Shown here: positions 1 to 61,514 of the stretch, in pieces
Layout: every line of letters begins with the position of its first letter
How positions within the stretch are numbered: position 1 is the stretch's first letter
DNA from: Coriobacteriia bacterium
GTDB lineage: Bacteria; Actinomycetota; Coriobacteriia; Anaerosomatales; PALSA-660
DNA length: 61,514 nucleotides
Assembly: GCA_030651905.1 (NCBI GenBank)
Contig: JAUSBS010000065.1
Coordinates: forward strand, 1-61,514
Direction of reading: 5' to 3'
Notes under the pieces: model-generated
What the model saw: the letters and a program-made list of their open reading frames with translations, nothing else
Database searches by the model: none
What the model was told of the DNA's origin: nothing
Program-made: the position numbers and the translations under genes

Positions 1-615
1 GACCGCCAGCACCTCTTCGAGCTTGTGCGTGATGAGTACGACCGACAGACCCTCGTTCACCAGGGTGCGCACCACGGTGAAGAGCTCCGATACCTCCTGC
101 GGCGTGAGCACGGCGGTCGGCTCGTCGAGGATGAGGATACGTGCGCCCTGATAGAGCGCCTTCAGTATCTCGACCCGCTGTTGGAAGCCCACCTGCAGGT
201 CCATGATCCTGGCGTCCGGGTCGACCTTGAGGCCGTAGCGGTCGGAGATCTCGCACACAGCCGCGCGCGCCTTCGCCAGATCGAGCACGCCCCCGCGCAC
301 GGGCTCTCGCCCGAGCACGATGTTCTCGGTGACGGTCAGCGGTTCGACCAGCATGAAGTGCTGATGGACCATGCCGATCCCGAGGTCGATGGCGTTGCGG
401 GGCGTGCGGATACGTACCGGTTCTCCGTCGATCAACACCTCGCCGCCATCGGCGGTCAGCAGACCGTACACGACGTTCATGAGCGTCGACTTGCCGGCCC
501 CGTTCTCGCCGAGCAGTGCGACGATCTCGCCCCGCTCGAGTTTCAGCGAGACGCAGTCGTTGGCGACGACTCCCGGGAACACCTTCGTCACATCACGCAG
601 CTCGAGAACGGCCAT
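1..615 (-). CDS. ABC transporter ATP-binding protein, 5' part (gene runs off the window edge)
   Basis: Not in the ORF track because it is truncated. Reverse translation from ATG at 613-615 gives MAVLELRDVTKVF...LLGENGAGKSTLMNV (Walker A)...ARILILDEPTAVL (Walker B). It lies directly downstream of a BMP-family binding-protein gene. Confidence 0.85.
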   Translation of the reverse strand, partial: MAVLELRDVTKVFPGVVANDCVSLKLERGEIVALLGENGAGKSTLMNVVYGLLTADGGEVLIDGEPVRIRTPRNAIDLGIGMVHQHFMLVEPLTVTENIVLGREPVRGGVLDLAKARAAVCEISDRYGLKVDPDARIMDLQVGFQQRVEILKALYQGARILILDEPTAVLTPQEVSELFTVVRTLVNEGLSVVLITHKLEEVLAV

Positions 616-665
616 CGCGACTCCTCGCTGACTCGCGCCCTGCCCACTGTCGGATCACTCGCGCA

Positions 666-705
666 GCGGGGGCGGCCGGCTGATGAAGCTGCCGACCGCC
701 CCCGC
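666..705 (-). promoter_or_regulatory. GC-rich intercistronic hairpin between the binding-protein and ATPase genes
   Basis: gcgggggcgg (666-675) is the exact complement of ccgcccccgc (696-705), and further pairs form inside the loop. There is no U-tract, so it is more likely an mRNA stabiliser or partial terminator than a full terminator. Confidence 0.35.
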
Positions 706-745
706 GTTGTCGAACCTTGTTGGCCGGGTCCTGAAGTGACCGGAC

Positions 746-1813
746 TTAAGCCTTCGTGGGGTCCTCAGGAACGACGACGCTGCCGTCGATGATGGCCGCC
801 TTGGCCTTCTCGATGGCGTCCTTGAGCGTCTGCGGGACCTTGCTCTCGAAGTCATGCCACGGCGCGAGATCCACGCCGCCCTCCTTGAGGCCGAACGTCA
901 TGTTGCCGGCCTTGTAGGTACCGTCCTTGACGGCCTTGATCGTGTCGAAGACGCCGACGTCGACGCGCTTCATCGCGGAGGTGATGACGGTGTCTCCCGG
1001 TGTCGGCAGCGTCAGGTACTGGTCGGAGTCGACTCCGATGAACAGCGCGTTCTTCTCCTTGCAGGCCTGATAGGCACCGATGCCGGACTGCCCGGCTGCG
1101 GCGAAGATGATGTCGACCTTCTGGCTGATGAGCGAGAGGCCGAGCTCCTTACCCTTCGCCTGGTCGGTGAAGCTACCCGAGTACAGCGACTTGACGACGA
1201 CGTCGGGGTTCACGGACTTGGCGCCGGCGATGAAACCGGCCTCGAACTTCTGCACCGGCGGGATCGGCATGCCGCCGACGAAGCCGATGACGTTCTCCTT
1301 GTTGATCCGCGGATCGACCGCAGTGTCCTTGGTGAGCAGGCCAGCCGTTACGCCTGCGAGGTACCCGGCCTCCTGCTCCTTGAACAGCAGACCGAGCTGG
1401 TTGGGCTGCGTGCCCCCGTTGAAGATGTCGATGCCGCCGAACTTCACGCTCGGGAAGTCAGTCGCGGCCTTGCTGATCGCGTCGCCCATGAGGAAGCCGA
1501 CGCAGAAGATGACCTCGTACTTGTCGTTCGCGAGCAGTGCGATGTTGCTGTCGTAGTCGGTCATGGCCTTGGAAGAGACGGCCTTGATCTCAACGCCCAG
1601 TTCCTTCTCGGCCTTCTGAAGGCCGGCATACGACAAGTCGTTGAACGACTTGTCCCCGAGGCCGCCGATGTCGGTGACCATTCCGGCCTTGAGCTTCGCT
1701 GCCGGCGGAGTCGTCGGTTCGGCCGGAGTCGTTCCACCGCAACCGCCGAGTGCAAGCATGCTCAGCGCCGCGATCAGTACCAATGCGAGAACCGTGCGGA
1801 TTCCCCTTCTCAC
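746..1813 (-). CDS. BMP-family (PnrA/Med-like) ABC substrate-binding lipoprotein
   Basis: The ORF has a signal peptide and a lipobox (LSMLALGGCGG) and a BMP-like body. The start is set at GTG 1813, 9 nt after GGAGG; the track start at 1822 abuts the SD and is less likely. TAA stop at 746. Confidence 0.85.
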   Translation of the reverse strand: MRRGIRTVLALVLIAALSMLALGGCGGTTPAEPTTPPAAKLKAGMVTDIGGLGDKSFNDLSYAGLQKAEKELGVEIKAVSSKAMTDYDSNIALLANDKYEVIFCVGFLMGDAISKAATDFPSVKFGGIDIFNGGTQPNQLGLLFKEQEAGYLAGVTAGLLTKDTAVDPRINKENVIGFVGGMPIPPVQKFEAGFIAGAKSVNPDVVVKSLYSGSFTDQAKGKELGLSLISQKVDIIFAAAGQSGIGAYQACKEKNALFIGVDSDQYLTLPTPGDTVITSAMKRVDVGVFDTIKAVKDGTYKAGNMTFGLKEGGVDLAPWHDFESKVPQTLKDAIEKAKAAIIDGSVVVPEDPTKA

Positions 1814-1946
1814 ACGTACCACCCTCCATTCACCTCACGGACGTGCCCTATCCATACAGTGTACCCCGTGCGCGCACTCGCGCTAGATGTAGTGTTCCCT
1901 TGCGGCGCCGTTTCTGGCGGTCCGGAGATGTACCGGTTCCAGGCCA

Positions 1947-2852
1947 CTACCTGATCCGGGCACGCGGGTGCGTCGAGAGGTACTCCTCCCGCAGATGTGA
2001 GCGGTCGACGTGGGTGTAGAGCTGGGTCGTGGAGATGTCGCTGTGGCCGAGCATCTCCTGCAGCGCCCGAAGGTCGGCGCCGCCCTCGAGCATATGCGTC
2101 GCGAACGAATGGCGAAGCGTGTGCGGATGCAGATCGAGCCCGACCCGCCCGCCGTAGGCGCGCACGATAGCGAAGATCGTCTGGCGGGTCAGGCGTCCGC
2201 CGCGGACGTTGACAAAGACGGCCGCGGGATCCTGGCGGCGGGCTCTGCCCTTCGGCCTCAGAACGCGTCGCGCATGATCGAGGTAGTCCCGCAACGCGGC
2301 CAGCGCGGCGCCCGCGATCGGCACGGCGCGCTCCTTCCCGCCCTTGCCGTACACCCGGACGAAACCATCGGTCAGCTCGAGGTCGGTCAGGTCGAGACCG
2401 ACGATCTCGCTCGCACGCATCCCGCAACCATAGAGGACCTCGAGGATGGCGCGGTCGCGGAGACCGACAGGTCCCTCCGGGAACGGCTGTTCGAGGAGCC
2501 GCTCGACTTGTTCGACCGAGACGACATCGGGGAGGCGTTGCGGCTTCTTGGGCAGCGGCATGCTGGCGGTCGGATGGTTCTCGGTCACGCCATCACGGAC
2601 CAGGAACTTGTGGAACGACTTCACGGCGGCCACCTTGCGCTCGACCGAGGCGGGCGCCAGCCCGCGGGCCTGCAGCGAACCGATGAACGCAACGACGTCC
2701 TCACGGGTGATGGTCGACGGGTCCGTGACGCCGCGCTCGAACAGGAAGTCCGCATACGCGTCGAGGTCGCGACGATACGCCGACGTCGTATTGGGTGATG
2801 CGCCACGCTCCACGGTCATGTATCCCAGAAAGTCGGCGACAAGCCGCTTCAT
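1947..2852 (-). CDS. xerD: Tyrosine site-specific recombinase XerD-like
   Basis: 301 aa. The C-terminal catalytic region reads HTLRHSFATHMLEGGADLRALQEMLGHSDISTTQLYTH. It has a 4-nt ATGA overlap with the upstream GNAT gene. Confidence 0.75.
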   Translation of the reverse strand: MKRLVADFLGYMTVERGASPNTTSAYRRDLDAYADFLFERGVTDPSTITREDVVAFIGSLQARGLAPASVERKVAAVKSFHKFLVRDGVTENHPTASMPLPKKPQRLPDVVSVEQVERLLEQPFPEGPVGLRDRAILEVLYGCGMRASEIVGLDLTDLELTDGFVRVYGKGGKERAVPIAGAALAALRDYLDHARRVLRPKGRARRQDPAAVFVNVRGGRLTRQTIFAIVRAYGGRVGLDLHPHTLRHSFATHMLEGGADLRALQEMLGHSDISTTQLYTHVDRSHLREEYLSTHPRARIR

Positions 2853-3358
2853 GACACATCCCCTCCCCCGCCAGCACTCCGTGAGCGCCGGTCGTGGCGC
2901 AGGTAGACGATCTCCAGCAGCTCGGTCTCGCGTTCACGGCGTGTCTCGACGTAGCCGAGCTTGAGGTAGAGCCCCATGCCTGGCTCGTTGAGACCGCCCG
3001 TGAAGAGCTCGAAGCACTCGGCTTCCGGGAACCGCTGCTCAAGCTCGAGCATCAGCGCCGTCGCCACGCCGCGTCGCTGCTCTTGTGGATCGACCACGAG
3101 TCGACCGACATGCACACACTCCTCCTGGCGCTTGCCGCGCACGGATCCGAGGATGCGTCCCGTCGAGTCGGTCGCGACGAGAACGAGGTGCTCGCGGATG
3201 TCGTGCACGACGTCGTCTGCCGTCTCGATCAGGGGCGGCAACCGGACCTCATCGTAGCGCCGCGCAGCAGGCAGGAACGCTGCCTGCTGGATGCGCAGGA
3301 TCTCCCCGGCCTCGTCGACGCGTGCGTCCCGGACAGTGATGTCAGGTCCCTCGTTCAT
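2849..3358 (-). CDS. GNAT family N-acetyltransferase
   Basis: 169 aa with a GNAT motif-A-like segment, [16 protein letters not shown]. Confidence 0.7.
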
Positions 3359-3471
3359 ACCTTGAGATTATGTCGCATCGCAGGCGGCGTCGCACGGTGA
3401 CGGGAGGATCTGCCGTGGCCGCCGCTCCAGAGGCTCCGCTTCGCGGGAACCTGCAGGCCGCCGGACACGCA

Positions 3472-3557
3472 GCAGACCCCCGCGTGGGTGTCCCGAACAT
3501 TCTGCAGGCGCGGTCTGTGCGCCGAAGCCGTTCGGGACCGCCCGCGTGGGGGTCTGC
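3472..3557 (-). terminator. Long imperfect hairpin immediately downstream of ald
   Basis: The outer stem pairs gcagaccccc (3472-3481) with gggggtctgc (3548-3557). An inner stem pairs gtcccgaac (3490-3498) with gttcgggac (3530-3538). An apical hairpin ggcgc-acagacc-gcgcc forms on the minus strand. There is no clear U-tract. Confidence 0.4.
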
Positions 3558-3577
3558 GCAAGGTTCTTCGAAAGGCT

Positions 3578-4693
3578 CTACGCCAGCAGCGACTCCAGCG
3601 GCGTGTACTCCATGCTGTGCGCCTCGGCGACCTCTCTGTACACGATCTTCCCGTCCAGCACGTTGACGCCCTTCGCAAGCGCTGCGTCGTCGCGCACCGC
3701 CTGCTTCCAGCCCTTGTTCGCGATGGCCAGGCCGTAGCGCAGCGTCGCGTTCGTCAGCGCCATCGTCGACGTGTTCGGCACTGCGCCGGGCATGTTGGCG
3801 ACGCCGTAGTGCAGCACATCCTCGACGAAGTAGATCGGATCGGCGTGCGTCGTCGCGTGGGTCGTCTCGATGCAGCCGCCCTGGTCGACGGAGACGTCGA
3901 CTATGACGGAGCCCTTCTTCATGCTCGGCAGCATGTCCCTCGTGACGAGCCACGGGCACTTGGCCCCCGGCAGGAGCACGGCGCCGATCACGAGGTCGGC
4001 CGCGTAGACGGCGTCCTCGACGTTGTGACGGTTGCTGTAGACGGTGCGCATACGGTTGCCCCACAGCTCATCGATGTAGCGCAGCCGATCGAGGTTCACG
4101 TCGAGCACGGTGACCTGTGAGCCCATGCCGCACGCGATGTAGGCGGCGTTGATGCCCACGACTCCTGCGCCGAGAACGACGACGTTGGCAGGCAGGACAC
4201 CAGGGACGCCGCCCATGAGCACGCCACGTCCGCCGTTCGGCTTCTGCAGGTAGGCGGCGCCCACCTGTGCGGCCATACGACCGGCGACCTCGGACATAGG
4301 CGCGAGCAGCGGCAGGCTCCTGTTCGGCAACTCGACCGTCTCGTAGGCGAAGCAGACAGCGCCTGAGCCGACGAGACCCTGGGTCTGGGAGAGGTCGGGG
4401 GCGAGGTGCAGGTACGTGTAGAGGATCTGGCCGGGGCGCAGGCGCGCGATCTCGACGGCCTGGGGCTCCTTGACCTTGACGATCATCTCAGCGCGGGCGA
4501 ACACCTCGTCCGCGGTGTCGACGAGCTCGGCCCCGGCGCGCAGGTACTCGCTGTCGGGGAAGGACGATCCTTCGCCTGCCGCCTTCTCGACGAGCACCGA
4601 GTGGCCGTGCGCCACGAACTCGGCGACGCCTCCCGGCGTCATGCCGACACGGAACTCGTTGTTCTTGATCTCCTTCGGGACTCCGATGATCAT
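3578..4693 (-). CDS. ald: Alanine dehydrogenase
   Basis: 371 aa. N-terminus [20 protein letters not shown]; NAD-binding fold [14 protein letters not shown]. Confidence 0.9.
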
Positions 4694-4838
4694 GAGCCGC
4701 CATTCCCTTCGTCGATACGACGTATGCGTGCGCGGGCCCGAACCGTTCGTTGCTGGCGGTCGCGGTGCTCCGCATAAGAAACCCTTGCCAGTGTATCGCT
4801 CGCCGTGACGGGCGCAAGGTCGTCGTTCTCCCCGCGGG

Positions 4839-5924
4839 TCAGCTCAGGATCCTGCCGGCGACGGTCCCGCCGGCCGCGGCCGCCGAGAAGAACGCGGGGT
4901 CGTCGTCCGGGCCGCGCCCCATCGTACGAACGCGCACCCCGCGCATGTTCGGCAGAGGTCGAGGCTCCACGTCGGCACGAACATGGCGCTCCCACACGCG
5001 GGCATCCGCCAGCGCGCCCTCGAGGAGCGCGGCCTGTTCGGGCGGGAGCGCAGGCACCGCCACGCGGGACGGAGCCAGCGCGACGCGACCCAGCGCCGTG
5101 ATCGAGTGATGACTGACGCCCCGATGGCGCGGCCGCTCATCTGCGAAGGAGAGGCGCAGCACTGCCACGGGCACTCCGCCGACCGAGGCGGCGGCATTGA
5201 GCGCCTCGCCCTGAGCCACTCCTCCGTGGCCGAACGGCGTCCCCGTTCCCACGACGCCCGGGCCGATAGCGACGATCGCCGCGTCACAGGCGGCGACATG
5301 CCTGGCGATCAGCAGGCCCGAGTGCACGGTGACGGCCTCATGCTCGCCGCCGAAGGCCTGCCCGCACGTCACGCACGTGTCCAAGAGTCCCGCAGCCACG
5401 CATGCGGGGACCAGGTCGGAGAGCGCGAAGGGCAGCGCGGCGCCGTCGGTCATCACGTAGGCGAGGCGCGCGGACGGCGCTTCGTGCTTGATGGCCGCGG
5501 CGACGAGCGGGATCTGGCTATGGAGTCCGCAGCACACGACCGGCATGCCATCGACATCCACTGCGGAGGCAAGGCGCTCGTGGTACTGACTCTCCTGTGC
5601 CTCATCGCACAGAACGCCCAGCTGCATGGGCGTGTAGCGCAGCTTCATGATATGGCCGGCCGAAGGACGATCCACCACTGCCCCCGTGGGGGACGGCGTG
5701 TCCGAGCCCGCGCGCGCGACCACGAAGTGGATACCGCCTGTCCCGAGAGCAAGGTCGACAGCAGTCGTGTTGAGCACGACGCGCTCGCCCGCCGCGACAG
5801 CGCCGCTGAGCGCCGTGTAGCACACCGCCACTCCGGCAGAGCCGTCGTCCAGTGTCACGACGAGACGCTGCAGCCCCTCGCGCTGTTCCGCCACTTCGAC
5901 GACGGTGCCCCAGACCGCGCGCAT
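4839..5924 (-). CDS. DUF3866-family protein (conserved, uncharacterised)
   Basis: 361 aa. The N-terminus (GTVVEV...[24 protein letters not shown]) matches my recollection of the DUF3866 family. No catalytic motif recognised. Confidence 0.6.
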
Positions 5925-5934
5925 CGCTTCTCTC

Positions 5935-7056
5935 CTACCTCCGCGCCCGTTCGATGGTCGCGAGCAGGAGCCGCGTGAGCGCCTCGAGATCCTCCACGCG
6001 CACGCTCTCGCCGGTGCCGTGCACGTTGGTCATTCCCGACGCGAGCACCAGGGATGGCAGCCCCTTCGCGGACAGCGCGTTGCCGTCGCTGCCGCCACCG
6101 GTCTGAAACAGTCGCGGCGTGAGTCCCGCCTCTCGGCAGGCATCAGACACGAGAACGACGAGAGGATCGTCGTCAGCGAACCGGAATCCGTCGTACTCCT
6201 TGGTCCACAGGATACGCACCGTGCCGTCGTGCGCCGCCGCTGACGTGCTCATCGCGGTGTCCATCTCGATGCGGATCGCCTCGGCCTTCACCGCGTCGAG
6301 CGAGCGGCACTCGCCCGTGAGCACGCAGGCGGCGGTGACGACGTTGGTGGCGCCGCCGCCCTCGATGCGGCCGATGTTGCAGGTGGTCTCGTCGTCGATG
6401 CGGCCGATCCGCATGGCCGCGACCGCCTCACACGCCATGACCGCCGCGGAACGCCCCTTCTCCGGCTCGACACCCGCATGTGCGGCCCTGCCCTGAAACG
6501 TCGCCTTGAAGGTGTGATGGGTCGGCGAAGCGGTCACGATCCCGCCGGGCGCACCGTCCGCGTCCAGCACGAGGCAGAGGTCGCCGGTCGCGTCCGCCGC
6601 ATCGAGCGCCTTGGCGCCCTGCAGACCCATCTCCTCGCCCACCGTGATGATGACGCGCAAGGGCGGGTGCGGCAGACCCCCTCCGGTGACCCGTCGGACG
6701 CACTCGATGATGGCCGCGAGTCCCGCCTTGTCGTCGGAGCCCAGGATCGTCTCGCCCGCCGAGCGGACGACACCGTCTTCGACCACGGGTACGATCCCGC
6801 GACCCGGCTCGACCGTGTCCATGTGGCCGGAGAAGACGAGCGTCATGCCGGCAACGGTGCCCGGCAGCTCCGCGATGAGGTTGCCGCATTCGGAGTCGGT
6901 TCGCTCCTGTGCGCTGTCGAAGCGCACCGACATGCCGGCCGCGACGAGCGCGTCAGCCATGTAGCGTCCGACCGCGGCCTCGCTACCTGCAGGGCTGTCG
7001 ATCCGTACGAGTTCCAGGAACGTCGCGAGAAGCCGCTCGTCTTCGGGACTACTCAC
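5935..7056 (-). CDS. M20-family metallopeptidase (peptidase T-like)
   Basis: The C-terminal 373 aa of the 700-aa track ORF carry the motifs SGHMDTV, GSDDKAG and GEEMGLQGA. The start is set at GTG 7054-7056, which overlaps the pyrG stop (GTGA). The upstream extension is an out-of-frame shadow of pyrG. Confidence 0.8.
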
Positions 7057-8666
7057 GACTTGCGGCCGTTCTTGAACGTCACGGCAGCGCCGATGAAGTC
7101 GCGGAAGAGCGGTGCAGGTCTTGTCGGACGGCTCTTGAACTCGGGATGCCCCTGATTGCCGACGAACCACGGGTGGTCCGCAAGCTCGATCATCTCGACC
7201 AGGTTGCCGTCGGGCGAGAGGCCCGAGATGACGAGGCCCGCATCCGTGAGTCGATCTCGGTACGCGTTGTTGACCTCGTAGCGATGGCGGTGACGCTCGT
7301 AGATGACTTCCTCGCCGTATGCGTCCCAGCCCTTGGTCCCCGGCGTCACCTTGCACGGGTAGGCACCCAGGCGCATCGTCCCGCCCATGTCGTGGACGTC
7401 CAGCTGCGTGCTCATCAGATCGATGACCGGGTGCGGCGTGACCGGATCGAACTCGGAGGAGTTGGCGCCCTCGAGACCGGCGACATGACGGGCGAACTCG
7501 GCCACGGCCACCTGCATGCCGAGACAGATGCCGAAGTACGGCACCTTGTTCTCGCGTGCGTAGCAGGCAGCGCGGATCTTCCCTTCTATGCCGCGAACAC
7601 CGAAGCCGCCGGGCACGAGGATGCCGTCCATCTCCGAGAGGAGCTGGTCGACCTCCTCCGGGGTGATCCCTTCCGCATCGACCCAGTGGATCTTCACATC
7701 GTGGTCGTGGAAGATGCCGGCGTGCTTGAGCGACTCGTGGACGGAGAGGTAGGCGTCGGGCAGCTGCACGTACTTGCCCACCAGCGCGATCTGCACCGTG
7801 TCGGTGAGCTGCTGGCTGTGCGAGACGAAGCGGTCCCACTCCTCCATGTCCGGCTTGCCGCACTCGAGGCTGAGCTTCTCGATGACCATCTCGTCGAGAG
7901 ACTGCTCTCGGAGCTTGAGCGGGACCTGATAGATGGACGGCGCATCCTGGGCGGAGATGACCGCAGCCGGATCGACGTCGCAGAACAGCCCGATCTTGCG
8001 CCGGATGTCCGCGTCGATAGGGCGATCGGAACGACACACGATGAAATCGGGCTGGATGCCGATACTGCGCAGCTCCTTGACGGAGTGCTGGGTCGGCTTG
8101 GTCTTCAGTTCGGCGGCGGCGGCGATATACGGCACGAGGCTGACGTGGATGTAGCAGACGTTGTCGCGGCCCACGTCCTTCTTCAGCTGGCGGATGGCCT
8201 CCAGGAACGGTAGCGACTCGATGTCGCCCACGGTGCCGCCGACCTCGGTGATGACCACATCGGGCTTGGTCTGTTCGGCCAGCCGGATGATGCGCTCCTT
8301 GATCTCGTTCGTGACGTGCGGGATGACCTGGACGGTGCCGCCCAGGAAGTCGCCTCGGCGCTCTCTGGTCAGCAGCGTGTGGTAGACGGAGCCGGCGGTC
8401 ACGTTGCAGTCGCGGGACAAGGCCTCGTCGATGAAGCGCTCGTAGTGGCCCAGGTCCAGATCGGTCTCGCCGCCGTCGTCGGTGACGAAGACCTCGCCGT
8501 GCTGGAACGGACTCATGGTGCCCGGGTCGACGTTGAGATACGGGTCGAGCTTCTGGATCGTGACCTTGAGCCCGCGGCTCTTGAGCAGCCTGCCGAGCGA
8601 AGCGGCAGTGATGCCCTTGCCGAGCGAGCTGGTCACGCCTCCTGTGACGAAGATGTGCTTTGCCAT
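7053..8666 (-). CDS. pyrG: CTP synthase
   Basis: [19 protein letters not shown] from ATG 8664-8666, preceded by an AAGGAAGGA SD. Glutaminase motif GICLGMQ. Confidence 0.95.
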
Positions 8667-8704
8667 GCCCCTAGATCGCGCCGTCCTTCCTTGTGTCCAC
8701 GTCG

Positions 8705-9658
8705 CTAGAGTCTTCCGAGCCCGTCGATCCACCTCAGGAGGGAGTTGCCCTCGATGACTCTCGAGAATGAGACCTTCTCGCTGAGGATGTTGAGTGCCAG
8801 CACGAACACCAGGTACACGCCCAGGCCCCAGATCGGAAGACTCGACACCAAAAGGAAGCCGGCCAGCGCGCCCATCGCGTTGGCGCCGGCGTCACCGAGC
8901 ATCCCGCGTTCACCGAGGTCGTAGCGCCACACGGCGACGACCGGACCCAAGGTGAGCAGTGATGTGATCAGCGCGACGGTCACAGCGCGCGAGATGCCGG
9001 TCCCTTCCGACATCAACCAGGCCGAGGCGGCCGTGGCCTCGATCGCGATGCCTGCCAGGAGCACATAGGCTTTGAGCGCCCGCCCCGGCCTGAGATCCGT
9101 GAGGTTGACCAGGTTGGCGCTCAGCGCGATGGCCGGCGTGGCCACGATCCAATGCACCCACCACGGAGCGATCGCGCCCCATCCCGTCTGGACAGCGAGC
9201 AGCGACCCCACGGCGCCTGCGACCGCCGAGGCGACGCCGATCCCAACGAGCTTGAGCCCTCCGGTGGTGAGACGACCTTTCGCCATAGCGCGGAGATGCC
9301 CGCCGAACCCGCGGACATCCGCGTTGCCGAAGACGTCGTCGATCAGCCCGAAAGCGAACGCGGCGAGAACGAGGACAGCTGCCGCGGACCATGTGAGGCC
9401 CGTCATCGTCGCGATACCTTCGCCCATGACTCCGCTGAGGACGATGCTCGCAAGCGCGAACGCCAGCACGGAAACGGCCCACATGAGCCACACGACGCCG
9501 AGCCCGTGACCGATCTCGACTCCCCGGTAGTTGCGCGTCGTCTTCGAGCCGGCCTCCAGCGACGGCATGAGTCCCCACATCCCGAGCACGGGCATCGCAA
9601 CGCCCGCCACGGCTGCCAGGAACACGAGTGCGGCAGACGTTCCCAGTTCGGTGTTCAC
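8705..9658 (-). CDS. Polytopic membrane protein, divergent MraY/WecA-type polyprenyl-phosphate glycosyl-1-phosphate transferase
   Basis: 317 aa with about 9-10 hydrophobic spans. It has an IDDVFG (DDxxG) motif, [12 protein letters not shown] (a degenerate NxxNxxDGxDG) and [10 protein letters not shown] (GDxGSxxLG-like). Confidence 0.55.
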
Positions 9659-11946
9659 GAGCCTTCACCCGGCTTCCGCGGCGAGCCGTCGAGCATGAGG
9701 TAGAGGGCCGTCACGCCGACGGGCAGCATGATGAGCGCCGGGATGATCACACCTGAGTCCTCGGTGAAGTTGCCGATCACGCCGGCGAACAACGCCGCAC
9801 CGAGGATCGCCGAGAACGCCGGATGGTTCCTGAGCATGTGGGCGAACTCGCCGCGCGGCCTCCAGCGCATGTAGCCGAGCAGCAGAAGGACCGCGACGAG
9901 CAGCCAGGTCCAGTTCGTTCGCCCGAGGACGCGGAGATTCGTCTCGGCCTTGCGCGCGACGATGGTCATGAAGCTGGCGACTCCGCCCTCGCCTGTCGCG
10001 TTCGAGATGGCGCGCCCGAGATGTGTCTCGGAACCCGACCCCCCGAGCACATCGATGGCGCCGAGCGCTCCGACGAGCACCACGATGACGACGAGGACCG
10101 CTGCGGCGTTGCGCCAGGTCCACACGCGTCTCCCGTTGAGCATGAGCCAGCCGACGCCGAACCCGACGGTCATCCATGCGACCGCACCTATGTTCGCGCC
10201 GAGGAACGGCGCGGCGGTCGTTCCCAGAACGATGACGCCTGTCACCGGCCATCCCCAGCGCTTCACAGCGCCGGTCCAGCCCGCATCGCGCCATGTGTCG
10301 AGAACGAGCGCGCAGCACACCATCGCGGAACCGAGCAGAAGACCGGCCATCTCGTTGCCGAGCCCGTAGTAGCGCGCTCCGAACAGTGGCGCGTAGCCGA
10401 ACAGGCCGGCGAAGGAGAGCGGGGCACCGAGCCACTGGTCGACGACCAGAACCACGGTGGTCGCCCCGGTGACGGCGATCAGTGGCACGGTCGCCGCCCG
10501 ATGCCGGCCCAGCAGCAGCGCGCAGCCCCACAGTGCAAGGCACGTCCCCACGAGCAGAGCGACAACCCATATCGCACTCGGGGGGCGGCTCCACACGGCG
10601 AACTGCACGAGCCCCGCAAGCGGGATGCAGGGAGCCAGGACGAGGGCCGCCCTTGCAAGCGCCCACACGGGTCGCGGAGCATCGGGCGCGCCACGGATGA
10701 GTAGCAGTGTCGAAGCGAGCAGGACGACGACGGTGAAGGTGATGAACCAGTTGACCGCGTCGGCCCGCACCTGCTCGACTGCCACGCTCGTGTCGTTCAT
10801 CCGCACGACGGTCTCCATGCGGTCGGCAAGCGCCAGACCGTCACCCGCGCCGCCGATCGGGCTGCCCACCATTGCGGACGGGATCGTGATCCCGAGTGCT
10901 TTGAGTGCAGTCACGGAGACGTCCATGACCGTGCAGATGCCGACCCGGTGCGTGGAAGCCGTCCGCGCGAGTCCGGTCAGACCGGCGCCGCGCATGACGA
11001 GGGGGGCGAACGATGACGGGAGATCCGGTTCCTCAGGGACGACTGGGGCGAGGACGACGAGCAGATCTCGCTCCCCAAGGCCTGAGGCAACTTCGCCCAC
11101 GACACGATCGACCGTCTCAAGGGCCGCGCGGTGTTGCGCCGCCGCGGTGGACGTGGTGGCGTTGCTGGACCAGGCGTACGCACGCGCGAGATCCCCGGTG
11201 TCCAGGACCACCAGCGCCGGGCGGCCTGCGTCAAGCCCGGTCACGAGCCGGTCGTAGCGCGCGAGCAACCCGCCGACGTCCGTTCGGACACCGTACGGCG
11301 CACCACTGTCGGTGACGAGCATGCTCGCCGATACATCGCCGCGCGCGACGATCCCGCGAACGTCCGCCGCGACGATCGCAGCCGGCCGCGATTGCAGGTC
11401 CGACCGTATGCCCCGGCCCGGATCCGAGTTGCCGATCGCGGCAGTGACGCCGCCGGCGGCAGTGACCGCCTCGCCGAGGGATCCGATCATCGCATCCGAG
11501 ACGGCACGCCTGTTCGTCAGGGTCTGGCGCGGGGCTCCGAGGTAGAAGGTGTCCGCACCCGACGGGTCCTCGCCGCGGATGCGCCGGTACAGCTCGGACG
11601 CCGGTGTGCCGTCCACGGTCTCCGCGGCGGAGTACGCTCCCAGCGCACCGGGATCGGTGAGCACTGACGCGCCCGCGGACAGAAGCAGCGCGCCGCGCTC
11701 GAGCGACGGTCCACCCGCGCCCGCCGAACCACTGCGGACGTTGAGGTCGGCGATGAGACCTTCCTCGGCCGCGGCCTTCGTCGACGGCATGGGACCGTTC
11801 ATGATGTCGTCCCACGTGAGATACGGCGCGAGCACGATCACGACCCGCCCAGCCGGCCTCGCCACGGCGCGGACGGCCGCTGTCCCCGCAAAGAGAAGCG
11901 CCGCCATCATGACGGTGGCGGCGGCTATGCGGGTACGTCTCGACAC
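9655..11946 (-). CDS. Large membrane protein of unknown function (N-terminal anchor, ~390-aa ectodomain, ~10 C-terminal TM helices)
   Basis: Derived from the 874-aa track ORF. The start is moved to GTG 11944-11946 (VSRRTRIAAATVMMAALLF, a signal-anchor) because the longest start would overlap murJ. It has a 4-nt overlap with the downstream transferase gene. The start remains uncertain. Confidence 0.55.
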   Translation of the reverse strand: MSRRTRIAAATVMMAALLFAGTAAVRAVARPAGRVVIVLAPYLTWDDIMNGPMPSTKAAAEEGLIADLNVRSGSAGAGGPSLERGALLLSAGASVLTDPGALGAYSAAETVDGTPASELYRRIRGEDPSGADTFYLGAPRQTLTNRRAVSDAMIGSLGEAVTAAGGVTAAIGNSDPGRGIRSDLQSRPAAIVAADVRGIVARGDVSASMLVTDSGAPYGVRTDVGGLLARYDRLVTGLDAGRPALVVLDTGDLARAYAWSSNATTSTAAAQHRAALETVDRVVGEVASGLGERDLLVVLAPVVPEEPDLPSSFAPLVMRGAGLTGLARTASTHRVGICTVMDVSVTALKALGITIPSAMVGSPIGGAGDGLALADRMETVVRMNDTSVAVEQVRADAVNWFITFTVVVLLASTLLLIRGAPDAPRPVWALARAALVLAPCIPLAGLVQFAVWSRPPSAIWVVALLVGTCLALWGCALLLGRHRAATVPLIAVTGATTVVLVVDQWLGAPLSFAGLFGYAPLFGARYYGLGNEMAGLLLGSAMVCCALVLDTWRDAGWTGAVKRWGWPVTGVIVLGTTAAPFLGANIGAVAWMTVGFGVGWLMLNGRRVWTWRNAAAVLVVIVVLVGALGAIDVLGGSGSETHLGRAISNATGEGGVASFMTIVARKAETNLRVLGRTNWTWLLVAVLLLLGYMRWRPRGEFAHMLRNHPAFSAILGAALFAGVIGNFTEDSGVIIPALIMLPVGVTALYLMLDGSPRKPGEGS

Positions 11947-12110
11947 GACTGCTCCGTCCGTGCTTGCGACATCGACCCGCGCGGGGAGGATGGGTGCGCG
12001 GCAGGGGCTGATCGGCGCTTGTGACCTCGAGGTGCGCTGCGGTGAAAGGCCGCGGCGGCGAAGCGCCCGCGTCGAAGTATACAGGAACACGACGGCCCCG
12101 ACACCGCAGC

Positions 12111-12138
12111 GTGGCAACGGATGCGTGTCGGCTAGAAT
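12111..12138 (+). promoter_or_regulatory. Candidate promoter for murJ (GTGGCA-N16-TAGAAT)
   Basis: TAGAAT at 12133-12138 in the 301-nt divergent intergenic region. The -35 element is weak. Confidence 0.25.
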
Positions 12139-12247
12139 GGTCGTGCGCGCGCGGGATCCGCCCGGGCGCCCGAAGGCCTCAAGGACACGCGCCATCGCCA
12201 CGGAACCCATAGCAGGCACTCCGTCCGTGGCCCGCTCCACGGCGCTC

Positions 12248-13837
12248 ATGTCGTTGTCGACGGCCGCCTCCCGGGTCACGGGATTCGTGCGGACGTGGGC
12301 GATGGCGGTGGCGCTCGGCGTCAGCTTCGCCGGGAGTACCGGTATCCCTATCGCGAGTTCCTACAACCTCGCGAACAACATCCCCAACATGATCTACGAG
12401 CTCCTGGCCGGCGGTGTGCTCTCCTCCATGTTCGTCCCGATCTTCATGGAGCGGCTCGCCCGCGACGGCCGCGACGGCGCGTACCGCGCCGCCAACACGC
12501 TCTACAGCATCGTTCTGGTCCTGCTGGGCGCCGTCGCACTCCTCGGCACCCTGTGGCCGCAGCCGTTCGTGTTCACCCAGACCTTCACCGTCTCGCCCGA
12601 GAAGGCCCGCCTCGCGGTGTACCTCTTCCGCTTCTTCGCCGTGCAGATCATCTTCTACGGCTGGTGCGCGGTGACGACCGGTATCCTCAACTCCCAGCGC
12701 AGGTTCTTCGCACCCGCGATAGCACCGCTCGTGAACAACGTGGTCGTCATCGTCGCCCTGCTCGGCTTCTACCTGCCCCTGCGCGACAGCCGCCCGGACC
12801 TGGCGATCGTCGCGCTCGGTGTGGGGACGACGCTCGGCGTCGTGGCGCTGCTCGTCACACAGCTGCCTGCGCTGTTCAAGCTCGGCTTCCGGTTCCGATG
12901 GACGTGGGACCTCTCCGACCCGACTTTGCGCAGGCTCCTGCGCAAGAGCGCCCCGATCCTCGGCTACGTCGGCGTCAACATGGTCGCGGTGGCGTTCCGC
13001 AACGCGTTCGCGACGAGCGCGTTCCTCGACGGTTCGGCCGTGCTCATGTACGCGTGGATGTGGTACCAGCTCCCGTTCGGCGTGCTCGCGGTCGCCTACA
13101 TAACCGCGCTGTTCCCCGAGCTGTCAGAGATGGTGGTACTGGAGGACTGGACGGCGTTCAAGGCGACGTTCTCCAAGGGGCTGCGCGTGATGACCCTGCT
13201 CATCCTGCCCATGTCGGCGATGCTCGCGGTGCTGTCGGTGCCGCTCGTCAAGCTCTACCGGGTCGGCGCATTCCCCGCAACCGCCGTCCCTCTCGTCGCC
13301 GGGGTCCTGACGGCGTGGGCGCTCGGTCTGCTCTCGTTCGCGCTGTACATGCTCACCCTGCGCGCCTTCTACGCCCAGCAGGACAGCCTCACGCCGATGG
13401 TCACCAACGCCATCCTGGCGGTCGTGCACATCGGGCTCTATTGGGGCCTGACATCGATCACGACCTGGGGGGACTGGAGGCTGATCGGTATCCCGCTAGC
13501 CGATGCGGTCTTCTTCACCATGCACACGGCGGTGCTGCTGCTGATCCTGCGCCGGCGGCGTGGAGGATTCGGCGGGCGTCAGGTCCTGTCCGTGTTCGCG
13601 CGCGTCGCACTCGCCTCGATCGCCGGCGCGGGTCTGGCCTGGGGCGTGACGTATCTGACGCCGGGGCTGACCGCATCGCCTCTCGGGTTCCTCGTACAGC
13701 TCCTGGTCGGCGGCGTAGCGGGCCTTGCGACGTGCTACGGGCTCATCGCGCTCATGCGGGTCGATGAGCTCCACGATGGAGTGACCATGCTTCGGCGCGT
13801 GGTCGACCGCCTGCGCCCGAAGGCGGCGAGACCATGA
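12248..13837 (+). CDS. murJ: Lipid II flippase MurJ/MviN
   Basis: The start is set at ATG 12248 (MSLSTAASRVTGFVRTWAMAVALG..., the typical MurJ N-terminus), in frame with the 762-aa track ORF. About 14 TM helices. ATGA overlap with the next gene. Confidence 0.85.
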   Translation: MSLSTAASRVTGFVRTWAMAVALGVSFAGSTGIPIASSYNLANNIPNMIYELLAGGVLSSMFVPIFMERLARDGRDGAYRAANTLYSIVLVLLGAVALLGTLWPQPFVFTQTFTVSPEKARLAVYLFRFFAVQIIFYGWCAVTTGILNSQRRFFAPAIAPLVNNVVVIVALLGFYLPLRDSRPDLAIVALGVGTTLGVVALLVTQLPALFKLGFRFRWTWDLSDPTLRRLLRKSAPILGYVGVNMVAVAFRNAFATSAFLDGSAVLMYAWMWYQLPFGVLAVAYITALFPELSEMVVLEDWTAFKATFSKGLRVMTLLILPMSAMLAVLSVPLVKLYRVGAFPATAVPLVAGVLTAWALGLLSFALYMLTLRAFYAQQDSLTPMVTNAILAVVHIGLYWGLTSITTWGDWRLIGIPLADAVFFTMHTAVLLLILRRRRGGFGGRQVLSVFARVALASIAGAGLAWGVTYLTPGLTASPLGFLVQLLVGGVAGLATCYGLIALMRVDELHDGVTMLRRVVDRLRPKAARP

Positions 13838-14535
13838 CCGTGGTCGCGCTGATCCCGGCGCACGACGAGGCGGAGCGCATCGCCACCACGGTCGCGGCCA
13901 CCGCACGGATAGCCGGCGTCGACCGCGTGCTGGTCATCGACGACGGCTCCGCGGACGACACGGCGGCGCGAGCCGAGGCGGCCGGCGCCGAAGTCCTGCG
14001 CCTGGGACGCAATGTCGGCAAGGGGGCGGCGTTGGACGCGGGCCTCGCCTCGGTCCGGGACGACGCCCACGTGGTGCTGCTCCTCGACGGCGATCTCGGT
14101 GAGAGCGCGAGTCAGGGTGAGCGCCTTCTCGGCCCCCTACTCCGCGGGGAAGCGGACATGACCGTCGCCACGTTCCCGAGGCCGACGGGCAAGGCCGGCT
14201 TCGGTCTCGTCAAAGGGTTGGCGCGTGCGGGCATCCGCACGCTGGGCGGGCAGGGGTTCGAGCCGACCGCTCCCCTCTCCGGCCAGCGCGCGCTCGGCCG
14301 CACTGCGCTCGACGCCGTCACGCCCTTCGCCTTCGGCTATGGGGTCGAGGTCGCACTCACGGTACGCGCTCTGCGCGCCGGACTCCGGGTGGTCGAGGTA
14401 CCTACGGAGATGTCACACGCGGCCACGGGCCGGGACGTCGCAGGCTTCGCCCACCGCGGAGTGCAGTTCGCGCATGTGGCGCGCGCGATAGTCGCGCTCG
14501 CGTTCGAACGACGACCGCGCGCGAACGGTCGCTAG
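13834..14535 (+). CDS. GT-A fold glycosyltransferase (GT2; tail resembles glucosyl-3-phosphoglycerate synthase-type enzymes)
   Basis: 233 aa. Motifs VALIPAHDEAERI, VIDDGSADDT and a DGD DxD motif. The tail reads PLSGQRALGRTALDAVTPFAFGYGVEVALTV. Confidence 0.7.
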   Translation: MTVVALIPAHDEAERIATTVAATARIAGVDRVLVIDDGSADDTAARAEAAGAEVLRLGRNVGKGAALDAGLASVRDDAHVVLLLDGDLGESASQGERLLGPLLRGEADMTVATFPRPTGKAGFGLVKGLARAGIRTLGGQGFEPTAPLSGQRALGRTALDAVTPFAFGYGVEVALTVRALRAGLRVVEVPTEMSHAATGRDVAGFAHRGVQFAHVARAIVALAFERRPRANGR

Positions 14536-14537
14536 CG

Positions 14538-15395
14538 CTACTGGGCCGGGAAGAGCGGCGAGGGGTAGCGACCCACCGCGCCCTTGCCGACACCGTAGAG
14601 TCCGCTCGCGCGACCCGCGACGAGCCACACCATCGAGACGCGGCCGAACGTCTCATCGATGTCGTCGACACCCGATAGACCCGCGCCGACGGCCGCTCGC
14701 GCGAGACCCGTCGAACGATTCGTCGTCTCCACTCCGACCGCCGAACGTCCCGGACCGGTCATCGCCGTCCCCAGGGCGAGCGCTGCGGCATCCGGCTTGT
14801 CGCTCCATACGGAGGCCAGGATGACGCCGTCGGCGGCCGCAGGTGCCGAGAAGGAATCGAGTTTCAGCGCTCCGGCGGCCACGAGCGCGTTCGTCAGAGT
14901 GCGCGCGCCCCCCGGGGTGGTCCACTCACGAGCCAACTCCGCCGTCACGCGCGTCTGGTCGAGCGACGCCTCCGGTACGGCGAGCGCCGTCGCCGCGGCC
15001 TTCAGCACGCCGGCGTTGCCCAGTGCCAGACCTGGCTCCGTCAGCGTCGCGATAGCGGCCGTGCCGCCGGCGGCGCGGATCGTGTCGACAGCGTACTTGA
15101 CCGACTCCGCCGAGCTCGGGTCGGCGACGACTACGATCGTCTTGCCCGTCAGCATGTCCCGGATGACGGCCGCCTCCGCCTCGCTCGAGAACGCGCCAGC
15201 CGTGTCGGCACGAGCGGTGATGACCTCGATGTCCGAGCGCAACCGGTCGTAGTCCTTCTGCAGGCCCTGGACGAGCGAGGTCTTCTGAGTGTTGAGCACA
15301 CCGCGCTCGACGACGATCGTCCCGAGGAGCAGCCCGACCGAGAGCGCCAGGAATACCGCCACGAGCGAGGCTATGTGATAGCGGAGGTTGTACAT
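14538..15395 (-). CDS. Copper transporter MctB-family (DUF3186-like) membrane protein
   Basis: The N-terminus MYNLRYHIASLVAVFLALSVGLLLG matches the MctB family pattern. It sits downstream of steA, as in mycobacteria. Confidence 0.7.
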   Translation of the reverse strand: MYNLRYHIASLVAVFLALSVGLLLGTIVVERGVLNTQKTSLVQGLQKDYDRLRSDIEVITARADTAGAFSSEAEAAVIRDMLTGKTIVVVADPSSAESVKYAVDTIRAAGGTAAIATLTEPGLALGNAGVLKAAATALAVPEASLDQTRVTAELAREWTTPGGARTLTNALVAAGALKLDSFSAPAAADGVILASVWSDKPDAAALALGTAMTGPGRSAVGVETTNRSTGLARAAVGAGLSGVDDIDETFGRVSMVWLVAGRASGLYGVGKGAVGRYPSPLFPAQ

Positions 15396-15422
15396 GTTCT
15401 TCGCGCTCCTTGGATGGTGGTA

Positions 15423-16544
15423 CTACAGCCCGAGCGAGGCGCGGAGCCGCAGAAGCAGCAGCGCCAGCCCGGTCCTCGCCGTCGAGGAGATAAGGACGAT
15501 CACGGTCACGAGAACAAGTGCCGCTCCGACGATGAACGCCAGGTCGGTGAGGCCGGGCGTAGCGCGGTAGAGCTTGTTCACGCCCTTGGCGTCGACGAGC
15601 TTGGGGCCGACTTTCAGCCGCACGAGGAACGTCGAGGCCATCCCCTTGCGCCCCTTGTCCAGGTATTCGATCAGGTTCGCGTGCGTCCCCACAGCCACGA
15701 TGAGGTCAGCGCCGCTCTCGTATGCCAGCAGCAGCGCGAGGTCCTCGCTCGTCGCGGCCAGCGGCCATGCCGTTCCCTTGACGCCGAGCTCGTCGAGGCG
15801 CGCCATGCCCGGGGCGCGGCCGTCAGGGTACGCGTGGACCAGGAGCTCCGCACCGCTGCGCAGGGCCTCATCGGTGACCGAGTCCATGTCTCCGATGATG
15901 ATGTGCGGTTTGAACCCTGCCTCGATGAGTGCGTCCGCTCCACCGTCGACACCGATCAGTACGGGCTTGACCTCACGGATGTAGGGCTTGAGCGTGTTGA
16001 TGTCCTCACGGTAGTCGTAGCCTCGAACGACCACGAGAACGTGCCGCCCGTCGATCGGAGTGCTCACCTCGGGCAGCCCCACGCCGTCGGTCAGCAAGCT
16101 CCTCTCCTTGTCGAGGAACTCGATGGTGTTGCGGGCGAACTCGTCGAGACGATCGCCCATGCCGGCCTTGGCGTCCTCCATGGCGCGCTCGACCGACTCG
16201 ACGGTGAGGCGGGAGCCCTCGGCCACGACCTGCCCGTCGGCGTACAGCCGGTCGTCGATGAGCTCGAGCGCCTGCCCGTCCTTCACCCGGTCGAACACCT
16301 CGGGACCCACGGCGTCGAGCACACGCACGCCGCCGCGCGTGAGCAACAGCGGACCAAGGTTCGGGTACGTGCCGCTGATGGACGGCGATGCGTTCACGAC
16401 GACCTCGACGCCGGTCGAGAGCAGCCCCTCGGCGCTCACGCGGTCGATGTCCTCGTGATCGATGATGGCGATGTCCGAAGGACCGAGTCGCTTGACGAGG
16501 TCCTTCGTTCGCTTGTCGAGTCGCGCTGTGCCCTGGTAGCGCAT
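15423..16544 (-). CDS. steA: SteA-like cytokinetic ring protein (thiamine-pyrophosphokinase-like domain plus C-terminal TM)
   Basis: The start is moved to ATG 16542-16544 (MRYQGTARLDKRTKDLVKRL). Contains the GDMDS motif. Confidence 0.8.
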   Translation of the reverse strand: MRYQGTARLDKRTKDLVKRLGPSDIAIIDHEDIDRVSAEGLLSTGVEVVVNASPSISGTYPNLGPLLLTRGGVRVLDAVGPEVFDRVKDGQALELIDDRLYADGQVVAEGSRLTVESVERAMEDAKAGMGDRLDEFARNTIEFLDKERSLLTDGVGLPEVSTPIDGRHVLVVVRGYDYREDINTLKPYIREVKPVLIGVDGGADALIEAGFKPHIIIGDMDSVTDEALRSGAELLVHAYPDGRAPGMARLDELGVKGTAWPLAATSEDLALLLAYESGADLIVAVGTHANLIEYLDKGRKGMASTFLVRLKVGPKLVDAKGVNKLYRATPGLTDLAFIVGAALVLVTVIVLISSTARTGLALLLLRLRASLGL

Positions 16545-16608
16545 GCGGTCCTTCCGAAACGCGGGCGATCCGTCCCGGAGCCGCTGCCCGGGGACGTCAG
16601 GGAGTGTA

Positions 16609-18240
16609 TCAGACGGTCCTGGCTCCCACCTCGGTGAGCAGCTCCCGTGCGTGCGCCAGGCCGGCCTCCGTATCGCTGCCGGACAGCATCCGCGCGACCT
16701 CGGCGACACGCTCGTCGCCCGACGCCTCCTGCACAAGGGTGAAGGTGCGGCCGTCGCGCTCCGCCTTGCTCACCACCAGGTGATGGTCGGCGAAGGCCGC
16801 GACCTGTGGCAGATGCGTGACGACGAGCACCTGGTGGCGCTGCGCCAGCGCCGCGAGCCTGCGACCCACCGCCAGTGCCGTCGCGCCTCCGATGCCGGCA
16901 TCGACCTCGTCGAAGACCAGCACCGGCACGACGTCCGCGGCGCCGAGAACGCTCTTGAGCGCGAGCATCACGCGCGAGACCTCACCGCCCGAGGCGATAC
17001 GCACCAGCGGCCGTAGTGGTTCGCCGGCGTTGCTCGAGAAGAGGAACTCGACACGCTGATGCCCGTCTGGAGACCACAGCGCCCGAGACAGCGGCGTGAA
17101 CGCGACGTCGAACGCCGCCGAGAGCATCGCGAGATCGCGGGCCGCGTCGGCGAGTGCTGTGGTGAAGCCCGACGCGGCGTCGCTGCGAACGACGGCAAGA
17201 CCCGTGGCGGCGGCCACGAGGGCGTCCTCCGCGGCCGCGACGCGCTCTTCTGCCCGTCGCAGACCCTCTTCGCCGGACTCGAGCGTCTCGAGCGCCGACA
17301 CCGCCGCCTCCCGCGCCTCGATCACGTCCGTGAGTGTCGGGCCGTACTTGCGTTTCAGGCCGGTGAGGGCGGCCAGCCGTGTCTCGGCAGAATCGAGCGC
17401 AGCCGGGTCGTACTCGACACCCTCACCGTAGCGCCGCAGGTCGGCCCCAGCGTCCTCGAGGCTCATCGCGGCCTCACCCAGCCGCGCGGCCAGAGCGTCC
17501 ATCTCGGGATCGAGTCCCTCGACCGGCTGCAGGGCCGCCAGCGCCTCCGACAGCGCGTCTGATGCCCCGCCATCGCCCTTCAGGTGACCGAACGCGACCG
17601 ACGCCGCGCCGGCGAGTCGCTCGCCGTGTCGCAGTACCGGCAATCTGGCGTCGATCGCGTCGTCTTCACCCGCCGTCGGTCCGACCGCGTCGATCTCGGC
17701 GACCTGGTACGCGAGCTGGTCGACTCGACGGTCCCGGTCGTGCATCGCCGCAGCGAGAGCGTCGCGCTCGGATGCCGCGCCGTCGGCCGCACGCAGGGCG
17801 TCACGGTACTCCTGCAGTGCCGTGCTCGCGGGCGCACCGATGAATCGATCGAGATACGCCGCGTGGCTCGACGGAGACAGCAGCGCCTGGTGGTCGTGCT
17901 GGCCGTGCAGGTCCACCGCGTCGCCGAACGCCTCAGACAGCCCTGCGACCGTCGACATCTCCCCGTCGAGATAACAGCGGCTCCGGCCCTCGGCCGAGAT
18001 ACGTCTGCGTGCGGTCCGCTCCGCGCCATCGAGCGAGAAGCGACCCTCCACGACAGCTTCCTCCGCACCCGCACGCACCATCGTCGGATCGGCACGCTCA
18101 CCGAGGAGCAGCTTGAGCGCGCCCACGAGGACCGTCTTGCCCGCGCCCGTCTCACCGGTGAGCACGGTCAGTCCGGGACCCAGCTCCAGCCACACGTCCT
18201 CGATGAGCGCCAGATCGGCGACATGCAGTTCCTCGAGCAC
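16609..18240 (-). CDS. recN: DNA repair protein RecN
   Basis: The start is set at GTG 18238-18240 (V/MLEELHVADLALIEDVWLEL...GETGAGKT), 1 nt after the nadK stop. SMC-like coiled-coil body. Confidence 0.9.
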   Translation of the reverse strand: MLEELHVADLALIEDVWLELGPGLTVLTGETGAGKTVLVGALKLLLGERADPTMVRAGAEEAVVEGRFSLDGAERTARRRISAEGRSRCYLDGEMSTVAGLSEAFGDAVDLHGQHDHQALLSPSSHAAYLDRFIGAPASTALQEYRDALRAADGAASERDALAAAMHDRDRRVDQLAYQVAEIDAVGPTAGEDDAIDARLPVLRHGERLAGAASVAFGHLKGDGGASDALSEALAALQPVEGLDPEMDALAARLGEAAMSLEDAGADLRRYGEGVEYDPAALDSAETRLAALTGLKRKYGPTLTDVIEAREAAVSALETLESGEEGLRRAEERVAAAEDALVAAATGLAVVRSDAASGFTTALADAARDLAMLSAAFDVAFTPLSRALWSPDGHQRVEFLFSSNAGEPLRPLVRIASGGEVSRVMLALKSVLGAADVVPVLVFDEVDAGIGGATALAVGRRLAALAQRHQVLVVTHLPQVAAFADHHLVVSKAERDGRTFTLVQEASGDERVAEVARMLSGSDTEAGLAHARELLTEVGARTV

Positions 18241-18241
18241 C

Positions 18242-19090
18242 CTAACCCCCGAAGAACGTGTCTCGCGCGGTCTCGTAGAAGCCGCGACCGTCCAGTCGCA
18301 CGAGAGCCACCTCCTGCGGACCGACCCGGACATCGACACGATCGAGGGCGGCGCGACACGGCAGCGTGTCGCCGTCCACCATCACACACACGCCCGCGCG
18401 CGCGGGATCGGGCGCGGTCAGGGTCACCACGTCACCGGGGCCGAGCACGACCGGTCGAGAGACCAACGTGTGCGGATTCACGGTGACGACCAGCATCCCG
18501 GCAACGTCCGGAGCCATCACCGGGCCGCCGGCCGACAGTGCGTACGCGGTCGAGCCTGTCGGCGTCGCGACGATCATGCCGTCGCAGACCGCGCGCGTGA
18601 GCTCGACACCGTTCACGGCCACCGCCATGTTGACCGCACGCCCGCCGGGGCCTCGCCCGACGAAGACCTCGTTGAGCACGTGATGAACACCCCCGGCACG
18701 TCCGCCGAGTCGAATGGTGACCTCCAGCGTGCGCCGGCGCTCGATCACGCCCTCTCCCGCCAACGCCTTCTCGACAGCCGGGATGAGTCCGTCCCCGTCC
18801 GCACCCGCCAGGAAGCCCAGGCGGCCGAGGTTCACCCCGAGGATGGGGACACCCGATCCGTCGAGAAGATGGACCGCTTTCAGGATCGTACCGTCACCCC
18901 CGAGGGCCACGACAAGATCGAGTTCGCCGAATGCGCCGACAGCAGCTCCGCGATCGTCCAGCCCGATCGCCACTGCGTCCGATTCGGCTAGAAGCGGCTC
19001 ATGACCTTGTCGGGCTAGGTGCGCGGACAGCGACCGAGCCGCCTCGACGGCGTGGCCGTTGTCAGAGTTGGGGACGATGAGAACGCGCAC
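18242..19090 (-). CDS. nadK: NAD kinase
   Basis: 282 aa with the GGDGT motif (VVALGGDGTILKA). Confidence 0.9.
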   Translation of the reverse strand: MRVLIVPNSDNGHAVEAARSLSAHLARQGHEPLLAESDAVAIGLDDRGAAVGAFGELDLVVALGGDGTILKAVHLLDGSGVPILGVNLGRLGFLAGADGDGLIPAVEKALAGEGVIERRRTLEVTIRLGGRAGGVHHVLNEVFVGRGPGGRAVNMAVAVNGVELTRAVCDGMIVATPTGSTAYALSAGGPVMAPDVAGMLVVTVNPHTLVSRPVVLGPGDVVTLTAPDPARAGVCVMVDGDTLPCRAALDRVDVRVGPQEVALVRLDGRGFYETARDTFFGG

Positions 19091-19092
19091 GT

Positions 19093-19941
19093 CTACCGGC
19101 CTCCCAAAGCGTCGTGTGCGGCGCGAACGATGCCGTCGATGTCGACTGGCACAGACTCGGCACCGCGCCCGAGGCGGACCCAGAACTCGATATTACCTTC
19201 CGGACCGGTGATGGGCGACCACGTCAGTCCGAGAAGACCCCAGCCGTGCGTGCCCGCGAACACGATCACGTCTTGGAGGACGTCGACGTGTACCGCGGCG
19301 TCGCGCACCACACCTCGTTTTCCCACACGTGCCTTACCAGCTTCAAACTGTGGCTTTACCAACGCGACCATCTCGCCCGACTCGCCAAGAACCGTGGACA
19401 CCGCGGGAAGGATCTTGGCCAGCCCGACGAACGACACGTCGATGACGGCGAGTCCGAACGGCGCACCGGGCAGGTCCCCGTCGACGGACCGCATGTTCGT
19501 GCGCTCCACGACCGTCACCCTGGGATCTTGCCGAAGCTTCCAGGCGAGCTGGCCGTAGCCGACGTCGACCGCCGTGACCGAGACGACGCCGCGCTGGAGC
19601 AGACAGTCGGTGAACCCTCCGGTCGAGGCGCCGACGTCCACAGCGCTCATGCCATCCACGTCGATCCCGAAGACGTCGAGCGCTCCAGCGAGCTTGTGTC
19701 CGCCGCGCGAGACGTACTCCTGAGCGGGCTCGACCCAGAAGACGACCTCGTCGTCGACAGGCTGGCCGGGCTTCACGACAGGGCTGTCGCCGATCCTGAC
19801 GCGTCCGGCGATGATCGCGGCCTTCGCCTGTTCTCGAGAGGCGAAGAGCCCCGCATCAACGAGCGCGGCGTCTGCTCTGCGGCGCGTCACGTCGGTCGCC
19901 CTCCCCGGAACGGACACCTTCGAGGCGGCCGATGACAGCAT
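19093..19941 (-). CDS. tlyA: TlyA-family 16S/23S rRNA (cytidine-2'-O)-methyltransferase
   Basis: An S4-like N-terminus (RADAALVDAGLFASREQAKAAI) followed by a methyltransferase motif, VDVGASTGGFTD. The start is uncertain; a GTG at 19890 would shorten the overlap with dxs. Confidence 0.85.
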   Translation of the reverse strand: MLSSAASKVSVPGRATDVTRRRADAALVDAGLFASREQAKAAIIAGRVRIGDSPVVKPGQPVDDEVVFWVEPAQEYVSRGGHKLAGALDVFGIDVDGMSAVDVGASTGGFTDCLLQRGVVSVTAVDVGYGQLAWKLRQDPRVTVVERTNMRSVDGDLPGAPFGLAVIDVSFVGLAKILPAVSTVLGESGEMVALVKPQFEAGKARVGKRGVVRDAAVHVDVLQDVIVFAGTHGWGLLGLTWSPITGPEGNIEFWVRLGRGAESVPVDIDGIVRAAHDALGGR

Positions 19942-21790
19942 CGCGGACAGCCGACGGCGTCAGGCCGATATCCGAGAGCAACCGGTCCATCGCCCCGTGG
20001 GTCACGAAGCAGTCGGGTACACCGAGGTGGAGCACGGGTCGAGTGATCGCCATGTCGGACAGCGCCTCGAGCACCGCCGCTCCGACTCCCCCGACGCTGC
20101 TGTTCTCCTCAAGGGTCACGACCAGCGCATGCTTCTGTGCGGCCCACGAGACGGTCTCGAGATCGAGCGGCTTGACCCACCGCAAGTTGACCACCGAGGC
20201 CGAGACGCCTGCCTCCATGAGCAGCGGCGCGGCGCGCTCAGCGACGTCGACCATCCGGCCGGCCGCCAACAGTGCGACATCGGTCCCCGTGCGACGGACC
20301 TGGGCACGGCCCGCGTCGAGGATCGTCGGCTCCTTGGGAAGCGAGGCGCCCTGCGCGCGGCCTCTCGGATAGCGTATGGCGAACGGGCCTTCGGCGTTCA
20401 GCGCGGTGTGGAGCATGTCCACGAGGTCCGCCTCGTCGGCTGGCGCCGCCAGAGTCAGGTTCGGGACCGCGCGCAAGTACGTCAGGTCGAACACGCCGTG
20501 GTGTGTCGGGCCGTCCTCACCGACGAGCCCCGCGCGGTCGAGGCAGAACACCACCGGAAGGTTCTGAAGGCACACGTCCATGATGACCTGGTCGTACGCC
20601 CGCTGCAGGAACGTGGAGTAGATGGCCACGACCGGCCGAAGGCCCCCGAGCGCCAGTCCGGCCGCGAGCCCGACCGCGTGCTGCTCGGCGATGCCGACGT
20701 CGTAGAAGCGGCCCGGATACGCGCTCGCGAACCGGTCGAGGCCGGTACCGGACGGCATGGCGGCCGTGATGGCCACGATACGCTCGTCGCGCGCGGCCTC
20801 TTCGACGAGCGCGGCGCCGAAGACCTCCGTGTAGCTGGGGGGCCCACCCGACCCGTTGACCTTCCCTGTGGCTATCTCGAAGGGCGACACGCCGTGGAAG
20901 ATGTCCGGATTGCTCTCAGCGGGCTCGTAGCCGGCGCCCTTGCGCGTCACCGCGTGAACGATCACCGGGCCGTCGTGTTCGCCGGCCCACTCGACGGCGT
21001 CTTGCACCGCCTGCACGTCGTGACCGTTGATCGGACCGACGTAGGTCCATCCCAGTTCCTCGAAGAGCATGCCGGGCACGACCAGCTGTTTGAAGGACTC
21101 CTTGGCGGCCTCACCCGCGGCGACCATCGCCGCGCCGACGCCGGGTATCCGAGCCACCGTCGACTCGACGCCGTCGCGCAGCCTCGTGTACCGCGGATCG
21201 AGTCGAACGCGTGCGAGGTAGCTGGCGAGAGCGCCCACGTTCTCCGAGATCGACATCTCGTTGTCGTTGAGCACCACGATGAGCTTCGTGCCGAGATGGC
21301 CGGCATGGTTGAGCGCTTCGAACGCCATGCCCCCGGTCATCGAGCCGTCGCCGATGACGGCGACCACGCGCTCGTCGCCACCACGCGCGTCCCGGGCGCA
21401 CGCGATACCGAGCGCGCACGAGATCGAGTTCGATGCGTGGCCGGTGTCGAAAGCGTCGTACGGGGACTCGCTGCGCTTCGGGAAACCGCAGACGCCGCCG
21501 TACTGCCGAAGCGTGCCGAACCGCTCGCGTCGACCGGTGAGGAGTTTGTAGACGTAGCTCTGGTGGCCGACATCCCAGATGACCCGGTCCTTGGGCGTGT
21601 CGAGTGCGCGCAGGAGTCCGAGTGTCAGCTCCACGACACCGAGGTTCGGCGCGAGATGACCGCCGGTCTTCGCGACCGTCTGCACCAGTCGGGCACGGAT
21701 CTCTGCGGCGAGCGCATCCAAGCGCTCCCCATCGAGGACCTTGAGGTCGTCGGGTGAGGCGATGCTGTCGAGGATGGGGTCAAGACCCAA
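19856..21790 (-). CDS. dxs: 1-deoxy-D-xylulose-5-phosphate synthase
   Basis: 644 aa. TTG start preceded by an AAAGAGGA SD. TPP motif GDGSMTGGMAFEALN. Confidence 0.95.
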   Translation of the reverse strand: MGLDPILDSIASPDDLKVLDGERLDALAAEIRARLVQTVAKTGGHLAPNLGVVELTLGLLRALDTPKDRVIWDVGHQSYVYKLLTGRRERFGTLRQYGGVCGFPKRSESPYDAFDTGHASNSISCALGIACARDARGGDERVVAVIGDGSMTGGMAFEALNHAGHLGTKLIVVLNDNEMSISENVGALASYLARVRLDPRYTRLRDGVESTVARIPGVGAAMVAAGEAAKESFKQLVVPGMLFEELGWTYVGPINGHDVQAVQDAVEWAGEHDGPVIVHAVTRKGAGYEPAESNPDIFHGVSPFEIATGKVNGSGGPPSYTEVFGAALVEEAARDERIVAITAAMPSGTGLDRFASAYPGRFYDVGIAEQHAVGLAAGLALGGLRPVVAIYSTFLQRAYDQVIMDVCLQNLPVVFCLDRAGLVGEDGPTHHGVFDLTYLRAVPNLTLAAPADEADLVDMLHTALNAEGPFAIRYPRGRAQGASLPKEPTILDAGRAQVRRTGTDVALLAAGRMVDVAERAAPLLMEAGVSASVVNLRWVKPLDLETVSWAAQKHALVVTLEENSSVGGVGAAVLEALSDMAITRPVLHLGVPDCFVTHGAMDRLLSDIGLTPSAVRDAVIGRLEGVRSGEGDRRDAPQSRRRAR

Positions 21791-21924
21791 AGCGGATCCT
21801 CTTTCTCTCCCTACGGGAAGAGGCCGGACAAGGGGTCGGCCCCACCAAGCATAGTACCCGCGAGCGACACGCTCAAATGGCGGAGGCCGAGCGTCACCAC
21901 GCCGTTGCCGCCGTTGCTTCTCAG

Positions 21925-22233
21925 TCAGTCCCGCGCGTCGTCCTCGATGGGCGCGGTGATCGGGGCGTCCTCGGGCGGTTCCACCGCCGCAGACACCGGC
22001 ACCTCAGGATCGATCGTCAGTCCGACGTCGTCGACGTCATCGGATCCGGCAGCGACGTCGGTCGGTCGCCACGACGTCTGATCGATGAGCTCGTTGCACA
22101 GGTTGGCGAGGCGCACGCCCTCCTCCAGCAGCTCGAGGCTCTGCTCGAGCGACGTGTCCTTCTTGCGGACCTGGACGAGGATCTCGTCGAGCCGCGTGCG
22201 GGTCGCTTCGAACGTATATCGCTCGTCACTCAT
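21925..22233 (-). CDS. xseB: Exodeoxyribonuclease VII small subunit
   Basis: MSDERYTFEATRTRLDEILVQV...LEQSLELLEEGVRLANLC. Its ATG directly abuts the nusB TAG. Confidence 0.8.
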   Translation of the reverse strand: MSDERYTFEATRTRLDEILVQVRKKDTSLEQSLELLEEGVRLANLCNELIDQTSWRPTDVAAGSDDVDDVGLTIDPEVPVSAAVEPPEDAPITAPIEDDARD

Positions 22234-22662
22234 CTAGTCCGAACCCTCCGCCGACTCGTAGGCCGCGCCCACCTCGGCCAGACGTCCCAAGATGCCGTTC
22301 ACGAACTTCGACGAGTCTTCCCCGCCGTAGACCTTCGCCATCTCGACCGCCTCGTTGATCGAGACCGAATCGGGCACCTCGTCCAGATAGAGCATCTCGA
22401 AGACGGCGAGGCGCAGGATGTTGCGATCGACGAGCGGCATGCGGGAGAGCGTCCAGTTCTCCGAGATGTCCTCGATGGTGGCATCGATGCGAGCCTGATG
22501 CGCCTCGACGCCGAGCAGAAGCTGGCCGCAGAACTCGGATGGCTCGCCATCCTCGACGCTATAGGTGCCGTCCGCAAGGATGCGCGACAGAGCCTCCTCT
22601 GTGATCTCCCGCTGGTAGAGGATGTGAAGCGCCTGATGGCGAGCCTTGCGTCGTTCGAGCAT
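22234..22662 (-). CDS. nusB: Transcription antitermination factor NusB
   Basis: The start is moved to ATG 22660-22662 (MLERRKARHQALHILYQ...). The upstream part of the track ORF is an Arg-rich shadow. Confidence 0.9.
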   Translation of the reverse strand: MLERRKARHQALHILYQREITEEALSRILADGTYSVEDGEPSEFCGQLLLGVEAHQARIDATIEDISENWTLSRMPLVDRNILRLAVFEMLYLDEVPDSVSINEAVEMAKVYGGEDSSKFVNGILGRLAEVGAAYESAEGSD

Positions 22663-22715
22663 GGGCGCTTTCTCGTCGTGTTGGAGTGTGTGATCCGGTG
22701 TCCGGCCTGGCGACG

Positions 22716-23057
22716 CTACTGGGGGAACACGATCGCGTCGATGAACACGTCCACGTTCGATGCCTCGTGACCTGTCTGCGACTCGAGGGCGTCGGCGACC
22801 GCGTGCTGGACATCGGCGGCGATGGCGCGAAGTGGACGGCCGTAGCCCACGGACATGTGGACGGTCACGGCGAAGCCGCCGTCGTCGGCGAGCGATACCT
22901 CGACGGACTTCGTACGTCCCGCCTTCTGCATCAGCCCGGCGAGTCCGGAGCAGTCTACGCACGCGACTCCCTCGACCTCCGTCGCGGCGAGAGTGACGAT
23001 CGTCTCAAGCACACCCGGGGCGACGTCGAGGCCCTCGAAGCGCATCTCTGTGCTCAT
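22716..23057 (-). CDS. Asp23/Gls24-family envelope stress protein
   Basis: MSTEMRFEGLDVAPGVLETIVTLAATEVEGV. Start at ATG 23055-23057. It occupies the same position as Bacillus yqhY, between accC and nusB. Confidence 0.75.
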   Translation of the reverse strand: MSTEMRFEGLDVAPGVLETIVTLAATEVEGVACVDCSGLAGLMQKAGRTKSVEVSLADDGGFAVTVHMSVGYGRPLRAIAADVQHAVADALESQTGHEASNVDVFIDAIVFPQ

Positions 23058-23115
23058 CGCAGCGTTCCCGTCCTTTCGCACGCGGAAGTCGCCCTTCGCG
23101 GATCCACGCGGCATC

Positions 23116-24477
23116 TCACTCGAAGAGGATGTGCCGCTCGACGAAGTCAGTATAGACCTCGCCCCGCTGGAAGTACTCGTTGTCGACGACCACCTGATGG
23201 AACGGGATGGTGGTCGGGATGCCCACGACGATGAACTCGTCGAGCGCTCGCCGTGCCCGGTTCACCGCTTCGTCACGCGTCTCCCCCCAGACGATCAGCT
23301 TCCCGAGGAGAGAGTCGTAGTTCGGCGGCACGTGGTATCCCGAGTAGATGTGGCTGTCGACACGCACGCCGAAACCACCGGGAGGGTTGAAGACCTCGAT
23401 GCGACCCGGATTGGGGCGGAAGTTCGCGGACGGGTCTTCCGCGTTGATACGGAACTCGATGGCGTGCCCGCGCTGGACGATCTCCTCCTGGCGGGTGTGC
23501 TTCATCGGATGCCCCGCCGCGATGCGGATCTGCTCCTTGATGATGTCGATGCCGGTGACGGCCTCGGTGACCGGATGCTCGACTTGCACGCGGGTGTTCA
23601 TCTCCATGAAGTAGAACGAGCCGTCCTCGTCGAGAAGGAACTCCACGGTGCCCGCATTGACGTAGTCGACGGCGCGGACGGCCTTGAGAGCGGCCTCACC
23701 CATCGCGAGGCGAGTGGCCGGGTCGAGCGCCGGCGAAGGTGACTCCTCGATCAGTTTCTGGTGCCGTCGCTGGACCGAGCAGTCACGTTCGAAGAGGTGG
23801 ACCGCGTTGCCGTGGGCGTCTGCGAGCACCTGGAACTCGACGTGCCGGGGGCGCGTCAGGTACTTCTCGATGTAGACGGTGTCGTTGCCGAACGCGACGG
23901 CGGCCTCAGCCTTCGCAGCCTGCATGCTCGACGCGAGCGACTCGGCGTCCGCGGCTACTCGCATGCCGCGGCCGCCTCCGCCCGCGGCCGCTTTGATGAG
24001 CACCGGATACCCGACCTGCGCGGCGAAGCGCAAGGCCTCGGCCTCCGTCGCGACGGGACCATCCGAGCCGGGGACGCACGGGACCCCGGCCTTCATCATC
24101 GTCTCCCTGGCGACGGCCTTGTCGCCCATGCGCTCGATCGCGTCGGGGGACGGTCCGATGAAGATGAGACCGGAGTCAGCGCAGGCGCGGGCGAAGTTCG
24201 CGTTCTCGGCCAGGAAGCCGTAGCCGGGATGGACCGCGTTCGCGCCCGTGACCAGGGCCGCGGAGATGATGTTGGCGACGCTGAGGTAGCTTCCCGCGGA
24301 GGGGGGCGGCCCGATGCACACGGACTCGTCCGCCATGCGCGCATGCAGACAGTCACGGTCTGCTTCGGAGTAGACCGCGACCGTGCCGATACCGAGCTCC
24401 CGGCATGCACGGATGACCCGCAGGGCGACCTCGCCGCGGTTCGCTATGAGTATCTTGCCGAACTCGCGCATGGCCAC
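23116..24477 (-). CDS. accC: Biotin carboxylase (AccC-type; probably pyruvate carboxylase subunit A)
   Basis: 453 aa with an ATP-grasp fold: KILIANRGEVALRVIRA and EMNTRVQVEHPVTE. Confidence 0.9.
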   Translation of the reverse strand: MAMREFGKILIANRGEVALRVIRACRELGIGTVAVYSEADRDCLHARMADESVCIGPPPSAGSYLSVANIISAALVTGANAVHPGYGFLAENANFARACADSGLIFIGPSPDAIERMGDKAVARETMMKAGVPCVPGSDGPVATEAEALRFAAQVGYPVLIKAAAGGGGRGMRVAADAESLASSMQAAKAEAAVAFGNDTVYIEKYLTRPRHVEFQVLADAHGNAVHLFERDCSVQRRHQKLIEESPSPALDPATRLAMGEAALKAVRAVDYVNAGTVEFLLDEDGSFYFMEMNTRVQVEHPVTEAVTGIDIIKEQIRIAAGHPMKHTRQEEIVQRGHAIEFRINAEDPSANFRPNPGRIEVFNPPGGFGVRVDSHIYSGYHVPPNYDSLLGKLIVWGETRDEAVNRARRALDEFIVVGIPTTIPFHQVVVDNEYFQRGEVYTDFVERHILFE

Positions 24478-24500
24478 CCTAGCCGCTCGTGCCGTCGCTG

Positions 24501-26348
24501 CTAAGCGATGGGCTCGTAGTAGAACAGGACAGTGCCGTACTCCACGGTCTTGCCGTCCTCGACCGCTATCTCCTGAACGATGCCGCGCTCAGGCGCGTCG
24601 ATCTCGTTCATGAGCTTCATCGCCTCGAGGATGCACAGAGGCTGGCCTTCTTCGAAGACGTCACCGACCTGTACGAACGGGCCCGCGCCCGGAGCGGGAG
24701 ACCGGTAGAACGTGCCGACCAACTGGGCCTTGAGCTCCTTCCACGCCGCGGGGCGTGCGGTGGCGTCAGGAACCGCGGGAACAGTTCCCGTCACGGTCGC
24801 CGAAGGTGCCTGTGAGGCCGCCGAGGCGGGTGCGATGAAGACGTTGCCCTTCCGCACCGATATGGTCGCGCCGTTCTCCTCGACGACGACCTCGGTGATG
24901 TCGGACGCCTCGACGATCTTGATGAGTTCGCGGATCTGGTTGACGTCCACGGATTCTTCCTCCCTGAATGCGTTGATCTCCTCGCCCATCATGAAGACGG
25001 CCTTCTCGGCGCCGTCGCGGTGAGCTGAGAGGTACTGCCGTGCCTCGACCGGGAAGAGGGCGTACATGAGAACGTCCTCCTCGCTCTTGGCGAGATCGCC
25101 TATCTCTGCGGCGACCTCGTCGTAGGTGGTGGTCACGAGCGAACCCGGGCGGATATCGGCCGCCAGCGGTGCATCGTCGCCGAGGACCTTGGCGACGACT
25201 TCGCGGTCCATCGAACCGGGGGCCTTGCCGTACCAGCCGCGAACGTAGTCCTTCATCTCACGCGGGATGACCGACCAGCGCTTGCCCGTCAAGACGTTCA
25301 GGACCGCCTGTGTTCCGACGATCTGTGACAGCGGCGTCACGAGCGGCGGGTAGCCGACCTCGGCGCGTACCCGCGGGATCTCCGCCAGCACGTCGGGCAA
25401 TCGGTCGCCGGCCTTCTGTATGTCGAGCTGTGAGACCAGGTTGCTCATCATGCCACCGGGGACCTGGTGGCTGAAGACCTCCATCGACAGCAGTGTCGTG
25501 ATACCGCGCATCAACCGCTTCTTCTCGCGGACGTTCTCCCAGTAGTGCGCGATCTCGAAAAGCAGATCGAGGTCGAGGCCGGTGTCGTAGGGGCTCTCCT
25601 TGAGCGCGGCGACGATCATCTCGCCGGCGGGCTGGCTGTTGCCGAACGCCAGGGCGACCACGGCCGTGTCGACGATCTCCGCACCCGCCTCCACCGCCTT
25701 GAGGTAGTTCATGGGAGCCATGCCACCGATGTAGTGACAATGGGCGTGGACCGGGAGTCCCACCTCGTCCACGAGCGCCCTGACCATCTTCTCGGTGCGA
25801 TACGGCGTGAGCATGCCCGCCATATCCTTGATGCAGATGGTGTCCGCACCCAGCTCCTTGAGCCTCTGCGCGTACTCGACGAAGCTGTCGAGTGTGTGAA
25901 CGGGGCTGACGGTGTAGGAGATGGCGCCTTCGAAATGGCCACCGCACTCCTTGATCGCGCGTGCCGACGTCTCGACGTTGCGTATGTCGTTGAGGGCGTC
26001 GAAGACGCGGAAGACGTCGATACCGTTTCGCTTCGAGGCGTGCACGAAGCGCGTCACGATCTCGTCGCTGTAGTGGCGGTAGCCGACAAGGTTCTGCCCG
26101 CGCAGAAGCATCTGCAGAGGCGTCTTGGGGCAGTGGCTCTTGATGGTGCGGAGCCGCTCCCACGGGTTCTCATCCAGGAAGCGCAGCGCGGCGTCGAACG
26201 TCGCGCCACCCCAGACCTCCAGCGACCAGTAGCCGACGCTGTCCATAGTGGGAAGGATCGGCAGCATGTCGCCGATCGTCATACGCGTCGCCCACAGCGA
26301 CTGGTGAGCGTCGCGCAGCGTGGTGTCTGTTATGCGGACCGGTCGCAT
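24501..26348 (-). CDS. pycB: Carboxyltransferase (5S/OadA-type) with fused C-terminal biotinyl domain; probably pyruvate carboxylase subunit B
   Basis: 615 aa. N-terminus ITDTTLRDAHQSLWATRM; C-terminal biotinylation motif LEAMKLMNEI. Confidence 0.8.
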   Translation of the reverse strand: MRPVRITDTTLRDAHQSLWATRMTIGDMLPILPTMDSVGYWSLEVWGGATFDAALRFLDENPWERLRTIKSHCPKTPLQMLLRGQNLVGYRHYSDEIVTRFVHASKRNGIDVFRVFDALNDIRNVETSARAIKECGGHFEGAISYTVSPVHTLDSFVEYAQRLKELGADTICIKDMAGMLTPYRTEKMVRALVDEVGLPVHAHCHYIGGMAPMNYLKAVEAGAEIVDTAVVALAFGNSQPAGEMIVAALKESPYDTGLDLDLLFEIAHYWENVREKKRLMRGITTLLSMEVFSHQVPGGMMSNLVSQLDIQKAGDRLPDVLAEIPRVRAEVGYPPLVTPLSQIVGTQAVLNVLTGKRWSVIPREMKDYVRGWYGKAPGSMDREVVAKVLGDDAPLAADIRPGSLVTTTYDEVAAEIGDLAKSEEDVLMYALFPVEARQYLSAHRDGAEKAVFMMGEEINAFREEESVDVNQIRELIKIVEASDITEVVVEENGATISVRKGNVFIAPASAASQAPSATVTGTVPAVPDATARPAAWKELKAQLVGTFYRSPAPGAGPFVQVGDVFEEGQPLCILEAMKLMNEIDAPERGIVQEIAVEDGKTVEYGTVLFYYEPIA

Positions 26349-26419
26349 GGCTCCCCTGACCGTCGGCTTGCAGGCGGCCCCGGTCCTTGAGCACCCGGGC
26401 GATTGAGTGAACAGTATAG

Positions 26420-26449
26420 CGAAGGTGGCGCGTCATCGCGCCACCTTCG
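26420..26449 (-). terminator. Hairpin downstream of efp
   Basis: A perfect 13-bp stem, cgaaggtggcgcg / cgcgccaccttcg, with a tcat loop, 32 nt after the efp stop. The tail is only weakly T-rich. Confidence 0.6.
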
Positions 26450-26480
26450 TGAACGTGCTTCGGACGCTCCTGGCGTGCGC

Positions 26481-27044
26481 CTAGACGCGCGTGACGTACC
26501 GTCCGCCCTCGCGCGTGTCGACGCGTATCTTGTCACCCGTGTTCAGGAACAGCGGCACCGCGACCACCGCCCCTGTCTCGAGCTTCGCCGGCTTCGTGCC
26601 ACCCTGGACCGTGTCGCCCTTGAAGCCCGGGTCGGTCTCGGTGATCTCGAGCTCGACGAACATCGGCGGCTCGACGCCCATCATGTCTCCGCCGGCGATG
26701 AGCACGGTCGCCACGTCGTTCTCCTTGAGCCACTTCGCGGTCTCACCGACGAAGTCCGCAGACAACTCGAACTGCTCGAAGATCTCCGTATCCATGAAGT
26801 GATACGACGAGCCGTCGTTGTACAGGTACTGGAGGTTCTTGGTCTCCATGCGGACGTCTTCGAGCTTCTCGCCCGCTCTGAACGTGATGTCCACGACGCG
26901 TCCGCTCTTGATCTCCTTGAGCTTCGTGCGGACGAAGGCACCACCCTTGCCGGGCTTCACGTGCTGGAACTCGACGATCACCCACAGTTTCCCGTCGTAG
27001 GAGATCGCCATGCCGTTCTTGAGGTTGTTTGTCGTGACCGCCAT
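26481..27044 (-). CDS. efp: Elongation factor P
   Basis: 187 aa: MAVTTNNLKNGMAISYDGKLWVIVEFQHVKPGKGGAFVRTKLK. Confidence 0.95.
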   Translation of the reverse strand: MAVTTNNLKNGMAISYDGKLWVIVEFQHVKPGKGGAFVRTKLKEIKSGRVVDITFRAGEKLEDVRMETKNLQYLYNDGSSYHFMDTEIFEQFELSADFVGETAKWLKENDVATVLIAGGDMMGVEPPMFVELEITETDPGFKGDTVQGGTKPAKLETGAVVAVPLFLNTGDKIRVDTREGGRYVTRV

Positions 27045-27122
27045 GGGGTGCCGGACGCCTTTCCTTCGTGGCCCGCGCGCAGCCGGACGCGACTTGCGTG
27101 CGGAGGTCGCTCGATCGCGACG

Positions 27123-28211
27123 CTATACCTGTATCAGTTCCTTCGGCGAGTGGGACAGCAGACGAACGCCGCCGTCCTCGACCACGACGAGGTCCTCGAT
27201 TCTAACACCGCCGAAGCCGGGCAGGTACACACCGGGCTCGATGGTGACGACCGACCCCGACCGCACCGGACCGCGAGAGGCACGCCCGAGCGAGGGCAGC
27301 TCGTGGACGGCAAGACCGACTCCATGACCGAGACCGTGGCCGAAGTTCTCGCCGAATCCCTTCGCCGTGAGGAGGTCCCGGGCGATCGCGTCGATGTCAC
27401 TGCCCGCCATTCCCGCCCGGGCGCCGGCGATCGCGGCTTCGTTCGCCAGAAGGACCGCATCGTAGATCCGGCGGTGCTCGGCGGTGGCCTCTCCCACCAT
27501 CACCGTTCGCGTCATGTCAGAGCAGTAGCCGTCGACCCGAGCGCCGAAGTCGAGCTTAAGGAACTCGCCGTCGTTGATGACGCGGTCTGTCACGCCCGCG
27601 TGCGGGCGCGCCGAGTTCGGTCCGCTGGCCACGATCGAGTCGAACGCGAGCCCTTCGGAGCCGTTCATGCGCATGTAGCCCTCGAGCTCGACCGCGATGT
27701 CGACCTCGCGCATCCCCGCGCGGATGAAGCCGAGGATATGATCGAAGGCCCTGTCGGTCAGTGCGGCCGCGCGCTGGATCGCCTCGATCTCCGCAGTCTC
27801 CTTGACCTGCCGCAGATCCTCGATCTGGTGCTCGGCGACGACCACGCGACCGATGAACTGCTCGGATATGAACTTGAAGCGGCCGAAGGGAACGGAGTCC
27901 TCGATCGTCAGGGTGCTGATACCCTCGGCACGCAACTCTCGGCAGATCTCGACATAGAGCGAATCCGCCTGGATGTGGACCGCCCAGGGCGTCCCTGCGG
28001 CGGCGACCTTGGCAGCCTCGGCATAGCGGAAGTCGGTGTAGAAGCGGGCGACGTCGGCAGTCACCAGCACTGCGGCAGCGATCCCCTCGTCGAAGACACC
28101 CTCGAATCCGGTGAGGTAGCGCATGTTGACGGGCAAGGTCACAAGCGCCGCCTCGCCCTCCTCGCCCGCAAGGCGCCGCCGGAACGCCGCGAGCCTGCCC
28201 GCGGTGTTCAT
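27123..28211 (-). CDS. M24-family Xaa-Pro aminopeptidase
   Basis: The start is moved to ATG 28209-28211 (MNTAGRLAAFRRRL), giving an ATGA overlap with aroQ. C-terminal motif GHGLGHGVGLAVHE. Confidence 0.85.
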   Translation of the reverse strand: MNTAGRLAAFRRRLAGEEGEAALVTLPVNMRYLTGFEGVFDEGIAAAVLVTADVARFYTDFRYAEAAKVAAAGTPWAVHIQADSLYVEICRELRAEGISTLTIEDSVPFGRFKFISEQFIGRVVVAEHQIEDLRQVKETAEIEAIQRAAALTDRAFDHILGFIRAGMREVDIAVELEGYMRMNGSEGLAFDSIVASGPNSARPHAGVTDRVINDGEFLKLDFGARVDGYCSDMTRTVMVGEATAEHRRIYDAVLLANEAAIAGARAGMAGSDIDAIARDLLTAKGFGENFGHGLGHGVGLAVHELPSLGRASRGPVRSGSVVTIEPGVYLPGFGGVRIEDLVVVEDGGVRLLSHSPKELIQV

Positions 28212-28651
28212 CGCGACTCGCTCAGATGTCCGACCGCCGCCTCGAGACCGAGGATGTAGGAGCGCGGACCGAACCCGCTGATCTGGCCCACACACGCAGG
28301 CGCGATGACGCTGGAGCGCCTGAACTCCTCGCGGCCGGCGATGTTGGACAGGTGCACCTCGACGACGGGGACTTGTGCAGCGGCGACCGCGTCCCGCAGC
28401 GCGTACGCGTAGTGCGTGTAGGCGCCCGGGTTGAACACGACCGCGTCGAAGCTGCCGGCGGCCGCGTGCAGCGTATCGATCAAGACACCCTCGTGATTCG
28501 ACTGGACGAAGCTCACTCGGGCGCCCAGGTCGGCGGCACGCCCGGCGACCATGACCTCGATGTCCTCGAGCGTGTCGTTCCCGTACACGCCGGGCTCACG
28601 GACGCCGAGGAGGTTGAGGTTGGGCCCGTTGAGCACGAGTACCTTCACCAT
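28208..28651 (-). CDS. aroQ: Type II 3-dehydroquinate dehydratase
   Basis: 147 aa: MVKVLVLNGPNLNLLGVREPGVYG. Confidence 0.9.
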   Translation of the reverse strand: MVKVLVLNGPNLNLLGVREPGVYGNDTLEDIEVMVAGRAADLGARVSFVQSNHEGVLIDTLHAAAGSFDAVVFNPGAYTHYAYALRDAVAAAQVPVVEVHLSNIAGREEFRRSSVIAPACVGQISGFGPRSYILGLEAAVGHLSESR

Positions 28652-28684
28652 GTCGGACTCCTTCGTCGCGAAACCGCTGGGGTG

Positions 28685-29779
28685 CTACGCGGACCATTCT
28701 GACAGTGTGGCGGTCAACTCGGCATCCCCGATCGGGCGTGCCTCCCACAGACCCGGCCCAGTGCTGAGCACGAAACGGATCTCGCCCGCACGGACCTTCT
28801 TGTCCGATCGCATCGCCGACAGGAGCGCCGCCGCATCGTATGGACAGCCCGTGCGAGTCAGCCCGAGCGAGTCGAGAAGGTGATCCTGGCGGACACTCCA
28901 CGCTGGATCGCCGACGCCGATCCGTTCCGCGAGTCGCGCGGCGAAGCGCATGCCCTCGGCGACTGCGATCCCGTGCGCGACCGCTCCGTAGCCGGCCACG
29001 CGCTCGATCGCATGGCCGAGCGTGTGACCGTAGTTGAGCGCCTCGCGCATCCCGGCCTCACGTTCGTCGTGCGACACGACCCGCGCCTTGAACCCGGCTG
29101 CCATGACGACCGCTCGCTCGACCGCGCCCGCAGCGCGCTCACCAAGCGCTGCGGCATCTCGCTCGAGCCCTTCGAGCGACGGGACACCGTCAAGGATCGC
29201 GGACTTCGCGACCTCAGCCATCCCGCTGCGCCACTCACCGGGACCGAGCGTCGCCAGGCATCCCGTATCGGTCAGCACTCCGAGCGGAGGCCAGAACGAC
29301 CCGACGAGGTTCTTCCCCCGCGGGAGGTCGAGACCCGTCTTGCCTCCGATCGAGCTGTCGACCTGCGCGAGCAGTGTCGTAGGGACCTGGAACACGCCGA
29401 TCCCGCGCATGTAGACGGCCGCGCAGAACCCGGCCAGATCCCCGATGACGCCACCGCCGAGTGCGATGACCGCGTCGTCCCTGTTCAACGCGAGTCCGGA
29501 CATCTCCTGCAGCAGTTCACCAGCGCGAGACCACGACTTCGCCGTCTCACCCGGTGGGACCTCGAGCACGACGACACTGACGCCCGCCTCCCGCAAGGAG
29601 GCGACGGCCTCGTCCGCGTAGAGTCCTTTGACCGTCGTGTCAGTGATGATCGCCACGGAGCGCACGCCGCAGCCGGCCACCGATGACCCGATATCCCTGA
29701 GAACGCCCGAGCCTATCCTCACCGGGTACGAGCCGGTGCTCGACGAGACCCTGAGTCCGCCGCCGGTCACGATCTGCAC
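28685..29779 (-). CDS. aroB: 3-dehydroquinate synthase
   Basis: 364 aa with motifs GGGVIGDLAGF and NYGHTLGHAIE. Confidence 0.9.
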   Translation of the reverse strand: MQIVTGGGLRVSSSTGSYPVRIGSGVLRDIGSSVAGCGVRSVAIITDTTVKGLYADEAVASLREAGVSVVVLEVPPGETAKSWSRAGELLQEMSGLALNRDDAVIALGGGVIGDLAGFCAAVYMRGIGVFQVPTTLLAQVDSSIGGKTGLDLPRGKNLVGSFWPPLGVLTDTGCLATLGPGEWRSGMAEVAKSAILDGVPSLEGLERDAAALGERAAGAVERAVVMAAGFKARVVSHDEREAGMREALNYGHTLGHAIERVAGYGAVAHGIAVAEGMRFAARLAERIGVGDPAWSVRQDHLLDSLGLTRTGCPYDAAALLSAMRSDKKVRAGEIRFVLSTGPGLWEARPIGDAELTATLSEWSA

Positions 29780-30282
29780 CCGACCGCGGTCACGACAGAG
29801 TCGGCCACCTCACGCGGTGTCCTGCCCGCAGTCGACACCGTCACGTCCGCGGTCGCCTCATAGAGCGCTTCCCGCGACCGGAGCAGCGCCGACGCCATCG
29901 CGACTCCTCCACCGGCGAGCAAAGGTCGCCCCGACGTGTCACCGATGCGGGCGAGCGCCTCTTCGGCGCTCACCTGCAGATACACGACTGTGCCGAGTCG
30001 CTTGAGAAGCGAGCGGTTCGCGTCATCGAGCACGACGCCCCCGCCGCACGCGATGACCGCGTGATCGGATCCGGAAAGCGCCTCGAGAGCGGCCGACTCC
30101 ACGGCGCGGAATCCCGACTCCCCTTGCGCCGCGAAGATCTCCTCGATGGTGCGCCCGCCGGTAGCGACGACCTGTGCATCAAGGTCGAGGAACGGCATGC
30201 CGAGCGACTCTCCCACGAGGCGCCCGACCGTGGACTTGCCCGATCCCATGAATCCGATGAGGAGAACGTGTCGAGGCATCAT
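29767..30282 (-). CDS. aroK: Shikimate kinase
   Basis: 171 aa with P-loop GFMGSGKST. Confidence 0.9.
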   Translation of the reverse strand: MMPRHVLLIGFMGSGKSTVGRLVGESLGMPFLDLDAQVVATGGRTIEEIFAAQGESGFRAVESAALEALSGSDHAVIACGGGVVLDDANRSLLKRLGTVVYLQVSAEEALARIGDTSGRPLLAGGGVAMASALLRSREALYEATADVTVSTAGRTPREVADSVVTAVGCRS

Positions 30283-30294
30283 CGCTCCTGCGCC

Positions 30295-31443
30295 CTACCG
30301 GGCGATGCGTTCACGGTACGCGGAGAGCGCGCCGAGCAGGTCGACCATGCTGTCGCAACCGAACTTCCTGCAGTAGGCGTCGGCGAGGACCACGGCGACC
30401 TCCGCCTCGGCGACGACCGCGGCGGCTGGCACGGCACACACGTCCGAACGCTCCTTCGAGGCGTCAGCCGGCTCGTGGGTCTCGACATCGACGGTGCGCA
30501 ACGGCCTCATCAGCGTCGGTATCGGCTTCATCGACGCGCGCAGCACGATCGTCTCGCCGTTCGACATGCCGCCTTCGATGCCTCCGGCGTGATTCGTCGT
30601 CCGTGAATAGCCCTCGCCGGGCGCGTACACGATGGGATCGTGCACAGCGGATCCGGGAAGCGCAGCGGAACCGAGCCCGTCGCCGATCTCCACCGCCTTG
30701 ATCGCCGGCACCGACATGATCGCGGCAGCGAGCCGCCCGTCCAGACGCAGCACGGCGTCCGCGTAGCCCCCGATCCCGGGAACGACGCCTGCGGCCGCCA
30801 CGGCGAAGACACCCCCGAGACTCTCCCCGCTCTCGCGCGCCACGTCGATGGCCGCGCGCATAGCGGCTGCGGCCTGCGGGTCCGGACAGCGGACATCCGA
30901 CCCCTCCACGAGCGCGGTCTCGACCCGGGCCGAATCGATTCTGCCGCACGTGGCCTCGCCTATCCGTTCGACCCACGAGAAGACCTGTACGCCCGCCTGG
31001 GCGAGAAGCGCTCGCGCGATCCCGCCCGCCGCGACCCGGGCTGCCGTCTCGCGCGCGCTTGCCCGTTCGAGCACGTCACGCGCATCACACGTGGATGTCT
31101 TGAGCATGCCGGGCAGATCGGCGTGACCCGGCCTCGGAGTCGTGAGTCTGGCCCGCGTGGAAGCCTCGCCGAACGGTGCCATCACGTCGGTCCAGTTCTC
31201 CCAGTCCCGGTTGACGACGCCGATCGCCACCGGAGCTCCGGTCGTGACGCCGCAGCGCACACCCGCCAGCACCGCGGCGCGATCGGTCTCGATGGCCATG
31301 CGGCCCCCGCGCCCGTAGCCGCGCTGTCGACGCGCCAGGTCGGCGTCCAAGGCCTCCTGCGTCACGACGACGCCTGCGGGGACACCCGTCACGATGGTGA
31401 CCATGGTCTGCCCGTGCGATTCGCCCGCTGTCCGGTACTCCAC
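30295..31443 (-). CDS. aroC: Chorismate synthase
   Basis: 382 aa with a GTG start: MEYRTAGESHGQ...RRQRGYGRGGRM. Confidence 0.95.
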   Translation of the reverse strand: MEYRTAGESHGQTMVTIVTGVPAGVVVTQEALDADLARRQRGYGRGGRMAIETDRAAVLAGVRCGVTTGAPVAIGVVNRDWENWTDVMAPFGEASTRARLTTPRPGHADLPGMLKTSTCDARDVLERASARETAARVAAGGIARALLAQAGVQVFSWVERIGEATCGRIDSARVETALVEGSDVRCPDPQAAAAMRAAIDVARESGESLGGVFAVAAAGVVPGIGGYADAVLRLDGRLAAAIMSVPAIKAVEIGDGLGSAALPGSAVHDPIVYAPGEGYSRTTNHAGGIEGGMSNGETIVLRASMKPIPTLMRPLRTVDVETHEPADASKERSDVCAVPAAAVVAEAEVAVVLADAYCRKFGCDSMVDLLGALSAYRERIAR

Positions 31444-31500
31444 GACGCCTCCCGCACCCGCGTCGAACGGTCTCGATCCTACCCCGGCTCCATAAGCGAA

Positions 31501-31529
31501 CGGGGCGGTCCGCTTCGAGGACCACCCCG
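31501..31529 (-). terminator. Hairpin after the last pilus-locus gene
   Basis: cgggg-c-ggtcc / ggacc-a-ccccg around the loop gcttcga (10 bp plus one mismatch), 32 nt after the stop at 31561. Confidence 0.45.
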
Positions 31530-31560
31530 CATGGAGGCTCGTCGAGCGCGGCGACCGGCG

Positions 31561-32157
31561 CTACTTCGTCTGGACGCCCTGTCCGACGGTGAGAACGATC
31601 TGTGAGTCGCCGTACAGCATCGTCGCGCTGTTGGTGCCGACCGTGACCACCTGCCACGGGGTGCTACCCAGCTGCTCGCCCGCCGCGAGGGTGTACATGG
31701 TCGCGCCGAGTCTCAGGACCGCCTTGCGAACACCGTTCTCCTCGATGATCTCGAGCAGCGTGAGTGTGTTCTCGTCGTCAGTGCTCGCCGCGGACCCTTC
31801 GACGGCCGTTGCGCTCGAAGGCACGACGACAGGCTGGAACGGGTCGCGTGGCGTGAACACTTCGCTGTTCTCGATCATCGGAACGGCCGCGACGACCGAC
31901 GTGCTCGCCTGAGAGCCGGCGGTCTGTGTGGTCACGATGCTTCCGGGGATCTCCTCGACCGCCGTCTGGAACAGGCTGAAGCCGATGGCGCCGAGAACGA
32001 TGACGGCCACCACCGTCACGATCGTCAGCAAGACGACGATCGCACCGCCGATGATGACGATCTTGCCCAGCGTGGTCGCGAAGAACGCCTTGAACCCCCC
32101 GGGCTTGTCAGGCGCGGGAGCGTCGGGGGTCACGCTCTGGATGGACTCATCGGACAT
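31561..32157 (-). CDS. PilP-like pilus assembly protein (TM anchor, RDPF motif, C-terminal beta domain)
   Basis: 198 aa. It has one TM helix, then TPRDPFQP (PilP proteins carry an R-x-PF motif), then LTLLEIIEENGVRKAVLRLGATMYTLAAGEQLG...VVTVG, which resembles the PilP/GspC homology region. It directly follows pilO. Confidence 0.45.
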   Translation of the reverse strand: MSDESIQSVTPDAPAPDKPGGFKAFFATTLGKIVIIGGAIVVLLTIVTVVAVIVLGAIGFSLFQTAVEEIPGSIVTTQTAGSQASTSVVAAVPMIENSEVFTPRDPFQPVVVPSSATAVEGSAASTDDENTLTLLEIIEENGVRKAVLRLGATMYTLAAGEQLGSTPWQVVTVGTNSATMLYGDSQIVLTVGQGVQTK

Positions 32158-32178
32158 GGCTGCAGCCTCCCGCGGGTG

Positions 32179-32787
32179 TCACTGTCCGACGGCCGGCGCG
32201 GGCTGAACCGCTGCCGGCTGCTGGCTGATCGCATTCATCACATACGCGCGCATAGACACGGAGGCTCCTATATCCGGCGCCTCCGTCGACGTCGTCGAGA
32301 CAGACGCGAGCGGCGTCATCGCCACATCGGTGACACGGATCGCCCTCGTCATACGATTGAGGCGACGCAGGTAGTCGAGCACGTCGGGCCAAGCCCCGGT
32401 GACGCTCGTCGTGATCAGTACCTCTGAATACTGCCCGCCTGCCGTGGGCGCGGGCATGCTCGGGGTGATGTTGTCGAAGCGTATCCCCGCCGCGTTCGAG
32501 ACATCCTGCAACTCGATCACCAGGGCCGGCAACTCCGGCTTCTCCGGGAACTGGTTGCCGATCGCCAGCAGCTCCGCCTGCGTCACGGACGCGTTGGCCT
32601 TGGCCTGCTCGAGCTGTGCCAGGAGGCCCTTCGTCTGCGCGATCTGATCGTTGGCGGCCTGCAGCTCGGCCTCGAGCGTCGACATCTCCCCGAACTTGGG
32701 GACGATGAGCAGGGCCACGCCAGCGATCACGACGACCGCCATGAGCGCGATCACCGCGAGCATCTTCTGCATCGACGTCAGTTTCAT
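32179..32787 (-). CDS. pilO: Type IV pilus assembly protein PilO
   Basis: 202 aa with a TM helix, a coiled coil (EAELQAANDQIAQTKGLLAQLEQAK) and a C-terminal domain. It lies after pilN. Confidence 0.7.
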   Translation of the reverse strand: MKLTSMQKMLAVIALMAVVVIAGVALLIVPKFGEMSTLEAELQAANDQIAQTKGLLAQLEQAKANASVTQAELLAIGNQFPEKPELPALVIELQDVSNAAGIRFDNITPSMPAPTAGGQYSEVLITTSVTGAWPDVLDYLRRLNRMTRAIRVTDVAMTPLASVSTTSTEAPDIGASVSMRAYVMNAISQQPAAVQPAPAVGQ

Positions 32788-32818
32788 CGACTCGCCTCGT
32801 TCATCGGGTCGCTACCTG

Positions 32819-33487
32819 TCATTGGCTCGGCGGGGCAGGAACGCCCGGACTACTTGCAGTCGCGGTTGCGGGAGCGGAGATCTCGGCGGTCACACCGAAC
32901 GTGATGAAGAAGTCGGTCTGTGCGATGCTCCCGGTCGCAGCGGCCGGCTTCACCGAGTTGGTGAGCCACACGCCGTCGAGTTGCTGAAGCTCAGCCAAGC
33001 GTGAAAGCAGCTTCGCAATCGACCGGTAGCCGAGGTCGGGAACGTCGTTGGGCACATCGAGCGCCTTGCCGCCGATGGTGAGCTGGCCCGGCGTGCCGGG
33101 TAGACCGGCCGCGCCCGCTAGCGGCTGGGCGGCACCCATCTGGATGAGGTAGATGTCACTCGGCAGCACGAGCGCCACCTCGGAAAGAAGCCGCGACCAG
33201 TCGACACGGCCGGCAAGCGCGCTGGCGACGATGCCGCGCCGAACCGCGAGGTCGGCCTGCTTCTCCTGGAATATCTGGAAGCGCTGTGCCTGCTCTCCGA
33301 GTACGGCCGCCTGTTGCTTGACGGAGGCGACCTCGCCTTGCTTCATCGAGACCTGCAACTGCAGGAGCATGAACACTCCCGCGAACACGACCGCAGCGAC
33401 GATGCCGCCGATGATGACCCACTGCCAGCGGTGCTCGTCCTTGCGCTTCTGCCCTATCTCGGGAGGAAGGAGGTTGATGCGTATCAC
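32819..33487 (-). CDS. pilN: Type IV pilus assembly protein PilN
   Basis: MIRINLLPPEIGQKRK followed by a TM helix. GTGA overlap with pilM. Confidence 0.8.
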   Translation of the reverse strand: MIRINLLPPEIGQKRKDEHRWQWVIIGGIVAAVVFAGVFMLLQLQVSMKQGEVASVKQQAAVLGEQAQRFQIFQEKQADLAVRRGIVASALAGRVDWSRLLSEVALVLPSDIYLIQMGAAQPLAGAAGLPGTPGQLTIGGKALDVPNDVPDLGYRSIAKLLSRLAELQQLDGVWLTNSVKPAAATGSIAQTDFFITFGVTAEISAPATATASSPGVPAPPSQ

Positions 33488-34635
33488 GTCGTCATACCCC
33501 CCATGGCCAGACCGATGGCCGCGACAGCGCCCATCCTGTCAGCCTGCACGAGCGTCGCTGCCTGTGGCGCGACCTGGATCCAAGAGAGAGGGTCGGCGAG
33601 TTTGACCTCGGCCTGAAGTCCTTTTTCGAGATAGCCCGCCAGGAAACGCAACTGTGCGCCGCTCCCGGTCAGCAGGATCTTGCGGATCGTGCGCACCTGC
33701 GTCGCCTGCGTGAGGTAGTAATCGAGCGATCGGCGGACCTCGGCGATGAACTTGCTCACCTCGCGCTCGAGCGCGTCCTGAGCCGTCTGGGCGCGCACCG
33801 GATCGATGTCCGACGGGAAGTCGCTCTGCCCGTGCTGATTGATGTCCGGCAGGCCGACCCGCAGCTTGAGATCCTCTGCTTCGTCGAAGGTGAGGTTGAG
33901 AGAGTTCGCGATCGCCTGCGTGAACTGGTTGCCCGCCAGCGCGGAGACACGAGTGAAGCGCGGGATCCCCTTCTCGACCACGGCGATGTTGGTGAGACCG
34001 GCCGAGATGTGGATGATGCCGGTCGCCTCGCCCGCTTCATCGGCCTCGTCGGGCAGCACGCTGGTGCTCGCACCCATGAGCGCACGCACGATGGCGAACG
34101 ACGTCACGTCGATCTGCTGGAGCCGCAGGCCCGCTTCCTCCACTGCGCGCACGGCGTTGCCGATCATGTCGCGCTGCGCGGCGACGAGCAGAACCTCCAT
34201 CATGTGCTCGTCCGTGGAGGTCATGTAGTCGCCGATGATCTGGAAGTCCAGGATCGCGTCCTCGATGGGGATCGGGATATAGTCCTGCGCCTGGTACTGG
34301 ATCGCCCCCTGGAGCTCGGAGCGTTCCATGTAGGGAAGATCGATAAGTCGAACGACGACCTTCTGGTTGGACACGCCGATCGTGCAGTCTCTCGGGTGCA
34401 GTCCAGACGAGCGGACCATCTCGCGAACGGAGGCGGCGACCGCCTCGACATCCACGATCTCGCCCTCGACCACGGCCCCCATCGGAACGCTGACCATGGC
34501 GTAGCCGGTGAGCATGAAACTACCGCCCACAGGTTTGACCTGGGCTACCCTGATGTGGTCGGTGCCGATGTCCAGGCCGACAACGACCGGAGACGGACCG
34601 AGGGAGATCGGAGCCACTGGAGTCCCCCACTTCAC
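33484..34635 (-). CDS. pilM: Type IV pilus assembly ATPase-like protein PilM
   Basis: Actin-like fold (VVGLDIGTDHIRVAQV). The start is uncertain: I chose GTG 34633-34635, while the track start at 34704 would run through a promoter-like stretch. Confidence 0.8.
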   Translation of the reverse strand: MKWGTPVAPISLGPSPVVVGLDIGTDHIRVAQVKPVGGSFMLTGYAMVSVPMGAVVEGEIVDVEAVAASVREMVRSSGLHPRDCTIGVSNQKVVVRLIDLPYMERSELQGAIQYQAQDYIPIPIEDAILDFQIIGDYMTSTDEHMMEVLLVAAQRDMIGNAVRAVEEAGLRLQQIDVTSFAIVRALMGASTSVLPDEADEAGEATGIIHISAGLTNIAVVEKGIPRFTRVSALAGNQFTQAIANSLNLTFDEAEDLKLRVGLPDINQHGQSDFPSDIDPVRAQTAQDALEREVSKFIAEVRRSLDYYLTQATQVRTIRKILLTGSGAQLRFLAGYLEKGLQAEVKLADPLSWIQVAPQAATLVQADRMGAVAAIGLAMGGMTT

Positions 34636-34849
34636 TGCTACGACTAAGGCTTGAACTGCTGCTGCGGCTATGCTCCTGCTCGATATGGTAGCACACCGCG
34701 GCATTCGTCAACCAGCGAGCCGGCGGCCTCCGCGCAGAGGCGCCGACACATGTCACACAGCCAGTATCGTACACAATGCGGCGGGCAGAGGCCACGCCCG
34801 TGTTTCCGCAGGCATCGGCGCCCGAGCGACGCCGCGCATCGCCTGCCCC

Positions 34850-35692
34850 TCAGGCCGCACCGAGCAACGACAGGTACCAGACCCACGCGGCCGGCCCGAC
34901 GAGCACGCTGGCCACTCCACCGAGGGCGAGGTAGGGACCGAAGGGTACACGGTGCGTCGCCGCGGACTCACCGCGCCGGAACGCGTCCAGAAGCCCTGAG
35001 ATGGCGCCTAGCAGACTGCCCACGAAGAGAGCCATAAGCACGAACGGACCCAGGAACACGCCCATCGCGCCAAGGAGCTTCACATCGCCCATTCCCAGTC
35101 CGGTGCGGCCCCGGAGCCGCCCGTAGAGCGCGGCGATCCCGCCGCTCAAGCCGGCGCCGAGAAGCGCTCCCAGAGCGCTTGTGACGAGCGGCTGACCGAG
35201 AAGACCTCCACCGGAGACAGACAACAGCGGGATCGCCTCGATACCCGTCACCTGTGAGACCACGGCGCCTATGAGACCGATAACCGCCAGAGCGCCCACA
35301 AGGGCATTGGGCAGCCGGTACGTGTCGAGGTCTATGAACGTGAGCACCATGAGGATGTAGAAGAACGCGACGCAGACCACGGTCCTAAGCGAGAACCCGA
35401 AGCGCAGTGCGGCGGTCAGCCAGAGAAGTCCCGACAGCAGCTCCACCAGCGGATAGCGCACCGCGATCCGCTCTCCACAGTCCCGGCACCTCCCCGTCAA
35501 CGCCAGCCATGAGAGCACCGGCACGTTGTCATGCCACCTGATCGCGTGGTCACATGCGGGGCAATGCGACCCGGGAGAGACCACGGACTCACCGCGCGGG
35601 AAGCGCCAGACCAGCACGTTGGCGAAACTGCCGAACAGAAGTCCGAACAGCCCGACGGAGAGCAAGAAGAACCACTCAGGCACTGAGTACAC
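34850..35692 (-). CDS. pilD: Prepilin peptidase (A24 family)
   Basis: The start is set at GTG 35690-35692, 4 nt after GGAGG. Zn-finger-like CPACDH...CRDCG and a polytopic body with GMGDVKL. Confidence 0.85.
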   Translation of the reverse strand: MYSVPEWFFLLSVGLFGLLFGSFANVLVWRFPRGESVVSPGSHCPACDHAIRWHDNVPVLSWLALTGRCRDCGERIAVRYPLVELLSGLLWLTAALRFGFSLRTVVCVAFFYILMVLTFIDLDTYRLPNALVGALAVIGLIGAVVSQVTGIEAIPLLSVSGGGLLGQPLVTSALGALLGAGLSGGIAALYGRLRGRTGLGMGDVKLLGAMGVFLGPFVLMALFVGSLLGAISGLLDAFRRGESAATHRVPFGPYLALGGVASVLVGPAAWVWYLSLLGAA

Positions 35693-35817
35693 GGAACCTC
35701 CAGTCGCGTGCGGTGCAAAGTCAGCGTAGCAGAGCGACGGCGCCGTGCGAGGTCCGGGCAACGAGAAGGGCCGGCGGATATCCGCCGGCCCTTCCGAACT
35801 CGAGTGGTATGTGAATC

Positions 35818-36192
35818 CTAGTATGCGTGGACAGGAGCCACGGTACGGAAGTTCGTGCAGTTGAAGTTCTCGCTGGCCGGCACATACGTGTAGGTCGCGT
35901 CGTCACTCGGGCAGGTCGGGAAGGTCTTCACGTACGGCCCAAGATAGTCAGCGCCCGCCATGATTGCAGTCGTGTGTGTGGCCGTGGTCGCCACATGCGC
36001 GGGATCCTCGGCCTTCCACTGCTGGACGGCACCATCGAGGGTGCGGAGGTTCGCGACACAGGTCTTCGCACGCGCGGTGCCGCTTGCGGCGTTGAACACA
36101 GGAATCGCGATGGCAACAAGGATACCGATAATGAGAACGACGACCATGAGCTCTACGAGGGTGAAGCCCTCGTCCTTACGGAACATCTTCAT
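35818..36192 (-). CDS. pilA: Type IV prepilin
   Basis: The start is set at ATG 36190-36192, after a GGAAGGTGGA SD. The class III signal peptide reads MKMFRKDEG/FTLVELMVVVLIIGIL, with Gly at -1, Phe at +1 and Glu at +5. Confidence 0.85.
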   Translation of the reverse strand: MKMFRKDEGFTLVELMVVVLIIGILVAIAIPVFNAASGTARAKTCVANLRTLDGAVQQWKAEDPAHVATTATHTTAIMAGADYLGPYVKTFPTCPSDDATYTYVPASENFNCTNFRTVAPVHAY

Positions 36193-36352
36193 GAGATGTC
36201 CACCTTCCCTTCGTTTCGTCGGTACTGGCACGCGCCTGACGCGCGTTCCTTCCACACTTGAGTATATCGGCACCCGGACAGGCACCTTTAGCACCCTTTC
36301 CGATGGCCGGTGACAACGATCACACCGCCGCATCGACCACCGCCCTTCGTGC

Positions 36353-37570
36353 TCACTTGATCAGAGTGATGACCTGGAACATCGGCATGTACAGTGCGAT
36401 GACGATCGCGCCCACGAGCAGGCCCATTGTAGCCATCATCAGCGGCTCGATGAGCGAAGTGAGGCCATCGACCGCGGTGGACACCTCCTCGTCGTAGAAG
36501 TCCGCGATCTTGTTGAGCATCGCGTCGAGCGCGCCGGTCTCCTCGCCGACGGCGATCATCTGGACCAGCATGGACGGGAAGACCGGCGACTCGGAGAGCG
36601 GCTTGGCGATCGTCTCGCCCTCCTTGATGGCGGACCGAACCTTCTTGACCGCCATCTCCACGACCGCGTTGCCCGACGTCGAACCCACGATCTCAAGCGC
36701 CGACAGGATCGGCACGCCTGCGGAGACCAGCGTGCCGAACGTGCGGGTGAACTTCGCGAGCGCGATCTTGCGGACCATCGAGCCGAAGACCGGCATCCGC
36801 AGCTTGATGCTGTCCCACATGTAGCGTCCCGACTCGGTCCCCTTCCACCAGCGGAAGAGGATGTTGAAGGCGATGACGCCGATCACCGTGAACAGCCCCG
36901 GCAGACCGCGAGAACCCTCGGAGATGGCCACGAGGACCTGGGTCGGCAACGGGAGTTCGCCGCCCATGTCCGAGAACATCTTCTGAAAGACGGGCACGAC
37001 GAACACCATCATCGCGATCAGTATGACCAGCACCAGACCGCCCATCGCGAGCGGATACGTCATCGCCGACTTGATCTTCGCCTTGAGGCGCTGTTCGCTC
37101 TCGAAGTGGTCGGCCACGCGGCTGAGGACCTCGTCGAGAACACCACCGGTCTCCCCCGCGCGGACCATGTTGACGAAGATGGGCGGGAACACCTTGGTAT
37201 GCTTGCTCATCGAGTCGGACAGCGACTGACCGGCCTCGACGTCCTTGCCGACCTGCGCGATGATGATGCGCAGCCCGTCGCTCTCCGTCTGCTGGCCCAG
37301 GATCGTCAGGCACTTCGTCAGCGATAGACCCGCGTTGATCATCGTCGAGAACTGCCGCGCGAAGATCGTCACGTCCTTCGGCTTGACGCCCGTGCCGAAC
37401 TTCAACTGACTCATCTGGCCGATGAGACCGCCGCCGGACTCCTCCAGGCTGACGATGACATAGCCCATCTGACGCAGTCGCGCGGATACGGCCTCCTTGC
37501 CCTCGCCCTCGAGGCTGCCGTCGACGGTCTTGCCCGTCTTGTCGCGTACCGTGTACTTGAAGGTCGCCAT
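36353..37570 (-). CDS. pilC: Type IV pilus platform protein PilC (T2SS F family)
   Basis: 405 aa with the duplicated T2SSF domain architecture and 3-4 TM segments. Confidence 0.9.
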   Translation of the reverse strand: MATFKYTVRDKTGKTVDGSLEGEGKEAVSARLRQMGYVIVSLEESGGGLIGQMSQLKFGTGVKPKDVTIFARQFSTMINAGLSLTKCLTILGQQTESDGLRIIIAQVGKDVEAGQSLSDSMSKHTKVFPPIFVNMVRAGETGGVLDEVLSRVADHFESEQRLKAKIKSAMTYPLAMGGLVLVILIAMMVFVVPVFQKMFSDMGGELPLPTQVLVAISEGSRGLPGLFTVIGVIAFNILFRWWKGTESGRYMWDSIKLRMPVFGSMVRKIALAKFTRTFGTLVSAGVPILSALEIVGSTSGNAVVEMAVKKVRSAIKEGETIAKPLSESPVFPSMLVQMIAVGEETGALDAMLNKIADFYDEEVSTAVDGLTSLIEPLMMATMGLLVGAIVIALYMPMFQVITLIK

Positions 37571-37591
37571 CCTCGGGCCTCTCGTCTTCGC

Positions 37592-38680
37592 CTACTTGTC
37601 GGTCCTGCCGAGCAGGGTCTTGAGCACCGCGGGATCGCTCGCCTGGCTCAGTGCGGTCTCATATGCGATGAGTCCACGTCGGTAGAGATCCGCGAGCGAC
37701 TCGTCCATCGTGCACATCCCGTACTGGTGCCCGGTCTGAAGCGCCGTCGGCAGCTGGTGCGTCTTCGCTTCCCTGATCAGGTTGCGTATGGCCGCTGTCG
37801 GAACGAGCGTCTCGGTGGCCAACACACGTGACCTGCCGTCCAAGGTCGGAAGCAGCTGCTGACTGATTATACCTTGGAGCGTCGCGGATAGCTGGATGCG
37901 TACCTGCTGTTGTTGATGCGGCGGGAAGACATCGATGATCCGATCGATCGTCTGCGTCGAGTCCTGGGTGTGCAGAGTGGCGAACACGAGGTGACCCGTT
38001 TCGGCCGCCGTGAGCGCCGCCGAGACCGTCTCGAGGTCCCGCATCTCCCCGATCAGGATGACGTCGGGATCCTGGCGCAGGATGAACTTGAGCGCATGAC
38101 CGAACGTCTTCGTGTCGGAGCCGACCTCGCGCTGGTTCACGATCGACTTCTGGTGGTGGTGGAGATACTCGATGGGATCCTCCACCGTGATGATGTTCAC
38201 GGACCTGTGGGTGTTGATGTGGTCGATGATCGAGGCAAGCGTCGTGGACTTCCCTGAGCCGGTCGGGCCGGTCACCAGCACGAAGCCCCTCGGCTTGCAT
38301 GCGAACGTCTCGATGATGGGAGGCAGTCCGAGTTCGGAGAACGACTTGATCTCGGCCGGGATCAGCCGGAAGGCGGCTCCCACGCTCCCGCGCTGAAAAT
38401 AGGCGTTCCCTCGGAATCGGGCCTTGCCCGGGATCGCGTGCGCGAAATCGTATTCCCAGGTGCGCTCGAGCGCCTCCCGCTGGTCCTGTTTGAGGATCGC
38501 GTAGAGCAACTCCCGCGTGTCCTGGGTCGTGAGCACCGGTGCTTCGAGTTCGACGAGCGCGCCGTTGAGCCGCATCGTAGGAGCACGGCCGACCGTGACG
38601 TGCAGATCCGAGCCTCCGAGCTCGAGCACTCGCACGAGCAGTTCGTTGATGTCGAGCCCTGTTGCTGTCCCGCTGGACAT
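37592..38680 (-). CDS. pilT: Twitching-motility retraction ATPase PilT
   Basis: 362 aa. Walker A GPTGSGKST and the PilT signature AIRNLIREAKTHQL. Confidence 0.9.
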   Translation of the reverse strand: MSSGTATGLDINELLVRVLELGGSDLHVTVGRAPTMRLNGALVELEAPVLTTQDTRELLYAILKQDQREALERTWEYDFAHAIPGKARFRGNAYFQRGSVGAAFRLIPAEIKSFSELGLPPIIETFACKPRGFVLVTGPTGSGKSTTLASIIDHINTHRSVNIITVEDPIEYLHHHQKSIVNQREVGSDTKTFGHALKFILRQDPDVILIGEMRDLETVSAALTAAETGHLVFATLHTQDSTQTIDRIIDVFPPHQQQQVRIQLSATLQGIISQQLLPTLDGRSRVLATETLVPTAAIRNLIREAKTHQLPTALQTGHQYGMCTMDESLADLYRRGLIAYETALSQASDPAVLKTLLGRTDK

Positions 38681-38696
38681 GGCCCCCCCTGTCCGA

Positions 38697-40448
38697 CTAT
38701 ACGATGACGCGCGTGACCTCTTCGACCGAGGTCTGACCCATCCTGACCTTCTCCAACCCGTCCAGACGCAGGGTCATCATGCCCTGCTCGATCGCGACCT
38801 TCTTGATCTCCTCTGCCGTCGCCCCCGCGACAGCCAGATGGGAGATCTCCTCGGACATGAGCAGGACTTCATGCACCCCCATGCGGCCTCGATACCCTGT
38901 GCCCCCGCACTTCTTGCAGCCCTTGGGCCGGAAGAGTCTCTCGGGGAGATCGTCCTCAGTGTAGCCCGCATCGAGAAGGAGTGCCTTGGGCGGGCTGTAC
39001 TCCTCCTTGCAGTCGGAGCACAGCCGCCTCGCCAGCCGCTGGCCCAGGATGCAATCCACGGCCGAGGACACGAGGAACGGCTCGACGCCCATCTCGACCA
39101 ATCGGGTGACCGCGCTCGGTGCGTCGTTGGTGTGCAGCGTCGAGAGCACGAGGTGACCGGTCAGCGCGGACTCGATAGCGATCTGAGCGGTCTCGTAGTC
39201 GCGGATCTCGCCGACGAGGATGACGTCCGGCGAGCATCGCAGGAAAGAACGCAGTGCTGCGGCGAAGGTGAGTCCCGCTCTCGGGTTCGTCTGGATCTGG
39301 TTGACACCCGGGAGGCGGTACTCGACCGGATCCTCGGCGGTGATGATGTGGCGGTGCGGCTCGTTCAGCACATTGATGGCCGCATAGAGAGACGTGGACT
39401 TCCCGGAGCCGGTCGGCCCCGTGACGAGGATGGCACCGTACGGCTTGCGGAAGGAGCCCTCGAACCGCTCCAGAGAGTTGGGCAGGAAGCCCAGATCGGA
39501 GAGCTTGAGCAGGATCGAGTCCTTGCGCAGGATACGCAGAACGACGCGCTCACCGTAGACCGTGGGCAGTGTCGAGACACGGAAGTCCAGCTTGTGACCC
39601 GCGATCGTGAGGGCGCAGTGGCCGTCCTGCGGCTTGCGCGTCTCAGCGATGTCCATGTCGGCCATGATCTTGAACCGGCTGAGGATGGCGGCCTGCGTGG
39701 ACTTCGGACTCCGCATGAGTTCGTGCAGGACGCCGTCGATCCGGTACCGTACGCGCAGATCGCGTTCCTGAGGCTCGACGTGGATGTCGGATGCCCGGTC
39801 GGCGACGGCCTTCGTGATCATGAAGTTGACGAGCTTGACGATCGGCGCATCCGAGGTCACCTCGGAGAGCGCCCCGAGATCGTCGCTCGACAACTCGTCG
39901 GTCCCGGCCATCCAGTCGTCCGCGTCGACGTGCTCGGCGACCTTGTAGGCGTCCTCCAGGTACGCGAGGATGTCATCCTTCGTCGATATGGCGGGCCGGA
40001 TCTCGAAGCCCGTGATGATCCGCAGATCGTCGAGGGCGAGGACGTTCTGCGGATCGGCCATGGCGACGATGAGGCGGTTCTGCTCGTCGAAGCCCACGGG
40101 CATGAGCACGTAGCGCACGGCGAGGTCCTTCGGAACGACCGCGATGGCAGTCGGGTCCGGCTTCCGCTCGCTGAAGTCGATATAGGGGATGCCGATCTGC
40201 TGGGCCATGACCGCAAGGATCGCGCCCTGAGTAGCGTAGCCGAGCTCCACGAGAACCCGACCGAGCGGACTGCCTGTCGCCTTGTGGACTTCGATGGCGT
40301 CGTTGAGCTGGCCGTCGGTGATGACGCCGGCCTTCATGAGGAGCTGACCCAGACGCTGTCCGGCTTCCGCCACGGAGTGACACGACCTTCTGTGGGAGCG
40401 ACAGACAAGGTGAGCGCCGACGGCGCGCTCGCCTTCATGGTACGCCAT
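38697..40448 (-). CDS. pilB: Type IV pilus extension ATPase PilB (GspE family), copy 1
   Basis: Motifs GPTGSGKST, GEIRD, LSTLHTNDA, and a tetracysteine CSDC...CKKC. The start is uncertain (ATG 40448 or GTG 40373). The track's longer start reads the (EP)n repeat in another frame. Confidence 0.85.
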   Translation of the reverse strand: MAYHEGERAVGAHLVCRSHRRSCHSVAEAGQRLGQLLMKAGVITDGQLNDAIEVHKATGSPLGRVLVELGYATQGAILAVMAQQIGIPYIDFSERKPDPTAIAVVPKDLAVRYVLMPVGFDEQNRLIVAMADPQNVLALDDLRIITGFEIRPAISTKDDILAYLEDAYKVAEHVDADDWMAGTDELSSDDLGALSEVTSDAPIVKLVNFMITKAVADRASDIHVEPQERDLRVRYRIDGVLHELMRSPKSTQAAILSRFKIMADMDIAETRKPQDGHCALTIAGHKLDFRVSTLPTVYGERVVLRILRKDSILLKLSDLGFLPNSLERFEGSFRKPYGAILVTGPTGSGKSTSLYAAINVLNEPHRHIITAEDPVEYRLPGVNQIQTNPRAGLTFAAALRSFLRCSPDVILVGEIRDYETAQIAIESALTGHLVLSTLHTNDAPSAVTRLVEMGVEPFLVSSAVDCILGQRLARRLCSDCKEEYSPPKALLLDAGYTEDDLPERLFRPKGCKKCGGTGYRGRMGVHEVLLMSEEISHLAVAGATAEEIKKVAIEQGMMTLRLDGLEKVRMGQTSVEEVTRVIV

Positions 40449-40498
40449 CGTAGGGCGGCTCGACAGGCGCGGGCCACGAGCTGCGGCATCGTCTCGGA

Positions 40499-41200
40499 TC
40501 AGCCGTGCCGAGCGCGCTTCAGGTCGTTCAGAAGGACGGCGGCGAGCCGCTGATACTTGAGGAACGTCGCCGTCCCGGCCTTGATGCCCACCCGTTGCGC
40601 TCCGTCCGAGAAGGAGAGTTCGACCGGCGCGACCATCGTGTACTCGGGAACGGCCCGCGACGGTTCGGGTTCGGGCTCCGGTTCGGGTTCGGGCTCGGGT
40701 TCGAGCTCGGGTTCGGGCTCGGGTTCGAGCATCGGGACGGGTGCCCAAGGACGCGCGAGCGGTTCCGACTCAGGGATGCGAGCTGCATCAGGTGCCGACA
40801 CGAAGGACTGTGACGGGATCGACTCATCTGCACTCTCGAGAAACGTCTCGCGCGTCGGAGCGAGGGCGGCGATAGCCGTCTCGAGCTCATCGGTGAAGCG
40901 ATCGATCCGCGGACCGTCCGATTCCCACGCGGTCGCGAGCGCCGGTGGTGTGACCAGAGCGGCCGCGGAAGGCGCGGGGGTCGCTTCGTCTGGTGGCGTC
41001 GTCTCATGCGGCGCCCAGGAACCGATATCGAGCGGAGTACTGAGACTCTCGTGTGCGCGGTGGTCGAGCGGTGACGGCGTGGCAGGAGCGTGGCTGTCGA
41101 GTTGCCGCCGACCCGCTCCCATGAGCGAGGCCAAGAAGTACACGAGCGCCGCCAGTAGCAGCACCGACGCTGCGGACAGGATGGCGAGCTTCGCATCCAC
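40499..41200 (-). CDS. Membrane-anchored Pro-rich/(EP)n protein with a small C-terminal domain (unknown function)
   Basis: 233 aa with a GTG start 5 nt after the GTPase stop. An N-terminal TM helix (LAILSAASVLLLAALVYFLASLM) is followed by RR, a Pro-rich region, then [23 protein letters not shown] and a roughly 50-aa tail. Confidence 0.5.
   Translation of the reverse strand: MDAKLAILSAASVLLLAALVYFLASLMGAGRRQLDSHAPATPSPLDHRAHESLSTPLDIGSWAPHETTPPDEATPAPSAAALVTPPALATAWESDGPRIDRFTDELETAIAALAPTRETFLESADESIPSQSFVSAPDAARIPESEPLARPWAPVPMLEPEPEPELEPEPEPEPEPEPEPSRAVPEYTMVAPVELSFSDGAQRVGIKAGTATFLKYQRLAAVLLNDLKRARHG
40661..40730 (-). repeat. Coding tandem repeat (6-nt period; gggttc/gggctc units) encoding (EP)n
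   Basis: The DNA reads ggttcgggttcgggctccggttcgggttcgggctcgggttcgagctcgggttcgggctcgggttcgagc. Confidence 0.9.
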
Positions 41201-41205
41201 CGCGC

Positions 41206-41784
41206 TCAGCTCATGCTGTCGAGGATGCGGTAGAGCAGCCCCAACAGGACGCCCTTGACCGAGTCACGATCGCGCGCGTCCACAGGGAGCAGCGCCACGT
41301 CCTCGGCCAGTCCGAGGCTCACACGCAGAGAGGACAACGCCTCGGCGTCGTCTGGACCGACCTTGTTGGCGGCAACCACGAACGGGACATCCGACATACC
41401 CCTGAAGAACTCGATCATCGCGACCGCTTCCTTCACCGAGTCGTCAGAGAGCGCGTCGACGAGCACGACGAATCCGAGCATCCCCTCGGAGAGCGTCTCC
41501 CACATGAAGGAGAAGCGCTGCTGTCCCGGCGTGCCGAACAAGTAGAGGACCACGTCGTCTGAGATCGTGATCCTGCCGAAGTCCATGGCGACCGTCGTCT
41601 CGCCCTGCCCCTCGCCCGATGTGTCGGTGATCTGGCGCTCGGTCGAAAGGACGGTGATCTCGCTCACCGACTTGATGAAGGTCGTCTTGCCGGCATTGAA
41701 GGGTCCGGTGACGACGACTTTCACTGACTGCATCTGTTGGGTCGCTCCCGTCGGTCGAACGTGCCTAGAGTCGCTTGACGCCAT
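41206..41784 (-). CDS. Small Ras-like P-loop GTPase (MglA/CvnD-like)
   Basis: G1 motif GPFNAGKTT, switch-I region [10 protein letters not shown]3 motif LFGTPGQ, and a G4-like AANKVG. The alternative start at ATG 41733 would remove the 20-nt overlap with the upstream gene. Confidence 0.75.
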
Positions 41785-43858
41785 AGATGAGCTTGTGCAA
41801 GAGTTCGCGGTCCACGTGACTGTCCCTATGAAGCACGGGGGCCTCGCCTTCCGGCCCGGAGATCTTCGCGGCAGTCGCCACGGGACGAGCGCGCCCCGTG
41901 CCGCCGCCCGTGAGGGCGGTGAGTTCGTCGCCGAGCCCGGACGAGAACGACACCGCGCTCGAGTCGAAGTCCGCTAGGAACGCGTCGGTCGAGATGACGC
42001 CGGCGGGTTCGGAGGTCGCATCCGCCGCTGACGTCTCTTCGTCGAGTGCCGGACGGATGTCGACATCCACCGACATGTCATCGTCATCACCCCCGAGGCT
42101 TCCGAGCAGGTCCGCGATCTCCGGGAGATCGACGCCGATCGGCTCGGGCTCGGGTTCGGGTTCAACCGCGAGAGATTCCGAGGGCAACTCGCCCAGGCCG
42201 AGAGCCATGAGATCTACGGCGAAATCACCGGTCCGCTCAGGAACGCCGGGGGGGCCGCCGGTCGCATCCAGCGCGACCTCTTCAACAAGGGATGGCGTGG
42301 TCGGCTCGGCTTCGAGCGTGGCAAGCAGATCGGCAAGGTCCCCGGACATCAGTTCCGGTACAGACACCTCGTCATCGGTAGGCTCCGGTTCCGGACTCTC
42401 CGGCGGCAAGGGCTGCACAACTGCGAGCGCCTGCAGCGCCGCTTCGACCCCCATATCGGGCGCCTCCCACTCGAGCGACGCCGCCGGCTCTGCAGCCAGA
42501 GGATCCACCTCGACGGGAAGAGGCGCCCACGCCGGTGCGGAGCCGGTATCCGGCTCCATCGCCGATCCTATGGCGCTCGTCGGCTCCGGGACGCCTTCGG
42601 ACGCGGCGATCTCAGCTACGACCCACGACGGAAGCGCCTCATCCGGCTCGGGTTCGGGTTCGGGCTCGGGTTCGACGACAGGTTCCGGCTCGGGTTCGGG
42701 CTCGACGACAGGCTCGGGTTCGGGCTCGGGCTCGGGTTCGACCACAGGTCCCGGCTCGGGTTCGGGCTCGACGACAGGCTCGGGTTCGGGCTCGACGACA
42801 GGCTCGGGTTCCGGCTCGGGCTCAGGCTCGGGCGCGGGCTCCGCAAGGTTCGAGATCGCGGATTCAGCGTCTTCATCCAGAGTCGGCGCCACCGGAGGCG
42901 CCTCGAGGACCGCTCCCATCATCTGCTCGAAGACGGCCATATCGTCCGCACTCGGGGCCGGCGCATCGACGGAGAGGAAGGCAGGCTCCTCGGCGACACG
43001 ATCCTCGGACACGTCCGATGAGGACGCCGCGGCGACTTCCGGATTCTCGCTCGCCCATGTCGCCTTCGGTCTCGCGGCATCCTGCCGGGCGATCGTCGCC
43101 TCCAGCTCCACGCGTTCGGCCCTCAGCCGGACGACCTCCTCGTCCGAGGCCACTTCCAGCAGCCCGGCCGAGAACAGACCGTAGATCACGCGAGCTACCT
43201 CGAAGTCGGTGCGTCCGAGTTCTCGAGCAAGCTCCGCTACCGAGCGCGTACCGTCCACCTTCAACAGCAGATTCCACTCGACGGGCTTCAGTGAGATGTC
43301 GAACGTGCCTTCGCCCGGCGCCGTGGCCATCTTGAACACGATGTCCATCGACGGGATCTTCTTCTTTATGCGGGTCCACTCCTCGAGGCGGCGCGAACCC
43401 TCCATCACGATGTTCTCTATGGACACCGAGAGGCCGATGTCCTCCTCGGGCGCGGACTCCAGTGTCTCGAAGTCGAAGTCGCCATCGTCCCACCGGAACA
43501 GGTCGAAGATCGTGTCCTGTATCTGCTCCTGGACGAACGCCTCAAGGACCTTGGACGAGGTGAATCCCTCGTCGACGAGGATCTGTCCGAGCCTTCGCCC
43601 GGTCGGCTGCTCGGCCCGCTGTACATCGAGGGCCTTGGACAGTGCACTGGGAGTGATCTTCCCGGCGGCGACCAGTCGCGTCCCGAGCGGCTCACGGTGC
43701 CAGTCGGATTGGGCGAAGAAGACCTCGCCGTCACGGAACCAGACACTGCCCTCGGCCTCGGCGCGCTTGATATGCAGGACGCCCGACTTCCCGCTCAGCG
43801 TCACGAGTTGGAAGACGTCGGGCAGGCTGAAGTCCTTCAGGTTGCCGCGCAGTGCCAT
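41765..43858 (-). CDS. PATAN/DUF4388-domain protein with a long acidic, Pro-rich low-complexity region
   Basis: 697 aa. The N-terminus reads [49 protein letters not shown], followed by a helical insertion ([16 protein letters not shown]). A second globular region spans about 150-250 aa. After that come (EP)n/VV repeats. Confidence 0.7.
42141..42164 (-). repeat. Short (EP)4 coding repeat with the same DNA unit
   Basis: The DNA ggctcgggctcgggttcgggttca encodes EPEPEPEP. Confidence 0.8.
42644..42842 (-). repeat. Coding tandem repeat array encoding (EP)3-5-VV units
   Basis: About 200 nt of gggttc/gggctc hexamers, interrupted every 30-36 nt by gacgacagg. The peptide is [62 protein letters not shown]. 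Confidence 0.9.
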
Positions 43859-43918
43859 GCTTTGCGGTCCGCTCCCCTATTGTGTCGCGACGCCCCGGCC
43901 TGTCAGGCCGGCCACGCC

Positions 43919-44545
43919 TTATCGCAGAATGTCGCCGATCGCGCCGGCCGTCTCGCGCATGTCGTACAGGACGAGACCGAGCTTCGATCCCGGGGCTGAG
44001 AGTGCTGTGAGGACCGCTCGGTCCCCCGCCGCCATGAGCAACACGTATCCGTCGGCGCCTTCGATGAAGACCTGAGACAGGTGCCCGCGCCCGAGTTCCG
44101 TGGCCGCGCGCTCGCCCAGACCGAGGATCGCCGCCGACATGGCGCCGACCCGGTCCTCCTGCATGCCTTCCGGAAGCGCCGAAGCCATCGTGAACCCGTC
44201 GAGACTGACCAGCGCAGCGGCCTGCACGTCGGGCGAATGCTCCATGAGGCCGTCGAGCGCAGCGACGAGCCGCTCTTCGCGGGAAGCTTGGCGCGCCGCC
44301 GTCTGCGGTCGCACCGATGATGCCCCCGGGCCGGGGACAGCGATCGCGGCCGGCGTCGGAGCCGGGGCAACAGGCGCCTGCGGTGGCGAGACGGGTACTG
44401 GAGCGGCAGCGACGGGCACCGCGACCGGCTGAGCGACCGCAGAGACGACCGGAAGTACGACCGGAGCGCTCAGCAGTTCATCGTCTTCGTCCGTTCCCTC
44501 ATCGACCTCGCTGATGAAGTAGTCACCGATGCCGGCATCTGCCAC
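43919..44545 (-). CDS. Roadblock/LC7-domain protein (MglB/CvnB-like) with an acidic/Pro-Ala-Val-rich N-terminal extension
   Basis: The start is set at GTG 44543-44545, preceded by a GGGGGAGGTG SD. The C-terminal domain reads AALVSLDGFTMASALPEG...QVFIEGADGYVLLMAAGDRAVLTALSAPGSKLGLVLYDM. Confidence 0.7.
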   Translation of the reverse strand: MADAGIGDYFISEVDEGTDEDDELLSAPVVLPVVSAVAQPVAVPVAAAPVPVSPPQAPVAPAPTPAAIAVPGPGASSVRPQTAARQASREERLVAALDGLMEHSPDVQAAALVSLDGFTMASALPEGMQEDRVGAMSAAILGLGERAATELGRGHLSQVFIEGADGYVLLMAAGDRAVLTALSAPGSKLGLVLYDMRETAGAIGDILR

Positions 44546-44651
44546 GTCTCTCCACACCTCCCCCGACCGCGGGCGCAGGTACGCCCGGGGACACGTCAAC
44601 AAGCCTCTCCGTCCATCCGAGGCCCTTGCGTCCAGTGTTGCACGACCGCTA

Positions 44652-44686
44652 CTCGCGAACAACCGCGAACGACCCGTGTTCGAGAG
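44652..44686 (-). promoter_or_regulatory. Hairpin in the 159-nt spacer after pilB copy 2
   Basis: ctcgcgaaca pairs with tgttcgagag (9 of 10 bp) around a 15-nt loop. No U-tract, and the function is unclear. Confidence 0.25.
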
Positions 44687-44704
44687 ACCCGAGGAAGCGA
44701 TGCT

Positions 44705-46381
44705 TCAGACCACGACGCGCATGATCTCCTCGATGGAGGTCAGTCCCATCCGAACCTTCTCCATACCGTCGTCCCGCAACCTCAGCATGCCTTCTGCAAC
44801 GGCCTGCCGGCCGAGATCGTCGGCGGAGGCATGCTCGACCGCCATCCGCTCGAGCGTCTCGCTCATCGCGAACACCTCATGGATGCCCATCCGCCCCTTG
44901 TACCCGATGCTGTTGCAGCGCTTGCATCCCTTCGCCCGGTACAGGGTAGGCGGGTTGCCCGGTTCGTACGGGAAGCGGATCCGCTGAAGGACCTCCTCGG
45001 TCGGCGTATACGCCTCCTTGCACTCCGGGCACAGGCGCCGCGCGAGACGCTGGGCCAGCACGCAGTTGACCGCGGAGGCTGAGAGGAACGGTTCGATGCC
45101 CATCTCGGTGAGTCTCGTTATCGCACCGGGGGCGTCGTTCGTATGCAGGGTGGAGAGCACGAGGTGGCCGGTCAGCGCCGCCTCGATCGCGATCGTCGCG
45201 GTCTCCTTGTCACGGATCTCACCGATCATGACGGTGTCGGGGTCTTGGCGGAGGATGGAGCGGAGAGCCGCGGCGAACGTCAGTCCCGCTCGCTCGTGCA
45301 CCTGCACCTGGCTCAACCCTTCGAGTCGATACTCGACGGGGTCCTCGACCGTGATGAGATTCGTCGTCGGGTCGTTCGTCTTGTTGATGGCCGCATACAG
45401 CGTCGTCGACTTGCCCGAGCCGGTAGGACCGGTGACGAGGATGCAGCCGTACGGCTTGGTGAGCGCGTCCATGAGGCGCTCCAGCGGCTGCTCGAGGAAG
45501 CCGAGGTCCTCGAGAGACATCATGATCGAGTCGCGGCGGAGCAAGCGGATGACAGACATCTCTCCCTGGACGGTCGGCAGGACCGCCACGCGGAAGTCCA
45601 CGGCCTTCCCGTCCAAGACGACGCCGAACCGGCCGTCCTGCGGCTTGCGCTTCTCCGCGATGTCCATCCCGGACGAGATCTTCACTCGGCTGATCAACTG
45701 ACGATGGAGCTTCTTCGGGGAGCGGACGACCTCCTGGCAGACTCCGTCGATGCGGTAGCGCACCCTGAGCTCATGCTCCTGGGGTTCGATGTAGATGTCG
45801 CCGGCGCCCTGCCTGATGGCCTCCGTGATGATCAGGTTCATGAGTTTGGCGACGGCGGACTCTTCCCCGACCTCGTCGGCGTCCTCATCATCTGCGGATC
45901 CCGCAGCCAGCGAGCCCGTGACATCCCCGACCATGCCTTCGACATCGGTCTGCATCGCGGCGTACTTCTCGATGGCCTGGAGTAGCTCGCTCTCGCACGC
46001 TACGACGGGCCGGATCTCGTAGCCCGTGACGATCCGGAGGTCATCGATAGCGAATATGTTCGCCGGATCCGACATCGCGACCACGAGCTCATCGTCCTGG
46101 TGCGCGATGGGCAAGACGTTGTAGCGGCGCGCTAGATCCATGGCCAGCAGGGTCGCTGCGTGAGCGTCGATCTCGTACGCGCCGATGTCGACGAACGTCA
46201 GCCCCATCTGGTCGGCCACGGCCTGAGCGATCTTCGTCTCCGTCGTGACACCAGCCTGAACGAGGGCCTGCGAGAGCGTGAGGCCCTCGGAGTCAGCGAG
46301 GGTCTCGTCGAGCTGCGCCTCGGTGATCACTCCGGCCTTGACGAGGATCTTGCCGAGCCGTTTGCCGCTGGCGGCGGTCAC
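44705..46381 (-). CDS. PilB/GspE-family ATPase, copy 2
   Basis: 558 aa. GTG start 1 nt after the aroE stop, with a GGAGGG SD inside aroE. Motifs GPTGSGKST, GEIRD, LSTLHTNDA and CPEC...CKRC. Confidence 0.85.
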   Translation of the reverse strand: MTAASGKRLGKILVKAGVITEAQLDETLADSEGLTLSQALVQAGVTTETKIAQAVADQMGLTFVDIGAYEIDAHAATLLAMDLARRYNVLPIAHQDDELVVAMSDPANIFAIDDLRIVTGYEIRPVVACESELLQAIEKYAAMQTDVEGMVGDVTGSLAAGSADDEDADEVGEESAVAKLMNLIITEAIRQGAGDIYIEPQEHELRVRYRIDGVCQEVVRSPKKLHRQLISRVKISSGMDIAEKRKPQDGRFGVVLDGKAVDFRVAVLPTVQGEMSVIRLLRRDSIMMSLEDLGFLEQPLERLMDALTKPYGCILVTGPTGSGKSTTLYAAINKTNDPTTNLITVEDPVEYRLEGLSQVQVHERAGLTFAAALRSILRQDPDTVMIGEIRDKETATIAIEAALTGHLVLSTLHTNDAPGAITRLTEMGIEPFLSASAVNCVLAQRLARRLCPECKEAYTPTEEVLQRIRFPYEPGNPPTLYRAKGCKRCNSIGYKGRMGIHEVFAMSETLERMAVEHASADDLGRQAVAEGMLRLRDDGMEKVRMGLTSIEEIMRVVV

Positions 46382-46382
46382 A

Positions 46383-47282
46383 TCAGCCCTCCGTCATGAT
46401 GCGCGCCGATCCGGCGAGTGAGGCCTCGGCGGCGGTCCGCATCACGTCACGCGGTGCACGGTTCTGCATGCCTTGGTTCCAGATCTCGATCGCGATCGCT
46501 CCCTGCGCGACGAGCATCCCGAGACCCCCGACCACACGCGCGCCCCGGGAAGTCGCGGCCGCCATGAACGGCGTGACCGCGGGACGGTACACCATATCGG
46601 CCACGATCTGACCGGGCTGGAGCCACTCCTGTGGGACTGGCAGCTCGTCGTCGGGACGCATCCCGAGCGGTGTCGCGTTGATGATGACGTCAGCCGCCTC
46701 GATGATCGCCTGGGCCTCCGGCCCGAACGCCACGGCATCCGCCTTCGTCTCCCGCAGCCGGTCGGAGAGGTTCTCGATCATGTCTTCGGCGATATGCACA
46801 CGCCGTCCTACCAGCGTCACCTGTCCGACGCGCTCGAGCACCATACCGACAAGCGCTGCTCCCGCTGCGCCTCCGGTGCCAAGGATGACCGCGCGCTTGC
46901 CCGCGGGCGCGAGAGCGGCCTCGTCCTTGAGCGACTCCATGAGGCCGCGACCGTCGGTGTTGTAGCCGATGAGCTTCCCGTCCACGACGTGGACGGTGTT
47001 GACCGCCCCGGCCAACTGGGCTGCGGTGGCCACCTCGTCGCATACATTCAGCATCACGCGCTTGTACGGCATCGTGACGTTGAAGCCGACGAACGGCAGG
47101 GCTCGAAGTGCGGTCGTCACACGGACGAGGTCCTGACCCTCGCGAACGGGCAGCGGCACGTACGCCCAGTTCAGGTTCATGGCCGCATAGGCGGCGTTGT
47201 GCATCGCGGGCGAGAGGGTATGGTCCAACGGCCAGCCTATGAGGCCCGCAAGCTTGGTGTTCGCGTCGATCATCATCGCCAC
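46383..47282 (-). CDS. aroE: Shikimate dehydrogenase
   Basis: 299 aa: GLIGWPLDHTLSPAMHNAAY and NVTMPYK. Confidence 0.9.
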   Translation of the reverse strand: MAMMIDANTKLAGLIGWPLDHTLSPAMHNAAYAAMNLNWAYVPLPVREGQDLVRVTTALRALPFVGFNVTMPYKRVMLNVCDEVATAAQLAGAVNTVHVVDGKLIGYNTDGRGLMESLKDEAALAPAGKRAVILGTGGAAGAALVGMVLERVGQVTLVGRRVHIAEDMIENLSDRLRETKADAVAFGPEAQAIIEAADVIINATPLGMRPDDELPVPQEWLQPGQIVADMVYRPAVTPFMAAATSRGARVVGGLGMLVAQGAIAIEIWNQGMQNRAPRDVMRTAAEASLAGSARIMTEG

Positions 47283-47326
47283 AGCTTCACTCGCCGACCT
47301 TCCTTGCGGGCTTTGCCAGACACGCG

Positions 47327-47818
47327 TCAGGCCAGCGGCACACGGTCTCCGAGGATGCCGCCCTCGAGCTTCCTGAGCAACAGCGTATGCGGTAGGTCTG
47401 TGGAGGACAACGGGCGCACGAGCACGGTGACCATTCCAAGCGCGTTGCCGCCAAGGATGTCGGTGAACAGCTGATCGCCGATGACGGCGGCTTGCGACCT
47501 GACCGCACCGAGACGTCGCAGTCCCGCCAGGAACGCGAATGGCAGCGGCTTGCCCGCCCGCGGTACCAGATCGAAGCCCAGCTCACACGCGGCCGAGTGT
47601 ACGCGCTTGTGCCAGTTGTTCGAGATGAGACACGCCTTCATACCCGCGTCCCGGACGCGACCCGCGAACGCCAGCGCGGGTGGAGGCAGTTGCGAGGTGT
47701 CGCGAGGAAGCAGCGTGTTGTCCAGATCGACCAGCAGTGCACTGACGCCGCGCGATGCGAGCTCCGTCAGGTCCACTGTGGCTATCGAGCTGTAGTAGAG
47801 ATCGGGGCTCAGGGACAT
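47327..47818 (-). CDS. YqeG-family HAD-IIIA phosphatase
   Basis: 163 aa with motifs LLVDLDNTLL, ISNN and GDQLFTDILGGN. Confidence 0.75.
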   Translation of the reverse strand: MSLSPDLYYSSIATVDLTELASRGVSALLVDLDNTLLPRDTSQLPPPALAFAGRVRDAGMKACLISNNWHKRVHSAACELGFDLVPRAGKPLPFAFLAGLRRLGAVRSQAAVIGDQLFTDILGGNALGMVTVLVRPLSSTDLPHTLLLRKLEGGILGDRVPLA

Positions 47819-47825
47819 AGCGTGC

Positions 47826-48482
47826 TCAGAACTGCTCGTCGGGATCGCGGAATCCGGGTGCGCCCCCGAGATCCGACTCGAGCAGGGCCGTCACCCGGTC
47901 CGTCTCGGCCACCTTGGCGGAGAGCCCGGCCTTCGCGTATATCTCACGCAGCATGCGGACGCCCTGCCACTGCTCGGTCGCGTCGGCCCACACCTGGTCC
48001 GGGCGCATCGCCAGATCGGCCTGCTCAACCGCCGCGCCGAGCTCACCTGCCCGCAGGAAGAGGATCTGCGCGAGTGCCGAGTGCAGCAGTCCCGAGCGCG
48101 GGTTGTTCGCCACGCCCTCCCGCGCGATCGCGATCGCATCGGCCTCCCTGCCGTTCGCGCGTACCACCCAGGGCGCGACGTAGTAAGCCTGTACGAACTG
48201 GGGATCGAGCGCCACGACGAGGCGAAGGTTCGGCAGGATGAACGTCTGCTCTTCGATGGGCTTGCCACCGTAGTACTCGTGGAACTGCGGCTCTATACGG
48301 TTCCATAGCAGCAGCGCGGCGAAGCGGCGAAGGCCCGTCAGATACGCGAAGCCCGCGCGGCCTGCCGCCGATCCGACCTGGGTCGCATCACTGCTCGCAA
48401 TACCGCCGTCGACCAGAGCCTGGCCACCGAGTATGCACGCCACGAGGAGGAGTGCGATCCACAAGGATAGGGGTCGGGCCAT
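47826..48482 (-). CDS. Signal-anchored helical-repeat (TPR-like) protein, unknown function
   Basis: The start is moved to ATG 48480-48482 (MARPLSLWIALLLVACILGG). The rest of the 483-aa track ORF is a shadow over the permease gene. Confidence 0.45.
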   Translation of the reverse strand: MARPLSLWIALLLVACILGGQALVDGGIASSDATQVGSAAGRAGFAYLTGLRRFAALLLWNRIEPQFHEYYGGKPIEEQTFILPNLRLVVALDPQFVQAYYVAPWVVRANGREADAIAIAREGVANNPRSGLLHSALAQILFLRAGELGAAVEQADLAMRPDQVWADATEQWQGVRMLREIYAKAGLSAKVAETDRVTALLESDLGGAPGFRDPDEQF

Positions 48483-48484
48483 CG

Positions 48485-49219
48485 TCACAGGTCTCGCCTC
48501 TGGAAACCGAGAGAACCCAGGATCAGCAGGACGCCCGCCCATCCCGTGAAGGCGAGAAGCATGCCGACGACTACGGTCGACCCGATGCCGGAGCCGTGGG
48601 CCACCGGGTTGATGACGTTGAACGCATCGAGCGACGGGTAGAGCGACCGCGCCAGCGAAGGGCTGCTGCCCAGCACACCGTCCCTCGAGTGGCCGATGAA
48701 GAGCATCGTCAACGTCGACACGACGACCACCACGGGACCGGAGAGCGTGGAGACCGCGATGGCGAAAGCCGCCAGGACCCCCATCTCGAGCCAGATCGCC
48801 AGTGCGCCCTGCCACAGCTGCCACATGGCTTCCTGATAGCGGATCAGACCGACGAGCTGCTCGATCGCGGTGAAGCCGGTGATGGCGGCTGCCGAGACAG
48901 CCGCGACGCCCAGCCAGGTGCCCACGATGTAGTCGAGACGCGCAACCGGCTTGGCCAGCACGTTGTAGACGGTCCGACGGTCGACCTCTCCCGGTACGCG
49001 GGTGGCCGCGATCGAGAGCGTGAGTACAAGAGCGCCCGTGAAGGTGAGCGCCAGCGCGACCTCCCGGTACGAACCCACAGCGACCCCGACGCCGTAGGTC
49101 GGCAGCGAGGGGATGGCCAGCGCCAGCGCGGCTCCGAAGAACACGACCACGTAGAAGACCCGCTGGCGCACGGCGTCCATGAACACGGCGCCGGCGATCG
49201 AGGTCAGCCGTCCGATCAT
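48485..49219 (-). CDS. ABC-2-type transporter permease
   Basis: 244 aa with about 6 TM helices. ATGA overlap with the ATPase gene. Confidence 0.65.
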   Translation of the reverse strand: MIGRLTSIAGAVFMDAVRQRVFYVVVFFGAALALAIPSLPTYGVGVAVGSYREVALALTFTGALVLTLSIAATRVPGEVDRRTVYNVLAKPVARLDYIVGTWLGVAAVSAAAITGFTAIEQLVGLIRYQEAMWQLWQGALAIWLEMGVLAAFAIAVSTLSGPVVVVVSTLTMLFIGHSRDGVLGSSPSLARSLYPSLDAFNVINPVAHGSGIGSTVVVGMLLAFTGWAGVLLILGSLGFQRRDL

Positions 49220-50172
49220 CGCGCCACCTCCGCTTCTGGTGCAGGACGCTCGAGAAGTCGCGTGAAGTAGTCCTCAAGGGACTCCCGCTTCGGGGCTACG
49301 GCCAGCAGGCGCCCGCCGGCGTCGTCTATCACGTCGACGACCGAGCGCACCTGGTCGTCACGCACGGAGAAGACCCACACCCCGCCCGACACGGCGACAT
49401 CGTCGGTCATTCCGGACACAGCGGCGGGAAGACCTTCGGGTAGACCCGAGACGCGTACGGACGTCCGTCCCGCGATGTTGAGCAAGTCGTCCAAGCGCCC
49501 CTCCGCCGCGAGACGGCCGCGATCGAGGATCGACACCCGGTCGCAGACGGCCTCGACCTCGGAGAGTTGGTGGGAGGACAGCAGGACCGTGGTCCCGGCT
49601 GCCTTGAGATCGAGCATCAGGTTGCGCACGTCGCGCTGGCCGACCGGGTCGAGCCCGGATGCCGGCTCGTCAAGGATGACGACGGACGGGGAACCGACGA
49701 GCGCCTGTGCGATGCCGAGGCGCTGGAGCATCCCTCTCGAGAAGGACGCCAGTCGGGCGTGACCGTGCCGCTCCAGGCCGACGCGCTCGAGCAGTTCGCT
49801 CGAACGCGCCGCGCGTGATTCGGACGAGACGCCCGCCAGTCGCGCGTAGAGCCGCATCACCTGGATGGCTGTCAACTGGCTCGGGAAGTACGGCTGCTCG
49901 GGAAGGAAGCCGAGCGCCGCGCGGTTGGCGGGGACCCGAGACGGCTTGCCTAGAACCTCGAAGCTCCCTGCCGTCGGCAGGACCAGACCGAGGAGCATCT
50001 TCAGCGTCGTGGTCTTGCCGGCCCCGTTCGGACCCAGCAGGCCGTGTATAGCGCCCTGCGGGACCTCGATGGAGACATCCTCGACGGCAGTACGCGAAGC
50101 GCTCCACGGCGCAGGCTGGTATACCTTGCGCGCTCCCGAGACGAGGATGGCAGGGGCGGCCGGTCCGTTCAC
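49216..50172 (-). CDS. ABC transporter ATP-binding protein
   Basis: 318 aa with GLLGPNGAGKTT, the signature-like FSRGMLQR, and VVILDEPASGLD. Confidence 0.85.
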   Translation of the reverse strand: MNGPAAPAILVSGARKVYQPAPWSASRTAVEDVSIEVPQGAIHGLLGPNGAGKTTTLKMLLGLVLPTAGSFEVLGKPSRVPANRAALGFLPEQPYFPSQLTAIQVMRLYARLAGVSSESRAARSSELLERVGLERHGHARLASFSRGMLQRLGIAQALVGSPSVVILDEPASGLDPVGQRDVRNLMLDLKAAGTTVLLSSHQLSEVEAVCDRVSILDRGRLAAEGRLDDLLNIAGRTSVRVSGLPEGLPAAVSGMTDDVAVSGGVWVFSVRDDQVRSVVDVIDDAGGRLLAVAPKRESLEDYFTRLLERPAPEAEVAR

Positions 50173-51371
50173 TTCAGTCCCCTCTCGGCCTGTGCCTTGT
50201 AGCGCAGATGCTCGTTCAGCGTCTTCGCGAAACTGTGCGAGCCGTCCTTGTGCGTCAAGACGTAGTACAGGTAGTCCGAGGTGGCGGGGGCCGCGGCAGC
50301 CTCGAGAGATGCCAGCCCAGGACTCGCGATCGGCCCCGGAGGTAGCCCCTTGTGCAGATACGTGTTGTACGGACTCTCCACACGAAGATCCTTGTACAGC
50401 AGTCGCGGCTTGTTGCCCACGACGAACTGAACGGTCGCACAGATCTCGAGCATCATGTTCCGCTTGAGCCGGTTGTAGATGACCGACGAGATGAGCGGTC
50501 GATCCTGCGCGACGCGCGCCTCGCGCTCGATGATCGACGCGATGGTCACGATGTCGTGCATGTCGAGCCCGCGCTCGGCAGCAAGGCTCATGTCGAGGGC
50601 CGCGGTCTCCTTCCCGAACTGCTCGAGCATGACGTTGGCGATGTCGTGAGCATTGCTCCCAACCTTGATGCGATACGTCTTTGGAAACAGGTACCCCTGC
50701 AGTGATCCGGTCGTGTTGTCCGCGAGGAAGGCATGATCGAACTGGCTGGCGCCGGTCGCTGCGAGCTGCTCGAACTCCGCAGCGGGTATCCCCGCCTTCT
50801 CCTCGACGCGCTTCGCGATCTGGGGGATCGTCCAGCCCTCCGGTATGGCGAGCGTGAAGTACTCGATGGGAGGCCCGGCGCGCAGCGCGCGCGCTGCGGC
50901 TTCATAGTCCATGCCGGTCGTCAGGTCGTAGACGCCTGCCTTGAGTGGCGCTGTCTCGCCCGACATCCGCAAAGAGACGCGGAACATCAGCGGGTTGCCG
51001 ATCACCCCCGAGTTCGCGAGCAGCTCCCCGATCTCGCTGGTGCTGGCGCCCTTGGGGATCTCCATCTGCACGGGCTGACCGGGAGCCGTCTCCACCACGG
51101 GTGCGAACAGCGCGAAGTAGACGGCGGCGGCTGCACCCGCGAGCACGACGACCAGGAAGAGCAGTGCCGCCAGACAACCACGGCGCTTGCGCTTGGGTCC
51201 CGCGCCGGGACGGCGCTGACCCCGGGCGGGCGGGCGGGCGTCCGGGCGCGCTACGCGCGAACCCTGACGCCTCATGGGGCGCGTGTCCGCGGTCCGGGTC
51301 TGATCCCGCCGTATCGCCTCGTCTGTCGCTCCAGCGGGCATGTCGTCGCTCATATGGTCCCTCTCGTTCAC
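50169..51371 (-). CDS. mltG: Endolytic murein transglycosylase MltG (YceG-like)
   Basis: 400 aa with a basic, disordered N-terminus, a TM helix and a YceG domain ending ESPYNTYLHKGLPPGPIASPG. Confidence 0.85.
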   Translation of the reverse strand: MNERDHMSDDMPAGATDEAIRRDQTRTADTRPMRRQGSRVARPDARPPARGQRRPGAGPKRKRRGCLAALLFLVVVLAGAAAAVYFALFAPVVETAPGQPVQMEIPKGASTSEIGELLANSGVIGNPLMFRVSLRMSGETAPLKAGVYDLTTGMDYEAAARALRAGPPIEYFTLAIPEGWTIPQIAKRVEEKAGIPAAEFEQLAATGASQFDHAFLADNTTGSLQGYLFPKTYRIKVGSNAHDIANVMLEQFGKETAALDMSLAAERGLDMHDIVTIASIIEREARVAQDRPLISSVIYNRLKRNMMLEICATVQFVVGNKPRLLYKDLRVESPYNTYLHKGLPPGPIASPGLASLEAAAAPATSDYLYYVLTHKDGSHSFAKTLNEHLRYKAQAERGLK

Positions 51372-51784
51372 GACGCGGCCTGCGCGTCGAGATACGTCTG
51401 CAGAAGCAGCGCTGCGGCCACCATGTCGACCCGGCCACGGCGCGCCCGTGAGTCCGCACCGGCCTCACTCATCGCCCGCTCGGCCGCCTTCGAGGTGAGC
51501 CGCTCATCTTGGTATGCGACCGCCATGCCGAGACGAAGGGCCAGCATCTCCGCCGTGCGCCTCACCTCGCGTGCCTGCGCACCCTCGTCGCCCGACAGCG
51601 TGAGCGGAAGACCGACCACCATGCGCTGGACCTCGTAGTCCTCGACGATCCGTCGTATCGCTCCGATGTCCGCCGCGACCTCACGGGCATCGAGTACCGA
51701 CAGCGGGGTCGCGACGCGTCCGGAAGGGTCTGAGATGGCGACGCCTATCCGCTTCTCTCCGATGTCGAGCCCGAGTGTCCGCAT
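51368..51784 (-). CDS. ruvX: Putative pre-16S rRNA nuclease / Holliday junction resolvase-like RuvX (YqgF)
   Basis: The start is moved to ATG 51782-51784 (MRTLGLDIGEKRIGVAISDP). Confidence 0.9.
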   Translation of the reverse strand: MRTLGLDIGEKRIGVAISDPSGRVATPLSVLDAREVAADIGAIRRIVEDYEVQRMVVGLPLTLSGDEGAQAREVRRTAEMLALRLGMAVAYQDERLTSKAAERAMSEAGADSRARRGRVDMVAAALLLQTYLDAQAAS

Positions 51785-51791
51785 GGGAACG

Positions 51792-54419
51792 CTAGCGTGC
51801 CACCAGCATGCCGCGCGCCACTTCGAGCGCCGCGGGGATGCCGTCCGCGGACTTGCCGCCGGCCTGCGCCATCTGCGGCTTTCCGCCGCCTCCCCCGCCG
51901 ACGCTCGGCGCGATCGCCTTGATGAGCGCGCCCGCGTCGAATCCGGCGGCGACGGCGTCGTCCGAGCCGGCCGCCAGCAGCAGCGCGCTCCCGTCGATGG
52001 CGGCGGCGAGCACAACGGCCCCGCCGGGAAGTCTCCCGCGCAACGCGTCGGCCATCTCCCGAAGCGCGCTCGTGTCGGCGGCCTCGACCTCGGCGACAAC
52101 GACGGGGTAGCCGGCGTCGAAGGCCTGTGCGACGAGGCCGTCCAGCTCGCCCGTGCCGCCTCGCCGCTTCGCCTCCGCGAGCGCTCTCTCGGTCTCACGT
52201 AGGCGCTTCTGAAGCGCAGCGGCCTTCTCGGCGGCCTCCGCGGGGCGGCACTTGAGCGAATCCGCCACCCGGGCCAGGACGTCTTCCTCCGTGCGGACCG
52301 CCTCGAGGGCGTCGAAGCTTGTCGCCGCCTCGATGCGACGCAGGCTCGCGCCGACAGAACCCTCGGAGATGATCTTGAGCAGCCCGATCTCGGTGGTCCG
52401 GGCCACGTGTGTCCCGCCGCACAGCTCCTTGCTGAAGTTACCGACCTCGAGCACCCGCACGATGTCGCCGTACTTCTCGCCGAACAGTGCGGTCACACCC
52501 GCCTCCCGGGCGCTGGCCAGCGACGTCTCGTACGCTCGGACGGGATGATCCTCCATGATCTTGGCGTTGACCATGCGCTCGACCTTCGCCAGCTGCTCGG
52601 GGGTCATCCCCTCGAAATGCGTGAAGTCGAATCGCAGGTACTCGGGCGAGACGAACGATCCCGATTGCCTGACATGGTCGCCGAGTACGAGCCGCAGGGC
52701 CCACTGGAGGATGTGGGTGGCCGTGTGATTCCGGCGGATGCGCTCGCGCCGCAGGTGGTCGATCGCTGCATGGACCGACTGGCCGACAGCCATCGGCCGT
52801 CCCTCGTTCTCGAGTATCCCGGCGTGCGCCACGATCCCGGCGCCCGGCAGCCTCGTGGCCTCGACGGTGAAGACAGAGCCTTCCGCGACGATCGAGCCGG
52901 TGTCGCCCACCTGACCACCCTGCTCGCCGTAGAACGGCGTGGCGTCGAGGATCACGTCGCCGCGCTCGCCCGGCTCGAGACGCTCCCGAAGCTGGCCATC
53001 GATCACGATGCCGACAACGATGGCGTCGGTCTCGTCCACCTCGTAGCCGACGAAGTCCGACGCTCCCGATGTGGAGGCTATCCCCGAGAAGGCATGGCCG
53101 AACGAGTTCCAGGACTCGTCCTTCACGGCCGCGCGAGCGCGTTCACGCTGCGCCGTCATCTGTGCCTCGAATCCGGTCATATCCACGGTCAGCCCTGCTT
53201 CGGCAGCGATCTCGGCCGTGAGTTCGATCGGGAATCCGAAGGTGTCGTGAAGTGCGAACGCTACGCCGCCGTCGAGTTCACGGTCGTCGTTCTGCTGAGT
53301 GCGCAGCACTTCGGCGTCGAGCAGGATCAGTCCTTGCCGAAGCGTGGCGCCGAAGCGATGCTCCTCCGCCGAGACGATCCGAGAGATGAGCCCATGGTGT
53401 TCGACGACTTCCGGATACGCCGGCCCCATGAGCGCCACCACGACGTCGACGAGGCGACCCAGGAAGTCGTCCTCCACACCGAGGAGTCTGCCGTGCCGCA
53501 CCGCACGCCGCAGGACACGGCGAAGGACATAGCCGCGTCCCTCGTTGGACGGGAGTACCCCATCGGCGATGAGGAACGTGACGGCGCGGGCATGGTCCGC
53601 GAGGATGCGCAGGCTGACGTCGGTCTTCTCGGCGACCCCGTAGGTCTTCCCGGTCACGGCCTCCGCTTCATCCATGATGGCCTTGAGAACGTCGGTCTCG
53701 AAGTTGGAGGAGGCGCCTTGCAGGATGGTCGCCACGCGCTCGAGACCCATGCCCGTGTCGATGTTCTTCTTCGGCAACGGCACGAGTGTGCCGTCCTCCT
53801 GCCGGTCGTACTGCATGAAGACGAGGTTCCAGTACTCGAGGAACCGATCGCAGTCGCAACCGGGCGCGCAGTCGGGCGACCCGCAGCCGACCTCGGGCCC
53901 CTGGTCGTAGTAGAGCTCGGAGCAGGGGCCGCATGGGCCCGTCGGACCTGCGGACCAGAAGTTGTCCTTGGCCCCCATCCGCACGATCCGGTCTGGGCGC
54001 ACGCCGACCTCGTCGCGCCAGATCGCCTCGGCCTCGTCGTCGTCCTCATAGATCGAGAACCACAGGCGGTCGACGTCGAAACCCAGGACGCTCGTCGAGT
54101 ACTCGTACGCCCAGGCGCACGCCTCGCTCTTGAAGTAGTCACCGAAGCTGAAGTTGCCGAGCATCTCGAAGAAGCTGTGATGGCGCCCCGTCGTCCCGAT
54201 GATGTCGATGTCGGTCGTACGCGCGCACTTCTGGCACGTGGTCGCACGGGTGAAGCCCAGGTCGCTCACACCGAGGAAGACCGGCTTGAACTGGACCATC
54301 CCTGCCGAGGTGAGAAGCAGGGACGGGTCGTCGGGGATGAGCGAACTCGACGGCCGCCGCACGCAGCCCTTCGACTCGAAGAACGACAAGAAGCTCTCGC
54401 GGATGTCGGCCGACTTCAT
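51792..54419 (-). CDS. alaS: Alanine--tRNA ligase
   Basis: The start is moved to ATG 54417-54419 (MKSADIRESFLSFFESKG). Confidence 0.95.
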   Translation of the reverse strand: MKSADIRESFLSFFESKGCVRRPSSSLIPDDPSLLLTSAGMVQFKPVFLGVSDLGFTRATTCQKCARTTDIDIIGTTGRHHSFFEMLGNFSFGDYFKSEACAWAYEYSTSVLGFDVDRLWFSIYEDDDEAEAIWRDEVGVRPDRIVRMGAKDNFWSAGPTGPCGPCSELYYDQGPEVGCGSPDCAPGCDCDRFLEYWNLVFMQYDRQEDGTLVPLPKKNIDTGMGLERVATILQGASSNFETDVLKAIMDEAEAVTGKTYGVAEKTDVSLRILADHARAVTFLIADGVLPSNEGRGYVLRRVLRRAVRHGRLLGVEDDFLGRLVDVVVALMGPAYPEVVEHHGLISRIVSAEEHRFGATLRQGLILLDAEVLRTQQNDDRELDGGVAFALHDTFGFPIELTAEIAAEAGLTVDMTGFEAQMTAQRERARAAVKDESWNSFGHAFSGIASTSGASDFVGYEVDETDAIVVGIVIDGQLRERLEPGERGDVILDATPFYGEQGGQVGDTGSIVAEGSVFTVEATRLPGAGIVAHAGILENEGRPMAVGQSVHAAIDHLRRERIRRNHTATHILQWALRLVLGDHVRQSGSFVSPEYLRFDFTHFEGMTPEQLAKVERMVNAKIMEDHPVRAYETSLASAREAGVTALFGEKYGDIVRVLEVGNFSKELCGGTHVARTTEIGLLKIISEGSVGASLRRIEAATSFDALEAVRTEEDVLARVADSLKCRPAEAAEKAAALQKRLRETERALAEAKRRGGTGELDGLVAQAFDAGYPVVVAEVEAADTSALREMADALRGRLPGGAVVLAAAIDGSALLLAAGSDDAVAAGFDAGALIKAIAPSVGGGGGGKPQMAQAGGKSADGIPAALEVARGMLVAR

Positions 54420-54427
54420 CGCTCGCG

Positions 54428-55615
54428 TCACGACTCTCCTTCGCGTTCCGGCTGCTGGCCGGTACCGTCCTCGACGCTCGCGCCGTCCTCGTCGCCCTTC
54501 GGGGTACGGAACAAGACGCCGTCCTCCGTGCAAAGGCTCTGCTGGGTCCGGCGTTCGTAGTAGTACACGAACAGTCCCTTGCAGATGGCCGCCACCGGCA
54601 CCGCCAGCAACATGCCCGGGACACCGAACAGTGTGGCCCCGGTGAGCAGGGAGAATACCACGAGCACCGGATGGAGGTCGACGTTCTTGGACATGATGCG
54701 CGGGTAGAGCAAGAGGCTATCGAACTGCTGCACGCCGAAGACGATCGCAACCGCCCACAGGGCGAGCCAGGGACTGCCCCCGAAGAGCCCCGCGAGTCCG
54801 GCGAGAGCGGCCGCGACCACCGGACCCAGGTAGGGAACGATGTTGAGCACACCGCCGATGATGCCGATGGCGAATCCGTACGGGACGCCGAGGACGGTCA
54901 GTCCCGTCGCGATGAGCGCACCGACCACGAGCGTGTCGATGAAGGCCCCTCGCATCCAACCTCCGAGGATGCGCGAGACCGTGGCCACGCCATGGGCCGT
55001 CTCTTCGCGGAAGCGCTCAGGAACGATCCGCATGCCCTCCTCGAGGAGCTTCGGCAGATCGAGGAGCGTGTAGAAAGCGACGATGAGCGCGAGCACCACG
55101 TCGATGACGAGGGTGACGATCTGGCTCCCCGCCGCGAACGCTATCGTGATGCTCTGGCTCGATATGGAGCCGATCGACTTGACCGTCGTGTCCTTCAGGT
55201 TGAGGACCGCAGTGGTGACCCAGCCCGGCACCACCGGAGTTCCCTGCGGCTGCGTCACCTGAAGCCAAAGCTTGTAGGCCTTGTCCAGATACCCGGGCAG
55301 CGCCGTTGCCAGCGCACCGATCTGCTCTCCGAACGCCGGCAGTATGAACAGCATGGCCACCGTCACGACGATGACGGCGCCGAGGTAGCACACCGCGATG
55401 GCCAGCGCCCTCGGGACGCGATGGCGAGCGAGCCGGTCCACGGGCCCGCGCAGCACGACGACGAGTGCGAGCGCGAGCCCGAAGGGAACGAGAGCCCCCG
55501 CCAGTCGTCCGATCACCGTACCGACAAGGTAGAGGAGCGCGAGCACGCCGATGGTGGCCCACACCTCGATCGCAAGCGCGGTCCAGCGTTCACGGCGAGA
55601 CCCCAGCGTGGTCAT
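54428..55615 (-). CDS. AI-2E family (PerM-like) transporter
   Basis: 395 aa with about 8 TM helices and a family-typical C-terminal half (VPYLGPVV...). Confidence 0.75.
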   Translation of the reverse strand: MTTLGSRRERWTALAIEVWATIGVLALLYLVGTVIGRLAGALVPFGLALALVVVLRGPVDRLARHRVPRALAIAVCYLGAVIVVTVAMLFILPAFGEQIGALATALPGYLDKAYKLWLQVTQPQGTPVVPGWVTTAVLNLKDTTVKSIGSISSQSITIAFAAGSQIVTLVIDVVLALIVAFYTLLDLPKLLEEGMRIVPERFREETAHGVATVSRILGGWMRGAFIDTLVVGALIATGLTVLGVPYGFAIGIIGGVLNIVPYLGPVVAAALAGLAGLFGGSPWLALWAVAIVFGVQQFDSLLLYPRIMSKNVDLHPVLVVFSLLTGATLFGVPGMLLAVPVAAICKGLFVYYYERRTQQSLCTEDGVLFRTPKGDEDGASVEDGTGQQPEREGES

Positions 55616-55619
55616 CGGA

Positions 55620-56420
55620 CTACTCCGTCCCGTCGGCGACGAGGTTCTCCCTCAGTACCCGCAATGTCCGTCGCAGAAGCCGTGACACCTGCATCTGCGA
55701 TATCTGCATCTGGCGGGCGATCTCCGTCTGCGTGAGGCCTTGGAAGAAGCGCAGATACAGGACCTTCTGCTCCTGCGCTGTGAGCAGCTTCAACGCCAGC
55801 GACAGTGTCGCCCTATCGTCGACCACGGCCATCAGCGCGTCGTTCTTGCCGATGTATTCCAGGATCGAGAACGACTCCGCGCCGTCCGTGTTGCGGTCGC
55901 TCTCGAGCGAGACGAAGTTGTACGCCTCCGACGTCTCGAGCGCTTCCAGGACATCATCGGGCGTCACTTCGAGGTACTCCGCGATCTCAGGGACGGTCGG
56001 CGTACGCTGCAGCCGCTGCGTGAGCGCGTCGATCCCCTGATTGACTTTGAACGACAGCTCCTGCAGGCGGCGGGGGACCTTGATCGCCCAGCCCTTGTCG
56101 CGGAAGTAGCGCTTGAGCTCTCCGACGATCGTAGGGGTCGCATACGTTGTGAACTCGACGGCGCGCTCGATGTCGAAGCGGTCGATGGCCTTGATCAGCC
56201 CGATCGTGCCGACTTGGATGAGGTCGTCGATCGGCTCGCCCCGGTTGCGGAAGCGACTCGCCAGGTACTTGACGAGGTTGAGGTACATCTCGACCAGCTC
56301 ATCGCGGGCGTCCTCGTCACCGCTCATGCGATAGCGCACGAACAGCTCTCGCGTGAGCACCTTGTCCCATACGAGCTTGCGCGACGCCTTCCTGCGGCGG
56401 GTCGTCGGGCTTCCCGTCAC
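55620..56420 (-). CDS. Group 3 sigma-70 factor (SigB/SigF-like)
   Basis: 266 aa. Region 2 reads DLIQVGTIGLIKAIDRFD...FTTYATPTIVGELKRYFRD. Region 4 reads TQTEIARQMQISQMQVSRLL. Confidence 0.85.
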   Translation of the reverse strand: MTGSPTTRRRKASRKLVWDKVLTRELFVRYRMSGDEDARDELVEMYLNLVKYLASRFRNRGEPIDDLIQVGTIGLIKAIDRFDIERAVEFTTYATPTIVGELKRYFRDKGWAIKVPRRLQELSFKVNQGIDALTQRLQRTPTVPEIAEYLEVTPDDVLEALETSEAYNFVSLESDRNTDGAESFSILEYIGKNDALMAVVDDRATLSLALKLLTAQEQKVLYLRFFQGLTQTEIARQMQISQMQVSRLLRRTLRVLRENLVADGTE

Positions 56421-56426
56421 GGCCGG

Positions 56427-56810
56427 TTACCCCGCCCGCTTCACGAGGCGCACGAAGCAGGAGCCGTCGCGCTCGACGAGTTCGTACTCGTCGCACACGG
56501 ACTCCAGGATGAAGCGGGCGTAGCGGTCTCCCGCCTCGGCGGCGCCGTTGTCGTCGTCACATATCCCCGGCAAGGGGCCCAGGAGCAGCTCGACCGAGCC
56601 CTCCGCCAACGTGAACGAGAAGACGAGCTCTCCGAGGCTCACCCGCTCGCACGCGTAGACGAAGGCCTCCTCGACAGCGAGCTTCACGTCGTCGACATCA
56701 TCGATGTTCATGCCGGCGCGGACGGCGAGTTCCGCCGAGGCCAGTCGTATCATCCGCGCGAACTCGCCGCGCGCCGGGACGCTCAGCACGACGCGGTCGT
56801 TCTCAGTCAT
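56427..56810 (-). CDS. RsbW/SpoIIAB-like anti-sigma factor with degenerate ATP-binding motifs
   Basis: The start is set at ATG 56808-56810, 5 nt after GGAGG. VVLSVPARGEFARMIRLASAELAVRAGMNIDDVDDVKLAVEEAFVYA aligns by eye to the N-terminal half of RsbW. Confidence 0.55.
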   Translation of the reverse strand: MTENDRVVLSVPARGEFARMIRLASAELAVRAGMNIDDVDDVKLAVEEAFVYACERVSLGELVFSFTLAEGSVELLLGPLPGICDDDNGAAEAGDRYARFILESVCDEYELVERDGSCFVRLVKRAG

Positions 56811-56874
56811 GGTGCCTCCGTCGTCATCGTGTGCGTACTCACCGCGCAAGGTGTCATCGTTCGCCTTGACCGGG

Positions 56875-57234
56875 CTAGAGTCGTCTGCCCGTCAGGATGG
56901 AGAAGAAGCGTCGCGCCCGGTCTCCCAGTCCCGCCACGGCCGCAGCCGGCGCACCGACGATCTCCGATGCGGCTCTCGTCGTGGAGGTGACCCTGTCGGA
57001 GACCTCCTCGAGTTGCGTGACGAGTCCATCGACGCGGACCACCTCGACGTTGATCTCGTCGAGCGTGGTGCTCGCCTTGTCGATGAGAGGCGGGAGCTTC
57101 GCGTCCAAGTCCTCGAACAGCCGGGCCGCGGAGCGCGCCGTACGCGCGACCACCGTGAGGGCCCAGATCCCCGTGGCGCACAGCGCGATGAGGACGACGT
57201 AGAGCCCTGCCTCGAGCACTTGACGCGCATCCAT
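56875..57234 (-). CDS. DUF948-family membrane-anchored protein
   Basis: 119 aa with an N-terminal TM helix followed by a helical region (LFEDLDAKLPPLIDKASTTLDEIN). Confidence 0.55.
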   Translation of the reverse strand: MDARQVLEAGLYVVLIALCATGIWALTVVARTARSAARLFEDLDAKLPPLIDKASTTLDEINVEVVRVDGLVTQLEEVSDRVTSTTRAASEIVGAPAAAVAGLGDRARRFFSILTGRRL

Positions 57235-57335
57235 CTACACACAGCTCCCGATGTCGTCGCGCCTGGAGATCCGCCTGTCGAGTGTACCAGAGACACCGGC
57301 GACGCCTGCTTGGAGGGCGGCCTCGGTCGGGACCC

Positions 57336-58661
57336 TCAGGATGTGCCGTCGCCACGGTCGGGCCGCTCTCGCTCTCGCGCTGCTTCCCACCCTCGCTGCC
57401 CCGCACGGTAGAACCGTCCACGGTCGAGCCCGTCAGGCAGATAGCGCTGCTCGACCCATCCTCCGGGATAGGAGTGTGGGTAGAGGTAGCGACCGTACTT
57501 CTCCGAGCCCGGGCGGTGTCGATCGCGCAGGTGATCAGGGACCCGGCGGGCCGGACCCGTTCGGATCTCCTCGAGCGCGGCGTCGACGGCCGTTATCGCT
57601 GCGTTGCTCTTCGGAGCGAGCGCCATATAGATGACCGCCTGCGAGAGGTTGATGCGGCACTCGGGCCATCCGACCGACTCCGCGGCCTTGAATGCCGCGT
57701 GCGCAATCAGCAGCGCCTGCGGATCCGCATTACCCACATCCTCCGACGCGAAGATGAGCACCCTTCTCGCGATGAAGCGAGGGTCTTCGCCTCCATGCAC
57801 CATACGCGCGAGCCAGTAGACGGCCGCGTCCGGATCGCTGCCGCGCATCGACTTGATGAAAGCCGACGCGACGTCGAAGTGGACATCGCCGTCCTTGTCG
57901 TAGGACAGAAGACGGGTCGAACCCGCCTGCTCGAGCGCGGAGCGGTCGATCACGCTACCGGGTGCCGTCGCGGCTGCGAGCTCCTCGAGTCCGTTCAGCG
58001 CGACGCGTGCGTCCCCTCCGGCCGAGACGACGAGTGCCTCCGCGGCGTCTGCGGTCAGCGTCCACCGTCCCCCGAGTCCCCGCTCGGGATCCGTCAGAGC
58101 ACGGGTCACTATCTCCCGGACATCCTCATCGGCGAGAGGGAACATCTCGACGACGCGGGATCGGCTGATCAGTGGCGCGTTCACCTCGAACAGCGGGTTC
58201 TCGGTGGTCGCTCCGATCAGCACTACGAGCCGGTCCTCTACCGCGTGGAGCAGCGCATCCTGCTGCGACTTGCTGAACCGGTGGATCTCGTCTATGAAGA
58301 GGATCGTGCGCTGGCCCGAGAACGCGAGGCGCTGCTTCGCGGCGTCCATCGCCCGACGGAGATCGGCGACGCCCGACGTGACCGCCGAGACCTCGTCGAA
58401 AGCGGCCTTCGTCGCGTTGGCTATGACGCGAGCCAGACTGGTCTTCCCGCAGCCGGCCGGGCCGTACAGGATGAGCGAGGTCAGCTCGTCGTGCTCGATG
58501 GCGCGGCGCAGCGCGGTACCGGGCCCTACGGCGTGTGCCTGGCCGATGAACTCGTCGAGATCGCGAGGCCGCATGCGCGCGGCGAGCGGTGAGAGGCGCT
58601 TCAGCGCCTCGTCAGCGGCGTCGGAGAAGAGATCCAACCGGGAGACCTCGCGACCACTCAC
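57336..58661 (-). CDS. rarA: Replication-associated recombination protein A (AAA+)
   Basis: 441 aa: LILYGPAGCGKTSLA and ILFIDEIHRFSKSQQDALL. Confidence 0.9.
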   Translation of the reverse strand: MSGREVSRLDLFSDAADEALKRLSPLAARMRPRDLDEFIGQAHAVGPGTALRRAIEHDELTSLILYGPAGCGKTSLARVIANATKAAFDEVSAVTSGVADLRRAMDAAKQRLAFSGQRTILFIDEIHRFSKSQQDALLHAVEDRLVVLIGATTENPLFEVNAPLISRSRVVEMFPLADEDVREIVTRALTDPERGLGGRWTLTADAAEALVVSAGGDARVALNGLEELAAATAPGSVIDRSALEQAGSTRLLSYDKDGDVHFDVASAFIKSMRGSDPDAAVYWLARMVHGGEDPRFIARRVLIFASEDVGNADPQALLIAHAAFKAAESVGWPECRINLSQAVIYMALAPKSNAAITAVDAALEEIRTGPARRVPDHLRDRHRPGSEKYGRYLYPHSYPGGWVEQRYLPDGLDRGRFYRAGQRGWEAARERERPDRGDGTS

Positions 58662-59218
58662 TCGGTCGCGCGCAGCACCTCGCGCTCGAGGAGCACGCGG
58701 TCGGCGAAGCCGGTGAAGCGTCCCGTGACCCGACCAGCGCGATCGACGAACAAGGTGTAGGGCGTGTGCTTGATCCCGAGCAGGCCCGCCATGCTGAAGG
58801 CCTTCTGCGCCTCCGGATCGCTCGTCGCCTCGGGGGCTCCGATGCCGGCCTCGATGTCGTAGACGACCAGGTCGATCAGTCCGCGGTACTTGTCGACGAC
58901 CGCATCGACTTCCTCACGCTGACGGCTGGTGATGATCTGCGTGGAATCGTAGAAGAAGAGGAGCATCGGCTGCTTGGCCGTGAGGCGGTCGAGGATGGCT
59001 TGCGGGACCTGGGTCTTGTCCGTCGGGAACTGCTCGTTGGCCACGACCTCGTTCGGCGACTTCGTGTCCGATGCGTTCGTCGACGGAGCGGCGACTACCG
59101 CGGGCGGTGGCGTGGGCTCGGCGGTGTCCGTGGGCGTGGCCGCCGTATCTCCCCCACCACAGGCCGCGAGCGACGCGGCGACTGCGACCAGCACGAGTGC
59201 TGCGACTACTCTGCGCAT
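58658..59218 (-). CDS. Thioredoxin-fold lipoprotein lacking the CxxC motif
   Basis: The start is set at ATG 59216-59218, after a GGAGGGTGGAG SD. Lipobox VAASLAAC. The Trx-like body reads MLLFFYDSTQIITS where WCxxC would be expected. 4-nt overlap with rarA. Confidence 0.55.
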   Translation of the reverse strand: MRRVVAALVLVAVAASLAACGGGDTAATPTDTAEPTPPPAVVAAPSTNASDTKSPNEVVANEQFPTDKTQVPQAILDRLTAKQPMLLFFYDSTQIITSRQREEVDAVVDKYRGLIDLVVYDIEAGIGAPEATSDPEAQKAFSMAGLLGIKHTPYTLFVDRAGRVTGRFTGFADRVLLEREVLRATE

Positions 59219-59251
59219 GCTCCACCCTCCAACGTGCTCCGGCATGTTGCC

Positions 59252-59428
59252 GACTCTGCTTTGTCCGTGGCCCCGGCTGGTGAACCTGCCTCAGCAGGTG
59301 GGTGTCCGCACCCCGGCTTCGCGCTTCCTCAACGATGAAGGATACCGTTCGACCGGGCTGATATAGGACTCCCTGGAGCGAAATGTTGGTTCGACCGTTG
59401 AAGCCGGAGCCACGGACAAGGCAGAGTC
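59252..59428 (-). ncRNA. Candidate structured RNA (independent sRNA or 5' leader); class unknown, strand inferred
   Basis: The 27-nt arms at 59252-59278 and 59402-59428 are complementary at 25 of 27 positions. Internal hairpins are acctgc-ctca-gcaggt (59284-59299) and gggtg-tccg-caccc (59300-59313). A promoter-like motif lies just upstream on the minus strand. Confidence 0.35.
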
Positions 59429-59437
59429 TCTTCGGCT

Positions 59438-59466
59438 ATGGTAGCGCGCGCCCGCGGTGCGCACAA
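59438..59466 (-). promoter_or_regulatory. Candidate promoter TTGTGC-N17-TACCAT facing the structured element
   Basis: On the minus strand, TACCAT (59443-59438) ends 9 nt before the first base of the 27-bp helix. TTGTGC (59466-59461) lies exactly 17 nt upstream of it. Confidence 0.3.
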
Positions 59467-59514
59467 CGCGGCCGCCGAGTGGAGCATGGGTGGGCGCGAG
59501 GTGTCGCTCCCGGT

Positions 59515-61284
59515 CTACTCCGCCTTCAGCCGCACTTCGTGGAGTTGGCGCGCCGAGACGCTCGCGGGCGCGCCCGTGAGCGGACACCCGCCCGAGGACG
59601 TCTTCGGGAAGGCGATCACGTCCCGGATCGACGGCGCGCCCGCGAGGAGCATCACGAGCCTGTCGAGGCCGAGCGCGATCCCGCCGTGGGGCGGTGCGCC
59701 GTGCGCCAGAGCATCAAGAAGGAAGCCGAACTGCTCGCTCGCCTCCTCCTCACGCATGCCGAGCAGTGCCAAGACACGGGCCTGGACCTTCGGGTCATGG
59801 ATGCGCAATGTCCCCCCGCCGATCTCAAGACCGTTCATCACGAGGTCGTAGCTGTACGACAAGACGGCGCCCGGATCGGTCTCCATGGTGGCCGCGTGCT
59901 CATCGAAGGGACGGGTGAACGGATGGTGGTTCGCCGTCCAACGCGCCTCATCGGCATCCCACTTGAGCAGCGGGAAGTCGACGACCCACAGAGTCGAGAA
60001 GCCGACCCGTGGTACGTCGAGTTCGTCAGCCAGACGCAGCCTGATTGTTCCGAGGACCTCGTTCGCGAGAGCGTGTGTGTCGGCCACCATGCAGACGAGA
60101 TCACCCGGGCCGGCGTCGAGGGCGGCCTTCATACCCGCCACCTCGTCCTCGCTGAAGAACTTCGCCACCGGGCCCTTGACTTCACCCGCAGAGGTGAACG
60201 CGACCCATGCGAGTCCCTTCGCACCGTTGTCGAGGGCGAGCTGGTTCAGGGCGTCCATTCGTGAGCGCGGCCAGTCACCGGCACCCTTTGCGCACAGGCC
60301 CTTCACGCGCCCCCCGGACGCGAGCGCGCCGGAGAAGACCTTGAACCCGGAGGAGGCGAACACGTCCGACAGGCACACGAGCTCCATTCCGAACCGCGTG
60401 TCGGGCCGATCGGAGCCGAACCTGTCCATGGCCGCGGCCCACGTGATACGCGGCAACGGCACCGGCAGGCTATGGCCGGCCTCCTGCATGACCTCGTGCA
60501 TGACCTCCTCCATCATCGTCAGGATGTCGTCCTGACGGATGAAGGACATCTCGATGTCGACTTGCGTGAACTCCGGCTGCCGATCGGCACGGAGGTCTTC
60601 GTCCCGGAAGCACCGCGCGATCTGGTAGTACCGCTCGACGCCCGCGACCATGAGCAGTTGCTTGTAAAGCTGCGGCGACTGAGGGAGCGCATAGAACTCG
60701 CCCGGACTCATGCGGGACGGGACGAGGAAGTCGCGAGCGCCCTCCGGCGTCGACTTGCCCAGGATGGGAGTCTCGACCTCGATGAAGCCGCGATGCTCCA
60801 GGCTCTTGCGGAAGCGCTGGGTGACGCGGTCCCGCAGGACCATCGCGGCCAGGACCTCCGGACGCCTGATGTCTATGTAGCGGTACTTGAGCCGGGTGAT
60901 CTCGTCCGTCTCGATGCCGGCGTCTATCTCGAACGGAGGAGTGAGCGCCTCGTTGAGGACCGTCGCCTCGCTGACGACCACCTCGATCGCACCCGTCGGC
61001 ATGTGATCGTTCACGGTGCCCTCGGGACGTGCCCGTACGACGCCGACGAGGCTCACGACCCACTCGGGGCGGACCCGCTCAGCCGTGACGAACGCCTCAC
61101 CAGCGGTCTCCGGATCGAAGACGCACTGCACGATGCCGGAGCGATCGCGCAGGTCGATGAAGACGAGCCCCCCGTGGTCACGCCTGCGGTGGATCCAGCC
61201 GGCCAACACGACGGTGGCTCCGACGTTCTCCGGGCGCAGAGCACCGGAGACATGGGTCCGGGTGGAGTAGCGGGCGTCGAACAT
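59515..61284 (-). CDS. aspS: Aspartate--tRNA ligase
   Basis: 589 aa: [40 protein letters not shown] and GGIALGLDR. Confidence 0.95.
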
Positions 61285-61324
61285 AGGTTTCTGGCCTCTC
61301 GCGAGGCGGCCGATCGCTGAAGCG

Positions 61325-61514
61325 TCAGCCGCGAAGACGGTCGATGATGGTCGTGTCCAGGTCCCTGATCTCGACGCGTGACTCGGTACCCGCCGTCATG
61401 TCGCGAACGGTGACTTGCCCGGTCGCGATCTCGTCGGGGCCGACCACGACCACGAAGCGGGCTCCCAGGCGGTCCGCGGACTTGAACTGCGACTTGAGGC
61501 TACGGGCCTGGTGA
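61325..61514 (-). CDS. hisS: Histidine--tRNA ligase, 3' end (partial)
   Basis: Reverse translation gives ...[61 protein letters not shown], which is typical of the HisS anticodon-binding tail. It lies upstream of aspS, as in many Gram-positives. Confidence 0.75.

Follow-up and report, generated by a model that had tools for sequence, protein, structure and literature searches.

Four co-directional open reading frames on the minus strand were located between two full-length PilB/GspE genes in the 61,514-nt stretch of DNA that was analysed as a whole (the window), and all four were present where a preliminary description had placed them. In transcriptional order they encode a Roadblock/LC7 protein, a protein with a PATAN (DUF4388) domain, a small Ras-superfamily GTPase and a membrane tether, and are followed by pilB1 and the remaining pilus genes down to pilO (Table 1). 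pilT and pilC were assigned by sequence and by the Pfam families that the syntenic genes of three related loci (L001–L003) match. No terminator-like site was found on the minus strand from 46381 to about 35700, which was counted for co-transcription.

Translation starts were set by comparison with homologues. For the GTPase, the start is almost certainly the ATG at 41733 (MQSVKVVV, 175 aa) and not 41784, since nearly all of the 120 best listed homologues are 175 aa long (a few 170–176 aa) and align from residue 1. pilB1 probably starts with the GTG at 40373, as VAEAGQRLG opens the N-terminus conserved among 60 related loci; its product is then equal in length to PilB2. Relatives share the N-terminal motif M[AV]DxGIGDYFISD, in support of the Roadblock start at 44545. 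The junctions calculated earlier (60-nt gap, 20-nt overlap and 5-nt gap within the cassette, 159 nt and 50 nt to pilB2 and pilB1) were arithmetically correct for the coordinates then used; with the revised starts, the 20-nt overlap between the GTPase and PATAN genes becomes a 31-nt gap, and the gap between the tether gene and pilB1 is about 125 nt.

Table 1. Genes, domains and motifs of the cassette and the adjoining pilus operon
Feature	Position	Strand	Basis
pilB2, second PilB/GspE-type assembly ATPase, 558 aa	44705..46381	-	Pfam T2SSE 3.5e-136, MshEN 8.5e-23
Roadblock/LC7 protein, 208 aa	43919..44545	-	Pfam Robl_LC7
Acidic/aromatic N-terminal motif of Roadblock protein	44444-44545	-	
Roadblock domain	43922-44260	-	
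PATAN scaffold protein, 697 aa	41765..43858	-	Pfam DUF4388
PATAN domain	43376-43849	-	within PATAN scaffold protein
MshEN-like four-helix insertion in PATAN domain	43523-43690	-	NCBIfam and profile matches
Winged helix after PATAN domain	about 43124-43306	-	weak matches
Conserved C-terminal motif of PATAN protein	41768-41947	-	alignments A1 and A5
Small Ras-superfamily GTPase, 175 aa, MglA-family groups 2-5/CvnD-like	41206..41733	-	Pfam and motifs
Membrane tether, 233 aa	40499..41200	-	architecture recurring in relatives
N-terminal membrane helix of tether (aa 5-27), then RR	41120-41188	-	recurs in relatives
Conserved C-terminal domain of tether, about 45 aa	40502-40648	-	recurs in relatives
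pilB1, PilB/GspE-type assembly ATPase, 558 aa	38697..40373	-	Pfam T2SSE 2.7e-138 and MshEN
Remaining pilus operon, pilT to pilO	32179..38680	-	ORFs and Pfam
pilT	37592-38680	-	ORF; sequence and syntenic genes
pilC	36353-37570	-	ORF; sequence and syntenic genes
Pilin	35818-36333	-	Pfam N_methyl
Prepilin peptidase	34850-35761	-	Pfam A24_N_bact/Peptidase_A24
pilM	33484-34704	-	Pfam PilM_2
pilN-like	32819-33487	-	ORF
pilO	32179-32787	-	Pfam PilO

Domains and motifs of the cassette proteins

Pfam searches bore out the three domain assignments proposed previously, with matches of the Roadblock protein to Robl_LC7 (E 9.6e-18, aa 96–182), of the PATAN protein to DUF4388 (E 3.3e-35, aa 4–161) and of the 41206–41784 reading frame, then described as a small P-loop GTPase, to ATP_bind_1 (7e-18), followed by weaker matches to Arf, Ras, Roc and others. 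In the Roadblock protein, a Pro/Ala/Val linker joins the domain to the N-terminal motif, of which the full form M[AV]DxGIGDYFISDxDDE..APVVVP is kept in about 60 loci; an LDG pair is retained, and PDB comparison returned 7F8M (1.4e-23) and CvnB5 (3LEQ, 1.7e-9).

The GTPase carries the motifs GPFNAGKT (G1), ETTV (G2), GTPGQ (G3), NKVG (G4) and DAR (G5), of which GTPGQ, the TT of G2 and the DAR of G5 are consistent with MglA groups 2–5 in the motif classes of Wuichet 2014. Its best listed homologues are labelled ‘ATP/GTP-binding protein’ at NCBI, and its profile matched Rab and Ras structures in the PDB at 1e-8, with no MglA structure among the best matches. Identity amounts to 45% (E 2e-29) with a CvnD protein from a Streptomyces conservon, encoded in a histidine kinase-Roadblock-DUF742-GTPase operon, and to 38% with a PATAN-linked GTPase of Thermus. 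Since the Asp of the G4 motif NKxD is not conserved, guanine specificity is putative. Degenerate GTPases, in which the catalytic Gln or the Lys of Walker A is missing, were found in L002, L003, L089–L094 and L098, so that a working switch is not universal; where these residues are lost, the module probably acts as a constitutive scaffold.

Within the PATAN domain, the helical insertion matched the MshE-related c-di-GMP motif NF053729 of NCBIfam (44.5 bits at a cut-off of 38, aa 57–112), and the family profile matched the c-di-GMP-binding N-termini of PilB (5TSG, 8e-10) and MshE (5HTL, 5e-7). On these matches the insertion is homologous to the c-di-GMP-binding MshEN motif of PilB and MshE, a relationship to PilB already noted by Han et al. 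The tandem 24-residue motifs of MshEN (RLGxxLLxxG...LxxxLxxQ type; Wang et al. 2016) are common to the insertion and to the N-terminus of PilB1, where the 24+5+24 arrangement is highly conserved. The motif of the PATAN protein lies inside another domain, and c-di-GMP binding is putative: the second half-motif (RRLGxILVDEGxxxxxVLExFVQEQ) hardly varies, whereas the first lacks the conserved Arg, has a terminal Gln that varies within the family, and is separated from the second by 8 residues instead of the 5 of MshEN.

These features could also be read as those of an adaptor in which the GTPase fold is mainly structural and c-di-GMP, sensed through the insertion and the MshEN motif of PilB1, licenses PilB1 at high or low c-di-GMP, comparable to the FimX-PilZ-PilB complex or MshE. 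Persistence of pseudo-GTPase variants in the operon fits such an adaptor, as hydrolysis would be dispensable in some lineages. It is nevertheless considered unlikely, given the degenerate first half-motif and the longer spacer, a Thermus PATAN homologue that is without the insertion yet keeps its GTPase and Roadblock partners, and the retention of GKT in 69 of 69 and of GQ in 63 of 63 parsable GTPases of the window's clade, which points to selection on catalysis. No GGDEF motif was found in the 61-kb window, a result uninformative for the genome as a whole.

The PATAN domain is followed by the weakly matched winged helix, an acidic/Pro-rich linker of about 390 aa and the C-terminal motif; this architecture is visible in alignments A1 and A5, and an AlphaFold model of the homologue P0030 had a pLDDT of 81. 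Identity of the winged helix with DUF742/CvnC was not demonstrable (hhalign probability 1.5%, weak Pfam matches in 3 of 18 members only).

For the tether, no Pfam family or PDB relative was found. Its membrane helix and its C-terminal domain (consensus EYxLVAPVE[LM]xF..GxxRVGV[RK]xGTxTxxxFQRxAxxLLxDL) are joined by a Pro/Glu-rich linker with an (EP)n repeat, an architecture that recurs in at least 38 loci at total lengths of 125–533 aa and also in the more distant L098. The C-terminal domain was matched by 131 representative proteins (E ≤ 1e-3), and in almost all of them it lies at or close to the C-terminus. The tether is predicted to be a single-pass membrane protein with its bulk in the cytoplasm, and the basic cluster after the helix in all homologues fits this orientation, which had been proposed before. 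Three of the four cassette proteins combine a folded domain with a long disordered linker and a short conserved motif; a tethered assembly of several proteins is consistent with the conserved motifs at the termini of three proteins.

Conservation of the cassette beside pilB

Close relatives comprised about 80 Coriobacteriia-type species genomes and metagenome contigs. The Roadblock gene lies upstream of the PATAN gene in all 79 informative loci, and every locus extending downstream has the order PATAN-GTPase-(tether)-pilB1. Among the more distant Actinomycetota, L001–L003 and L087–L098, the PATAN-GTPase pair immediately precedes pilB in every locus long enough to show it; L097 ends before that point. 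Genes upstream of the cassette vary (aroE-pilB2, a YebC-family regulator gene, a ParE/Phd pair) and pilT is absent beside pilB1 in 29 of 44 close relatives; pilB1 follows the GTPase or tether gene directly in every related locus reaching it. A cassette not conserved next to pil genes in relatives was named in the preliminary description as an outcome that would speak against its reading; adjacency to pilB proved invariable in relatives. The four genes are real and conserved and not a chance insertion, since sequence and order are kept in about 80 species-level genomes, far beyond chance.

PilB2 is 52% identical to PilB1 and retains Walker A, Walker B, the His box and four Cys; in its N-terminal MshEN motif, conservation is poor over the second half. 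Its gene lies upstream of the cassette in 71 of 71 informative close-relative loci and is absent from L087 and L098, which have the module with a single pilB, and from L088, which has one pilB and a PilT-like ATPase gene. pilB2 is a lineage-specific addition, and the downstream PilB is the constant partner of the module. Placement between two motors therefore holds for the lineage of the window and not in general. The module has been proposed to select one of the two paralogues, switching the platform in the lineage of the window between PilB1 and PilB2 as extension motors that serve different pilins or modes; this would suit the position of the cassette exactly between both genes, the catalytic motifs kept in both motors and the difference between their N-terminal MshEN motifs, the region bound by cyanobacterial PATAN domains. 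As a general function, however, it does not stand, because the same module occurs upstream of a single pilB, and lineages with both PilBs can be without Roadblock and tether and have a dead GTPase; selection is at most a derived function and, as an explanation of the module, improbable.

The four-part composition likewise applies to the window and is not fixed, for Roadblock or tether genes are missing in several distant Actinomycetota lineages and the GTPase is degenerate in some. Roadblock loss and GTPase decay track imperfectly, as L001 is without Roadblock but has an intact GTPase, and L098 has a Roadblock protein and a degenerate GTPase.

Comparison with known systems and proposed function

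The literature bears out the parallels drawn in the preliminary description, namely MglA/MglB, conservons and the cyanobacterial PATAN regulators, which bind PilB1. Its claim of novelty goes partly too far: genes for MglA/MglB homologues are regular neighbours of PATAN genes, the neighbourhood of PATAN, MglA-like and MglB-like genes was reported by Makarova 2006 and by Wuichet and Sogaard-Andersen 2014, and the insertion was published as well, whereas the searchable literature yielded no description of the tether protein, of the degenerate variants or of a placement inside an actinobacterial pil operon.

On a Thermus thermophilus plasmid, the same three families stand side by side (DUF4388, ATP/GTP-binding protein, Roadblock; group 5 MglA-like), with 38% (GTPase) and 40% (Roadblock) identity to the proteins of the window, which makes the three a portable module that travels as a unit. 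The Thermus PATAN protein aligns over the PATAN and winged-helix parts, and the GTPGQ motif and the lack of an arginine finger are shared. In contrast, the Roadblock gene is last in Thermus and first in the window, the Thermus triad adjoins a protoglobin gene and not pil genes, and the triad of the window belongs to a type IV pilus operon, where it immediately precedes pilB, and has gained the tether, long disordered linkers and terminal motifs.

Conservons, also called actinobacterial G protein systems (CvnA-D; Mfp), contain the annotated relatives closest to the GTPase, and the order Roadblock-middle protein-GTPase mirrors cvnB-cvnC-cvnD. In the Mfp system, GAP activity belongs to MfpD, the homologue of CvnB, and MfpC, the homologue of CvnC, is a likely GEF. 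Since conservons influence transcription programmes in Streptomyces, a generic signalling system of this type with gene-regulatory output was considered, in which, for example, the winged helix binds DNA and the targets are pil transcription or unrelated genes and not the motor. Such an output is quite improbable: strict pilB adjacency despite changing upstream genes points to the pilus machine, the membrane tether and long linkers are better suited to a membrane assembly than to DNA binding, and Han et al., who showed direct binding of PilB1 and PilC by PATAN, argued that PATAN proteins act on proteins and not on DNA. Classification of the cassette as a conservon was rejected despite the CvnD identity, as the histidine kinase CvnA has no counterpart and no DUF742 protein is supported; the middle protein is of PATAN-MshEN-winged-helix type instead of DUF742 (CvnC), G4 keeps its Lys (NKV) where conservons have NxFD, and the neighbours are pilus genes instead of P450 or regulator genes.

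In Myxococcus xanthus, a Ras-like GTPase and a Roadblock regulator, MglA/MglB (with SgmX, FrzS and SopA; SofG for PilB/PilT), likewise control where type IV pili form, and PATAN proteins are among the MglA-associated candidates. That MglA belongs to group 1 (TVPGQ, intrinsic Arg finger), whereas the GTPase of the window has GTPGQ with Thr replacing the Arg; the Myxococcus genes lie outside the pil operon, with the TPR protein SgmX as effector, and those of the window inside it. The cyanobacterial PatA-type (PATAN-REC) regulators PixE, PixG and LsiR share the PATAN domain with a two-repeat helical insertion, and the PATAN domain alone, membrane-localised, binds the N-terminal domain of PilB1 as well as PilC and reverses phototaxis (Han et al.). 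They take their input through a receiver domain, which chemotaxis-like or photoreceptor systems phosphorylate; the protein of the window has no REC domain, and its input is likely the GTPase/Roadblock pair and possibly c-di-GMP.

Taken from domain identities, the CvnD and Thermus relatives, synteny, the absence of terminator-like sites and the PATAN literature, the cassette is best explained, with a probability of roughly 60%, as a pilus-dedicated small-G-protein module at the head of an actinobacterial type IV pilus operon, that is, a variant of the known PATAN/MglA-like/MglB-like triad. By its gene order, a bacterial G-protein switch of known type is linked with the machinery of type IV pili in many uncultured Actinomycetota. 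For the mechanism we infer that the GTPase would cycle between GTP and GDP with the Roadblock dimer as GAP, by analogy with MglB on MglA and MfpD on MfpB, and that the PATAN protein, in the CvnC position of the gene order, would be a partner or effector of the GTPase, possibly its exchange factor. Its PATAN domain would contact the N-terminal region of the downstream PilB1 and/or PilC, as in cyanobacteria, and thereby gate or localise pilus extension, and the MshEN-like insertion may add a c-di-GMP input. The C-terminal domain of the tether and the short motifs at the linker ends would hold the complex at the membrane, beside the PilM/N/O/C platform. PilB2, added upstream in the lineage of the window, may be a second client, though the module does not depend on it, given the related loci with one PilB only.

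Gene content and conserved order of the cassette

Six minus-strand open reading frames fill the stretch 38697-46381, namely the four cassette genes and the two pilB genes that flank them. Positions are listed in the following table.

Features of the pil region (forward-strand coordinates of contig JAUSBS010000065.1)
Feature	Position (nt)	Strand	Annotation
aroE	46383-47282		shikimate-pathway gene
pilB2	44705-46381	-	upstream flank; PilB/GspE ATPase with MshEN N-domain (Pfam)
PilB2 N-terminus	46210-46381	-	MshEN half-motifs
Roadblock/LC7 protein	43919-44545	-	Pfam Robl_LC7, E 9.6e-18
PATAN protein	41765-43858	-	DUF4388/PATAN at start; Pfam PF14332, E 3.3e-35
Small P-loop GTPase	41206-41733 (41206-41784 in the preliminary description)	-	Pfam ATP_bind_1 best, 7e-18; Arf, Ras, Roc and EF-Tu weaker
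Tether	40499-41200	-	no Pfam family
pilB1	38697-40373	-	downstream flank; PilB/GspE ATPase with MshEN N-domain (Pfam); start probable
PilB1 N-terminus	40200-40373	-	MshEN-type motif
pilT	37592-38680		between pilB1 and pilC
ORF, 222 aa	32819-33487		between pilM and pilO; no Pfam match
ORF, 198 aa	31561-32157		after pilO; no Pfam match
aroC-aroK-aroB	28685-31443		shikimate-pathway genes
Tandem DNA repeats	42645-42841		linker of PATAN protein
Tandem DNA repeats	40662-40736		linker of tether

The Roadblock, PATAN, small-GTPase and PilB/GspE assignments made in the preliminary description agree with Pfam in each case, and the junction distances reported there are right for the coordinates on which they were based. 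The GTPase start was moved to the ATG at 41733 (175 aa), because nearly all of the 120 best homologues listed have this length (a few have 170-176 aa). For pilB1, the start is probably the GTG at 40373 (558 aa), since the conserved N-terminus VAEAGQRLG begins there (60 related loci). The Roadblock start at 44545 was confirmed by a conserved N-terminal motif.

Downstream of pilB1 follow pilT, pilC, a pilin gene, a prepilin peptidase gene, pilM, a pilN-like ORF (the 222-aa frame, presumably PilN-like) and pilO. The pil cluster splits the shikimate-pathway genes, lying between aroE and aroC-aroK-aroB, and its surroundings are of housekeeping type (alaS, ruvX, mltG/yceG, an ABC transporter and a HAD phosphatase). 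The same aro-gene/alaS-ruvX-mltG placement was seen in distant relatives. The G+C content is level throughout and nothing suggests a mobile element in the region. Promoter and terminator scans performed at chance level; the sole point used from them is that no terminator-like site was found on the coding strand from pilB2 to the prepilin peptidase gene. A motif scan of the 61-kb window returned no GGDEF motif, and a few loose HD..GYP pattern matches were judged not credible as HD-GYP candidates.

With the N-terminal region of the PATAN protein as query, 357 proteins were found, every named one from Actinomycetota (Coriobacteriia, Anaerosomatales, Nitriliruptorales), and in a scan of species-representative genomes relatives turned up in at least 442; the 80 best loci were all from Coriobacteriia-type MAGs, plus "Coriobacteriaceae bacterium EMTCatB1". 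Carriers are mostly uncultured bacteria of the Coriobacteriia class, with sediments and reactors as sources.

For the synteny survey, the window proteins were mapped onto all retrieved loci, with a close clade defined by PATAN identity of at least 71% (82 loci). Within this clade the Roadblock gene lies upstream of the PATAN gene in 79/79 informative loci, pilB2 lies upstream in 71/71, and the order GTPase-(tether)-pilB1 follows in every locus reaching far enough downstream. Among the more distant loci, L001, L002, L003, L089-L094, L096 and L097 show the order aroE-pilB2-PATAN-GTPase without a Roadblock gene; pilB1 is next wherever the locus reaches it (L097 is too short), and those inspected have insufficient space for a tether gene. 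The Roadblock gene is present in three further loci: L087 (Roadblock-PATAN-GTPase-pilB-pilT-pilC, with a single pilB and unrelated genes upstream), L088 (aroE-Roadblock-PATAN-GTPase-pilB, then a PilT-like ATPase gene with MshEN domain) and L098 (Roadblock-PATAN-GTPase-tether-pilB-pilC, with a single pilB and a toxin-antitoxin pair upstream). Across these varied distant loci the invariant feature is therefore a PATAN and a GTPase gene directly upstream of pilB, and a location between two PilBs characterises the lineage of the window together with its nearer relatives. Selection between the two PilBs, proposed in the preliminary description as an output of the switch, would be a derived function at most, as loci with a single pilB carry the module.

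Composition of the encoded proteins

The GTPase carries G1 GPFNAGKT, G3 LFGTPGQQ, G4 NKVG and G5 DAR, and in G2 it has Thr where group 1 MglA has the arginine finger. GTPGQ together with this replacement marks groups 2-5 of the MglA family, CvnD included (Wuichet and Sogaard-Andersen 2014). By G1, G3 and G2 the window GTPase is predicted to belong to these groups, and its gene adjoins a Roadblock gene as expected of them; the DAR of G5 resembles groups 2 and 3. Compared with the [NT]KxD form of G4, N and K/R are conserved, and Asp occurs in only some relatives (NKVD, NKYD). The family profile matched Rab and Ras structures in the PDB at about 1e-8, and MglA structures were missing from its 60 best matches. 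For the GTPase itself, an AlphaFold model built on a shallow alignment with all members at least 78% identical had a mean pLDDT of 59.8 and an unreliable N-terminal half, and was left out of the fold search.

Catalytic residues are intact in the close clade: the P-loop GxxxxGK[ST] takes the form GPFNAGKT in the window, as it does in each of the 69 close relatives readable there (GKT in 69/69), and GQ was found in 63/63 parsable sequences. L002, L003 and L089-L094 have lost both the Walker A Lys (replaced, giving GTT) and the catalytic Gln (GEE, GDE or APD), L098 has GRDTS at Walker A and GDE at G3, and the G3 motifs of L096 and L097 are altered. The degenerate genes of L002, L003, L089-L094 and L098 still sit between PATAN and pilB, and most of their loci are also without a Roadblock gene. 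Absence of the Roadblock gene is not strictly tied to the loss of catalytic residues in the GTPase, as L001 (GTPase intact, Roadblock absent) and L098 (GTPase degenerate, Roadblock present) are counter-examples, so that what is observed is a trend, Roadblock loss often going with GTPase decay, in a sample of about nine roughly independent lineages. A metagenome scan for further pseudo-GTPase loci gave 8 loci. The retention in the operon of a GTPase-fold protein without catalytic residues suggests a scaffold role beside any switch role.

The best solved relatives of the Roadblock protein are 7F8M (1.4e-23), 9JUE, CvnB5 3LEQ (1.7e-9) and Rv3364c. The Asp-Gly pair noted in Roadblock partners of group 2-5 GTPases (Wuichet 2014) is present, and LVSLDGFTMAS is conserved among relatives. 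In the window's clade an N-terminal extension opens with a conserved M[AV]DxGIGDYFISDxDDE...APVVVP, followed by a variable Pro/Ala/Val linker; L087 and L098 Roadblocks are without it.

In an alignment of 26 members the PATAN protein falls into four parts. The PATAN domain, which carries an insertion, is followed by about 60 conserved residues (EW..L...DG.R.V.E.A...FxxARxLYGLxxAGLLE), then by an acidic/Pro-rich linker that varies between members, and the protein ends in a motif that is again conserved (GLGxElxALTG...R...D..i....L..li.GvK.L). Against NCBIfam NF053729, an MshE-related c-di-GMP motif, the insertion scored 44.5 bits (cut-off 38), and the family profile matched the N-termini of PilB (5TSG, 8e-10) and MshE (5HTL, 5e-7); Han et al. 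had likened the PATAN insertion to N-terminal repeats of PilB-type ATPases. Published MshEN domains, which bind c-di-GMP, contain the 24-residue motif RLGxxLLxxGLLxxxxLxxxLxxQ twice, the two copies being 5 residues apart. In the PATAN insertion the spacer has 8 residues, motif 2 is complete and hardly varies in the family, and motif 1 starts with PLG (Arg absent) and has a last Gln that is not conserved.

P0030, a short homologue of the PATAN protein, gave an AlphaFold model with mean pLDDT 81, in which PATAN strands and helices are arranged as strand-helix-strand-strand-strand, a four-helix insertion (58-121) and strand-helix. A three-helix-plus-hairpin unit at 192-236, with weak matches to many winged-helix families, precedes a disordered stretch, and a C-terminal helix is found at 314-326 (pLDDT about 78). 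Identity of the winged helix with CvnC/DUF742 was not supported: DUF742 matches occurred in 3/18 members (best E 0.008), and hhalign against one DUF742 protein gave a probability of 1.5%. Foldseek with this model against the PDB gave no match at E <= 0.001; the best non-significant matches, at E 0.02 or worse and a lead only, were SEA/GATOR1 subunits and MarR winged helices. SEA/GATOR1 are eukaryotic GTPase regulators made of longin/roadblock and winged-helix domains.

A tether counterpart occupies the equivalent position in at least 38 relatives and has three parts: an N-terminal helix (xDxRLYILgg...) followed by an Arg/Lys cluster, a Pro/Glu-rich linker, which accounts for the spread of total protein lengths from 125 to 533 aa, and at the C-terminus a conserved domain of about 45 aa that is probably made of two strands and one helix. 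By the positive-inside rule the bulk of the protein lies in the cytoplasm, in agreement with the preliminary description. An exhaustive search with the C-terminal domain yielded 131 representative proteins of highly variable length, almost all with the domain at or near the C-terminus; a word-indexed homologue search gave 2 matches only. Neither the PDB nor Pfam contained a relative of this domain, and an L25 match at E 0.3 was dismissed as noise. The tandem DNA repeats, with periods of 6, 12, 24-36 and 66 nt, encode the (EP)n/EPEPxVV sequence in the linkers of the PATAN protein and the tether, and linker length differs widely from one relative to another.

PilB1 and PilB2 are 52% identical, and both have the T2SSE core, Walker A/B, His box, tetracysteine motif and an N-terminal MshEN/GspE_N domain, so that catalytic and zinc-binding motifs are kept in each. 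The PilB1 N-terminus holds a near-canonical, highly conserved 24+5+24 MshEN-type motif, RLGQLLMKAGVITDGQLNDAIEVH-KATGS-PLGRVLVELGYATQGAILAVMAQQ; at the PilB2 N-terminus the second half-motif is degenerate, and over 75 loci it shows poor conservation. In L087 the only PilB, and in L088 the first one, is more similar to PilB1 than to PilB2.

Relation to known systems and proposed function

Actinobacterial conservons combine a CvnA kinase, a CvnB Roadblock protein, a CvnC DUF742 protein and a CvnD GTPase, and two cassette proteins resemble their components. The window GTPase is CvnD-type: a Streptomyces chartreusis conservon, an operon with genes for a histidine kinase, Roadblock, DUF742 and GTPase, encodes an "ATP/GTP-binding protein" to which it is 45% identical (E 2e-29). 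The Roadblock protein is CvnB-type by its Robl_LC7 domain and its match to CvnB5, although it gave no pairwise BLASTP alignment with the S. chartreusis CvnB. In contrast to a conservon, the middle gene encodes a PATAN protein rather than CvnC, and no CvnA kinase gene lies in or beside the cassette, where the neighbours are pilB2 and pilB1. Because kinase and DUF742 protein are absent, the cassette is not a conservon. Nor is it a PatA-type regulator, since the REC domain is absent: no receiver match was found in the PATAN protein, which has the winged helix, disordered linker and C-terminal motif there instead.

A homologous DUF4388-GTPase-Roadblock triad is present on Thermus thermophilus plasmid pTthSNM1-7b (L100, 33721-35850), with 38% identity for the GTPase, whose gene lies between the other two, and 40% for the Roadblock protein. 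The Thermus PATAN protein can be aligned in its PATAN domain and winged helix and is without the MshEN-like insertion; a protoglobin-domain gene is next, and pil genes are not nearby. The triad neighbourhood has been published before, by Makarova 2006 (as represented in a citing paper), Wuichet 2014 and Han et al., so that PATAN genes near MglA/MglB-like genes were already known, the target not being stated. In the full-text literature searched, no paper placed the triad in an actinobacterial pil operon, described the tether or reported pseudo-GTPase forms.

With the identity of the parts and their persistent gene-order link to pilB established, the cassette is best read, by analogy, as a pilus-dedicated G-protein module. 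MglB acts as a GAP on its GTPase, as does MfpD, a homologue of CvnB, and by the same analogy the Roadblock protein is a candidate GAP for the cassette GTPase; MfpC, which is homologous to CvnC, is probably a GEF. PATAN domains bind PilC as well as the N-terminal domain of PilB1, and they suffice to redirect pilus activity (Han et al.). In the cassette, the PATAN protein would link PilB1 and the platform to the state of the GTPase, and perhaps to c-di-GMP, and the tether and short terminal motifs would anchor the module at the membrane. Three families and a new tether protein form one transcription-unit-like block directly upstream of pilB, and PilB and the pilus platform are for this reason named as the likely client.

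A more far-reaching proposal is a self-contained, kinase-less G-protein system for polarity or activation of a monoderm type IV pilus. In it, the nucleotide state of the CvnD-like GTPase would be set jointly by a Roadblock GAP tethered to the membrane and a PATAN exchange factor or effector that senses c-di-GMP; the GTP-bound complex would dock on the PilB N-terminus and decide place and time of the pilus and which of two motors is used, and the recurrent pseudo-GTPases would represent repeated conversion of the switch to a fixed scaffold. That all these steps hold together is unlikely, at roughly one chance in five. The positioning of type IV pili by MglA/MglB GTPase switches, in Myxococcus and Bdellovibrio, and the binding of PilB by PATAN-domain regulators, in cyanobacteria, have so far been separate research lines; if the proposal were true, the operon would encode a direct bridge between them, and the link would be ancient and extend across phyla.

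The pilus-dedicated module would take conservon-type G-protein signalling, the outputs of which are poorly known, to a defined machine. It offers a compact four- or five-protein set for reconstitution, with the pseudo-GTPase and Roadblock-less variants as ready-made evolutionary mutants.

Further variation in related pil operons

Among loci L007-L086, 44 close relatives extend as far as pilC, and 15 of these have pilT in the same position as the window; many relatives are therefore without a retraction ATPase there, which raises the question of pilus function. On the Nitriliruptorales-like contig of L088, the gene after pilB (13439-15022) encodes a 527-aa ATPase with an N-terminal MshEN domain and a PilT-like core 57% identical to the window PilT. 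ParE/Phd toxin-antitoxin pairs were found inside the pil operon of L003, between pilB1 and pilT (13467-14086), and just upstream of that of L098 (288-868).
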